A stretch of DNA of 64,000 bases from Lingula anatina. Its lineage: Eukaryota; Animalia; Brachiopoda. The notes under the pieces are model-generated. The model saw only the letters and a list, made by a program, of their open reading frames with translations. It was not told the origin of the DNA and made no database searches. Below, one piece after another: positions 1 through 64,000 of the stretch. Position numbers and translations under genes: made by a program. Each line of letters starts with the position of its first letter. Positions within the stretch are counted from its first letter, which is position 1. The DNA lies in NCBI GenBank assembly GCA_051362555.1, contig CM120640.1, positions 29,965,967 through 30,029,966 on the forward strand, written 5' to 3'.

Positions 1-91
1 TGGCAGCAGTCCTTGGGAGCTGAAATATATGACACAGTATTACTTACTAATATGCAATAATAAATAACCTTCAATAAGCAGTAAGTGCATC

Positions 92-334
92 TTATTACCT
101 CCGCCAAGGAGGTTATGTTTTCACCCCTGTTTGTCTGTATGTTTGTTTGTTTGTCATCAACATAACTCAGAATGTTATGGACCGATTTTGATGAGATTTT
201 CAGGAACTGTCAGAAGTGGGCCAAGGAAGAGATGATTAGTTTTTGGTGGTGATCCAGATCAATAATCAATCAATAATCAATAATAATAAAAAATTGCTGC
301 CTTCTGCACTCTGCACTCTCAGTGCTTTTCTAGT
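92..334 (+). mobile_element. Short non-autonomous Helitron/Helentron-associated (HINE-like) element
   Basis: 5' TTATTACCTCCGCCAAGGAGGTTATG with a short inverted repeat, a (TGTT)n tract, a CCGATTTTGATGA core, and a 3' GCACTCTCAGTGC hairpin followed by CTAGT in a T context. Confidence 0.7.
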
Positions 335-1149
335 TTCATGTATGAATTAAACTGCATCAAAATATTAACCATTGTTTAGAGTTAACAAATTAGCCAAGTA
401 TCATTTTAAACTTGCAAAAAGCACAAACTGTGTTGACACAACATAAGGAATGTGTATGCACGTGTGTGTGTGTGTATGTGTGTGTGTGCATTCACAGTCA
501 CATTCCATCAGTGTAATAAATAGATCCCTATTCTATTGCCCCTGCTGTCTTAACCTCTCTCCTTCATATGCATATGTCTGCTGTCACAGCTGTTGTGTCT
601 TGAACATCAACTGAAGAAAAAAAAAAGAAACCATACTTGTCCACAATAAGGCTATCACATATTCAAAGATATACATGCAATAAAAACAGATAACAGTGAA
701 TTAACTTAGTAATTGTGCAAGAGAGTCCGCTTATTGTGTTGGTAAATTTTTAGAGTGTGTTTAATGAATGCCTGTAAAATTGGTGTATACCATCTTACCT
801 CTTTCGATCTTTAATGCTCTCAGCATCTGACATACTCTTTCTGTCTTTTATGTCGACTGAAGACAAAAATATGGAATAGAAACTATCTGTGTACAAATAG
901 GATTTGGGCAAAAATACAGAACTGAAAACTCATTCAAAGTCTATTCATTACAAAAATTAATTATTTTCATGAAGACAAGATTTAGTATTATAAGACCAGG
1001 TTGCTTGAGCAACACTGTTCGTATGTACGTGTGCATGTTAGTGTGTGTGTATGCATGTGCATGTTTAATATGTGTATAAAATCATAATTTAATCTGGGCT
1101 CCATTCGACCAGATGCATGAGGAGGCATGTGAGAGGCGAGATATATTAC

Positions 1150-1472
1150 AAGGACCAAAACTTTCACCCTGAAAATCAACAGCTACAAGAACCAAGACTT
1201 GCACCCTGAGAGTCAACAGCTACAAGGACCAAGACTTGCACCCTGAAAATCAACAGCTACAAGGACCAAAACTTGCACCCTGAGAGACAACAGCTACAAG
1301 GACCAAGACTTGCACCCTGAGAGTCAACAGCTACAAGGACCAAAACTTGCACCCTGAGAGACAACAGCTACAAGGACCAAGACTTGCACCCTGAGAGACA
1401 ACAGCTACAAGGACCAAGACTTGCACCCTGAGAGTCAACAGCTACAAGGACCAAGATGTGACTTGCACCCTG
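1150..1472. repeat. 37-bp minisatellite, about 8.5 copies
   Basis: Unit AGGACCAAGACTTGCACCCTGAGAGTCAACAGCTACA starts at 1151, 1188, 1225 and onward. Confidence 0.95.
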
Positions 1473-1727
1473 ACAATCCATATTTGCATTTGAATAAACT
1501 TGTTTTATTTTTGATAAGTAGATTTTGTCTGTAAACAACATATATATAAAAACTTGCACATTAAAAATAAAACAATACATTGTTTAGTTGCATATACCTC
1601 TTACACTTTAACTAACTTCATGTGGTTAAAGCCTAAAATGATTACACAAACTGCATTTCTATATACTGATAACTAATAAATATTAATATTAGCAAGAGCA
1701 CAGCTCAAGAACAAATTTTTTCATCTC

Positions 1728-1857
1728 TTAGAAGTATTGCAGAGGTTGTGATAGTTGTCATTGCCACACAGCATTTGGCAATGATGGGTGCTTTTGTCAT
1801 ATGATAATTGCAGGTTAAGGCATGGCAAAAGGATTAATCCTGGTCCTATACATCCTT
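1728..1857 (+). repeat. Dispersed repeat, copy 1 (inverted homolog at about 33,415-33,535)
   Basis: CAGAGGTTGTGA...GCATTTGG.AATGAT.GGTGC...ATGGCAAAA.GATTAATCCTGGTCC aligns to the reverse complement of 33.4-33.5 kb. Confidence 0.75.
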
Positions 1858-2215
1858 CCCAGATAGCATGCAAACATTGGGCCAACGTTGCCTTGGTTGC
1901 CCATGCACATGTTGGCCCAACGTTGGGTTTCCATCTAAGTGCTCACTTTGGCCGACGGTTGGCTGAACGTATTTGGCCAACGTTGGCCCAACGTTAGTCA
2001 ATTTCAATACTAAAGCATTGCCAACATATTACCAACCAAACTATGTTGGCCCTACATTGGGCCAACTAATATTCAACATGGGCCAAACAATTACCCAACC
2101 TGTAACCAACAGTGTATTAATGTTGGTTCTACTAATAACCAACATCGATCCAACTATTACCCAACCTCAAACCAACATTGCATTAACATTGGGCCAACGG
2201 TAGGCCAACGGGTCA
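1858..2215. mobile_element. Truncated MITE-like element rich in TTGGGCCAACGTTGG palindromic sub-repeats
   Basis: Starts CCCAGATAGCA and has many CCAAC/GTTGG motifs in both orientations. No right TIR was found. Confidence 0.55.
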
Positions 2216-4001
2216 CCGAGGTATCTGCAATTTGCACAATGATTAATGACCCAACCTAAAACCAGGAGCACAGTGATTTACATCATTGAACCAAAGGCAA
2301 AATAATTTTATCCAGAATCACATACGTAGTAGGGCACTGTAATAACATGTCTGATGCACAGGCAGATCAGTGTCCTGATGAAATATCTTAAGCATCTGAA
2401 ATCTGCAGACTGCAAGGTATAACTGAAAAATTAGCAAGCTGATTAATGGATGAATTCTTCAAAGGACTTGATCTGCCTGTGTTGTGGTTGAAACAAAAAG
2501 ATTAGTGATATATTTTAAACTGTTTAATTAATTCATAACATTACACTGAACAAATACCTTCAACCAACTAAATAATGTGATGTGAATGGAAAAATAATAC
2601 AAAAATACATCTCAAGGAAACTTTTTATAAAGATATTATAATATTAAATTTAAACAATTGTTAAATGATTCATGTCAAGAAAATTATTACCAGTCCTGTG
2701 AAAGAACTTTCCACCTTATTCCTGGAGTCAAGGCAGTTTTTTCACCCAATCCAAGAATCACAATTATTTCAATTTTAAAAAAATCTTCATTAAATTAAAT
2801 TTAAATCCAGAAACCCTTGATTAATATCAGGTAAGATGTTTAAAATTCAAAAGAACTGTCATTAAGTAGATAAGTTACTAGTAAGTCTATAAAATCACAT
2901 AAAGTCTCTTCCTTCAGGCAAAATCTCAGACATTGTCTATTTAAATAAAATCAGTGGTCATACGAATGTAATCTTCATTTTTCTTTCTCTTTCCTGTCCT
3001 GCACCTGCATGATCTTTGGCAAAGCATGATTAGTTAGGTGTATCTTCAACATCTTTTTCTTAACAGTCACAGAGGAGTGTACTTCATCTACAAATTAAAA
3101 TATTAAAAATTTAACTTGAAATATAATGCTGGAATTGATATGCATATGCATTATATGCATAACATTTTTAGGTGCTTGACTATACCTCTTCCCACATCAC
3201 TGTGTTCATATGCATTATATTAGTAGTTGTGTATTATAATATAATATGATAATCTCCCCATATTCTCTAAGTTAGGCAAAAGCTAATATCTTTAACTTTT
3301 ACAATGGAGTGTCTGTGTGCAGTTATTTATAGCAAAATTACTAGTAGTTCTTTCATGTACACTTGACCATGAATTCAGTTTTAAAGGGTTCAAAATCCCA
3401 TACAACTGTACTGTACAACTGAATACTACAATGTATATTATTTAGTCATTCCAACAACTTTATCAAAGAATTCACTGGCAAGGATTCATACAGACACATA
3501 AGAACAATTGGCTTTCAAGGACCTTTAAGGCTCTAACTCAAGTATTTTTCAAGGATTTTTAGGTAATAGCCCAGGCAAGTTATACACTTATACATGTACT
3601 GTACAATTATTCTAAAGTGTACATGCCAAAGGAAAAAAATTATTTCTATTCAAGCCTAGAAGAAATTAATAGAGTTTTCAATAGAATATCTCTAAAAAAA
3701 ATTCTAACTACATAATATTTATTGCACACTCACACACATACATACTGAAATTAATAATAATAAATTGCAATATTTGTAATAGGTAAACTTGAACAGCACC
3801 ATTTACAATCAATCTTTACCTTAAACTGCACTATTTATACTTAATTCATGACAGTATTGATAAACAAAGTTTATCTGGAATTGAACTTTGGGCAAAGTTG
3901 CACACCCATCATTCAATTAAAAACCCAATTTGAATCAAGGCCTGAAAATGTTAGAAAACACATGCAAGTCGGGGCACCACAAAATGTGGTATACCCACTA
4001 T

Positions 4002-4460
4002 CCAGGGCCGTAGCCTGAGCAAAATGCCAGGGGGGGGCAGTAAGCGGACACGAGGGGACAAAGCCCCCGAGGGGGGAGGGGGTGTCCCCCTCCCATGGTG
4101 TGGAAAATTTTTAAAAAAAGTATGTATAATACTGCATTCTGGTGCATTTTAACTGTTATTTATTGCTCAATCAGAAGTCAGAAATTGTGGGTTCATTTTG
4201 CCATAAGTACAGTAATTTTTTCAATACAACACGCCAATTGGCCTGGGGGATAGCTCCCTAAGGGAGGGTGAGCTTTTTGGCATGAAGTGAGTTAGTTTAA
4301 AACAGTACTCCTTTGTAAACAGATTGTTGAATGATTGTCTAGTGGCCATGAGTGCTTTTTCTCACAGAATTGATACCAACTTTGCAATTTTTTTTTTACC
4401 TTTGCGATTATTATTATTATTATTTTTTTTTTTTGCACCTAAAATCCCAGGGGGGGCAGC
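4002..4460 (+). mobile_element. MITE remnant with CAGGGCCGTAGCC end and G-rich subterminal boxes
   Basis: CAGGGCCGTAGCC...CCAGGGGGGGGCAG near the start and CCCAGGGGGGGCAGCTGC at the end, where the 54-bp array cuts it. Similar ends occur at about 30,860 and 35,680. Confidence 0.5.
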
Positions 4461-4794
4461 TGCAGTAAAAGTACAATCAAAATTATAAACATACTTCTAT
4501 ATAGTTATATTCTATGCAGTAAAAGTACAATCAAATTTATAAACATACTTCTATATAGTTATATTCTATGCAGTAAAAGTACAATCAAATTTATAAACAT
4601 ACTTCTATATAGTTATATTCTATGCAGTAAAAGTACAATCAAATTTATAAACATACTTCTATATAGTTATATTCTATGCAGTAAAAGTACAATCAAATTT
4701 ATAAACATACTTCTATATAGTTATATTCTATGCAGTAAAAGTACAATCAAATTTATAAACATACTTCTATATAGTTATATTCTATGCAGTAAAA
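4461..4794. repeat. 54-bp tandem repeat, 6 near-perfect copies plus a partial copy
   Basis: Unit TGCAGTAAAAGTACAATCAAATTTATAAACATACTTCTATATAGTTATATTCTA. Confidence 0.97.
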
Positions 4795-4973
4795 GCACCA
4801 CAAATGCTATAAAGAATAAATATTGTACTTATGAAATGATGTATCTGAATGTTTGATAACTTTTGCCCATCAAAAAGATTGAGTGTTTACTATATGTTCT
4901 TTATTTTTGTGAAACAACTGTAATTTCCTTTTAAAGGCCGGCACAAATTAAGTTAAAAGTGATGCATTTGCAG

Positions 4974-4974
<1 letters not shown>

Positions 4975-5035
<61 letters not shown>

Positions 5036-5049
5036 AAGTGAGAGAGAGA
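4975..5049. repeat. Compound (GT)n(GA)n microsatellite
   Basis: Directly visible. Confidence 0.95.
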
Positions 5050-5847
5050 TGAATCATATGTAAACATCGACTAAAGGAGAGAAAGAGAAAGAGAAATTAA
5101 TCATATGTAAGAAGCGACTGAAAGACCTCCACAGAATAAGGACCTGTAGATTAATTTCTAGTAAATGAAGTGCAGGTCCTCTGGACCTTCAGCACCTTCA
5201 AAGTTTTCCCCGTGTTTAAATTTGCAATACACAAATGGAAAATAAAGGTATGAAAACAAAACACAGATGCTAGCTGCCATATCCTCAAGAGCATTAAGAT
5301 TGGTTCACCTAACCAGACTGAAAAACCAAAGTTTTGCTGGCAAAAACAATTCCGTAATGGTAAAAACCAACAGTCCCTTAAAAGATTATTTGCCTATCAC
5401 TTACTGACAAGACATGCAAAAACACATATTATTCATCTGTGTTTATATATTGCCATTTTTTATGACACTATTCCACTCGAAATGCCAAACCAATGCTGCA
5501 ATAAAACTTATTTTGGGTTTATGTTTTTTTTTCTCAAAATTGATACAATACATTTGCACACACCCCCACACCCCGCAGGCAAAAAGTAAACATGTTTAAA
5601 GCCAAATTTAAGATTCATATATTTCAAAACATGCCTAGACTATGGTAATTAGATTACAATGTTGTATCTTTCACAACTTCTAGTACCAATTTTGCTACTC
5701 GCCAGTAACTAAGAGAACATTCAGTGAAATCGATGCACGGATATTCCTTTGGTGTATAAAATGTTACATAATTATATACTATATCGTCTCGTTAAGTTTA
5801 TTAGTATAAAACTCGAAAGGCCATTGTATAAACACCTCTACATCTTA

Positions 5848-8800
5848 CCGGTCTCTGGGCTACTTTCTCTTGGAGCTGCGCCCCCCCCCCCCTCCCCTCT
5901 TTGAAAACGAGGCTAAGTCTAATAATTTTCTAAATAACCGCCAATGCGAGCTAGCCGTCTGCTCCCACAGGGTATTCTGTACATTATTATGTAATTCAGG
6001 TGACAAATGATCAGAGAGGTCAGTAGAAGATGGAGAAGACAGATATTTAGGGTACGTTGCTACAATTGCCACATCTCAGCCAAAAATTAAGCACAAAAAA
6101 TGACATCAAGTTGCAGGGTATGAAATTCGTATAAATTTGAAGCTGGACAGCAGGGCTGGCAACTTGAAAAGTAGCCAGCCCGGACCAAAAGTAGCCAGTC
6201 CTGAATTTTTTTTGAAAATTACCTGATTGAACCTATTGCAGGCAAGAAAATATTGAAACAGGGCCTCTTAGTCTCAGAGTGAATATAATCAAGTATATTC
6301 TTCACTGTCAGCATCTGAAACGTTATGCTCTGAACCCAAATCGGAAAAGTCTGATTCACTGTGATTGTCATAATCAGAGGTTAGTTGCATAACCCGCTTG
6401 TTACAAATGCTCCATGGGCATACTTCTGAAATCTTTCTGGTTGTTGCCTTTGGACAGGTGGTCATAAATTTGACGTGTCTGATTTTGAATCCAATCTGTT
6501 CATCAAAACCATTTTTTTTCCCATTAATACCTCTTGGTAAACTTTGTAAACATTAATATGTGTAGTCATACATGTAATGTATTTTTTACCAAGATATTCA
6601 GTCAAATGAGACTGGAAAATGCAGTGGATTTATTTTCAGATAAAAAGTCATTTCTTCATACTTGTGAACTCCTGAATATTTAATCTTGCATATTCGTTTT
6701 GGCCAAAAATTGAATTTTCCTGGCATAAACGTCAATTTTCCCCGTACTTACCAATGGTCAACGATCCCATTCCTGCGTTCAAAGTTAGTCCAGGGTTTTT
6801 TTTCCTAAATGCTTGTTTTTTTGTTAAAATCTCTTAAGAGATTTTAACTGACGGAGCCCTCTCTGACATTGCATAAGTCACGCGATATCGAGCGGGGTTT
6901 TCTGATGACCTACTTAAAACCGCAGGAAAAGCAGACAACAACAACACTTTATTTCAATAAAATAAGATTTATACGATATAATCGTCTTTCTGCTCAGAAT
7001 GCACTTATATCTACAACGTGTGCAGTTCTGGGCTTTTCATTATCCAACACACTGTACAAAAACTTGCAACTTACGTTTGAGGATTGTGTCATGCGCCTGC
7101 TATATCTTATCCCGCCACATGTTATTTTGGTCTCGAATGCACGCGAGAATCCGCGTGATGCACCAACATCCTTGGCAACGGATGCCTTGACGACCAGGAA
7201 GAAAGGCACCGAAAGCCCTATTGACAAGCAGTTTTTAGTTTTACTACAGTAACAGCCGTTTTAGTGGTGAAATGCAATATAATATATTTCCATGTGTTGT
7301 CTAGAATGTATTACTTGCGGAATTTTGAATCTCAAAGGAAGAGTTATTATTGCTTTAACATGGTTTCGATCAGGGCTTTTCCCAGGGTTTGGGGTGCAGG
7401 GTCCACTTATTGTAAATCTGAAATTTGATAACAAATTCACATGAAGTTTAACCAAGTCTTTAAAAAATACTGTGAGCTGGAGATCCCCCAGGGGGGGGGG
7501 GGGGCGCAGTGTTATATTATCTTATTAAAATATTCAAAATTTTTAATATTTGAATAAATTTCATTAAAAATGGAAGAATATTCATTGTATAATAGTTTAC
7601 TTATATAAATGTCACAAATTTTAAAGTTTTTAAATTGATATTGCTTTCTTCAATTTGCTTTCTTTAGGGGTAACATGTGTTTGGTTTTTTTAATATACAG
7701 TATGAATTAAATAAAATCAGTCATTAAAAAAATTCCCCCTTTTTATTTAAATTCTCATATTTTTATTACTAATTTTCTTCCTTACATCAATACCACACTG
7801 GTATATGATAGCATTGCTTATTTATCAAATTCCAGCACCAAATTTTGAACTGTAAATAACACAGGTGGTGCTAGAGTCATAAAATAAAACAAATAAAGCA
7901 AAATTTTAGGCTGTGCAAATAAACAACATTTCAACAAGATCTTCAGTCCCAAAGTTTGAATTTCCAACTTCATATGGTTGTGAGGAGATAGCGTGCAACA
8001 CATTTGATTGACAGGCAGTATGCCTTGACAACAAACTAGATACAACCAGTCCAATCTGGCTGTTGTACCCAGTACTTGTGTAGTTTCTATTTAAGGAATG
8101 GTCTTTGTTACTAGAGCACTTAGATTTTTAAGCATATAAATATTCAGTATTCAGCCTGTTATGTGGATAAATTTTGTCTTGTGAAGTTCTGGAAGGTGTT
8201 CACTTTCATAATTTGGTGGTAAGTTTGCTTAGACTTCGTTTTGGGACCACATGTTTTGTACCAAATGTAGGCCACTCTTTTCAATGCAATCCAGGAAGAG
8301 AGTATGCAACAAAAATTTCTTTTTCAAGATTTTTGTTCTTAAGTTCTAATAAAACATAACCTGTTCGTCGGACAGCCCACCCTGCAAATTCACTAGTCCG
8401 AACTGAATTTTTACTTGTGGAGCCCTGCTTTGGTGTCATCATACACTTTATTTGACTGTCTGATACCTTCCTGTGTTCTTTTCTTACGTGCTGGGGCATC
8501 ACATACATTATTAGCACCAAAATACTTACAGAGGGTAGACTGCGACAGGGGTAATCCTGACTGCGACTTAGGCGCAATCTTGTATAATCCACGTGCGTCG
8601 ATTAATTTTTTTATGAGAAAGACATCGTACAAATATAATTATAGATTATAGAAGAAGCAAAACTTAAACTGTGTAATTAGACGAGATTGTGTGAATTTGA
8701 ATGACCACACATCGTTCGTCACTTGTCTCAGAAACAAGCATATAAATGCTGCGTTTGATACTTTGTATCAGATGTTTCATAACACGGGTCTTTGCGTTAG

Positions 8801-8999
8801 GCATGCAGGGAACACATTGAATAACCATGTACTTTCGGTTTTCGTTCGAGAGTGTCGATTTCTTGAAGGGCTAGCCTCATTGTTTTAGTTTTATTTCAGC
8901 CAAATCTGCTTAATATGAACGTGCATATTGATATACAATTATTTTAGAGGCCAGAAAATGGCCAGACCGACGGACTGGCAACTTTTGGAAAGAGACCGG
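5848..8999. mobile_element. Possible decayed DNA transposon (hAT-like)
   Basis: 9-bp inverted ends CCGGTCTCT (5848) and AGAGACCGG (8991-8999), with subterminal AAAAGTAGCCAG / CTGGCAACTTTT motifs. No TSD and no convincing transposase motif. Confidence 0.3.
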
Positions 9000-9859
9000 G
9001 TGACAATTGAGCCGTCCCGGGCTGCTGGTCCTTATTTCCTACCCTGCCTTAAGGTTGAAAAAAAAGTGTTGATCGCTGTTGATATTTCGCAACGGTTGCC
9101 ATGGAAATAATGGATGAATTATAGAAAATAATATCTTGTCAGATTTTTCTTGGCATACTGTAACTTCCCAGAAAATTTCAAATGGATATTTTACTCCATT
9201 CAAAAGTTATGCCAATTTTGTTTTATTTATTGGGCAATGAGGTGACACTTTTGGCTTCCACTGTTACATATATGCTTGGATACCAGACTTTTTCAAAATT
9301 TTATGGGCGACTAGCATTCTTTTAAATTTAATAACTTTTGATTGGCTTGCTTGATTTCCAAAAAATAAAATGTTTTGGAAAGCTCATGAATTTTTCTATC
9401 ACATAAGATCCTTTAGGCTGATATTTATCTTACTATCAAAGTTGACCTGACCTCTCTAGTGGAATGAAACAAGGCAAGATCTAGATCATCAATATGCCCT
9501 ACAAATAACTGTTAAAGGGATAACAACTGGTTGTTTTGGCAAAGAAAGTATATACCTGGGGAAAACAATGATTTTCCAAAAATCCCATACCCATACTAAC
9601 AAATGTTTAATTAATCCATTCCAAAATTCAAAGCTAGTCCATGTTTTTTTTTTCTAAAAAGTTTTTTTCTGGTAATAATCTGTAAAGTGATTCTTACGGA
9701 GGCATAAACAGCCACCTGGTTTGTTGACAAGCATTGTAAAGTCTGCTACTGAAGAAAATGTGGTGCTTCATTAAATATGTTTATATTATTTCAAGGTTGA
9801 ATAAAATTTTATATATAAATGCCAAAATAAGATGTTGTAATGATCTACATACTGTATGT

Positions 9860-10027
9860 TCTTGCAGAGTTTTCGAGAATGGATGAAAGTGAACATGTTG
9901 GCTTTAAATGATAGTATGACTTAGTTGATATGGTTTACATCAATGTTCAAGGCAAATAGGAAAAATGCAGCAAATGCCAACATTGCATAGGAGATGTTCT
10001 TATAAAACCATCTAGTTCTGTAAAAGA
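9860..10027 (+). repeat. Duplicated segment; uninterrupted paralog (empty site) of 14,910-14,992 + 29,962-30,037
   Basis: CTTGCAGAGTTTTC...GATATGGTTTACATCAA.GTTCAA...ATAAAACCATCTAGTTCTGTAAAAGA is contiguous here and split by about 15 kb in the second copy. Confidence 0.9.
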
Positions 10028-10184
10028 ATGCCAAAATATGATGTTGTAATGATCTGCACATTGCTTTATGAAATAGTTTTTTTTTTTTTCATCTGATTTT
10101 CTTCTTTTACTTTCAGGGACTCCCGGCTACTGAATTTCCAGGAAATAGGATATATGCTCCATGAAAGATCTAGGGTTCAGATCC

Positions 10185-13100
10185 AGACTGCCATGATGCT
10201 GTCAGACTTGGTTGTCCAGCCATGTAGCTGGCAGATAGGGTTGTCCTGCTATTCTGATGTCAGTCTCCATTGTCCTTCCATGTTCTGGCAGTCTCAGTTG
10301 TCCTGACATGTTGGCAGTCTCGGTTGTCCAGTCATGATGCTGGCAGACTTGGTTGTCCTGCCAGAGTTCTCGCAGATTCGACTGTCCTTTCATTCTGATG
10401 GCAGGTTTGGCTCTCCTGCCATGAAACTGGCAGTGTATGTGGTCCTGCCATGTAGCTGGAATACATTGGTTGTCCTGCCAGAGTTCTCGCAGATTCGGCT
10501 GTCCTGTCATTCTGATGGCAGGTTCGGCTGTCCTGCCATGAAACTGGCAGTCTCAGTTGTCTTGCCATGTAGCTGGCAGACATTGGTTGTCCTGCCATCG
10601 TTCTCGCAGATTCGGCTGTCCTGTCATTCTGATGGCAGGTTCAGCTGACCTGCCATGAAACTGGCAGTCTACGTGGTCCTGCCATGTTCTGGCAGTCTCG
10701 GTTGTCCTGCCATGTTCTGGCAGTCTCAGTTGTCTTGCCATGTAGCTGGCAGACATTGGTTGTCCTGCCAGCGTTCTCTCAGATTCGGCTGTCCTGTCAT
10801 TCTGATGGCTGGTTCGGCTGACCTACCATGAAACTGGCAGTCTACTTGGTCCTGCCATGTTCTGGCAGTCTCGGTTGTCCTGCCATGCTCTGGCAGTCTC
10901 AGTTGTCTTGCCATGTAGCTGGCAGACATTGGTCGTCCTGCCAGCGTTCTCGCAGATTCGGCTGTCCTGTCATTCTGATGGCAGGTTCGGCTGTCCTGCT
11001 ATGAAACTGGCAGTCTACTTGGTCCTGCCATGTTCTGGCAGTCTCGGTTGTCCTGCCATGTTCTGGCAGTCTCGGTTGTCTTGCCATGTAGCTGGCAGAC
11101 ATCGGTTGTCCTGCCAGCGTTCTCGCAGATTCGGCTGTCCTGTCATTTTGATGGCAGGTTCGGCTGACCTGCCATGAAACTGGCAGTCTACGTGGTCCTG
11201 CCATGTTCTGGCAGTCTCGGTTGTCCTGCCATGTTCTGGCAGTCTCAGTTGTCTTGCCATGTAGCTGGCAGACATTGGTTGTCCTGCCAGCGTTCTCGCA
11301 GATTCGGCTGTCCTGTCCTACTGATGGCAGGTTCGGCTGACCTGCCATGAAACTGGCAGTCTCAGTTGTCTTGCCATGTAGCCGGCAGACATTGGTTGTC
11401 CTGCCAGCGTTCTTGCAGATTCGGCTGTCCTGTCATTTTGATGGCAGGTTCGGCTGTCCTGCCATGAAACTGGCAGTCTCGGTTGTCCTGCCATGTTCTG
11501 GCAGTCTCGGTTGTCCTGCCATGTTCTGGCAGTCTCAGTTGTCTTGCCATGTAGCTGGCAGACATTGGTTGTCCTGCCAGCATTCTCGCAGATTCGGCTG
11601 TCCTGTCATTCTGATGGCAGGTTCGGCTGACCTGCCATGAAACTGGCAGTCTCAGTTGTCTTGCCATGTTCTGGCAGTCTCAGTTGTCTTGCCATGTAGC
11701 TGGCAGACATTGGTTGTCCTGCCAGCGTTCTCGCAGATTCGGTTGTCCTGTCATTCTGATGGCAGGCTCGGCTGACCTGCCATGAAACTGGCAGTCTACG
11801 TGGTCCTGCCATGTTCTGGCAGTCTCGGTTGTCCTGCCATGTTCTGGCAGTCTCAGTTGTCTTGCCATGTAGCTGGCAGACATTGGTTGTCCTGCCAGAG
11901 TTCTCGCAGATTCGGCTGTCCTGTCATTCTGATGGCAGGTTCAGCTGACCTGCCATGAAACTGGCAGTCTGTGTGGTCCTGCCATGTTCTGGCAGTCTCG
12001 GTTGTCCTGCCATGTTCTGACAGTCTCGGTTGTCCTGCCATGTTCTGGCAGTCTCAGTTGTCTTGCCATGTAGCTGGCAGACATTGGTTGTCCTGCCAGC
12101 GTTCTTGCAGATTCGGCTGTCCTGTCATTCTGATGGCAGGTTCAGCTGACCTGCCATGAAACTGGCAGTCTGTGTGGTCCTGCCATGTTCTGGCAGTCTC
12201 GGTTGTCCTGCCATGTTCTGGCAGTCTCAGTTGTCTTGCCATGTAGCTGGCAGACATTGGTTGTCCTGCCAGCGTTCTCGCAGATTCGGCTGTCCTGTCA
12301 TTCTGATGGCAGGTTCGGCTGACCTGCCATGAAACTGGCAGTCTACGTGGTCCTGCCATGTTCTGGCAGTCTCGGTTGTCCTGCCATGTTCTGGCAGTCT
12401 CAGTTGTCTTGCCATGTAGCTGGCAGACATTGGTTGTCCTGCCAGCGTTCTCGCAGATTCGGCTGTCCTGTCATTCTGATGGCAGGTTCGGCTGACCTGC
12501 CATGAAACTGGCAGTCTACGTGGTCCTGCCATGTTCTGGCAGTCTCGGTTGTCCTGCCATGTTCTGGCAGTCTCAGTTGTCTTGCCATGTAGCTGGCAGA
12601 CATTGGTTGTCCTGCCAGCGTTCTCGCAGATTCGGCTGTCCTGTCATTCTGATGGCAGGTTCGGCTGACCTGCCATGAAACTGGCAGTCTACGTGGTCCT
12701 GCCATGTTCTGGCAGTCTCGGTTGTCCTGCCATGTTCTGGCAGTCTCAGTTGTCTTGCCATGTAGCTGGCAGACATTGGTTGTCCTGCCAGCGTTCTCGC
12801 AGATTCGGCTGTCCTGTCATTCTGATGGCAGGTTCGGCTGACCTGCCATGAAACTGGCAGTCTACGTGGTCCTGCCATGTTCTGGCAGTCTCGGTTGTCC
12901 TGCCATGTTCTGGCAGTCTCAGTTGTCTTGCCATGTAGCTGGCAGACATTGGTTGTCCTGCCAGCGTTCTCGCAGATTCGGCTGTCCTGTCATTCTGATG
13001 GCAGGTTCGGCTGACCTGCCATGAAACTGGCAGTCTGTGTGGTCCTGCCATGTTCTGGCAGTCTCGGTTGTCCTGCCATGTTCTGGCAGTCTCAGTTGTC

Positions 13101-14752
13101 TTGCCATGTAGCTGGCAGACATTGGTTGTCCTGCCAGCGTTCTCGCAGATTCGGCTGTCCTGTCATTCTGATGGCAGGTTCGGCTGACCTGCCATGAAAC
13201 TGGCAGTCTACGTGGTCCTGCCATGTTCTGGCAGTCTCGGTTGTCCTGCCATGTTCTGGCAGTCTCAGTTGTCTTGCCATGTAGCTGGCAGACATTGGTT
13301 GTCCTGCCAGCGTTCTCGCAGATTCGGCTGTCCTGTCATTCTGATGGCAGGTTCGGCTGACCTGCCATGAAACTGGCAGTCTACGTGGTCCTGCCATGTT
13401 CTGGCAGTCTCAGTTGTCTTGCCATGTAGCTGGCAGACATTGGTTGTCCTGCCAGCGTTCTCGCAGATTCGGCTGTCCTGTCATTCTGATGGCAGGTTCG
13501 GCTGACCTGCCATGAAACTGGCAGTCTACGTGGTCCTGCCATGTTCTGGCAGTCTCAGTTGTCTTGCCATGTAGCTGGCAGACATTGGTTGTCCTGCCAG
13601 CGTTCTGGCAGATTCGGCTGTCCTGTCATTCTGATGGCAGGTTCGGCTGACCTGCCATGAAACTGGCAGTCTACGTGGTCCTGCCATGTTCTGGCAGTCT
13701 CAGTTGTCTTGCCATGAAGCTGGCAGACATTGGTTGTCCTGCCAGCGTTCTCGCAGATTCGGCTGTCCTGTCATTCCGATGGCAGGTTCGGCTGACCTGC
13801 CATGAAACTGGCAGTCTACGTGGTCCTGCCATGACACTGGCAGTCTCGGTTGTCCTGCCATGACATTGGCAGTCCCGGTTGTCCTGCTATGACATTGGCA
13901 GTCTCGGTTGTCCTGCCATGACACTGGCAGTCTCGGTTGTCCTGCCATGACATTGGCAGTCCCGGTTGTCCTGCCATGACATTGGCAGTCCCGGTTGTCC
14001 TGCCATGACACTGGCAGTCCCGGTTGTCCTGCCATGACACTGGCAGTCCCGGTTGTCCTGCCATGACACTGGCAGTCTCGGTTGTCCTGCCATGACACTG
14101 GCAGTCTCGGTTGTCCTGCCATGACACTGGCAGTCTTGGTTGTCCTGCCATGACATTGGCAGTCCCGGTTGTTCTGCCATGACACTGGCAGTCTTGGTTG
14201 TCCTGCCATGACACTGGCAGTCCCGGTTGTCCTGCCATGACATTGGCAGTCCCGGTTGTCCTGCCATGACACTGGCAGTCTTGGTTGTCCTGCCATGACA
14301 CTGGCAGTCTTGGTTGTCCTGCCATGACATTGGCAGTTCCGGTCGTCCTGCCATAACATTGGCAGTCCCGGTCGTCCTGCCATGACATTGGCAGTCTCGG
14401 TCGTCCTGCCATGACATTGGCAGTCTCGGTCGTCCTGCCATGTTCTGGCAGTCTAGGTGGTCCTGCCATGTTCTGGCAGTCTTGGTGGTCCTGCCATGTT
14501 CTGGCAGTCTAGGTGGTCCTGCCATGTTCTGGCAGTCTAGGTGGTCCTGCCATGTTCTGGCAGTCTTGGTGGTCCTGCCATGTTCTGGCAGTCTAGGTGG
14601 TCCTGCCATGTTCTGGCAGTCTTGGTGGTCCTGCCATGTTCTGGCAGTCTTGATGGTCCTGCTATGTTCTGGCAGTCTCGGCTGTCCTGCAATGATGATG
14701 GCAGTATTTGCGGTTCTCCTATGAAGCCGTTAGTCTCGGCTGCCCTGCCATG
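10185..14752. repeat. GC-rich 28/29-bp minisatellite with 173-bp (6-mer) and 145-bp (5-mer) higher-order repeats
   Basis: Base unit TGGCAGTCTCGGTTGTCCTGCCATGTTC. The ORF track recurs every 173 bp (12054, 12227, 12400 ... 13092). Monomeric zones follow after about 13,830. Confidence 0.97.
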
Positions 14753-15777
14753 ATGCTATGTTAGGTCCAATCCTATTCTCATTATTATACATGTAACCTG
14801 TAGACATACTTTAACATGGTCTGAACATTGTCATTTTTGCAGCTGACATACAAGTTTATGTTACATGCAAGAGCAACCAGTCTGCAACAATCACTCCTAT
14901 CGAGGATTGTCTTGCAGAGTTTTCAAGTAATGGATGAATGTGAACATGTTGGCTTTAAATGATACTAAGGTCGAGTTGATATGGTTTACATCTACCCTCG
15001 CCCAGGGCCGCAGTTATTATTGTGGACATATTTGCTGAGGCGACCCTGTTATGTTTGGCCAGGAGGAAACAATTAATTCTGCACATGGGCAGAAGGCTTT
15101 GTACTTGCTCTGCAGTACCTCAATGAGAGCTGGGCTTTGCGCCAATATAATTAACACTTGTCATGCAACCTGCCTTGTCTTGTCTGTCTGCTAAAGGGCT
15201 GTTTTATTGTCACGAATGAGCAATTCACTATCTTGTTTACTGTCAAGGGGACTTTGCAGGGACTTGCTAAGTGACTGTGCCTGAGTAGTTATGCAAACAT
15301 TTACAAGCCATGTAATCATCCTTGAGATTTCAGTACAGGGTGACATCAGACCAAAATGATTGTCTACTTATCTAGAGACGTATCTGCGAATATCTGTGGA
15401 AAATCAATCTGTTGCTCTCAGTGTTCATTCTAGGATGCGCCCTTGCGTCATTGGCGCAGAAAAAATTAGGTTGACGCAATACGTAGTGTGAGCTGCGCCA
15501 ACAAAATTCAAGAGAATTAACAGCGACGCATTTTTGTGTTCTAAATGCGCCCTCCAATTTGGCAAATTCACGACCGAAGTTTGATTGTTTACTCGACATC
15601 TCTTGACATCAAGATCTTATGTTAGACGTAATGAAGATATTCTTTGCTCGTCGCAGTTTTTAACAAGTATCTTAATTTATGCAAATCAGTGGCGATCGCC
15701 CCTCCTTTCTTGAATCCCTGATAGGCTGAGATTAATTGTCCATGTAAATCAATTGATCAACCCGTACATTGTACATG

Positions 15778-16212
15778 ATGGCGGAGAAGAAGCAAGTGTT
15801 ATTTTAAGTTTTTTTAAGAAAGTCAATCCCAAAGATCACCCTAAAACGGATCAGAATAGTAGCGACGGAGACAATGATCATACACAGCAGACATTTCCAG
15901 CGGAGAAGAGAGCTAAAGTAGATGTATGTGCTGCTGTCACGACTTCTGATACCGCGTCAACTAGCAATGCAAGGTCATTCCAAAAAAAGTGGAGAGATAC
16001 TTACAAGTGGCTTGTATACGACAATAACGCAAACTTGATGTATTGCAGCTTATGTGTTGAAAAAAAGAAGGACAATATATTTTTTCAAGGGACTAATAAC
16101 TTTCGAACCAGTACCCTTATGCGCCATGAGACATCTGCTGACCTCAAGCTTGCCATACAAGAAACGTCGGAATCAGCTCAAGCTAAACAGGCTTTTTGCA
16201 GAGCTTTAGAAG
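15778..16212 (+). pseudogene. hAT transposase exon 1 (TTF-type zinc finger, ZNF862-like)
   Basis: RSFQKKWRDTYKWL...MYCSLC...FFQGTNNFRTSTLMRHETS. Phase-1 donor GAAG|GTAAGA at 16,212/16,213. The probable ATGGCG start at 15,778 is frameshifted relative to the domain. Confidence 0.85.
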
Positions 16213-16868
16213 GTAAGATATTATTTTTTGTCAATATTTATTTGTAACACGGAGCATGAGCCATCAAAGTGACACTAGTGTATGTTGTTGATTATCGTGA
16301 CGGTCCCGGACCCACGTGTTGTAGTTATATTTGTGTAGGTTGAAGAACTCTAGAAAGTGCATTCTGGGATATCGCAATGCTGAACAACTATGTAAACAAT
16401 GCGTTTGCTGTGTAGCATTGACACAGGGCATTATGCTCATGTTTTTTCCCTGAACATTATTTTTTGTATATATATATATATAGATAAAATTTTCACATTC
16501 ATTTTTATGTACAGACACAGATGTGTCTGTACATATAGCTGTCACCTGCGTCTGTCGTCGCCGTCGCCGTGCACTCAGCGATAACACGATAAGTGGAATA
16601 CCGTTTTACATTTTGTATTCAAATTTACAGAACTGATGAATATTCATAATACACAGGTCAAGTTCGAAAATCAGCATGATCGGGTCACTTTTAGGGAATT
16701 TATGCTGTTTTTTCACTTTTTTCAGCATATATGCAGCACCGATAACATGATAAGTGAAAAACCATTTTACCTTTTGGCTTGAATCTTACAGACTGATGAA
16801 TATTCATAATACGCAGGTCAAGTTCGAAAATCAGCATGATTGGGTCATTTTTAGGGAATTTATGCTGT

Positions 16869-17476
16869 TTTTATGTATTGCCATCACCTGCGTCTGTCGT
16901 CGCCGATGCTGTCGCTGTGCACTTTCCTTGTAAACATGATAAGTGGAGGGCAGTTTTACTTTTTATGTACAGACACAGATGTGTCTGTACATATTGCCAT
17001 CACCTGCGTCTGTCGTTGCCGATGCCGTGCACTTTCATTGTAAACACGATAAGTGGAAGGCAGTTTTACTTTTTGGCTGTATATTTACAGAGCTGGTGAA
17101 TATTCATAAAATGCAGGTCAAGTTTGAAAAATCAGCATGATTGGGCCATTATTGTAGAAGTTATGCTGTTTTTTCACTTTTCAGTATATATACAACACTG
17201 TAAACACATTTCAAGGAAAACCGATAGGCCTGTTGTCATAAAACACACAGGAGTAATTGATCTTACCAAAACGCAGGTCAAGTTCGAAAATTGGCATGAT
17301 CGGGGCCACTATTTAGTAGTTATGCTTTTTTTTTCACTTTTCAGCATATTTAAAATTTGATGCTGAATTTGCAGTTTAACATAATGTATTTTTGCATCAG
17401 AATTGACAGTAGCCTATTTTGTGCAAAGTTATTTCCTGTTTTTTGTCTGTACATTTGACAGCTTTGCTGCCTTGTT
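16869..17476 (+). mobile_element. HINE element B1 (internally deleted, duplicated 5' head); left arm of the ZER1-carrying composite
   Basis: Heads at about 16,869 and 16,961. 3' end TGTCTGTACATTTGACAGCTTTGCTGCCTTGTT at 17,444-17,476. The last ~135 bp match the B2 end (25,075-25,209). Confidence 0.8.
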
Positions 17477-17487
17477 TATCTTTACAG

Positions 17488-17535
17488 ACATTTCCAGACA
17501 AATCTGGTCTTCCGAGAAACATGATGGGATTGATA
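17488..17535 (+). CDS. ZER1: Protein zer-1 homolog fragment, exon A (48 bp, phase 0-0)
   Basis: TTTACAG| TFPDKSGLPRNMMGLI |GTAAGT. Resembles the ZER1 segment FPEKQELHRNMLGLL as I recall it. Confidence 0.85.
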
Positions 17536-17742
17536 GTAAGTGGAGTGGATTTAAACTTTATGGCGGAGGATAATACATATATAGTTATTGCAGTTTTAAT
17601 ATTCTAGTTATATGTGATAAATGTATCAATTGCTGTATAATTGTAAACAGTGGATTAGGAAATTATATAGAGTATATATTTGTATGATTAACTTATTTAA
17701 ATAAAGTGGAGTAAAGTTAGTATGTTTTAATTGTTCTTTCAG

Positions 17743-17810
17743 GGTAATGTTGCTGAAGTTCACTCTCTTCGCCCAAAACTGATGCAGTATGAATATGTGT
17801 CAGTGTTCAA
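17743..17810 (+). CDS. ZER1: Protein zer-1 homolog fragment, exon B (68 bp, phase 0-2)
   Basis: TTCTTTCAG| GNVAEVHSLRPKLMQYEYVSVF(K) |GTAAGT. In frame with exons A and C. Confidence 0.88.
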
Positions 17811-18150
17811 GTAAGTAAGAAACAGATTCAACTTAAAATATTGAAGGAAAAAACGGTGCATTTGGCATTTCAAAGGCTCACACTAGGATTTCACATTTTT
17901 ATTTTGAACTTGGGGAGCAGTTTTATGCTATAGATTTATACATACACGACTTATCTAGCAAATGTTTCTTGATATATGAGTACAATATATTTTGCATATT
18001 TGTGTAAATGTTTTTTTTCTTTCTTTCTTTTTTTTTTTTTTTTTTTTTTTTTGAGAATTGCTTGCTGGCATATTTTCTGAACTACAAAAATCACCATTGC
18101 CCATTGATTCAGAAAAGATCTTAGTCAACACCATATTTGACTTGTTTCAG

Positions 18151-18339
18151 AGCTCTCCTGGATTCTGACAGTGATGGTATTGAAGTAAGTTACAATGCAG
18201 CAGGTGTACTGTCCCACATGGCATCAGATGGAGTGGAGGCGTGGACCTTGACGGATCTTCCCCGTAGCCAGGTGCTCCGAGCAATGGTGAATGCCATTCA
18301 GAGGTGGGATCTGAACACAAACAGGAACATCAATTACAG
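18151..18339 (+). CDS. ZER1: Protein zer-1 homolog fragment, exon C (189 bp, phase 2-2)
   Basis: TGTTTCAG| ALLDSDSDGIEVSYNAAGVLSHMASDGVEAW...AIQRWDLNTNRNINYR |GTGAGG. DGIEVSYNAxGVLSH and RNINYR are motifs of the ZER1/ZYG11 C-terminal ARM region. Confidence 0.92.
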
Positions 18340-18889
18340 GTGAGGGGACCAAGCTCAGTTTATTAAGAAATGACAGGGATGTGTAAATATGAAACTGGTA
18401 TCATTAGATCTGTAAACATTCATGTTGAAAAATATTCATATAAGTTAGATTCATAGAACAGCTGGGGGGGGGGGGGGGGGGAGGAGATGCATTAACATCA
18501 GTTGTCCTCACCTCACATTACTCACAGCTTCAATCTTAAACAATTCTTGATGGGATTTAGGTGAACTGACAACAGGATTCTTAAAAATAGGCGTGCATCA
18601 AATTTTCATTAAAACTTTCTTTTGTTGGTATGTGAATATTTTAAAAATGTTTTCACACAGTAGATGAGGAAGAAAATACCTAAGTGGTAAATGAAAAAGA
18701 AAAAAGAAAAACTTATGAATTTGAATGATAAAACACTGAAACATGTTAGCTACGTGAAAAGAGGTACAGTTACTAACTGTTTTTATGTACAGACACATCT
18801 GTTGCCATCACCTGCGTCTGTCGTCGCCGATGTCGATGCCGGCGCCGTGCACTTTCCTTGTAAACACGATAAGTGGAGGACAGTTTTTT

Positions 18890-21538
18890 TTTATGTACAG
18901 ACACAGATGTGTCTGTACATATAGCCATCATCTGCGTCTGTCGTCGCCGTCGCCGTCGTCGCCGTCGCCGTCGTCGCCGTCGCCGTGCACTTTTACCGAT
19001 AACACGATAAGTGGAAAACCATTTTGCCTTTTGATTTGAAACTTGCAGAACTGATGAATATTCATAATACGCAGGTCAAGTTCGAAAATCAGCATGATCG
19101 GGTCACTCTTAGGGAATTTATGCTGTTTTTTCACTTTTTCAGCATATATGCAGCACCGATAACACGATAAGTGGAAAACCATTTTACCTTTTGGCTTGAA
19201 ACTTACAGAACTGATGAAAATTCTTAATACGCAGGTCAAGTTCGAAAATCAGCATGATTGGGCCATTTTTAGGGAATTTATGCTGTTTTTTCACTTTTTT
19301 CAGCATATATGCAGCACCGATAACACGATAAGTGGAAAACCATTTTACCTTTTGGCTTGAAACTTACAGAACTGATGAATATTCATAATACGCAGGTCAA
19401 GTTCGAAAAACAGCATGATTGGGTCATTTTTTAGGGAATTTATGCTGTTTTTTCACTTTTTTCAGCATATATGCAGCACCGATAACACGATAAGTGGAAA
19501 ACCATTTTACCTTTTGGCTTGAAACTTACAGAACTGATGAATATTTATAATACGCAGGTCAAGTTTGAAAATCAGCTTTATCGGGTCATTTTTATGGAAG
19601 TTATGCTATTTTTTCATTTTTTTAGCATATATGCAACACTGATACACGATAAGTGAAAAACTGTTTTACCTTTTGGCTTGAAACTTACAGAACTGATGAA
19701 TATTCATATTACATAGGCAAAGTTTGAAAATCAGCGTGATCGGACCAATTTTATGGAAGTTATGCTGTTTTTTTCACTTTTTTCAGCATGTATGCAATAC
19801 CGCTAACGCATTTCAAGAAAAATCAATTGGCCAATTGTCTTGAAATTTACAGGGGAGATCAGTCTTACTGAAATACAGATGGAGTTTGAAAATGGTTCAG
19901 TTTTGGTGAAGTTATGCCTTTTTTTGTATATAAGTGTTTTTTTTTTCCTTTGATTTAATTCTTAGGCATGTTAAGAATCTCCTCTGTGAACTAATTAAAT
20001 ATGTAAAGGTGTTCTTTTGACATTTTCTGCATCTTAACAATATTGTTAGTTGATTATATAAAAAAGATGGTTAACCTGTTATTGTGTATTATATAACAAA
20101 GTGTCAAAAATGGAAATAATAATAAACTCATATCTTTACAGTTTGTCAGATTCAATCATTCACCATGTTCAGAATCTCAGAATGGAGCAAAATGGCAATT
20201 TAAAATTGTTCTATTGATATTTTTCCTATGACAGCAATTTTCTTAGTTGTTCATTTAAAAATGACAGTAAATTGATTATTTTGTTATATGAAAAAAAGAT
20301 GTTGAAAATGGAAAGAAAATCAATTCAATACAGTTATCTTTTGTTTACATTTTAGCATTTTGAAAGTGTGACTCTGAACTTCCATGGCCTTGAAGACATT
20401 TCCATGTCACATTTTCTGTAAATCCATGATACTTTTATTTTATTATTAAAAATTAATGGTCATTATATTATATTGCATAAAAGTTGAAGAAAACCCTAAT
20501 TTTGGAAATGGCTGCCGGAATGACCATTAAGGAAAAACCATGTTACTTATGATACTCAAACTTACTGAAAAGTTTCGTAAGACTGATGTGCAGTTTGTGT
20601 TGGAAAATCAGTGTGATTGTTTTCCGTTTTGGAAGCAATGTAGCTCTATAGAGTGCTATATGGGGCTACTGTGTATGGATGGTGGTAATTGCCCCTTGGG
20701 ATAGTCACAAGCTAAATTCAGAGCTATAAAATCATTTGCCTAATTGATTTCCAAGTGCCCATTAAATAAGATTACATAAAACACACGCTGAGACTTCCCA
20801 GTAAAGTCCCATAGGTTAAGCTCTCTTAACTGTGTCACATAATTAGGAATCTATGATAATTATGCAGGTAAATGTTGTTTAATATTGCAAATAAGTTAAC
20901 AAAACAAAACAAAAAAATAGATGAATAACAGTGTCTTATTATCCTCAAACACATTGGGGTTATTCATATCATGTTATTACAGCAAGATTAAAAGTTTGAA
21001 TAGTAGCTTTAATGGGATATTTTTGTGTTTTCTTTTTAATTTTTTTTTTCAAACACTGGCATTTTCAGCTCCCATCCACCTGAAGCTCTTCACATTTTCT
21101 GTATTTCCACATAAGCAGTTGCATTGGTTTTTATGTCTTTAAACATTATGTAATATTATTTTATGCACTGTCATCATTATTTAGATATTGGGATTTTCAT
21201 TATGTGAATTTGGTCCTGAAACTGTAATCTTATTGCAGGGGTGGATTGAGGCCATCTTCTGGGTCTTTCAGATTTTAAAGTTCACATTGATGGGCATCTC
21301 TTTTTTCTGTTGGAAGACCATCAAAAATGTAGGATGGATCAACAAAGATAATTTGGAATACTGTCAGAAAATATCTCTGGATCAGCTCCTGTTATTGACG
21401 ATGTCACCTGTTGTGCATGATTAAATTTCAGCGTTGATTGACAGTGCTATTGTAGGCATCAAAATTGACAAAATGAACCATTTTCTGCATTTTTATTTTG
21501 TGTTTTTGTCTGTACATTTGACAGCTTTGCTGCCTTGT
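18890..21538 (+). mobile_element. HINE element A2 (full-length copy) nested in B2
   Basis: Complete 5' inverted repeat, (GTCGCC)n, five ~160-bp repeats (19,001, 19,161, 19,322 ...), body colinear with 25,725-27,529, and 3' hairpin plus CTTGT, inserted in a T-run. Confidence 0.87.
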
Positions 21539-21918
21539 TTTTTTTTTTGGCTTTATATTTACAGAGCTGATGAATATTCATAAAATGCAGGTCAAGTTCG
21601 AAAATCAGCATGATCTGGCCATTATTGTAGAAGTTATGCTGTTTTTTCACTTTTCAGCATATATGCAACCCTGTAAACACATTTTAAGGAAAACCATTAG
21701 GCTTGTTGTCATGAAACTCACAGGAATGGTCAATCTTACTAAAACGCAGGTTGAGTTCGAAAATCAGCATAATCGGGGCATTATTTTTAAAGTTATGCTG
21801 TTTTTTCATATTTCCTCAGATTCAACTCTTAGGCATGTTAACAGTCTCATTATTGAACTAATAAGATACGTAAAAGTGTTTGGTTGACATTTCCTGCATC
21901 TTTACAATATTATTAGTT

Positions 21919-24007
21919 GTACCACCAGCGTAGGCGCTGGCGGTACACATGGTTTTTGTCCCGATCCGTATATTACGCCGGCTCCTGCGGCTCCACCGCC
22001 AAGTCACCCTTACCTCTTCTCCTCCTAGACTACTAGGGCCTGCGTACCCATCTCTTGGATTTAGGTCACCTATAATCTCAACTCGTTCCACGTAAAATTT
22101 AGGCTTTGTCGGTATTGGGGTCTAGGTGTGGCACTCATTGCAATGCACCCTTGTCTAAACATGGTAAAATTAAATGCTAATTATCTACCCTACGGAAGGA
22201 ATTATGGGAAAAATTTCTACAGACGGCTTTCAAAAAGTCATATGTGTAGATTTCAAATATGCCCTTGGATTTGACCTTTGACCTTTATTTCAAGGTCAAA
22301 CGGGCCAAAATTTTCAAAAAAAAACAATTTTTTTACGAAAAAAATATTATTTGCCCTGTTATTCAGACACCACACAGACTTAACCAATAATATTATTGGA
22401 AAGTGTTACCCTTCAGGTTATCTTTCATCTCCGTGAATTTGGGGTCAATCGGTGCATTTTCACGGGAGTAGCGGCCATAAGATACCGAAACTGAAAACTG
22501 TCTCTAATTTGGGAACCGTTAACGCTAGAGGCCCATTCTTTTTTGCATTTTGTAGAGCATGTAAAGCCCAACACTGGAAGTGGTCTCCGTTTTTTTGTAT
22601 TCCATACGGTTTTCGAGTTACGCTGTATCAAAAAGTACATATGGGTGGTGAAAGCAAAATGTGCAGTACGGTTATGGATAATAAATTTTGAACTCCGGAA
22701 AAATAAAACATAAGGCTTGGCGAGGCAGACAACCTGTGGTCAAAAATGACATTATTTCATCAAATTTGAACATCTGGAACTTCAGAGCACCTCCCATTTC
22801 AAGAATTTTGACCAAAATGACCTTTTCTTTATTTAAATTAATTTTTTCTGTACAAAATTTATGGCACATTATTGTAACTCCAAAATTATAACATTTAGTC
22901 CCTTATATCTCCAAAACTGGCAGAGATAGGTCCATAGTTACTATTGAAGTTGAATAGGAAATCATATACTGGCAATCTAAATGCACCCTGAGCTTCAGAG
23001 ATAACTTGACACTAACCTCTTCACCATTAGCCTATCTTCATCGTGTCAAGTTACCTCTGACCACATTCGATTGCCTCCGCCGCCCGCCAATCAAATTTAA
23101 AGCCCGCACTCAATGACTCATTGAACAATCTAGCCAATGCACGCGAACGAGTCAAAGCGCGCTTTGTTCAAATCCGGACCAATCAAAGATAAGGCTGAAT
23201 ATCAGGGACTTGCCGTAACCTGTGGGCAGCACGCAAAATACATCATCCCTCAGTAGATAATTATGCAGGGCATCAAACTGCTCTGGTTTCAATTATGATA
23301 TACTAGGAAGTCATATACTGGCAATCTAAATGTGACCTTAAAATTGACCTTTGACCTACTTTTCATCAGGAATTGAACTTTGCAAATTTCCGTTCCCTTT
23401 TATCTCCAAAACTGGCAGAGATAGGTCCACAGTTACTATTGAACTTGAATATGAAGTCATTAGAGGCAATTTACTGTGACCTTAAAATTGACCTTTGACA
23501 TACTTTTAACCATGAACTTAACTTTGCAAATTTTGGTTCCCTTTTATTTCTAAAACTGACAAGATAGGCCCATAGTTACTGTTGAATTTGAATAGGAAGT
23601 CATATACTGGCAATCTAAGTGTGACCTTGAAATTTACGTTTGACCTACTTTTTATCATGAAATGAAGTTTACAAATTTTGGTTCCCTTTTATCTCCAAAA
23701 CTGGCAGAGATAGGTCCACAGTTGCTATTGAACTTGAATAGGAAGTCAAATACTGGAAATTTACTGTGACCTTGAAATTGACCTTTGACCTACCTTACTA
23801 TGAACTGAACTTTGATTGTACCATTTTTAGTTATATATTTTTTTTTGCATATTTTGAGAATTCTTGTTGATTGCATTTTTTACAGCTTGTCAAGCACAAG
23901 ACTGGTGGTGGTGTCCCTTTTTTGTGTGTGTGGGGGTCTATACGATCGCGCTTACCCCAGCTGGTGGTACAATATTCGGAGGCGGTATCGCCTCTCTGAT
24001 CCTCTAG
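21919..24007 (+). mobile_element. HINE element C (different family) nested in B2
   Basis: 5' TTGTACCACCAGC-GTAGGC-GCTGGCGGTACA inverted repeat, 3' subterminal GCTGGTGGTACAA, GAGGCG-GTAT-CGCCTC hairpin and CTAGT end, with ~145-bp internal repeats. The empty site TTAGTTGATTATAT is seen at about 20,046 and 25,977. Confidence 0.87.
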
Positions 24008-27000
24008 TTGATTATATAAAAATGGTGGTAAACTTGTTATCGTGTATTGTGTAATAAAGTTTCAAAAATGGAAATAAACTCATATCATTGTAGTTTGTCA
24101 GATTCAATCATTCACTATGTTCAGAATCTCAGAATGGAGGAAATTGGACATTTAACACTGCTGTATTGATATTTTTCCCATCTCGTCAATTTTCTTAGTT
24201 GATCGTATAAAAATGGCAGTAACCTGTTAATTTTGTTTTATGTTAAAAAATTGTTAAAAATGGGAAAAAAAAACATTTCAGAACAGTGCTGTCTTGTTTA
24301 CATTTTGCTATTTTCAAGTTGTGACTTTGAAGTTCCATGGGCCTGAAGACCTTTGCTAGTCACATTTTCTGAATATCCATGATACTAATATTTTATTATT
24401 AAAAATTGATGGTCATTATGCTGTTTAACATTATGTAATATTGCATCAAAATTTGAAAAAAAACCTATTTTGGGCACTGCTCCAATGATGACCATTTAAG
24501 AAAAACCATGTCACTTACTGTTCTCAAACTTATAGGAAAGAAACATGGGACTAAAATACAGCTTCAGTAGGCAATGCAATCTGTTTGGTAATTCTTACTG
24601 CCAGTTAAACAGTTTTTTTGTGAAAATTTAATTTTTCACTTATTGTTTTATGTTAAAAAATTGTTAAAATGGGGAAAAAAAAACATTTCAGAACAGTGCT
24701 GTCTTGTTTACATTTTGCCATTTTCAAGGTGTGACTTGGAAGTTCCACGGGCTTGAAGACCCATGCTAGTCACATTTTCTGAAAATCCATGATACGTATA
24801 TTTTATTATTAAAAATTGACGGTCATTATGCTGTTAACCATTATGTAATTTGGCATCAGAATATTGAAGAAAACACAATTTTGGGTGCTGCTGCCATGAT
24901 GACCATTATGGGAAAACCATGTTACTTATGATTGCCAAACTTTCAAAATAGAAATACAGGACTAAAATGTAGCCTGAGTTGGAAAAGCAGTCTAATTGGC
25001 TTATTTTTCTGGAAGTTATACATTTTCAATGTGTGAACTTTTTACACATTTTACTTACGTTGGTATTACCTGTTGAGCATAATTAAAATTTGATGTTGAA
25101 TTTGCAGTTTGATATAATGTACTTTTGCATCAGAATTGACAGTAGCCTATTTTGTGCATAGTTATTTCCTGTTTTTTGTCTGTACATTTGACAGCTTTGC
25201 TGCCTTGTTTCACTTTTTTTCAGCATATATACAACACTGATAACACGATAAGTGGAAAACCGTTTTACCTTTTGGCTTGAAACTTACAGAACTGACGAAT
25301 ATTCATTATATGCAGGTCAAGTTCGAAAATCAGCATGATCGGGCCATTTTCATGGAAGTAATGCTGTTTTTTTTTACTTTTTTCAGCATTTTTATAACAC
25401 CAATAACACGATAAGTGAAAAAACGTTTTACCTTTTGGCTTGAAACTTACGAAACTGATGAATATTCATAATACACAGGTCAGGTTTGAAAATCAGCCTG
25501 ATCGGGCTATTTTTATAAAAGTTATGCTATTTTTTCATTTTTTTTTTCAGCATATATGCAGCACCGATAACACGATAAGTGAAAAACCATTTTACCTTTT
25601 GGCTTGAAACTTACAAAACTGATGATTATTCATAATACGTAGGTCAAGTTTGAAAATCAGCGTGATCGGACCAATTTTATGGAAGTTATGCTGTTTTTTT
25701 ACTTTTTTCAGCATATATGCAATATCGATAACACATTTCAAGGAAAATCAATTGGCCAATTGTCATGAAATTCACAGGGCTGATCAGTCTTACTGAAATA
25801 CAGATGAAGTTAGAAAATAAGCTCGATTGGTTAGTTTTAGTAAAGTAATGCCTTTTTTTGTATATAAGTGTTTTTTTCCTCAGATTTAATTCTTAGTCAT
25901 GCTAACAATCTCATTTGTGAACTAATTAAATATGTAAAGGTGTTCTTTTGACATTTTCTGCATCTAAACAATATTGTTAGTTGATTATATAAAAATGATG
26001 GTAAACCTGTTATTGTGTGTTGTGTAGTAAAGTGTCTAAAAATGGAAATAAACTCATATCTTTACAGTTTGTAAGATTCAATCATTCACCATGTTCAGAA
26101 TCTCAGAATGGAGCAAACTGGACATTTAAAGATGTTCTATTGATATTTTTCCTATGTCAACAATTTTCTTAGTTGTTCATTTAAAAATGACAGTAAATTG
26201 ATTATTTTGATTTATGTAAAGAAATGTGTTGAAAGTGGAAAGAAAATCATTTCAGTACAGTTATCTCTTGTTTACATTTTGGCATTTTGAGGGTGTGACT
26301 CTGAACTCCCATGGCCTTGAAGACCTTTCCATGTCACATTTTCTGAATATCCATGATACTTTTATTCTATTATTAAAAATTGATGGTCATTATGTTATAT
26401 TGCATAAAAGTTGAAGAAAACCCTATTTTGGACATTGCTGCTGGAATGTCCATTAAGGAAAAACCATGTTACTTATGATATTCAAACTTACTGAAAAGTT
26501 TCATAAGACTGAAGTGCAGTTTATGTTGGAAAATCATTGTGATTGTTTTCTGTTTTGGAAGCAATGCAGCTCTATAGAGTGCTGTATGGGGCTACTGTTT
26601 ATGGGTGGTGGTAATTGTCCCTTGGGGTAGTCACAAGCTAAATTCAGAGCTATAAAATCACTTGCCTAATTAATTTCCAAGTGCCCATTGAATAAGTTTA
26701 CATAAAACACACGTTGAGATTTCCCAATAAAGTCCCATAGGTTAAGCTCTCTTAACTGTGCCACATAATTAGGAATTAGTGATAATTATGCAGGTAAATA
26801 TTGTTTAATATTGCAAATAAGTTTACAAAAGAAAAAATTTGTGTAACGCCAACATTAATGCTATAGATGAATAACAGTGCCTTATTATCCTCATACACAT
26901 TGGGGTTATTCATATCATGTTAATACAGCAAGATTAAAAGTTTAAATAGCAGCTTTATTGGAATATTTTTGTTGTGTTTTCTTTTCATTTTTTTTTTCAA

Positions 27001-27705
27001 ACACTGGCATTTTCAGCTCCCATATGCATCCACCTGAAGCTCTTCACATTTTCTGTATTTCCACATAAGCAGTTGCATTGATTTTTATGTCTTTAAACAT
27101 TATGTAATATTATTTTATGCACTGTCATCATTTTTCAAATATTGGGATTTTCATTATGTGAATTTGAACTCTCATGGTCCTGAAACTGTAATCTTATTGC
27201 AGGGGAGGATTGAGGCCGTCTTCTGGGTCTTTCAGATGACAGTCAGATTTTAAAGTTCACATTGATGGGTATCTGTTTTTTCTGTTGGAAGACCATCAAA
27301 AATGGAGGAGGGATCAACAAAGTTAATTTGGAATACTGTCAGAAAATACCTCTGGATCTGCTCCTGTTATTGACCATGTTACCTGTTGTGCATGATTAAA
27401 ATTCAGTGTTGATTGACAGTGCTTTTATAGGCATTATTTATTATTGCATCAAAATTGACAAAATGACCCATTTTCTGCATTTTTATTTTCTGTTTTTGTC
27501 CGTACATTTGACAGCTTTGCTGCCTTGTTCATAATTTTAGTGTGTGGAGAGATTTGGTCTCTGTTCATGGTGATTAAGGGAAAAATAAAGTAAGGGATTG
27601 TGTGCTGGAGTAATGTTTGCTGGTACCTTCAACACTATTAAACATTTTATGCAGGTTATAATGTCCAAATTCATATTTAAAGTAATGTTTATAAAACATT
27701 TTTAG

Positions 27706-29442
27706 GTAAAGATGGAGCAATCATGTCAGCAATGAAGTCCGTGTACTGGCTAGTTCAAGAGGGCATAGCAATTCGAAAGTTTGGAAGCCTAATAGAGTTG
27801 CTACGGCACCTGGATTGCCCCAACCTTTCATACTTAGACCAAGGAGGCAATGCAAAGTATAATTCTGATACAGCAGGGTGGGATATGGTTGCTGCTATTG
27901 CTGCCACAGTTGAGGAAGACTTGCTTCAGAAAATGAAGTCTTCACCATTTCTAACAATACTAGCAGACGAGAGCACTGATATAACAGTAACAAAAAAGTT
28001 GGTTATATGTGTCAGACTTTTAGATGATAACTTTGTTCCTTCTACCCACTTTGTAGCCGACATAAATGTCACAGATGGCAAGGGTGCCACAGTTGCAGCA
28101 GTTATCAAATATTAAATCAAAGGAGATCCCCCTTAGTAAGATATATGGTTTTGGTTCTGATGGTGCAGCGAGCATGACCAGCATGGGAAATGGAGTTGCA
28201 GGCAGATTGCTTGCTGAAAATCCTGCGATGGTTCACATACACTGTATTGCCCACAGATTGGCTTTATGTACTAGCCAGGCAGCAAATGCTATAGACTATA
28301 TGAAGGACTATCAATCAACTATTACCAGTATATTTTATTACTTTAAAGCATCATCTGTCAGGGTAAACAGAATCACAGCTATTCAGGAGCTGCTGGATGA
28401 ACCTATTTTAAAGTACAATGAAGTCCATGAGGTTCGATGGTTGTCCTACTACAAAGCAATAGAAACAATCTACAGGACTTATGGGTCATTAGTGTCCTAT
28501 ATGTCTGAAATGGGGGCAAGTGATGCCAAGGCAAAAGGTTTTGCAAAGAAACTTTCACAATTCAGTTGTTTTTGTCACCCATATGCTTTTGTCCATCCTC
28601 AGCATTGTCACAGAGCTATGATTACTCTTCCAAAAGAAAGATCTTGACCCAGCCTTGGTGGATGTTAATGTGAAGCATGCATTGAGAGAACTGCAAAAGC
28701 ACAGGGACCATGCCACAAGTAGTGAAGGGTTGTCTGGTAAACCTGGCAGCTACATCGAGGAATTTCTCCTGAAGGTGGGAACAGGTCAACGTAATTTCTT
28801 CAGGGACCACCTTCTGACTTGTTGTGCTAATTATGAAAAACAATGCAAGGCAATTCAGTGTCAATTTATTGACAATCTCATTTAACAACATAAATGCCAG
28901 ATTTCCCCAGGATCACTTGGATATGGTAACAGCATTTGGGTATTTGAGCATGAGACCACTAAGCTTTTTGTCTGAGTCAGAAAGAGAAAATTGGGGTGAA
29001 GTCCCTATACAGAAACTTGCTAGCCATTATGGTAACATTATTGAACATCATGGGTCCAAATCAGTGCCAATAATAATTGAAAAACAAGGTATGAGTGAAT
29101 GGTCTAAACTCAAAGAATTGGTTTTCAGAATGGGGTATGCGAGAGATGCCACCTGCAAACTGTGGAGCATTATCAAAACTCACCATAGTGAAGACTTTCC
29201 CAATTTGTTGAAGCTGGCTGCAATCTCCCTCATCCTTCCGATACACACGTCAGATTGTGAGAGAACATTAAGTTCTCAAAACTACATCAAAAAACCACAG
29301 AACAAACAGACTGTCTGAAACAAGACTTCAGCAGTGCTTGGTCATTATGATAGAAGGAAAGGCAATTGGGGACTTTGACTTTAAGAGTGCCTTAGATATT
29401 TGGAAAAAGGAAAAGAAATGTAGAATTTATAACAAGCAGTGA
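27706..29442 (+). pseudogene. hAT transposase exon 2 (DDE core plus dimerisation region), several frameshifts
   Basis: Acceptor TTTTTAG| joins exon 1 in frame (ALE-G-KDGAIMSAMK). Motifs ILADESTD, FGSDGAASM, HCIAHRLAL, VRWLS and HTSDCERTLS. The protein is split across ORFs 27723, 28066, 28655 and 28824. Confidence 0.93.
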
Positions 29443-30032
29443 GCTGTACACTTTGTAGGTATCAAAAAAGGGACAGATTCTCTTAGTGATTTTTATGTTT
29501 GTGATATCATTCAATCTGGTAGCTTTTTATGTGCCATCTCACCTTATATAATTAATTAAATTTCATGGATTTTTTCATAAATTGAAGCCAAAAATGGCTT
29601 TAAAATCTTGTTTTAGTAAGAATTTGATTATTGGTGAAAGAATCATCAACATATTTCAGTGTAATCTTATATTTGTAAACAAAATTTCGAGCGTGTAGTC
29701 TCTTATTTTAGAAAGTTGGGATAACCTATTGAATGTGAACCTGCAAGCCAAAATATTATTTTTATGATATAAAGTATTTTTCATCTCTGAATATTAAAAC
29801 CACAGCAGTAAAACACGTGTTACATATTATTATTTAAAGATTTGAAAAAGGGCCCACTTCAAAATGTAATGACCCACTTCTTTTTATGATGGGGGCCCTT
29901 TGTCCCATATTGAAACATTCCTAGAATGAACACTGTGCCCTGGTAGAGGATAGTTTACATCAAGGTTCAAAGCAAAATGCAGCAAATGCCAACATTTGCA
30001 TAGATGTTCTTATAAAACCATCTAGTTCTGTA

Positions 30033-30350
30033 AAAGATCTGGTAGTTACCCTCAATGGAAATGGCACTGTGTGGGGAAGCATGTATCTGAAGTGTGTAAA
30101 TCAGCATCTTATGCACTTGGAAAAGTAAGAAAAGTGTTTTATAACAGAACCACTGAAAAATTAGTAAATCTATTTAAAAAAATCATCAAGATAAGATTAC
30201 TGCAAGTCTCCTCTTTGGTACATGTGACTATCAGACAAGTTATTCAAAACTCGGCTGCAAAACTGGTTTGTCAAATAAAGTGCAATAGTGCACATCATAT
30301 AACTCCCATTCTGAAAGGATTACAATGGCTACCATTGAAGCCATCCAGCT
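30033..30350 (+). mobile_element. CR1/L2-clade LINE ORF2 C-terminal fragment, decayed
   Basis: KHVSEVCKSASYALG...TTEKLV...QVIQNSAAKLV...HITPILKGLQWLPL, a typical post-RT signature. Confidence 0.8.
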
Positions 30351-30485
30351 AGCAGTCTCGGTTGTCCCGCTATGTTCTGGAAGTTTCAGTTGTCCTGCCA
30401 TGATGCTGGCAGTCACACTTGTCTTGCCATGTTTTGGCAGTCTCGGTTAACCTGCCATGCTGCTTGCAGTCTTGGTTATCCTGTG
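30351..30485. repeat. Short diverged array of the same 28/29-bp unit as 10.2-14.75 kb
   Basis: GCAGTCTCGGTTGTCCCGCTATGTTCTGG...TTGTCCTGCCATGATGCTGGCAGTC, about 4-5 units. Confidence 0.85.
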
Positions 30486-30775
30486 ATGCTCAAATTAGAA
30501 AACCAGTTCTATAGGATTATCTTTTTTTCATTAAATTTTTAATATTTTTGAAATATTTTCATTTTTCTTATTCTGGCATTTTCAAAGTGTGTACTTGAAC
30601 TCTCAATAGTCTGAACCTTTTGGTTTTTTTACATTTTATTAAAATCAGTTTTATCTGTTGTGCATTTTTCAGGGAGTGGTTACAAGGCAGCAAGAGAACT
30701 GGTATAGACCTGTCATTCAGGATTAATTAGTGATTTATGTCATCCAGTGATTCATGTCTAGATGTCTTACCAGTA

Positions 30776-30864
30776 CACCTGTGGCAGAGTACCCCAGAAT
30801 GGACCTTTTTCTGACAAAAAGGGCAGTTCTTTCGAACCCCCGAACCCCCCTGGCTACAGGCCTG
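30776..30864. mobile_element. MITE right-end remnant
   Basis: TTCGAACCCCCGAACCCCCCTGGCTACAGGCCTG. A similar end lies at about 35,600-35,680. Confidence 0.45.
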
Positions 30865-32807
30865 CTACCTGACAGCAACAGCCAGCAAACAAAGCCACGT
30901 GTTATCCTTTCCACCTTACTTAACTGCAGGCAATCCGTCAATAGAGAGTGCAGTGAAAAAATTACAAATGGTTTAAAATTAACATTTAATATGTAGTATG
31001 CATTTTCAACTGAGAACAAAATTATTAAAGGCATTTCTTCATCTGAATCATAAATGGTACCAGACAGTACCAGAAGCGATATACTGTTAATACTATACTG
31101 TTAATATTCCTGTTTATATTCCTCCAATGAAATGCAGATTATGTATTTGTAAAAAACACATCAACTTATTAGCTCTTGGTAGTTTTCACGCAGCCTGGTT
31201 TTGGTTGAAATAAGAATTTTCCTCATGTACTCTTAAATATGAATCTGCACTTAAGTGTGAAACTGAGTGATCCTGATGACCACAGTGTACAGCTCTTCGT
31301 ATCTTTTGTGATCTTATGTGGGCAGTTTGCCTCTATGACATATACTTGTATATATATGAACAATGAACAGTTCACTTAATAATGTGATGCTCATATAGAC
31401 CAATATATATCTTGATCATAAAGTTTGTTTATTGTTTACATTGCATAATTTAGTCTTTTACAAAGCCTTTTTCTGTTTTTTTTTTTTTTTTAACTTGCAG
31501 TAATGAATAAACTTAGAATAGTTATCATTGTCAGGAAGATAATATTGATGGTTGTTTTCTTTGTCATTTCCTGGGTAAAGTATGAAATGGCAATTTGCAT
31601 TATTTAACACACATTGGTACTGTAGTGAAGATGTAGATGGCATCCTATTCAAATTGATTATTTTTTATACCACTTGGGTACAGTCTTCTGTTGAGCATTT
31701 TTGTAATTCGAGTGTTTAGAAACACTTCTGTGGATTTTTAGTTTATTTCTCTTGAACAATCTCCAAACAGTGAAGGGAAACATGGAAGGAAGCAAGTATT
31801 TTTTTTTTGTTTGAAATGAAATGCAGTTTTAGTATAGCCCAGGAGCCACTGGCTCATATGACAGTTATTTAGGAAAATATTAGATTTGGCCTCGTTTTCA
31901 AAAAGGGAGCGAATAGCTCTAAGAAAAAATGGTGGGAGAAGAAGGCATTGAGACAGGTAAGATGTACATATGTTTATACAATGACCAGTTGATTTATATG
32001 CTAATAAATTCAAAAAGATGATACAGCATATGCTTCAGTTACATTTTATACCCCAAAGGAATGTTCGTGTATCGATTTCACTGAGTATTTTCTGAAGTTA
32101 CATTCGTCTTCCAAAATGGCAGCATACAAAGCGGCATTGTAACTGTGTTTTCGAATTGTGCCAAATGTAGATGGACTTTTTCCTTTGTCTGTTCAGGTTT
32201 TTCCATAGTTTGACATTCATTTTTGAACATAAAAAATTTTTGAGCATTGACCAAACCTGTAACTTGGTGGTTTTCGATATTTCCAACGAGGTTTATATAC
32301 TGACAGCCGATGAAAACGCATCAGAAAACTTTCTTGTACTTTTGTACTCTTGTACTTTTACCTAGAATTGATTCCAACCATATAAACGAGTACAGATGCA
32401 CTTATTTGGTCAAAAGAGAGTGGGCTGACCACTCGGATGTTTAAAATTTCCACTTTATTGATTTTGTGGTCAGCTGTTACAAAATTGTGTTTTTCCTTGG
32501 TGTGAATTAATCAGGTTCAATATATGGTGATTAATTAAGCCTATTTAAGGTAGTCACCAAATCCAGTATGACACATGACAAAAAAAGTAATGTGATGCCA
32601 CGTCTGACACTGGAAGAGCGACTGGGGAGAGATTTGATCACGTGACCTTGCATTTTAATGATCTTTTCTGATCTTTATTTCACCTTGTGTGACTGAATAA
32701 TGGGTCATATTTCACACGAAATATTCCAAAGGAACTTAAAATACTATTCGAAAGATAAATGATGCGTTTTCATTGACTATCAGTATATTTAGCGTATACG
32801 TAATCAA

Positions 32808-32808
<1 letters not shown>

Positions 32809-32862
<54 letters not shown>
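32809..32862. repeat. Poly-T tract (about 50 nt)
   Basis: Directly visible. Confidence 0.95.
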
Positions 32863-32863
<1 letters not shown>

Positions 32864-33414
32864 AGTGCTAGAGTATCTGCTGGATGTGTCAACAAAACTG
32901 GTTCTTTAGTTAGGAGAACAGATCCTAATGCTTTTGAGAATACGGCATCGTACATTACATGTATGCATTGTTTTTTTGCCATAACTTTATTTTTGTCTTG
33001 CAAGTTGACTGCTATATATGCTCTCTTTCTCTCTCATCACACGCAAACTCACACACACACACACACACACACACACCTGCATACACATGACTTATTAGTT
33101 TGTGAAAGAAAATTGTTTCATGAAATAAAAACCTTATATTTTTTAAACTATTCCTTTGTTTTAAGTTAGAAATATTGTGTATTTTGTGAAACAAAATGTA
33201 CCAGTACAATAATTAGTGTGGTAGTTGTGAACACTGTAGTTTGTAGACATGTACCCCAGTATGTATTTTCTACCAGCTTTATTACCAAGATTGTTATTTA
33301 TTATTTATATCGAGTTTAGTGTGCGTGTTGTTGTGTGTGTGGAAAGACATTTGCAGTTAGAAAAGTGTTTTTATGTTACTTTTTAAAACTTTTTAATTTG
33401 ATATTTTTCTAGGC

Positions 33415-33535
33415 TTGAAGAACATGAATGGGACCAGGATTAATCATTTTGCCATTCCTTGGCAGAATGCACCTATCATTTCCAAATGCCGTGTAGCATT
33501 GAGCACCGTCACAACCTCTGACATTCTTTTAAGAG
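33415..33535 (-). repeat. Dispersed repeat, copy 2 (inverted homolog of 1,728-1,857)
   Basis: GGACCAGGATTAATC.TTTTGCCAT...CCAAATGC.GTGT.GCA...TCACAACCTCTG. Confidence 0.75.
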
Positions 33536-36326
33536 ATAACTAGTATAACTAGATAACTCAGTATAACTAGTTTGTCATATTATTTTACCGGTAGGTTTGA
33601 ACCATGCACCAAAAGTAGGGTATATTAAGTTTAATGTGCAAGCTTTTGCATACATGACGTGGCTTGTAAACAAAAATTATTCTTAAAAAAACAAAAGTTA
33701 ATTCAAATGCAAATATGGATTGGTGTCGGTGAGAAAAGAACTGCTGACCTTGGGTAAATTTATAAAATATTATTTGTTAAAATTGGTCCCGTTTGTAAAA
33801 GTGGGTGGTGTGTTTGTTGGCTAACTGTAGCCTATATGTACTGATCTAGATGTGTAAAATAAATCACTAGATGTGTAAAATAAATGAATGTTGCGAAAAT
33901 AAAAAATAACACTTTTTGCCACAAATCTGCATGTATATTTGCAAAGCTTTAATCCCTGTTGGCTGTCACAATATTGATACTTTGTTGACTTGTGTTATAA
34001 AAGTTGCTCATAATTATGTAAAAAATTTATAAATTGAGTCAATTGATAAAAAGTACTCATTTGTTTTTTATTTGTCTTTTCATAAAAAGAAACTCATCAA
34101 TCCACCTCGTGTAATAGATAAATGCTTATTTACAGAGAAAAAAATGAGATAATTATACTTTCGTTTTTCCCATTCTTCCTGTGCAAGTTTTGTTTCTCAA
34201 TATATGTGCGAAGAATAATCCAAAACGAAGCTAGATTAGAATGTACTAAGTCAAAACGAGGCACATGGATATTGCAAGCACTTTTTTCTGCATACTCTGC
34301 TGTGAATTGATTTGTGCCAATGCTGGATGAAGGTGAAGTTCCTTACTTGTTTACATTGACATGAAGCTGAATAAATTTGCCACAACTTGCTGTAATTTAA
34401 AATTCCGACCTGTTCTCTAAGAATGCAAGCACTGGAGATAAAGTTAAATTTCCGTACATAACGAAACTCTTATACATGTACCCTTAATAGCCGAGATAGT
34501 CCACCTTTTCTGACATCCTATAAATCAAAAAAAAAAAATTCCCATTTCAAAAATCTATAACTTCCGGGTTTTTTTAAACCACCTAGCGGCAGACCGGTGG
34601 GTTCTGGGCTGGTAATGTTTTTTATATAAATTTTTAATGGCATACTTTTCTTACCTTCAGAACATTTCAAGTATAAATGCTTCTGACACTACAATAGGCC
34701 TATTAATTCAATAATACTTATTTTTGAAGTGTATTTTTTCATTGCCAACAAATTACATTAGGCCCTACATGTTTTTAAACAGCTGCACTGGCTTTAAGTT
34801 AGAGTACGGGTCTTACTTTAAATTTTAGCTATTGTTTATACAATATTTTACCAGTCACCCAGTCCTTACTGTACTAAGTCCAGAAGTATATTCTAAATGG
34901 TAACTTAAGATCATTTAATAAATAACTTATTACACCATGTAAATAACCGAATTTGTCTTGAAATAATAGCAAAAAATTCATTTTTTCTGTGAATATTGTT
35001 CTAACTACCGGTTTTATTATCAGTTCATGGTTTGTCATTCTTAATTTGCAGAGTATAATTTATCTTGATCTCCCAGTGTTAGTGAGTGTGTCGTTCAAAT
35101 TCACAATATATTTAAAGAATATTAAAAATAAATATTTCGTTGTAGTTTTCCTTATATCTGATCAACAGTGTATTGTATATAAAATGCAAAAAAGGGTACA
35201 CAGTAAAAAACGCGTTCTGGGAAGGGCAGAGAAATATGGGGAAAAGAGGAACTTAATAAAGTTGAAGTGTTTTCCGTTTATACAGTCCATAAAAGTGTCT
35301 TATTTTTCTACCAGTAGGCGTTTATATGTGTACCACAGACGGTACAAATAACCGCCAATCTGCGCTTAGTTACTGTAGACCTACTCCCGCTCCACCAAGC
35401 ATTTTCCTCAGCTAGCCTATGGCCCAGAAGATATAATTATAAAGAGTGCCTTTTTTTTAAAAAACCATGTCGGTCAAAAAACATTTTATTTGTGATGAGA
35501 CAAAAAAAAAAAAAAAAAAAACTGAAGCAACTCTGCTTGTACCTATGGAAATTGTATCGAATTCCGGGCTGTTGTGCAAATGGACCAAATTTATCCAGAG
35601 TGGACATTTTCACAGCAAACAGAGTTGTTTCGAACAGTTCGACCCACCCACCCCACCCACCCAACTTGGCTACGAACCCGATTATGGGTACTGATACCTA
35701 AAATCGTTGAGATTCGGATTTTGTCTTCGGAAAGTGGAACATAAGTGACACCGTTTCAAAATAATCGTTATCTTATTCATTTATCTTTTCATCACCACCA
35801 CTGGAGGATCCAATTAAGGTGCAAATAACCTGACATGTTAGCCTTTCTTCCTTTCTTTTCCTCTGGATTTCCCTGTAGTCAGTCCACAAGAAGAACACCA
35901 CAAGCGTCACAAATAACCTGGCAGCTAGTGTACATGTACATGTAGGCCATGATCAGCCATCGCCCCCGTGGATATCCAAGCGCATTTTGGTTTTTGTCGC
36001 GAGTACCAAAGATGAAATAAACGGTGTAATAACATAGGGATATTTGTTCTCAACTACAACATTTTCCTATGCGTCAGGAGAGCGCTGGAGAACAAATTGC
36101 TGCACATAGCTGCCACAAGGGGGGACTCTAGTCAAACGTTGCATTTTCTTAAATTAAAAGAAACAAAGAATATTTTAAAGATTTGGCATTATCTGATTGC
36201 ATTTAGACCCCCTACAAAGAAAATTCAGCAGGCAATGCCGAACTTTCTCCATTCTTCGTTCACACAACTGTACTCGCCTAGTGTAGAAATGGCACATTAA
36301 AGATGAACAACTATGTAGCCTACCTC

Positions 36327-36510
36327 ACGTGGAGAAGGCCGTGGGGAGGGACAGGGACGCGGAGAAGGCTGTGGGGAGGGGCAGGGACGTGGAGATGGCC
36401 CGGGGGGGGGGGGGGGGGGCAGGGACGTGGAGAAGGCTATGGGGAGGGACAGGGACCCGGAGAAGGCCACGGGGAGGGGCAGGGACCTGGAGAAGGCCAC
36501 GGGGAGGGGC
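36327..36510. repeat. 30-bp G-rich minisatellite, about 6 copies
   Basis: Unit ACGTGGAGAAGGCCGTGGGGAGGGACAGGG at 36,327, 36,357 and onward. Confidence 0.9.
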
Positions 36511-37549
36511 AATGTGGGGTCAATACACACTCTACACATCAGGACTTGACTATTTAATGATGGCAATGGGTCAGTCTTGGCTGTTTACATGTTTCTCGGA
36601 CAATCCCTTCAAGACATCCCCCACCCCGAACAATTCCCCCAAGACACCCCCCACCTTCTCAGAAAAAATACTCTGGTTTTGAATTATCTATATTATACAT
36701 CTGTTCCATTAAAACATTTCTTGTTTACCCACCTCTGCCTGAAGACAGAATTTTATTAAAAGCAGGCATTTATAATGTTTCTCAATATGACATTTTCATT
36801 CTCATTGTTATATTCATTACAGGGGGAATGTCCGGGAAGGGGGAGGGGGTCCTGATTACATGGATAGATCTTTGAGCTCCAAGATTATCTAAAGACGAGG
36901 ATGAATAAGAACATTTGAAGCTTTTTTCAAATAATACGTCCATGAAATTTCTTTGGGAAGACAAAGATTAAGAAATTTAAGTTGACTTATCAACTCTATC
37001 ATTTATGGCAGCTGTTTCAATAAAAATTTTTGTGCAGCGTATGTGCAAATGAAGCGTTCCGCGTGTTTCGACAGTGATTTCATTGGTAGATACACAGCGT
37101 GGTGAGCTGCCGAGTCCTATTAGTCTGTGGTTTGGGACAAGTTGAAGGCAGAATCCATGGACATGATCCCAGAGCTGCGATTGTCTGTCGCTGGGATCGA
37201 GAACTAAACGTTATCTGAAACAGACATGGAAACAAAACTTAAATTTCCGCTGATACACACCATTATTCAATCTTGCGTTTTAATAAAATGTGATCACATC
37301 TCTTAATTGATCTAGTCTGTGTAAACAACATAAAGAACAGTTCTCTAATATTCAGAGACCAAGTTCGGTGTTTCGAATTTTATATAGTATTGAAAATATG
37401 CAGTTTTGGACAAAGTTCACAATTTCACACCTTTCTATTTTTCGAGAAAAGAACACCAACCAATTTGTAAGTATACATACTGTATACTTACAATTGAACA
37501 ATCTGTTTTAATAAGGGTAATGTGCCATTAGACTGCGGTGTTTCGCTTC

Positions 37550-37615
37550 TGATGCTGTCTCAACCATGATTGTGACGGACTCCACAAATATCACCCCATT
37601 GTGTTAGTGAAGACT
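37550..37615. other. Conserved ~65-nt hairpin-like motif, copy 1
   Basis: CTGTCTCAACCATGATTGTGACGG...TGTGTTAGTGAAGAC, with copies at about 39,807 and 41,274. Function unknown. Confidence 0.7.
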
Positions 37616-37973
37616 GGACGTAAGACGAGAAGTGGGGGGCGGGGGGGGGGGGGGGGTACCTCCCTCTTGTGATGCACGGCAGATGGCATGTGAGTGCATT
37701 TCAATGATTGGAGTGTTTGAAGGGGAATGTGGTGGAGTGGGAGGGGGGATAACGGGGATGGATATAGGAGAGAGGAAGGGAGATATACAAAAAGGTCAGT
37801 TCGTTACAACAGTCGACCTACCTTACAGGGAACAGATATCCTCAAGTTGTCCCCGACAGCACGTTGAGTCTAAGAGATTTCTGAAAACTCACCTCAGCAT
37901 ACCTCTGGAGCGGTGTAAGTTGTAGAACCAGGACATGTAGTAGTTGTAGTACAGTGTAGTAGGACTATATGGT

Positions 37974-38015
<42 letters not shown>

Positions 38016-38028
38016 ACAGTAGTTGTAG
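37974..38028. repeat. (GTA)n microsatellite
   Basis: Directly visible. Confidence 0.9.
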
Positions 38029-38117
38029 CATACATGTAGGCAATAATAATAATAACTGGCTAGGGCTGTATATCAGTAATACTCACAAACACGTGGCTGT
38101 GAATACAATACAGTTAA

Positions 38118-38675
38118 TGCCCCTATTTCACACAGACCACGAATCGCCAGGAGTTGACAAATTTCAGGATTCGTGGTTGAATCGTAAACAGTAATGAGTT
38201 CGTGAAGTTATTAACAGATTCGTATATATTCGTAATCAGTTCTTGCAATTCTTGACCAACAAGAATTCGTGGCAAAAACTTTGATGCCCCTATTTCACAC
38301 AGACCACGAATCCCACGAATCGCCAGGAATTTACAAATTTCAGGATTCGTGGTTGAATCGTAATCAGTTCGTGAAGTTCTTAACAGATTCGAATATAATC
38401 GTAGTCAGTTCTTGCAATTCTTGATCAAACGGGAATTCGTGGCAAAAATGTTGAGCTGTTCAAAATTTTGGCCACGATTCCAAAAAAATCATAGTGAATT
38501 CTTGACAATATTCCAGCCGAATCACACAAATATTCGTAACACTATCGCACCTGTATCGTAACTGAATCGTAGAGCGTGTCGAATTAGGCCAGAAAATTTG
38601 CAAAATCTCACGAATCCTCACGAATCCTGAAATTTGTCGATTCGTGGGATTCGTGGTCTGTGTGAAATAGGGGCA
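38118..38675. mobile_element. PIF/Harbinger-type MITE with duplicated left end
   Basis: TIR TGCCCCTATTTCACACAGACCACGAATC and GATTCGTGGTCTGTGTGAAATAGGGGCA, with TAA on both flanks. A second left end lies at about 38,285. Confidence 0.85.
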
Positions 38676-39021
38676 TAAATACAGTTAAACAAACCAAGGG
38701 ATCAATGTGCGGATCTCGTTACAGCACGCTTATTTAATGGTTATATCATACAGCAACAAGGAGACAAATTACCTCTAAATCAGAAAGCTCCATGAAACGC
38801 GCCGTGCATCATTTTTCAGACTTTGTTGTAGCACGTATTAATAAACACATTTACCCCTGGAAATTAACTTAAAATGTGTAAAGGACCGATTTCACACACA
38901 CACATACATAAACATAAAAATAAATAAATAAATAAATCACATAATATAACATAAGACCAAAACATTTAGAAATTGCACGCATAATACCCCGACAAATATA
39001 GTTAATTTTTTTCAAATATCC

Positions 39022-39245
39022 AATCTTGGGTTACATTTGTCGTACATACGATGTCCGCATGGTGTCCTTGTATTGCCTATTTGCTGCTCGTGGGGCGTCC
39101 GCTACTTAACTTCACGGTCATGTGGGAGAAATGGTACGGCGCCCGTACCGAACGTAAGCATGCTAGTCCATAGACACTACAAAAATACGGAAAATTAATT
39201 TCTATTTCATCGTGCGGCGTCTGTGAAAAATGTAACCTAGGCTTT
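39022..39245. mobile_element. Diverged MITE
   Basis: Inverted ends CTTGGGTTACATTT and AAATGTAACCTAGG. Confidence 0.5.
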
Positions 39246-39642
39246 AGTATAACGTAAATCTTTACACCTAATGCTTTCGTTTATAGCCGTTTTAATCTTT
39301 TTTTATTATGGCAGGTGTGATTTTTTGCATTTTTGCCCAGAAATTGACTAGTTTCTGACAATAATGATGATACCCCCCACACACACACACACATTAACAA
39401 TCTCCGACATATGTTCTAAGATATTTGTGTGAAATTTAATCATCCGTAAAGATGTTCCTGCTCATAAGTGAATTAATTTGTTTTTCGATTTTATTTATGT
39501 CTCGGATAAACCTGTTTTTATCTCCCCCTCCTTCTCTCGCTCGTTTTCTTAATCTTTGTTGCTAACATAAAATATGTTCTCTGTCACCGTGAAGACATTT
39601 CAAATTAGCAATCTCAGTTAATACGGGAAATGAGCCATAGGC

Positions 39643-39780
39643 TTCCCTCTACCAAGGCCGCAGTTATTGTGCTGTGGACATAAATTTGCTTTTACAGTAC
39701 AGAGATTAGCCATCTATTTAACCAGAGATGCATCTTTGAATATCTAGTGAAAAATCAATCTATGGCCCTGGTAGAGGGTA
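39643..39780. mobile_element. 138-bp copy of the 9-bp-TSD MITE
   Basis: TTCCCTCTACCAAGGCC ... GGCCCTGGTAGAGGGTA, flanked by GCCATAGGC and GCCAGAGGC (1 mismatch). Both halves match 14,993-15,030 and 15,360-15,418. Confidence 0.85.
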
Positions 39781-39806
39781 GCCAGAGGCTGTGGTGTGTT
39801 GATTTT

Positions 39807-39871
39807 GATGCTGTCTCAACCATGATTGTGACGGACTCCACAAATATCACCCGAATGTGTTAGTGAAGACA
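39807..39871. other. Conserved ~65-nt hairpin-like motif, copy 2
   Basis: The first 47 nt are identical to copy 1, with two substitutions in the remainder. Confidence 0.7.
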
Positions 39872-41086
39872 TAACGCGAGACGGGGAGGGGGGTGAAATG
39901 TTTATAAAGAAATGACCTAATAAATCAATGGAAATGAAAACATGCTATTTTAGTTTTAATTAGATGTCGACGAATCTTTAAGCAGAGAAAGTTGGATTAA
40001 AAGGAAATATGTTGAAATAAAACGGCACTAAAATGATGGGGGGTATGATGATGGTATAAAAGGTTTGGGTGAGTCGGGGAAATTGAATTTTGAGAGCGTT
40101 CGGGTGTTTACTGGTGTCTTTTAACTTTAACACACCAGGTTATATAAACTTTTACAACTTTTGTCTCTAAAAAAAACTGTACAGATTATCTTTTTAATAT
40201 ATATAACCACCGTATGTTTCAGCTATAGTAATTCCTAAAGATGAACTTAAAATACATGACGTCTATTGAGAAAGAGCGCCATTTCAAAAATCGCAGCACT
40301 GGAAAATTAACTGGCAAAGCGTGAACGATACGAAAGGAACTAAAATTAAAATGGGCTAAAAATGGAACATAAAGTGCCGACAGAATTTACTTGGAGTCAA
40401 AGTTTGCTAATTTTGAACTACACAAACTGTCAGCGTTTAATTTTCACATCAAGTATGTTTGCCGACTTGCACGAATATAGCACATTTTCATTTATGCACT
40501 GGGACCTACTTGCGTGACAATTCAGAATATATACATCAGAAAACATAAAACAGAAGTGCTAATGAATCAGCCGAAATGCCGACATTGGCAATGGACTAAA
40601 ATAGTACGGTTTGAAGGACAGAAAGATAATTTTATCTTATTTTTTAATTAAAAATGAATTTGTTACGAAGTGAGATATTTGGGACTTCACAAAGAAATCT
40701 GAACAATATTTCAAAAATGTTTCAGTAACATAAAAAGTTAGGCTAACCACTGAGTGTCATCTCTACCTGAGGTGTGCAATAAGCCACGCAACGCAGACTG
40801 AAATATCGGGGCGCAAAAATTGACTTGTTTTAATTATTTATTAAAACAGGCTGTTAGTATGACTAAGTTGTTAAACAGCCGGTATAATTCTTGAAACATT
40901 GAAAGACTTGAATTGGAATTTAATAAATTTCTTAACTGCCGATTTAATTTTTTCTGTATCATTTTGTATAGTCAAAGTATTTTAGCAAACTGCTGACAAC
41001 ACATTTTTCTATATCATTTTGTATAGTCAACGTATTTTAGCAAACTGCTAACAACACATTTATAACCAAGGCGTTTCTTTCCAGTA

Positions 41087-41117
<31 letters not shown>

Positions 41118-41273
41118 TGTGTGTGTGTAGTGGGGGGGGGGGGGGGGGCGTAGGGCGTGCGCGGGAATCTCCCTCTCTGGCAATTGTCAATGTTGACAGG
41201 TATGTAATGGTCCGGGAGAATAGAGGAAGTTGAGTTACAACAGTGCAAATGCCAAAGTATTTGACCTCAGAGT

Positions 41274-41335
41274 CTGTCTCAACATGATTGTGACGGTGTC
41301 CATGAATTTCATCATATTGTGCTAGTGAAGACAGC
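41274..41335. other. Conserved ~65-nt hairpin-like motif, copy 3 (more diverged centre)
   Basis: CTGTCTCAACATGATTGTGACGG...TGTGCTAGTGAAGACAG with a perfect CTGTCT/AGACAG closing stem. Confidence 0.65.
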
Positions 41336-41949
41336 GATAAATGATAGAGGGCGCTGATATGATCATTTTTCTTATAATTTCTCCGGAGTATAATAATAAT
41401 TTTTTTTAAATACTCAAAACTTTTTGTACTGAATAGTTACACTTATTTCAAAACTAACCAAATTTCATGAATTTCATTTATATGAAAACGTCGAGACGTC
41501 TAGGATCAAGAAGCCGAAACAACTAAAGCTAATTATTTTTAAACTTTTACCTATTTATAATAACACGCTTTATACAGACTTGACATTTAATATGGAATAT
41601 TTTTTTCCAAAACATAATTCATCAGTTTTTTCCTATTTTGCTGACTGATAAATGAAAATAAGGATTAAAATCGTGTTTTAATAACTTTTGATAATCTCTT
41701 CGATGTCATTGTGACATCAGTTCATTAATTGAATTCCTCAGTGAAGCAAACAAATATACATTGTCTATCTTAAGTCATACGACAACCATTGAAAGCGATA
41801 TTTTGGATCTCCATATTTTCCAAATTATTGTCTTTAAAAGAGTTACACGCCCCACAAAGGCCCCCCATGTCAGTGTCTAGTCACAGCAACAGTCGCTGTT
41901 ACGCTTGACCTCATCTTGCTGCTACCAGAGCTTTCAAGCCGCAAGGCAT

Positions 41950-42860
41950 TTCTTATGATAGGCTTTTTAGAGTTTAATTTGGAATAAGATTCCAGAATAC
42001 AGTTAAAACTTGTCCAATTTGGCTCAGTTTTGATGTAGGACATGCAGGCCGTTGATTCGGCGAGTAATGACCTACCCACATTTTGTCTATGTGGTTCAAA
42101 TATGGCGATTTTGATGACCAAGGTAGCTACTCATTCCCTTGGTTCTGTAAGTTATCTGCCATTAAAAGTGCTCTGTGTGAACCGGCAACCTCACCCTGCA
42201 ACCTGAAATTGTTCCTAAGGTGCCCCCTATCAAATAATAGTCATTTAGTTCCCAGATTATTCCTTTATTTGATCTGGTTCAGGTTTTCATCGATGACTAC
42301 TATTGGTGTTTTGGCACCAATGTGGTATCCACTCCAAATACTGACACTGTCAATGACCCTAGTCACTTAAGAAGTGGCACACGCTTCGTCGCAGGCCTCT
42401 TCAGGATGTCTGTAAACTCTGTTTTGACCAGTTTAGCGGTACAGGTTAAATCTGACCTCAATAAAGAAAGCCACGTGGTTTCAGTGTTTTACCCAGAAAC
42501 TGTCATGGTCCCCAATTCATTAGAGAAACAGACTAGGCTGCTTTGCTGTTTACAGTGGCTTCCTCAGAGGTCGCCTGGAATCCTAACCTGCTGAAATCAG
42601 TTTGGCGTTCGCTAAGAACCCTGAAAAACAAGTTTTGGTGACAATTTGTCCCTCATTCAAAACGGGCTGGGTGGTTTTGGTTTAATTGCAGCAGCATATC
42701 CTGAAGGACAGTGAGTCCTATACCCTGGTGGTAAGACGTCGATATGCATTGGGCTTGGTCTCTGTGTAGGGCCTCAAACTGCGCATAACTCTATAAAACT
42801 GTGTAGACCGTTCCGTTTGACACAATAATCTGTCTGACAATGTCTGTGTTTTTCGCGCCA
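41950..42860 (-). pseudogene. Decayed Tc1-like transposase
   Basis: The minus strand reads HVAFFIEVRFNL..GQNRVYRHPEE...DSVSIWSG..IGAKTPIVVIDENLN...FRLQGEVAGSHRA...LPWSSKSPYLNHIDKMW. These are degenerate FSDES, GSVMVW, QDDNAxxH and WPxxSPDLNPIE motifs with many stops. The N-terminal boundary is uncertain. Confidence 0.8.
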
Positions 42861-43669
42861 TTCTGGCACAGCTTAACAGTTTTGTAAAACGCTGCTTAAC
42901 CCGTTTACGCACTGCCAAAATGGCCGTTTACGCACTGCTGAAATGCATTCTTCAGGCCGAGAGAAGCAAAATTAGCTTGGTTGCTATTTCCGAGACCTTG
43001 AGCATTTTCAATATGGCCGCCAATTTATGAGGAAAAATAGAAAAACGACCAGAGGTCACCGGGTAAACTTTATTGACAGCTTTTTTGAACGTGCATCCTA
43101 TCAGGAGAGCACAACAGTACTAGTGAATACACTTAAGCCCGTTACATATAGCAAAAAAGCCAAAATGGCCGTCAAACATATGGCAGAAAGTAAAAAAATA
43201 AAGCTGCAAAATAAGTTCGTTTTTTGCAAATTTAGTCTTATTAAAAACATATCCACCATTTCTATTTATGTCCATTATGATTGCTTGTTACTCATGATCC
43301 TAAACCATCAGAAACTGCTTATTTGACATTAATCAGATGGTGGCAGACGGTGCCATCTCCTGAGAGTCCATTTGCCACTCCGACAAGCCCCATAGTCAAA
43401 GCTGGCTATGTTATATCTTGCAAGCTTTTTTAAAAGAAATTATTTCATCTGGGTTACAAAACTTAGAAAAGCTTATTGAACTGTTTTACATTGGTCTGTA
43501 GGTCTTCCTAAGCTTCCTTCGCTTAATTCCATGTCTTACCTTGAACTCCATATTGATATCGCGCTTTATGTAGTTGATGCAAAATAACTTTTTCGTTAAA
43601 CCCAGCTCCTATGACCTGCACTTCCTGCTGTTTTAATTAGGGTCCAAGATGTTAGTGTCCCTGTCTTAG

Positions 43670-44156
43670 AGGCGCATTCAGACTAGCGGACTAACAGATC
43701 TGCAGATGAAATATGGCAACCGACTTAAAAGCTTGCTGGTTGATTCCCGAATAGATACTGAATAAATTCCCCTCGGGGATTAAGCAACAAGCTTTCAAGT
43801 GAGTCGACGATATTTTATCCGCGAATCTGTTAGTCCACTGTTCTGAACGCATTCATAACAGATGATCCGAGAACTAACTGATCCGCCGACTGAATATGGC
43901 CGACCTAACATACAAAGCGATGCTGCTAATTCTCCAGTGGTCTCCCTGCCTCCACACGCGCCATAAAACGGATTGAATCTTAGCTCCAAGGTGTAATTGC
44001 TATGCCCCTGCAGCTAAGTCGCGTGTAGAGGCGAGGAGATCGTCAGGGGACTATCAACATCGCTTTTAAGTGGGGTCGGCCATATTTAGTAGGCAGATCT
44101 GTTAGTCATCATCTCTTGTGAATGCACTCCTAATCAGCTGTTCTGAATGCGCTCTC
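43670..44156. mobile_element. MITE with long imperfect TIRs (Harbinger-like)
   Basis: GCGCATTCAGA..GACTAACAGATCTGC..AAATATGGC..ACTTAAAAGC versus GCTTTTAAGT..GCCATATTT..GCAGATCTGTTAGTC..TCTGAATGCGC. Confidence 0.65.
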
Positions 44157-44599
44157 AGAGGCATAACAGCAATAGGCATATTAAGAGAGTGCATCAGTCT
44201 AAACTTTGAACAGATGACTTTCTTCAACCAGATTGCCTTTCATTCATTTCACAAGTGATATTGTGGTCTGAGTTGATCCTGCGAGGGCTTCGGGTTTTGA
44301 TATTTTATCTGGAACGTTTGAACCTAGCTCTTCCAAACTTTTTTGTCTTTGTTCCCAATAGACTACAATGTGACTGCTGTAGTCGTTGGGGTTGTGTAGT
44401 CATCCCTTTGGTCTTTTGATCCTTTCTGCAATGATCTGCATACAATGTACTAATAAACAGTATTATCAAGACGTTCCACTTGCTTCTCGTTCTCCTATTA
44501 CTAATAAGCAACTAATAAGCAACTTTCAGATACACTATTCCCTTAAATGGTTGGTACACGTCAAAAATAGCTTCACTTCTTGGGATATTTTACTCTTAT

Positions 44600-47500
44600 T
44601 TCTAAAATGCAACTTTAACAAATCTAGTCCAATATTTGTAAAATTTGTACAAATGATGCTTAAAATCAATAAAAATCTGTGAAAAGCAAATCAGTTGACA
44701 ATGTCTAATGAAAAAGATTTTTTCAGAACATATAAATTTCAGAAAACTGACAATGACATTGAAAACACTAACAACGCTATGCCTTAAGATAGTTAAACGT
44801 TAATAATTTTGACAAATCAAGTCCAATATTTGTGAAATTTGTACGAATCATGCTTAACAACAATAAAAATCTGTGATAAGCAAATCAGTTGACAATGTCC
44901 AATGAAAAAGATTTTTTCAGAACATATAAATTTGAGAAAACTGAAAATTACATTGAAAACACTGACAATACTATGCCTTAAAATCGTTAAACGTTAATAA
45001 TTTTTACAAATCTAGTCTAATATTTGTGGAATTTCGACAAATGATGCTTAAAATCAATAAAAATCTGTGATTAGCTCATAAGTTGACTGTGTCTCATGAA
45101 AAGGATTTTTTCAGAGCACATAAATTTAAGAAAACTGAAAATAACATTGAGAAGTCAGCCAAATTCAGTGCCTTAATATAGTTAAACATTAATAATTTTG
45201 ACAAATCTAGTCCAATATCTGCGAAATTGGGACAGATGATGTATAACAACAATAAAAATCTGTGATAACCTCATCAGTTGACTGTTTCTCATGAAAAAGA
45301 TTTTTTCAGATGATATAATTTAGAAAACTGAATGTTACATTAAAAAGACTGCCAAAGTCAATGACTTCAAATAGTTAAATATTTATAATTTTGACAAATC
45401 TAGCCCAATATTTGTGAGATTTGTACAAATGATGCTTAACAAGAATAAAAATCTGTGATAAGCTCATCAGTTGACTAGGTCCAATGAAAAAGATTTTTTT
45501 AGGAAAATAAATTTGAAAAAACTGAAAATAACATTAAACAGACTGCCAATTTCCATGGTATAAAATAGTTAAACATTAATAATTTTGACAAATTTTGTCC
45601 AATATTTGTGGAATTTGGGCAAATGATGCTGAACAATAATAAAAATCAGTGATAAGCTTATCAGTTGACTGTGTGTAATTGAAGTGTAATTGTCCTCTGA
45701 AAAAATTATATACCCATTCAAGACTTCTCCTTACTACCAATACCAGATGCAGATTCCTCCTTACAATCAGTTTCTGGAAGCGGGTTTAGCACACCATTTG
45801 ACAATGTCCTAAAGCTTGCCACATGCCATCTATTGTACACATGGGTGAGACAAACCATTGCTCTTGCTGTTGGCTTTCACTGCGTGTTTTTTCTTCAGGA
45901 ATTATCCATGACCAGACAGGAAGAATCAGTTCATCAAAAAACCCACCACGCTGTATGGAAAAGGTCACCTGGAAAAAGAACAATATATTTGAAAAAAGTG
46001 AAAATTAAATTTTTACAATTGACAAATTTTACAGATTAAAATAGTTCAACATTAATAACTTTGATAAAGTTAAGCTTAACAGTTGACTGTCTCTAATAAA
46101 AAGGATATTTTCGGAACTGAAAGTAACACTGAAAAGACGGCCAAATTCCACGACTTCAAATAGTTAAACGTTAATAATTTTGACAAATCAAGTCCAATAT
46201 TTTGAAATTTGTACAAGAAATGCTTAACAACAATAAAAATCTGTGATAACCTCATCAGTTGACTGTTTCTCATGAAAAATATTTTTTCGGACGATATAAT
46301 TTAGAAAACTGAATGTTACTTTGGAAAGACTGCCAAAGTCCATGACTTCAAATAGTTAAATATTAATAATTTTGACAAATCTAGTCTAATATTTGTGAAA
46401 TTTGTACAAATGATGCTCAGCAACAATAAAAATCTGTGATAAGCTCATCAGTTGACTGGGTCCGATGAAAAAGATTTTTTTAGGACAATAAATTTGAAAA
46501 AATTGAAAATAACAAACTAACAGACTGCCAATTTCCATGGTATAAAATAGTTAAACATGAATAATTTTGACAAATTTTGTCAAATATTTGTGGAATTTGG
46601 GCAAATGATGCTGAACAATAATAAAAATCTGTGATAAGCTTATCAGTTGACTGTGTGTAATTGAAGTGTAATTGTCCTAAAAATATATATATATATATTC
46701 CCATTCAAGACTTCTCCTTACTACCAATACCAGATGCAGATTCTTCCTTAAAATCTGTTTCTGGAAGCGGGTTTAGCACACCATTTGACATTTTCTACAG
46801 GAATTAGCCATGATCAGACAAGAAGAAACAGTTCATCAAAAAACCCACCACGCTGTATGGAAAAGGTCACCTGGAAAAAGAACAATATATTTGAAAAAAG
46901 TGAAAATTAAATTTTAAAAATTGACAAATTTTACAGATTAAAATAATTAAACATTAATAACTTTGATAAAGTTAAGTTTAACAATTATGTCTCTAATGAA
47001 ATGGATATTTTCGGAACTGAAAGTAACACTGAAAAGACTGCCAAATACCATGACTTCAAATAGTTAAACGTTAATAATTTTGACAAATCAAGTCTAATGT
47101 CTGTGAAATTTGGGGACATGATGCATAACAACAATAAAAATCTGTGACAAGCTCATCAGTTGACTGTGTCTCATGAAAAATATTTTTTCAGAGCATATAA
47201 ATTTGAGAAAACTGAAAATTATATTGAGAAGTCTGCCAAATGCGGTGCCTTAATATAGTTAAACGTTAATAATTTTGACAAATCAAGTCCAATATTTTGA
47301 AATTTGTACAAGAAATGCTTAACATCAATAAAAATCTGTGAAAAGCAAATCAGTTGACAATGTTCAATGAAAAAGATTTTTTCAGAACATATAAATTTGA
47401 GAAAACTGAAAATGACATTGAAAACACTGACAATGCTATGCCTTAAAATCGTTAAACGTTAATAATTTTTACAAATCTAGTCTAATATTTGTGGAATTTC

Positions 47501-50500
47501 GACAAATGATGCTTAAAATCAATAAAAATCTCTGATTAGCTCATAAGTTGACTGTGTCTCATGAAAAGTATTTTTTCAGAGCATATAAATTTGAGAAAAC
47601 TGAAAATAACATTGAGAAGTCAGCCAAATTTAGTGCCTTAATATAGTTAAACGTTAATAATTTTGACAAATCTAGTCCAATATCTGCGAAATTGGGACAG
47701 ATGATGTATAACAACAATAAAAATCTGTGATAACCTCATCAGTTGACTGTTTCTCATGAAAAAGATTTTTTCGGATGATATAATTTAGAAAACTGAATGT
47801 TACATTAAAAAGACTGCCAAAGTCAATGACTTCAAATAGTTAAATATTTATAATTTTGACAAATCTAGCCCAATATTTGTGAAATTTGTGCAAATGATGC
47901 TTAACAAGAATAAAAATCTGTGATAAGCTCATCAGTTGACTAGGTCCAATGAAAAAGATTTTTTTAGGAAAATAAATTTGAAAAAACTGAAAATAACATT
48001 AAACAGACTGCCAATTTCCATGGTATAAAATAGTTAAACATTAATAATTTTGACAAATTTTGTCCAATATTTGTGGAATTTGGGCAAATGATGCTGAACA
48101 ATAATAAAAATCAGTGATAAGCTTATCAGTTGACTGTGTGTAATTGAAGTGTAATTGTCCTCTGAAAAAATTATATACCCATTCAAGACTTCTCCTTACT
48201 ACCAATACCAGATGCAGATTCCTCCTTACAATCAGTTTCTGGAAGCGGGTTTAGCACACCATTTGACAATGTCCTAAAGCTTGCCACATGCCATCTATTG
48301 TACACATGGGTGAGACAAACCATTGCTCTTGCTGTTGGCTTTCACTGCGTGTTTTTTCTTCAGGAATTATCCATGACCAGACAGGAAGAATCAGTTCATC
48401 AAAAAACCCACCACGCTGTATGGAAAAGGTCACCTGGAAAAAGAACAATATATTTGAAAAAAGTGAAAATTAAATTTTTACAATTGACAAATTTTACAGA
48501 TTAAAATAGTTCAACATTAATAACTTTGATAAAGTTAAGCTTAACAGTTGACTGTCTCTAATAAAAAGGATATTTTCGGAACTGAAAGTAACACTGAAAA
48601 GACGGCCAAATTCCACGACTTCAAATAGTTAAACGTTAATAATTTTGACAAATCAAGTCCTATATCTGTGAAATCTGGAGAGATGATGCATAACAACAAT
48701 AAAAATCTGTGATAAGCAAATCAGTTGACAATGTCCAATGAAAAAGATTTTTTCAGAACATATAAATTTGAGAAAACTGAAAATTACTTTGAAAAGACTG
48801 CCAAAGTCCACGACTTCAAATAGTTAAATATTAATAATTTTGACAAATCTAGTCCAATATTTGTGAAATTTGTACAAATGATGCTAAACAACAATAAAAA
48901 TCTGTGATAAGCTCATCAGTTGACTGGGTCCGATGAAAAAGATTTTTTTAGTGCAATAAATTTGAAAAAACTGAAAATGACATTGAAAACACTGACAATG
49001 CTATGCCTTAAAATCGTTAAACGTTAATAATTTTTACAAATCTAGTCTAATATTTGTGGAATTTTGACAAATGATGCTTACAATCAATAAAAATCTGTGA
49101 TAAGCTCATAAGTTGACTGTGTCTCATGAAAAGGATTTTTTCAGAGCATATAAATTTGAGAAAACTGAAAATAACATTGAGAAGTCAGCCAAATTTAGTG
49201 CCTTAATATAGTTAAACGTTAATAATTTTGACAAATCTAGTCCAATATCTGCGAAATTGGGACAGATGATGTATAACAACAATAAAAATCTGTGATAACC
49301 TCATCAGTTGACTGTTTCTCATGAAAAATATTTTTTCGGACGATATAATTTAGAAAACTGAATGTTACATTGGAAAGACTGCCAAAGTCCATGACTTCAA
49401 ATAGTTAAATATTAATAATTTTGACAAATCTAGTCTAATATTTGTGAAATTTGTACAAATGATGCTAAACAACAATAAAAATCTGTGATAAGCTCATCAG
49501 TTGACTGGGTCCGATGAAAAAGATTTTTTTAGGACAATAAATTTGAAAAAACTGAAAATAACAAACTAACAGACTACCAATTTCCATGGTATAAAATAGT
49601 TAAACATGAATAATTTTGACAAATTTTGTCGAATATTTGTGGAATTTGAAAATGATGCTTAAAATCAATAAAAATCTGTGATAAGCTTATCAGTTGACTG
49701 TGTGTAATTGAAGTGTAATTGTCCTAAAAAAAAATATATATATATATACCCATTCAAGACTTCTCCTTACTACCAATACCAGATGCAGATTCCTCCTTAA
49801 AATCGGTTTCTGGAAGCGGGTTTAGCACACCATTTGACATTTTCTACAGGAATTAGCCATGATCAGACAAGAAGAATCAGTTCATCAAAAAACCCACCAC
49901 GCTGTATGGAAAAGGTCACCTGGAAAAAGAACAATATATTTGAAAAAAGTGAAAATTAAATTTTAAAAATTGACAAATTTTACAGATTAAAATAGTTCAA
50001 CATTAATAACTTTGATAAAGTTAAGCTTAACAGTTGACTGTCTCTAATGAAATGGATATTTTCGGAACTGAAAGTAACACTGAAAAGACTGCCAAATTCC
50101 ATGACTTCAAATAGTTAAACGTTAATAATTTTGACAAATCAAGACTAATTAATGTGAAATTTGGGGACATGATGCATAACAACAATAAAAATCTGTGACA
50201 TGACATTGTGGAATTTTGACAAATGATGCTTACAATCAATAAAAATCTGTGATTAGCTCATAAGTTGACTGTGTCTTATGAAAAGGATTTTTTCAGAGCA
50301 CATAAATTTAAGAAAACTGAAAATAACATTGAGAAGTCAGCCAAATTCAGTGCCTTAATATAGTTAAACATTAATAATTTTGACAAATCTAGTCCAATAT
50401 CTGCAAAATTGGGACAGATGATGTACAACAACAATAAAAATCTGTGATAACCTCATCAGTTGACTGTTTCTCATGAAAAAGATTTTTTCGGATGATATAA

Positions 50501-53500
50501 TTTAGAAAACTGAATGTTACATTGAAAAGACTGCCAAAGTCAATGACTTCAAATAGTTAAATATTTATAATTTTGACAAATCTAGCCCAATATTTGTGAA
50601 ATTTGTACAAATGATGCTTAACAGCAATAAAAATCTGTGATAAGCTCATCAGTTGACTAGGTCCGATAAAAAAGATTTTTTTAGGAAAATAAATTTGAAA
50701 AAACTAAAAATAACACTAAACAGACCACCAATTTCCATGGTATAAAAAAGTTAAACATTAATAATTTTGACAAATTTTGTCCAATATTTGTGGAATTTGG
50801 GCAAATGATGCTGAACAATAATAAAAATCAGTGATAAGCTTATCAGTTGACTGTGTGTAATTGAAGTGTAATTGTCCTCTGAAAAAATTATATACCCATT
50901 CAAGACTTCTCCTTACTACCAATACCAGATGCAGATTCCTCCTTACAATCAGTTTCTGGAAGCGGGTTTAGCACACCATTTGACAATGTCCTAAAGCTTG
51001 CCACATGCCATCTATTGTACACATGGGTGAGACAAACCATTGCTCTTGCTGTTGGCTTTCACTGCGTGTTTTTTCTTCAGGAATTATCCATGACCAGACA
51101 GGAAGAATCAGTTCATCAAAAAACCCACCACGCTGTATGGAAAAGGTCACCTGGAAAAAGAACAATATATTTGAAAAAAGTGAAAATTAAATTTTTACAA
51201 TTGACAAATTTTACAGATTAAAATAGTTCAACATTAATAACTTTGATAAAGTTAAGCTTAACAGTTGACTGTCTCTAATAAAAAGGATATTTTCGGAACT
51301 GAAAGTAACACTGAAAAGACGGCCAAATTCCACGACTTCAAATAGTTAAACGTTAATAATTTTGACAAATCAAGTCCAATATTTTGAAATTTGTACAAGA
51401 AATGCTTAACAACAATAAAAATCTGTGATAACCTCATCAGTTGACTGTTTCTCATGAAAAATATTTTTTCGGACGATATAATTTAGAAAACTGAATGTTA
51501 CTTTGGAAAGACTGCCAAAGTCCATGACTTCAAATAGTTAAATATTAATAATTTTGACAAATCTAGTCTAATATTTGTGAAATTTGTACAAATGATGCTC
51601 AGCAACAATAAAAATCTGTGATAAGCTCATCAGTTGACTGGGTCCGATGAAAAAGATTTTTTTAGGACAATAAATTTGAAAAAATTGAAAATAACAAACT
51701 AACAGACTGCCAATTTCCATGGTATAAAATAGTTAAACATGAATAATTTTGACAAATTTTGTCAAATATTTGTGGAATTTGGGCAAATGATGCTGAACAA
51801 TAATAAAAATCTGTGATAAGCTTATCAGTTGACTGTGTGTAATTGAAGTGTAATTGTCCTAAAAATATATATATATATATTCCCATTCAAGACTTCTCCT
51901 TACTACCAATACCAGATGCAGATTCTTCCTTAAAATCTGTTTCTGGAAGCGGGTTTAGCACACCATTTGACATTTTCTACAGGAATTAGCCATGATCAGA
52001 CAAGAAGAAACAGTTCATCAAAAAACCCACCACGCTGTATGGAAAAGGTCACCTGGAAAAAGAACAATATATTTGAAAAAAGTGAAAATTAAATTTTAAA
52101 AATTGACAAATTTTACAGATTAAAATAATTAAACATTAATAACTTTGATAAAGTTAAGTTTAACAATTATGTCTCTAATGAAATGGATATTTTCGGAACT
52201 GAAAGTAACACTGAAAAGACTGCCAAATACCATGACTTCAAATAGTTAAACGTTAATAATTTTGACAAATCAAGTCTAATGTCTGTGAAATTTGGGGACA
52301 TGATGCATAACAACAATAAAAATCTGTGACAAGCTCATCAGTTGACTGTGTCTCATGAAAAATATTTTTTCAGAGCATATAAATTTGAGAAAACTGAAAA
52401 TTATATTGAGAAGTCTGCCAAATGCGGTGCCTTAATATAGTTAAACGTTAATAATTTTGACAAATCAAGTCCAATATTTTGAAATTTGTACAAGAAATGC
52501 TTAACATCAATAAAAATCTGTGAAAAGCAAATCAGTTGACAATGTTCAATGAAAAAGATTTTTTCAGAACATATAAATTTGAGAAAACTGAAAATGACAT
52601 TGAAAACACTGACAATGCTATGCCTTAAAATCGTTAAACGTTAATAATTTTTACAAATCTAGTCTAATATTTGTGGAATTTCGACAAATGATGCTTAAAA
52701 TCAATAAAAATCTCTGATTAGCTCATAAGTTGACTGTGTCTCATGAAAAGTATTTTTTCAGAGCATATAAATTTGAGAAAACTGAAAATAACATTGAGAA
52801 GTCAGCCAAATTTAGTGCCTTAATATAGTTAAACGTTAATAATTTTGACAAATCTAGTCCAATATCTGCGAAATTGGGACAGATGATGTATAACAACAAT
52901 AAAAATCTGTGATAACCTCATCAGTTGACTGTTTCTCATGAAAAAGATTTTTTCGGATGATATAATTTAGAAAACTGAATGTTACATTAAAAAGACTGCC
53001 AAAGTCAATGACTTCAAATAGTTAAATATTTATAATTTTGACAAATCTAGCCCAATATTTGTGAAATTTGTGCAAATGATGCTTAACAAGAATAAAAATC
53101 TGTGATAAGCTCATCAGTTGACTAGGTCCAATGAAAAAGATTTTTTTAGGAAAATAAATTTGAAAAAACTGAAAATAACATTAAACAGACTGCCAATTTC
53201 CATGGTATAAAATAGTTAAACATTAATAATTTTGACAAATTTTGTCCAATATTTGTGGAATTTGGGCAAATGATGCTGAACAATAATAAAAATCAGTGAT
53301 AAGCTTATCAGTTGACTGTGTGTAATTGAAGTGTAATTGTCCTCTGAAAAAATTATATACCCATTCAAGACTTCTCCTTACTACCAATACCAGATGCAGA
53401 TTCCTCCTTACAATCAGTTTCTGGAAGCGGGTTTAGCACACCATTTGACAATGTCCTAAAGCTTGCCACATGCCATCTATTGTACACATGGGTGAGACAA

Positions 53501-56500
53501 ACCATTGCTCTTGCTGTTGGCTTTCACTGCGTGTTTTTTCTTCAGGAATTATCCATGACCAGACAGGAAGAATCAGTTCATCAAAAAACCCACCACGCTG
53601 TATGGAAAAGGTCACCTGGAAAAAGAACAATATATTTGAAAAAAGTGAAAATTAAATTTTTACAATTGACAAATTTTACAGATTAAAATAGTTCAACATT
53701 AATAACTTTGATAAAGTTAAGCTTAACAGTTGACTGTCTCTAATAAAAAGGATATTTTCGGAACTGAAAGTAACACTGAAAAGACGGCCAAATTCCACGA
53801 CTTCAAATAGTTAAACGTTAATAATTTTGACAAATCAAGTCCAATATCTGTGAAATCTGGAGAGATGATGCATAACAACAATAAAAATCTGTGATAAGCA
53901 AATCAGTTGACAATGTCCAATGAAAAAGATTTTTTCAGAACATATAAATTTGAGAAAACTGAAAATTACTTTGAAAAGACTGCCAAAGTCCACGACTTCA
54001 AATAGTTAAATATTAATAATTTTGACAAATCTAGTCCAATATTTGTGAAATTTGTACAAATGATGCTAAACAACAATAAAAATCTGTGATAAGCTCATCA
54101 GTTGACTGGGTCCGATGAAAAAGATTTTTTTAGTGCAATAAATTTGAAAAAACTGAAAATGACATTGAAAACACTGACAATGCTATGCCTTAAAATCGTT
54201 AAACGTTAATAATTTTTACAAATCTAGTCTAATATTTGTGGAATTTTGACAAATGATGCTTACAATCAATAAAAATCTGTGATAAGCTCATAAGTTGACT
54301 GTGTCTCATGAAAAGGATTTTTTCAGAGCATATAAATTTGAGAAAACTGAAAATAACATTGAGAAGTCAGCCAAATTTAGTGCCTTAATATAGTTAAACG
54401 TTAATAATTTTGACAAATCTAGTCCAATATCTGCGAAATTGGGACAGATGATGTATAACAACAATAAAAATCTGTGATAACCTCATCAGTTGACTGTTTC
54501 TCATGAAAAATATTTTTTCGGACGATATAATTTAGAAAACTGAATGTTACATTGGAAAGACTGCCAAAGTCCATGACTTCAAATAGTTAAATATTAATAA
54601 TTTTGACAAATCTAGTCTAATATTTGTGAAATTTGTACAAATGATGCTAAACAACAATAAAAATCTGTGATAAGCTCATCAGTTGACTGGGTCCGATGAA
54701 AAAGATTTTTTTAGGACAATAAATTTGAAAAAACTGAAAATAACAAACTAACAGACTACCAATTTCCATGGTATAAAATAGTTAAACATGAATAATTTTG
54801 ACAAATTTTGTCGAATATTTGTGGAATTTGAAAATGATGCTTAAAATCAATAAAAATCTGTGATAAGCTTATCAGTTGACTGTGTGTAATTGAAGTGTAA
54901 TTGTCCTAAAAAAAAAAATATATATATATACCCATTCAAGACTTCTCCTTACTACCAATACCAGATGCAGATTCCTCCTTAAAATCGGTTTCTGGAAGCG
55001 GGTTTAGCACACCATTTGACATTTTCTACAGGAATTAGCCATGATCAGACAAGAAGAATCAGTTCATCAAAAAACCCACCACGCTGTATGGAAAAGGTCA
55101 CCTGGAAAAAGAACAATATATTTGAAAAAAGTGAAAATTAAATTTTAAAAATTGACAAATTTTACAGATTAAAATAGTTCAACATTAATAACTTTGATAA
55201 AGTTAAGCTTAACAGTTGACTGTCTCTAATGAAATGGATATTTTCGGAACTGAAAGTAACACTGAAAAGACTGCCAAATTCCATGACTTCAAATAGTTAA
55301 ACGTTAATAATTTTGACAAATCAAGACTAATTAATGTGAAATTTGGGGACATGATGCATAACAACAATAAAAATCTGTGACATGACATTGTGGAATTTTG
55401 ACAAATGATGCTTACAATCAATAAAAATCTGTGATTAGCTCATAAGTTGACTGTGTCTTATGAAAAGGATTTTTTCAGAGCACATAAATTTAAGAAAACT
55501 GAAAATAACATTGAGAAGTCAGCCAAATTCAGTGCCTTAATATAGTTAAACATTAATAATTTTGACAAATCTAGTCCAATATCTGCAAAATTGGGACAGA
55601 TGATGTACAACAACAATAAAAATCTGTGATAACCTCATCAGTTGACTGTTTCTCATGAAAAAGATTTTTTCGGATGATATAATTTAGAAAACTGAATGTT
55701 ACATTGAAAAGACTGCCAAAGTCAATGACTTCAAATAGTTAAATATTTATAATTTTGACAAATCTAGCCCAATATTTGTGAAATTTGTACAAATGATGCT
55801 TAACAGCAATAAAAATCTGTGATAAGCTCATCAGTTGACTAGGTCCGATAAAAAAGATTTTTTTAGGAAAATAAATTTGAAAAAACTAAAAATAACACTA
55901 AACAGACCACCAATTTCCATGGTATAAAAAAGTTAAACATTAATAATTTTGACAAATTTTGTCCAATATTTGTGGAATTTGGGCAAATGATGCTGAACAA
56001 TAATAAAAATCAGTGATAAGCTTATCAGTTGACTGTGTGTAATTGAAGTGTAATTGTCCTCTGAAAAAAATATATACCCATTCAAGACTTCTCCTTACTA
56101 CCAATACCAGATGCAGATTCCTCCTTACAATCAGTTTCTGGAAGCGGGTTTAGCACACCATTTGACAATGTCCTAAAGATTGCCACATGCCATCTATTGT
56201 ACACATGGGTGAGACAAACCATTGCTCTTGCTGTTGTCTTTCACTGCGTGTTTTTTCTTCAGGAATTATCCATGACCAGACAGGAAGAATCAGTTCATCA
56301 AAAAACCCACCACACTGTATGGAAAAGGTCACCTGGAAAAAGAACAATATATTTGAAAAAAGTGAAAATTAAATTTTTACAATTGACAAATTTTACAGAT
56401 TAAAATAGTTCAACATTAATAACTTTGATAAAGTTAAGCTTAACAGTTGACTGTCTCTAATAAAAAGGATATTTTCGGAACTGAAAGTAACACTGAAAAG

Positions 56501-59500
56501 ACGGCCAAATTCCACGACTTCAAATAGTTAAACGTTAATAATTTTGACAAATCAAGTCCAATATCTGTGAAATCTGGAGAGATGATGCATAACAACAATA
56601 AAAATCTGTGATAAGCAAATCAGTTGACAATGTCCAATGAAAAAGATTTTTTCAGAACATATAAATTTGAGAAAACTGAAAATTACTTTGAAAAGACTGC
56701 CAAAGTCCACGACTTCAAATAGTTAAATATTAATAATTTTGACAAATCTAGTCCAATATTTGTGAAATTTGTACAAATGATGCTAAACAACAATAAAAAT
56801 CTGTGATAAGCTCATCAGTTGACTGGGTCCGATGAAAAAGATTTTTTTAGTGCAATAAATTTGAAAAAACTGAAAATGACATTGAAAACACTGACAATGC
56901 TATGCCTTAAAATCGTTAAACGTTAATAATTTTTACAAATCTAGTCTAATATTTGTGGAATTTTGACAAATGATGCTTACAATCAATAAAAATCTGTGAT
57001 AAGCTCATAAGTTGACTGTGTCTCATGAAAAGGATTTTTTCAGAGCATATAAATTTGAGAAAACTGAAAATAACATTGAGAAGTCAGCCAAATTTAGTGC
57101 CTTAATATAGTTAAACGTTAATAATTTTGACAAATCTAGTCCAATATCTGCGAAATTGGGACAGATGATGTATAACAACAATAAAAATCTGTGATAACCT
57201 CATCAGTTGACTGTTTCTCATGAAAAATATTTTTTCGGACGATATAATTTAGAAAACTGAATGTTACATTGGAAAGACTGCCAAAGTCCATGACTTCAAA
57301 TAGTTAAATATTAATAATTTTGACAAATCTAGTCCAATATTTGTGAAATTTGTACAAATGATGCTAAACAACAATAAAAATCTGTGATAAGCTCATCAGT
57401 TGACTGGGTCCGATGAAAAAGATTTTTTTAGGACAATAAATTTGAAAAAACTGAAAATAACAAACTAACAGACTACCAATTTCCATGGTATAAAATAGTT
57501 AAACATGAATAATTTTGACAAATTTTGTCGAATATTTGTGGAATTTGAAAATGATGCTTAAAATCAATAAAAATCTGTGATAAGCTTATCAGTTGACTGT
57601 GTGTAATTGAAGTGTAATTGTCCTAAAAATATATATATATATATTCCCATTCAAGACTTCTCCTTACTACCAATACCAGATGCAGATTCTTCCTTAAAAT
57701 CGGTTTCTGGAAGCGGGTTTAGCACACCATTTGACATTTTCTACAGGAATTAGCCATGATCAGACAAGAAGAATCAGTTCATCAAAAAACCCACCACGCT
57801 GTATGGAAAAGGTCACCTGGAAAAAGAACAATATATTTGAAAAAAGTGAAAATTAAATTTTAAAAATTGACAAATTTTACAGATTAAAATAGTTCAACAT
57901 TAATAACTTTGATAAAGTTAAGCTTAACAGTTGACTGTCTCTAATGAAATGGATATTTTCGGAACTGAAAGTAACACTGAAAAGACTGCCAAATACCATG
58001 ACTTCAAATAGTTAAACGTTAATAATTTTGACAAATCAAGTCTAATGTCTGTGAAATTTGGGGACATGATGCATAACAACAATAAAAATCTGTGACAAGC
58101 TCATCAGTTGACTGTGTCTCATGAAAAATATTTTTTCAGAGCATATAAATTTGAGAAAACTGAAAATTATATTGAGAAGTCTGCCAAATGCGGTGCCTTA
58201 ATATAGTTAAACGTTAATAATTTTGACAAATCAAGTCCAATATTTTGAAATTTGTACAAGAAATGCTTAACATCAATAAAAATCTGTGAAAAGCAAATCA
58301 GTTGACAATGTTCAATGAAAAAGATTTTTTCAGAACATATAAATTTGAGAAAACTGAAAATTACATTGAAAACACTGACAATGCTATGCCTTAAAATCGT
58401 TAAACGTTAATAATTTTTACAAATCTAGTCTAATATTTGTGGAATTTCGACAAATGATGCTTAAAATCAATAAAAATCTGTGATTAGCTCATAAGTTGAC
58501 TGTGTCTCATGAAAAGTATTTTTTCAGAGCATATAAATTTGAGAAAACTGAAAATAACATTGAGAAGTCAGCCAAATTTAGTGCCTTAATATAGTTAAAC
58601 GTTAATAATTTTGACAAATCTAGTCGAATATCTGCGAAATTTGGACAGATGATGTATAACAACAATAAAAATCTGTGATAACCTCATCAGTTGACTGTTT
58701 CTCATGAAAAAGATTTTTTCGGACGATATAATTTAGAAAACTGAATGTTACATTGGAAAGACTGCCAAAGTCCATGACTTCAAATAGTTAAATATTAATA
58801 ATTTTGACAAATCTAGTCCAATATTTGTGAAATTTGTACAAATGATGCTAAACAACAATAAAAATCTGTGATAAGCTCATCAGTTGACTGGGTCCGATGA
58901 AAAAGATTTTTTTAGGACAATAAATTTGAAAAAACTGAAAATAACAAACTAACAGACTGCCAATTTCCATGGTATAAAATAGTTAAACATGAATAATTTT
59001 GACAAATTTTGTCGAATATTTGTGGAATTTGAAAATGATGCTGAACAATAATAAAAACCTGTGATAAGCTTATCAGTTGACTGTGTGTAATTGAAGTGTA
59101 TTGTCCTCAAAAAAATAAATATATATATATATACCCATTCAAGACTTCTCCTTACTACCAATACCAGATGCAGATTCCTCCTTAAAATCGGTTTCTGGAA
59201 GCGGGTTTAGCACACCATTTGACATTTTCTACAGGAATTAGCCATGACCAGACAAGAAGAATCACTTCATCAAAAAACCCACCACGCTGTATGGAAAAGG
59301 TCACCTGGAAAAAGAACAATATATTTGAAAAAAGTGAAAATTAAATTTTTACAATTGACAAATTTTACAGATTAAAATAATTAAACATTAATAACTTTGA
59401 TAAAGTTAAGCTTAACAGTTGACTGTCTCTAATGAAATGGATATTTTCGGAACTGAAAGTAACACTAAAAAGACTGCCAAATTCCATGACTTCAAATAGT

Positions 59501-60790
59501 TAAAGCTTATCAGTTGACTGTGTGTAATTGAAGTGTAATTGTCCTCTGAAAAAAATATATACCCATTCAAGACTTCTCCTTACTACCAATACCATATGCA
59601 GATTCCTCCTTACAATCGGTTTCTGGAAGCGGGTTTAGCACACCATTTGACAATGTCCTAAAGCTTGCCACATGCCATCTATTGTACACATGGATGAGAC
59701 AAACCATTGCTCTTGCTGTTGTCTATCACTGCCTGTTTTTTTTTTCACAGGAAATAGCCATGACCAGACAGGAAGAATCAGTTCATCAAAAAACCCACCA
59801 CGCTGTATGGAAAAGGTCACCTGGAAAAAGAACAATATATTTGAAATAAGTGAAAATTAAATTTTTAAAATTGACAAATTTTACAGATTAAAATAGTTCA
59901 ACATTAATAACTTTGATAAACTTAAGCTTAACAGTTGACTGTCTCTAAAATAAAAAGGATATTTTCGGAACTTTCCATGACTTCAAATAGTTAAACGTTA
60001 ATAATTTTGACAAATCAAGTCCAATATCTGTGAAATTTGGAGACATGATGCATAACAACAATAAAAATCTGTTGACTGTGTCTCATGAAAAATATTTTTT
60101 CAGAGCATATAAATTTGAGAAAACTTAAAATTATATTGAGAAGTCTGCCAAATGCAGTGCCTTAATATAGTTAAATGTTAATAATTTTGACAAATCTAGT
60201 CAAATATTTGTGAAATTTGTAAGATTCATGCTTAACATCAATAAAAATCTGTGAAAAGCAAATCAGTTGACAAAGTCCAATGAAAAAGCTTTTTTTAGAG
60301 CATATAAATTTGAGAAAACTGAAAATAACATTGAGAAGTCAGCCAAATTCAGTGCCTTAATATAGTTAAACATTAATAATTTTGACAAATCTAGTCCAAT
60401 ATCTGCAAATATCTGCAATATCTGGACAGATGATGTATAACAACAATAAAAATCTGTGATAACCTCGTCAGTTGACTGTTTCTCATGAAAGTTTTTTTTC
60501 TGACAATATAATTTAGAAAACTGAATGTTTCATTGAAAAGACTGCCAAAGTCCATGACTTCAAATAGTTAAATGTTAAGAATTTTGACAAATCTAGTCCA
60601 ATGTTTGTGAAATTTGTACAAATGATGCTGAAAATCAATAAAAATCTGTGATAAGCTCATTAGTTGACTGGGTCCAATGAAAAAGATTTTAAGGAAAATA
60701 AATTTGAGAAAACTGAAAATAACACTGAAAAGACTGCCAAATTTCATGGTATAAAATAGTTAAACATTAATAATTTTGACAATTTTGTTT
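44600..60790. repeat. Complex satellite: ~194-bp monomers plus periodic spacer, with a 5,182-bp super-repeat (2,465 + 2,717 bp)
   Basis: Monomer starts at about 44,620, 44,814, 45,008 and 45,203. Spacer ORFs at 45,786, 48,251, 50,968, 53,433, 56,150 and 59,635 give exact 5,182-bp offsets. Confidence 0.97.
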
Positions 60791-61849
60791 TCTTGATATT
60801 TTAAAGATGTAAAAGTACAATTGAAACTCAAGTGGATAAAGTGGATCATTTAAAATAATGAAAATACTCCAAGAAAATTTTGATGCCAGAATCATTTTCT
60901 GCATGATCAATTTCTGGTCTTTGAATTAATAATTTTTTTAAAGGGAGGAGAGAAATTAGCATTGTGCCAATATTAGATTGTTTTAATGTAAATAAACAAA
61001 AGGAGGATGGTTTACTCAAACACTTACTCTGTCTGCACTTGTTTTGTTGTGCCTAACTTTTGTTTGTAATAAATATATATACATTTAATAAAATTTAATT
61101 AGTTATTTGTCTATGCCCTATTGTTTTGTTTAAATGTCATGTTAAGGAATTATATAGATTTAGTATTTTTTTTAACTTTCTATATAATTGTTTTGTTACA
61201 CTATTAAATAATGTTTATAACTGTAATGAATTATAAATTTATTATTCGGTTTAAATAGAACTTAATGAGCTTATCAATGTTATAACAAACATTTTTCTTT
61301 ATTTACCCACATATCTTTGCATGTATTTTCACTTGTATGTATATATAATTTTCTTTTTTAGTTTGTTTGTAATAGGAATCATAAAATGTTAATAATATGG
61401 GAAGTGAGTATTATTAGTCTAAGAGTAAATATACTTGGTCAGTATCAGATAATGTATATTAAAGGGTTCAATTTAACATTATAAACTGAAGATGCTTAAA
61501 TTAAATGAGTAATTTAACTGATAGTTTTATTATATGATAGGGATATATAGGTAAACAAATGATTAACATGTTTTTATTAAGTGAAATATGTTATGTTGCT
61601 TCATAAAACATAAACATTAGATGATTATTTCTGCTGAAATATGGACTGAATGGCAACTTAGAAACAATATATATGTATGCTGAAACATTTTAGTGGATTC
61701 ATAAAATTTTCTCTTAAAACAAGGTAATGATTACAAGATGGATGTAATCACATCTGATTAATCATTGTATTAAAGGGAAGAAGGAGTATTAAATAGAAAG
61801 TACATAGCCAATTAATACAACGAAGATATGTTATGTTGAATTCTAGTTA

Positions 61850-62987
61850 GGCCACACTTTTTTATTTTTATGGATGACATCCTCTGGGGACCCCAAAGTC
61901 GGTGCGAGCGGGCGAAAAAAAAAAACAGTCCAAAAAAAAAAAAAACTGCTTAAGAAAAGTTATGTTTTCAGTACACAGCTGGAAACACTAATTTACCACA
62001 GAAACATGTATCAAACTAACAACATGTCTTTATCCATGCTCTCAAAATATTAAAGCTTTGTGAATAGGGCCTATTTCGTAGAAAGGTAAAAAGTCATGAA
62101 TATATATGCTGCATATTACCAAATCTATTTAAGGTTATTTCATGCATTCTGTTGGTATAGCATCCAATAAAACAAATATCAAATAAACAGCGTGTCTTAA
62201 TTTGTACTCTCAGAAAATTAAAGCATTGTAAACACTTCACAGAATTGTTAAAAAAAAGAAGCAAAGATAGGCCTATGCTTCCTACTACTAAGGTAATTTC
62301 GGTCGATGCCATTTTGTCTACTTCGACTCAAACGCTAGCAGCCAACTATCGGGTGGCCTGTCCGACTTTCAGTCCACCAAATACCAGGACGCTCTTGTCG
62401 ACCCTTTTTTCGCTCCAAAAAGAAACTGGTATGTGCTGCTCTGGACAGAATGTCACTGAAATTTTCCGGGCGATGATCGCTGGCCGCGGCCAGCCTTTCG
62501 TATAATTGTAAAAGGGTGATATCTCCATGTCCAATATCAATGGCAAACTAATCCAAAAAGACGGCCCCCGTTCTCTTTATGACTTTAATTGTCGTGTATT
62601 TTGAAGTTAAAGCAATAATAACCCTTCGTTTCGGCCAAAAAATGAATTTTCCTGGAGTAAACAACAATTTTCCCATACTTACCAATGGTTATGAATCCAT
62701 TTTTACATTCAAAGTTAGTCCCTGTTTTTTTTCTAAAAAGTTTGGTTTTTTGTTAAAATCTCTTAAGAGCTTGCGGAATTAGCCGAGAATTGCCGATTGC
62801 ATTTTCCTGCAAATTCAATAACGATGTTTGCGACAACCAACTTCCTCGGGGGGGGGGGGGGGGGGGAGGGGGGGGGGGAGCGGTGGGAGCGGTTTGGGGG
62901 GGGGATTTTTTTTTTTTTTTTTTTGGAGAACGGACGAAAATCGGTGCGCGCGCAGGATGTCATCCATAAAATTAAAAAAGTGTGGCC
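61850..62987. mobile_element. Non-autonomous PIF/Harbinger element, 1,138 bp
   Basis: 34-bp TIRs GGCCACACTTTTTTA(T/A)TTTTATGGATGACATCCT with 1 mismatch. TTA TSD at 61,847-61,849 and 62,988-62,990. Confidence 0.92.
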
Positions 62988-63214
62988 TTATATTTACTGG
63001 AGGGAATGAATATTATATAATGTTACTTTTTTATGTTATTAATCCATTTGTGCATATAACAGTAATGAGAAGTTTCATATAAACAGAATATGATATGATC
63101 AAATAAATGTTTGGGTAAATTTTAATTAAGCCTGATTTTTAATAAAATGGTTATGATATAGAATTTTTTTGGAAATAGATTATTAAATTTTATTTGCGAA
63201 AGTTTTGAGGCGCA

Positions 63215-63815
63215 AATTATGTTTCAATCCACCATTAAGTAGCAAATGCACAGAACAATGTTAGTAAAGTCTTTTTACAGCTTATTAAATCTCATTTCTC
63301 AGCAGGTTCCTTGTTGCATAAGATTTTTAACAAAAATAACATTATAGCTGTTTGGACAATATTTCCCAAATCATTAAAGCTAAGAACAACAGTATAATTA
63401 ATAACAGTAGGACTGTTGACAATGTGTCAGAAGTAAAAACTTGCAACTGTAGAATAAAAAGTGAATGCTCAATGAATGACAAATGTCTAGAAAAAATGTA
63501 ATTTGTAAGGCAACAATGAGAATAGAAAATGAAACAAAAGAATACGATGGCATTTTTCAGCATGAATTCAAGTATAGATATAATTACCAACAGACCTCTT
63601 TCAACTGCCTAGCTAAATGCCATCTAACCTCATTAAGCAACTATATTTGGACTCTTAAGGACAAATAATAATGATAATATAATAATTTAAATAATAATAA
63701 TAACAATAATAATAATAACAATAAAAAAAATAATAATTATTATTATTATAATGAACTGAAATGGACAATAACAAGGAACGCACCACCATACTCAAATATA
63801 ACCAAATAACAGAAC
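63215..63815 (+). mobile_element. Penelope-like retroelement 3' remnant (post-RT linker plus GIY-YIG region), interrupted by (AAT)n
   Basis: FNPP...LHKIFNKN..YSC..NI..II; TCNCRIKSECSMNDKCL.KNVICKATM..KEYDGI..EFKYRYN..TSF..TSLSNYIWTLKDK..LKWTI..APPYSNITK, with frameshifts. Confidence 0.8.
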
Positions 63816-63934
63816 TCATGAACAATACAGACATTTTAGTAAATAGCTACTAACTAGACAGCAAAGCTGATAAATATATAGACACCACACAGGAAACAAG
63901 GTGGCAAATGTGAGAAATGTTCAGAAATTCAGAT

Positions 63935-63983
<49 letters not shown>

Positions 63984-64000
63984 AAGAGTGCACCAAATAA

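What the first reader, a model, noticed from the sequence alone, without database searches (positions are those of the whole stretch)
16869..25209. Composite rolling-circle unit: two same-family HINE copies bracketing a captured three-exon ZER1 segment
Seen: B1 ends (hairpin plus CTTGTT) about 11 nt before the ZER1 exon A start. Then come 1.3 kb of non-repeat DNA with exons A-C and their introns, and then B2 starts. The B1-ZER1-B2 block interrupts A1 cleanly within a T-run with no TSD. I found no flanking ZER1 exons, such as the expected SFEPI-type next exon, elsewhere in the window. Established: Helitron-type elements capture host DNA with introns retained, and 3'-end bypass is a proposed mechanism; ZER1 is a CRL2 substrate receptor for N-terminal glycine degrons. 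Inference: two HINEs in neighbouring ZER1 introns were mobilised together (5' end of B1, read-through, 3' end of B2), like a composite transposon. Any gene segment between two co-oriented HINEs would then be mobile. This is the best candidate for an undescribed system here.
Basis: partly seen in the sequence, partly recalled or inferred. Interest (0 to 1): 0.88.

Follow-up and report, generated by a model that had tools for sequence, protein, structure and literature searches.

The report
ZER1 fragment between rolling-circle transposons
A partial, three-exon copy of the ZER1 gene lies between two rolling-circle transposon ends, away from the working gene, and was likely copied out by one neighbouring element at a spot that mimics the element's own end, which would be an undescribed twist on a known kind of gene capture.

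Summary
The anatomy is real. Three in-frame ZER1 exons with introns (17478-18779) sit between Helentron-type HINE ends, inside another HINE, inside a hAT transposon intron; the best protein hit is Lingula anatina ZER1. It is a duplicate: RNA reads splice exon A to an upstream exon absent from the window and lack two amino-acid changes of the window copy. One donor-type contig does run into the downstream HINE. New: the left breakpoint matches the HINE 5' end at 13 of 16 letters, in head-to-tail register with the HINE 3' end (background 2 of 108,410 positions). Best reading (0.42): one donor HINE plus its upstream flank, bounded by this look-alike end, moved into a resident HINE and gave a HINE-cargo-HINE look. 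Two-HINE read-through from an unsampled haplotype (0.33) is the main rival and is already described in bat Helitrons. No sign that the unit spread. Not a new system; a useful test case for how Helentrons start and stop.

The parts
15419..29935 (+). Decayed hAT/ZNF862-like transposon that hosts the whole nest in its intron (about 16213-27705, borders inferred from splice consensus)
   Evidence: 17-bp perfect terminal inverted repeats; zf-C17orf113 E 1e-14 left of the nest, hAT dimerisation E 2e-4 right of it; borders
16502..16867 (+). HINE A1, 5' part
   Evidence: T-run, 5' palindrome, microsatellite, 1.8 units of the 161-bp repeat; 94% to A2
16868..16959 (+). B-type 5' stub (B0), palindrome deleted; likely the 5' end of the resident B element
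   Evidence: alignment and break letters
16960..17477 (+). B1, complete short HINE (5' subTIR and palindrome, 3' subTIR, small hairpin)
   Evidence: sharp 3' boundary at 17476-17477 in about 145-200 contigs a run (table 7)
17475..17490 (+). Look-alike of the HINE 5' end, made by the ZER1 splice acceptor and the first codon of exon A; coincides with the left breakpoint
   Evidence: 13 of 16 letters, 8-letter subTIR core exact; 2 of 108,410 background positions score as high
17478..18779 (+). Duplicated ZER1 segment with introns
17488..17535 (+). ZER1 exon A; Leu to Pro at 17513
17743..17810 (+). ZER1 exon B; Tyr to Ser at 17765
18151..18339 (+). ZER1 exon C
   Evidence: 98% to P0001; PF22964 E 1e-23
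18780..18887 (+). B-type 5' stub (B2); possibly present at the donor
   Evidence: donor-type contig X4 record 29 runs to 18829
18888..21539 (+). HINE A2, complete, in the T-run that ends the B2 stub
21540..25209 (+). Rest of a long B element, interrupted by element C
   Evidence: 88% to the B1 body, 94% to the B1 3' end
21917..24002 (.). Element C, a HINE-like element of another family (13-bp subterminal inverted repeat, 3' hairpin, 145-bp repeats)
25210..27529 (+). HINE A1, 3' part
   Evidence: 93% to A2 over about 2.2 kb; register

Best explanation
This is a partial duplicate of ZER1, apart from the expressed gene, that was likely copied out by a single HINE in the intron after exon C, with a look-alike of the HINE 5' end at the exon A acceptor likely serving as the second boundary. 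Shown: the copy, the donor elsewhere, no HINE upstream at the donor in the two runs that show that flank, and the look-alike at the breakpoint. Inferred steps: (1) a Helentron transposase acting in trans treated the look-alike as an element end, either starting there or, if copying runs from the hairpin end, stopping there after passing the true end; (2) the product, probably a circle in which a HINE 3' end is joined head to tail to the look-alike, entered a resident B element inside A1, by recombination between the ~90-bp B stubs or by insertion at the T-run behind the stub; (3) this left HINE-cargo-HINE with a B stub on each side, though only one flank came from the donor. A later, separate B1 insertion at the junction T-run gives the same map. 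The copy is likely dead weight: no promoter or flanking exons, and its only two private coding changes both alter amino acids.
For: Donor flank: a contig covering exon A has 112 unrelated letters before 17478 in X1, and one with the donor allele has 305 before 17475 in X10; the 30 letters shown are alike between the two runs and unlike the HINE 3' end. Downstream: X4 record 29 (590 nt) carries 18283C like RNA run X12 (8 of 8) and X10, leaves the window at 18363 where both X10 contigs leave it (18362), and runs unbroken 50 nt into B2. Look-alike: 13 of 16 letters; 2 of 108,410 positions, or 2 of 5,328 TTT starts, score as high; best other site in the segment 11. Spacing from the 3' end core to the subTIR core is 8 letters, as a join to a true five-T 5' end would give. 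Direct B stubs flank the block (93% alike). Joined ends and multiple 5' termini are reported for Helitron2-type FoHeli (PMC5148889); circle-then-recombination builds ISCR1-cargo-ISCR1 in bacteria (PMC7707992).
Against: The look-alike was noticed after the fact, and splice acceptors resemble this end anyway. HINEs might simply prefer to land just 5' of subTIR-like sites, which would also fit the two-HINE model; head-to-tail HINE pairs with 4-13 spacer letters occur in X2-X4. No exact head-to-tail join of two true ends is among the 14 joints listed. The look-alike has no palindrome. For the canonical Helitron Helraiser the left end is essential and capture is from the 3' flank (PMC4778049). Record 29 is one short-read contig and could be stitched through the stretch that the versions share near 18621-18712; X1 shows only one, window-type, contig across 18780, and X10 has no cover there. 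The stubs share at most 31 identical letters, thin for recombination. What follows the B stub at the donor was not seen.
Confidence: 0.42

Rival explanations
1. Two-HINE read-through. B1 once sat in the T-run before exon A on a donor haplotype that is now rare or lost. Copying began at its 5' end, passed its 3' end, crossed the exons and stopped at the next HINE 3' end (A2 at 21539, or B at 25209). The unit landed in a T-run.
For: Explains without a second event why a complete HINE abuts the breakpoint. The X10 donor has a T-run at that place. 3' bypass is shown for Helraiser and a composite case is reported in bats, where most parental loci (26 cases) had no Helitron left. The break letters fit a unit 16960-21539 set in the B0 T-run.
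Against: No HINE upstream at the donor in 2 of 2 informative runs. The look-alike at the breakpoint must be chance or a targeting bias. No second copy of the unit is evident.
Confidence: 0.33
2. Repair-driven copying without transposase capture. A break in the resident B element's T-run was mended by copying from the ZER1 locus, entering by T-rich microhomology and leaving by homology with the donor's B element; B1 inserted later.
For: DINE-1/DNAREP1 lies at breakpoints of young Drosophila duplicates and ectopic recombination was proposed for them (PMC2211543). The left break is in T-rich sequence; B homology is on the right; the copy seems not amplified.
Against: Does not explain the look-alike kept whole and in terminal register; needs B1 to hit the junction afterwards.
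Confidence: 0.18
3. These are the resident ZER1 exons with very long introns, or the nest is an assembly artefact.
For: Splice sites and frame are intact; X3 and X4 show only two versions over most of the segment.
Against: At least three versions in X1 at exon A and in X2 at exon C; RNA lacks the window alleles at 17513 (6 of 6 reads) and 17765 (8 of 8); donor flank differs. The exons lie inside a split HINE inside a hAT element with both ends. The 18780 junction is bridged in 4 of 4 runs.
Confidence: 0.03

Closest known systems
HINE / DINE-1 non-autonomous Helentrons (PMC4067079; oyster Cg_HINE, PMC7492417)
   Same: 5' subTIR with inverted repeat, microsatellite, central tandem repeats, 3' subTIR and hairpin, T-run insertion, no target duplication, clustering.
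   Different: Those authors found gene fragments in Culex and Phytophthora elements but none in mite HINEs; here a HINE-bounded intron-bearing fragment has a traceable donor flank.
Composite bat Helitron HelibatN539 and the end-bypass model (PMC4224331 section 15; Helraiser, PMC4778049)
   Same: Host gene segment with introns between co-oriented rolling-circle ends.
   Different: Canonical Helitrons (TC...CTRR ends). There both ends were found at the parental locus; here the upstream element was not, and the breakpoint is a look-alike of the 5' end.
FoHeli Helitron2 elements of Fusarium (PMC5148889)
   Same: Asymmetric inverted repeats, short duplicated 5' termini, self-insertion near the 5' end, joined ends.
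   Different: No case of flank capture at a look-alike end in the passages read.
DNAREP1-flanked young duplicates in Drosophila (PMC2211543)
   Same: Dispersed partial duplicates with HINE-type elements at one or both breakpoints, in some pairs only in one copy.
   Different: Mechanism left open there (recombination or mobilisation); many of those are expressed, whereas this copy shows no sign of function.
ISCR1 complex integrons (PMC7707992 passages) and IS26 pseudo-compound transposons (PMC11102541, abstract start only)
   Same: Works like the best model: one element plus flank forms a circle that enters beside a resident copy and leaves element-cargo-element.
   Different: Bacterial, different enzymes and ends; an analogy, not membership.

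Membership tests
HINE (non-autonomous Helentron) | 5' subTIR with nearby inverted repeat and matching 3' subTIR | tested here: met
   13-bp stem at the B1 5' end, -11.8 kcal/mol; complementary 3' copy at 17444, 21507, 25177, 27497
HINE (non-autonomous Helentron) | 3' stem-loop near the end | tested here: met
   Small 4-bp stem in the fold, weak (-3.0 for the whole 41 nt); same place in all four 3' ends
HINE (non-autonomous Helentron) | Microsatellite and central tandem repeats | tested here: met
   GTC/GCC microsatellite and 160-163-bp arrays
HINE (non-autonomous Helentron) | Insertion in T-runs without target duplication; many copies with sharp ends | tested here: met
   Junctions; 48+97, 46+106, 56+110+33 and 48+110 contigs with unrelated flanks at 17476-17478 in X1-X4
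HINE (non-autonomous Helentron) | Autonomous Rep-helicase-endonuclease partner with the same ends | not testable with these tools
   No genome held; the 3' end pattern found nothing in metagenome contigs
Composite (two-element) Helitron | Captured host DNA between co-oriented 5' and 3' element ends | tested here: met
Composite (two-element) Helitron | Upstream progenitor element at the parental locus | tested here: not met
   Absent in 2 of 2 runs that show the flank (X1, X10); X2-X4 uninformative, 386 loose-end rows not shown
Composite (two-element) Helitron | Downstream progenitor element at the parental locus | tested here: inconclusive
   One donor-type contig enters B2 (X4 record 29); not seen in X1 or X10
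Composite (two-element) Helitron | Further transposition as a unit (several copies, same ends) | tested here: inconclusive
   Only two or three versions a run, window type at depths like the others; contig depth is no copy number
Functional ZER1 gene | Full exon set, conserved residues, spliced transcript | tested here: not met
   About 100 of 825 residues; Pro where 0 of 60 scored homologues have it, 51 Leu (60 of 68 proteins matched the pattern); RNA reads carry other alleles, though those animals may lack the copy

The most novel reading that the evidence does not exclude
Helentron-type HINEs capture DNA on their 5' (subTIR-palindrome) side: the transposase accepts host look-alikes of the subTIR as an end, and AT-rich splice acceptors supply them. 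A single HINE then makes an element-plus-exons circle that re-enters beside any resident copy, giving pseudo-composite units as ISCR1 or IS26 do in bacteria. This would mean Helentron copying polarity or end use differs from canonical Helitrons, and that captures are biased to begin at exon starts.
Probability: 0.3. Interest if true: 0.72.

Novelty: new variant of a known kind. Interest (0 to 1): 0.45.

Why it matters
The cargo itself is probably a dead fragment. The value is mechanistic. DINE-1/HINE elements have long been tied to new gene duplicates with the route left open (PMC4067079, PMC2211543), and the experimental work I read on ends is for a canonical Helitron. Here the donor flank can be read, and the three models predict different donor sequences, so one long-read look decides. 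If look-alike ends are used, a genome-wide count of breakpoints would show which end of a Helentron starts copying, and would imply that any exon upstream of one HINE, not only between two, can move.

Tried and rejected
No RNA holder was listed for the stretch; this says nothing on expression. One search included HINE ends and its loose-end table was flooded; one search trimmed them and gave the donor flank. A downstream splice from exon C was not among the rows shown (4 rows not shown). X10 and the RNA runs have no cover at 18722-18796, which is no evidence on B2. Contig depths were not used as copy numbers. The Ala/Val difference from P0001 at 18234 was dropped as a copy-specific change: 2 of 2 X15 reads and an X4 donor-type contig have the window letter. 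A scan of metagenome contigs with the HINE 3' end found nothing. Three look-ups of earlier findings returned nothing. The cluster of P0001 holds no second named ZER1. The Replitron paper had none of six terms on Helentron polarity. Rejected: resident gene with giant introns; retrocopy (introns kept); a circle formed by microhomology at the two 8-letter cores (the left junction keeps donor letters 5' of the core).
Full report
Observation. Exon C matches Lingula anatina ZER1 (P0001, XP_013390971.1, 825 aa) at 98% and Pfam PF22964. tblastn with P0001 and two other homologues finds exons A, B and C only, residues 623-726; no other hit in the 64 kb is better than E 0.58. The exons are 17488-17535, 17743-17810 and 18151-18339, with AG/GT borders and no stop. 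The species is inferred from this hit; no genome is held.

The nest. From outside in: a decayed hAT-type transposon with perfect 17-bp terminal repeats at 15419 and 29935, a C17orf113-type zinc finger on the left and a hAT dimerisation region on the right; in its intron HINE A1 (16502-27529), split in a T-run and resuming in register; in that a B element; and in that the ZER1 block. The A and B elements have the HINE parts listed in PMC4067079 and PMC7492417 (passages): 5' subTIR with inverted repeat, microsatellite, 161-bp central repeats, 3' subTIR, small hairpin, T-run flanks. About 145-200 contigs a run leave the window at 17476-17478 into unrelated flanks, which marks a multi-copy element with a sharp end. 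The autonomous partner was not found or testable.

A different parse. In intact B1 the site reads T-run, AC, T-run, GGCT. The left stub keeps the AC; the piece at 21540 starts with T-run and GGCT; the stub at 18780-18887 ends in T without AC. So 21540-25209 joins the left stub without any change, and the inserted block may end at 21539 or 18887. This rests on two letters and is not firm. The same T-run was hit twice (B1 on the left, A2 on the right), so it is a favoured target.

It is a duplicate. RNA runs X12 and X15 (about 6 in 100 of each run read; 30 and 13 reads laid) join A to B and B to C at the predicted sites, and 4 X15 reads continue 5' of exon A into letters that encode the preceding residues of P0001; an 18-letter piece of these has no match in the window better than 4 mismatches. 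All RNA reads differ from the window at 17513 (6 of 6) and 17765 (8 of 8); both changes alter amino acids, and the first puts Pro where 51 of 60 scored homologues have Leu and none has Pro. These animals may lack the copy, so this shows a separate expressed gene, not silence of the copy. DNA contigs show at least three versions at exon A in X1 and at exon C in X2, two in X3 and X4. The junction at 18780 is bridged in 4 of 4 runs from 3 studies, one of which may be the assembly's source; the left junction is crossed in 3 of 4 but with 24-25 HINE letters, below the tool's bar of 31. X10 shows donor-type letters only.

The donor test. Upstream: of the seven runs laid, five are DNA contigs, and the flank was visible in two. 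In X1 a contig has 112 unrelated letters before 17478; in X10 a contig with the donor allele has 305 before 17475. The 30 letters shown resemble each other and not the HINE end. X2-X4 are uninformative (386 rows not shown). Downstream: X4 record 29 carries an allele shared with RNA and X10, leaves the window at the place where X10's contigs do, and then runs 50 letters into B2. It may be stitched across shared sequence, and X1 shows only a window-type contig there. So: upstream HINE not found, downstream HINE possible.

The look-alike end. The left breakpoint, 17475-17490, matches the first 16 letters of B1 at 13 places, with the 8-letter subTIR core exact. Outside the HINEs, 2 of 108,410 positions on both strands score as high, 2 of 5,328 among TTT starts; the exact core occurs 5 times. 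The core lies 8 letters after the conserved 3' end of B1, the spacing that a join to a true 5' end would give. The three T letters may belong to B1; X10's donor contig aligns from 17475, X1's from 17478. Against: it was seen after the fact, acceptors resemble this end, it has no palindrome, and no exact join of two true ends is among the 14 joints, though near-tandem pairs with 4-13 spacer letters are.

Mechanism. Best reading (0.42, inferred): one donor HINE and its upstream flank, bounded by the look-alike, were copied by a Helentron transposase, probably as a circle, and entered a resident B element, leaving stub, B1, ZER1, stub. If B1 sat behind the stub at the donor, the window is simply that circle opened at the stub. 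Rival (0.33): read-through from a B1 allele now rare or lost; it explains B1's place for free, and in bats 26 parental loci had no Helitron left (PMC4224331 section 15, read whole). Rival (0.18): repair copying helped by B homology (PMC2211543 passages). Resident gene or artefact: 0.03.

Known systems. Two-element composite capture is not new: HelibatN539 is a reported case, PMC4067079 proposes end bypass or composite transposition for HINE-linked duplicates (passages), and Helraiser shows 3' bypass with an essential left end (PMC4778049 passages). FoHeli elements show joined ends and doubled 5' termini, explained by self-insertion (PMC5148889 passages). HELIANO describes HLE2 ends and captured domains (PMC11417382 passages). 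ISCR1 forms cargo circles that recombine in (PMC7707992 passages); the IS26 parallel comes from a search listing with the start of an abstract (PMC11102541) and recall. I found no report of 5'-flank capture at a subTIR look-alike in the listings of searches or in the passages read; the bat paper's introduction does mention bypass of the 5' or 3' end in general. The library lacks most subscription papers, I read no paper whole and no supplements, so the supplementary figure on HelibatN539 and the HINE end tables were not seen.

Verdict. A real, apparently young and unamplified gene-fragment duplication tied to HINEs. The variant with a look-alike end is undescribed as far as my searches reach, is testable with one long-read look, and is about as likely as not to be wrong. 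Interest 0.45.

Noticed in passing
window 14993-29952: Outer element around the hAT copy, with imperfect 16-bp terminal inverted repeats and a 9-bp direct repeat on both sides (14984-14992, 29953-29961); Mutator-like by the 9-bp duplication (label recalled). The hAT's right end lies 17 bp inside it and shows no 8-bp duplication.
   Followed up: partly
window 21917-24002: Second HINE-like family (element C) with a 13-bp subterminal inverted repeat, a GC-rich 5' hairpin, 145-bp repeats and an end reading CTAG before TT.
   Followed up: partly
window 10188-14705 and 30348-30483: GC-rich 29-bp satellite with a 173-bp higher-order unit; a remnant lies beyond the transposon nest.
   Followed up: no
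window 44614-60782: 194-bp satellite array with near-identical (98-100%) blocks 5,182 bp apart; recent higher-order amplification or assembly repetition.
   Followed up: no
window 38281-38679: 45-bp inverted repeat pair, 96% complementary, 309 nt apart; MITE-like.
   Followed up: no
window 30026-30352: 108-aa frame that looks like the C-terminal part of a LINE reverse transcriptase (recalled); no Pfam hit at E 0.05.
   Followed up: partly
tables 5 and 5c (joints 17473-17477 to 18776-18780): Other loci carry these HINEs head to tail with only 4-13 letters between, in runs X2-X4.
   Followed up: no
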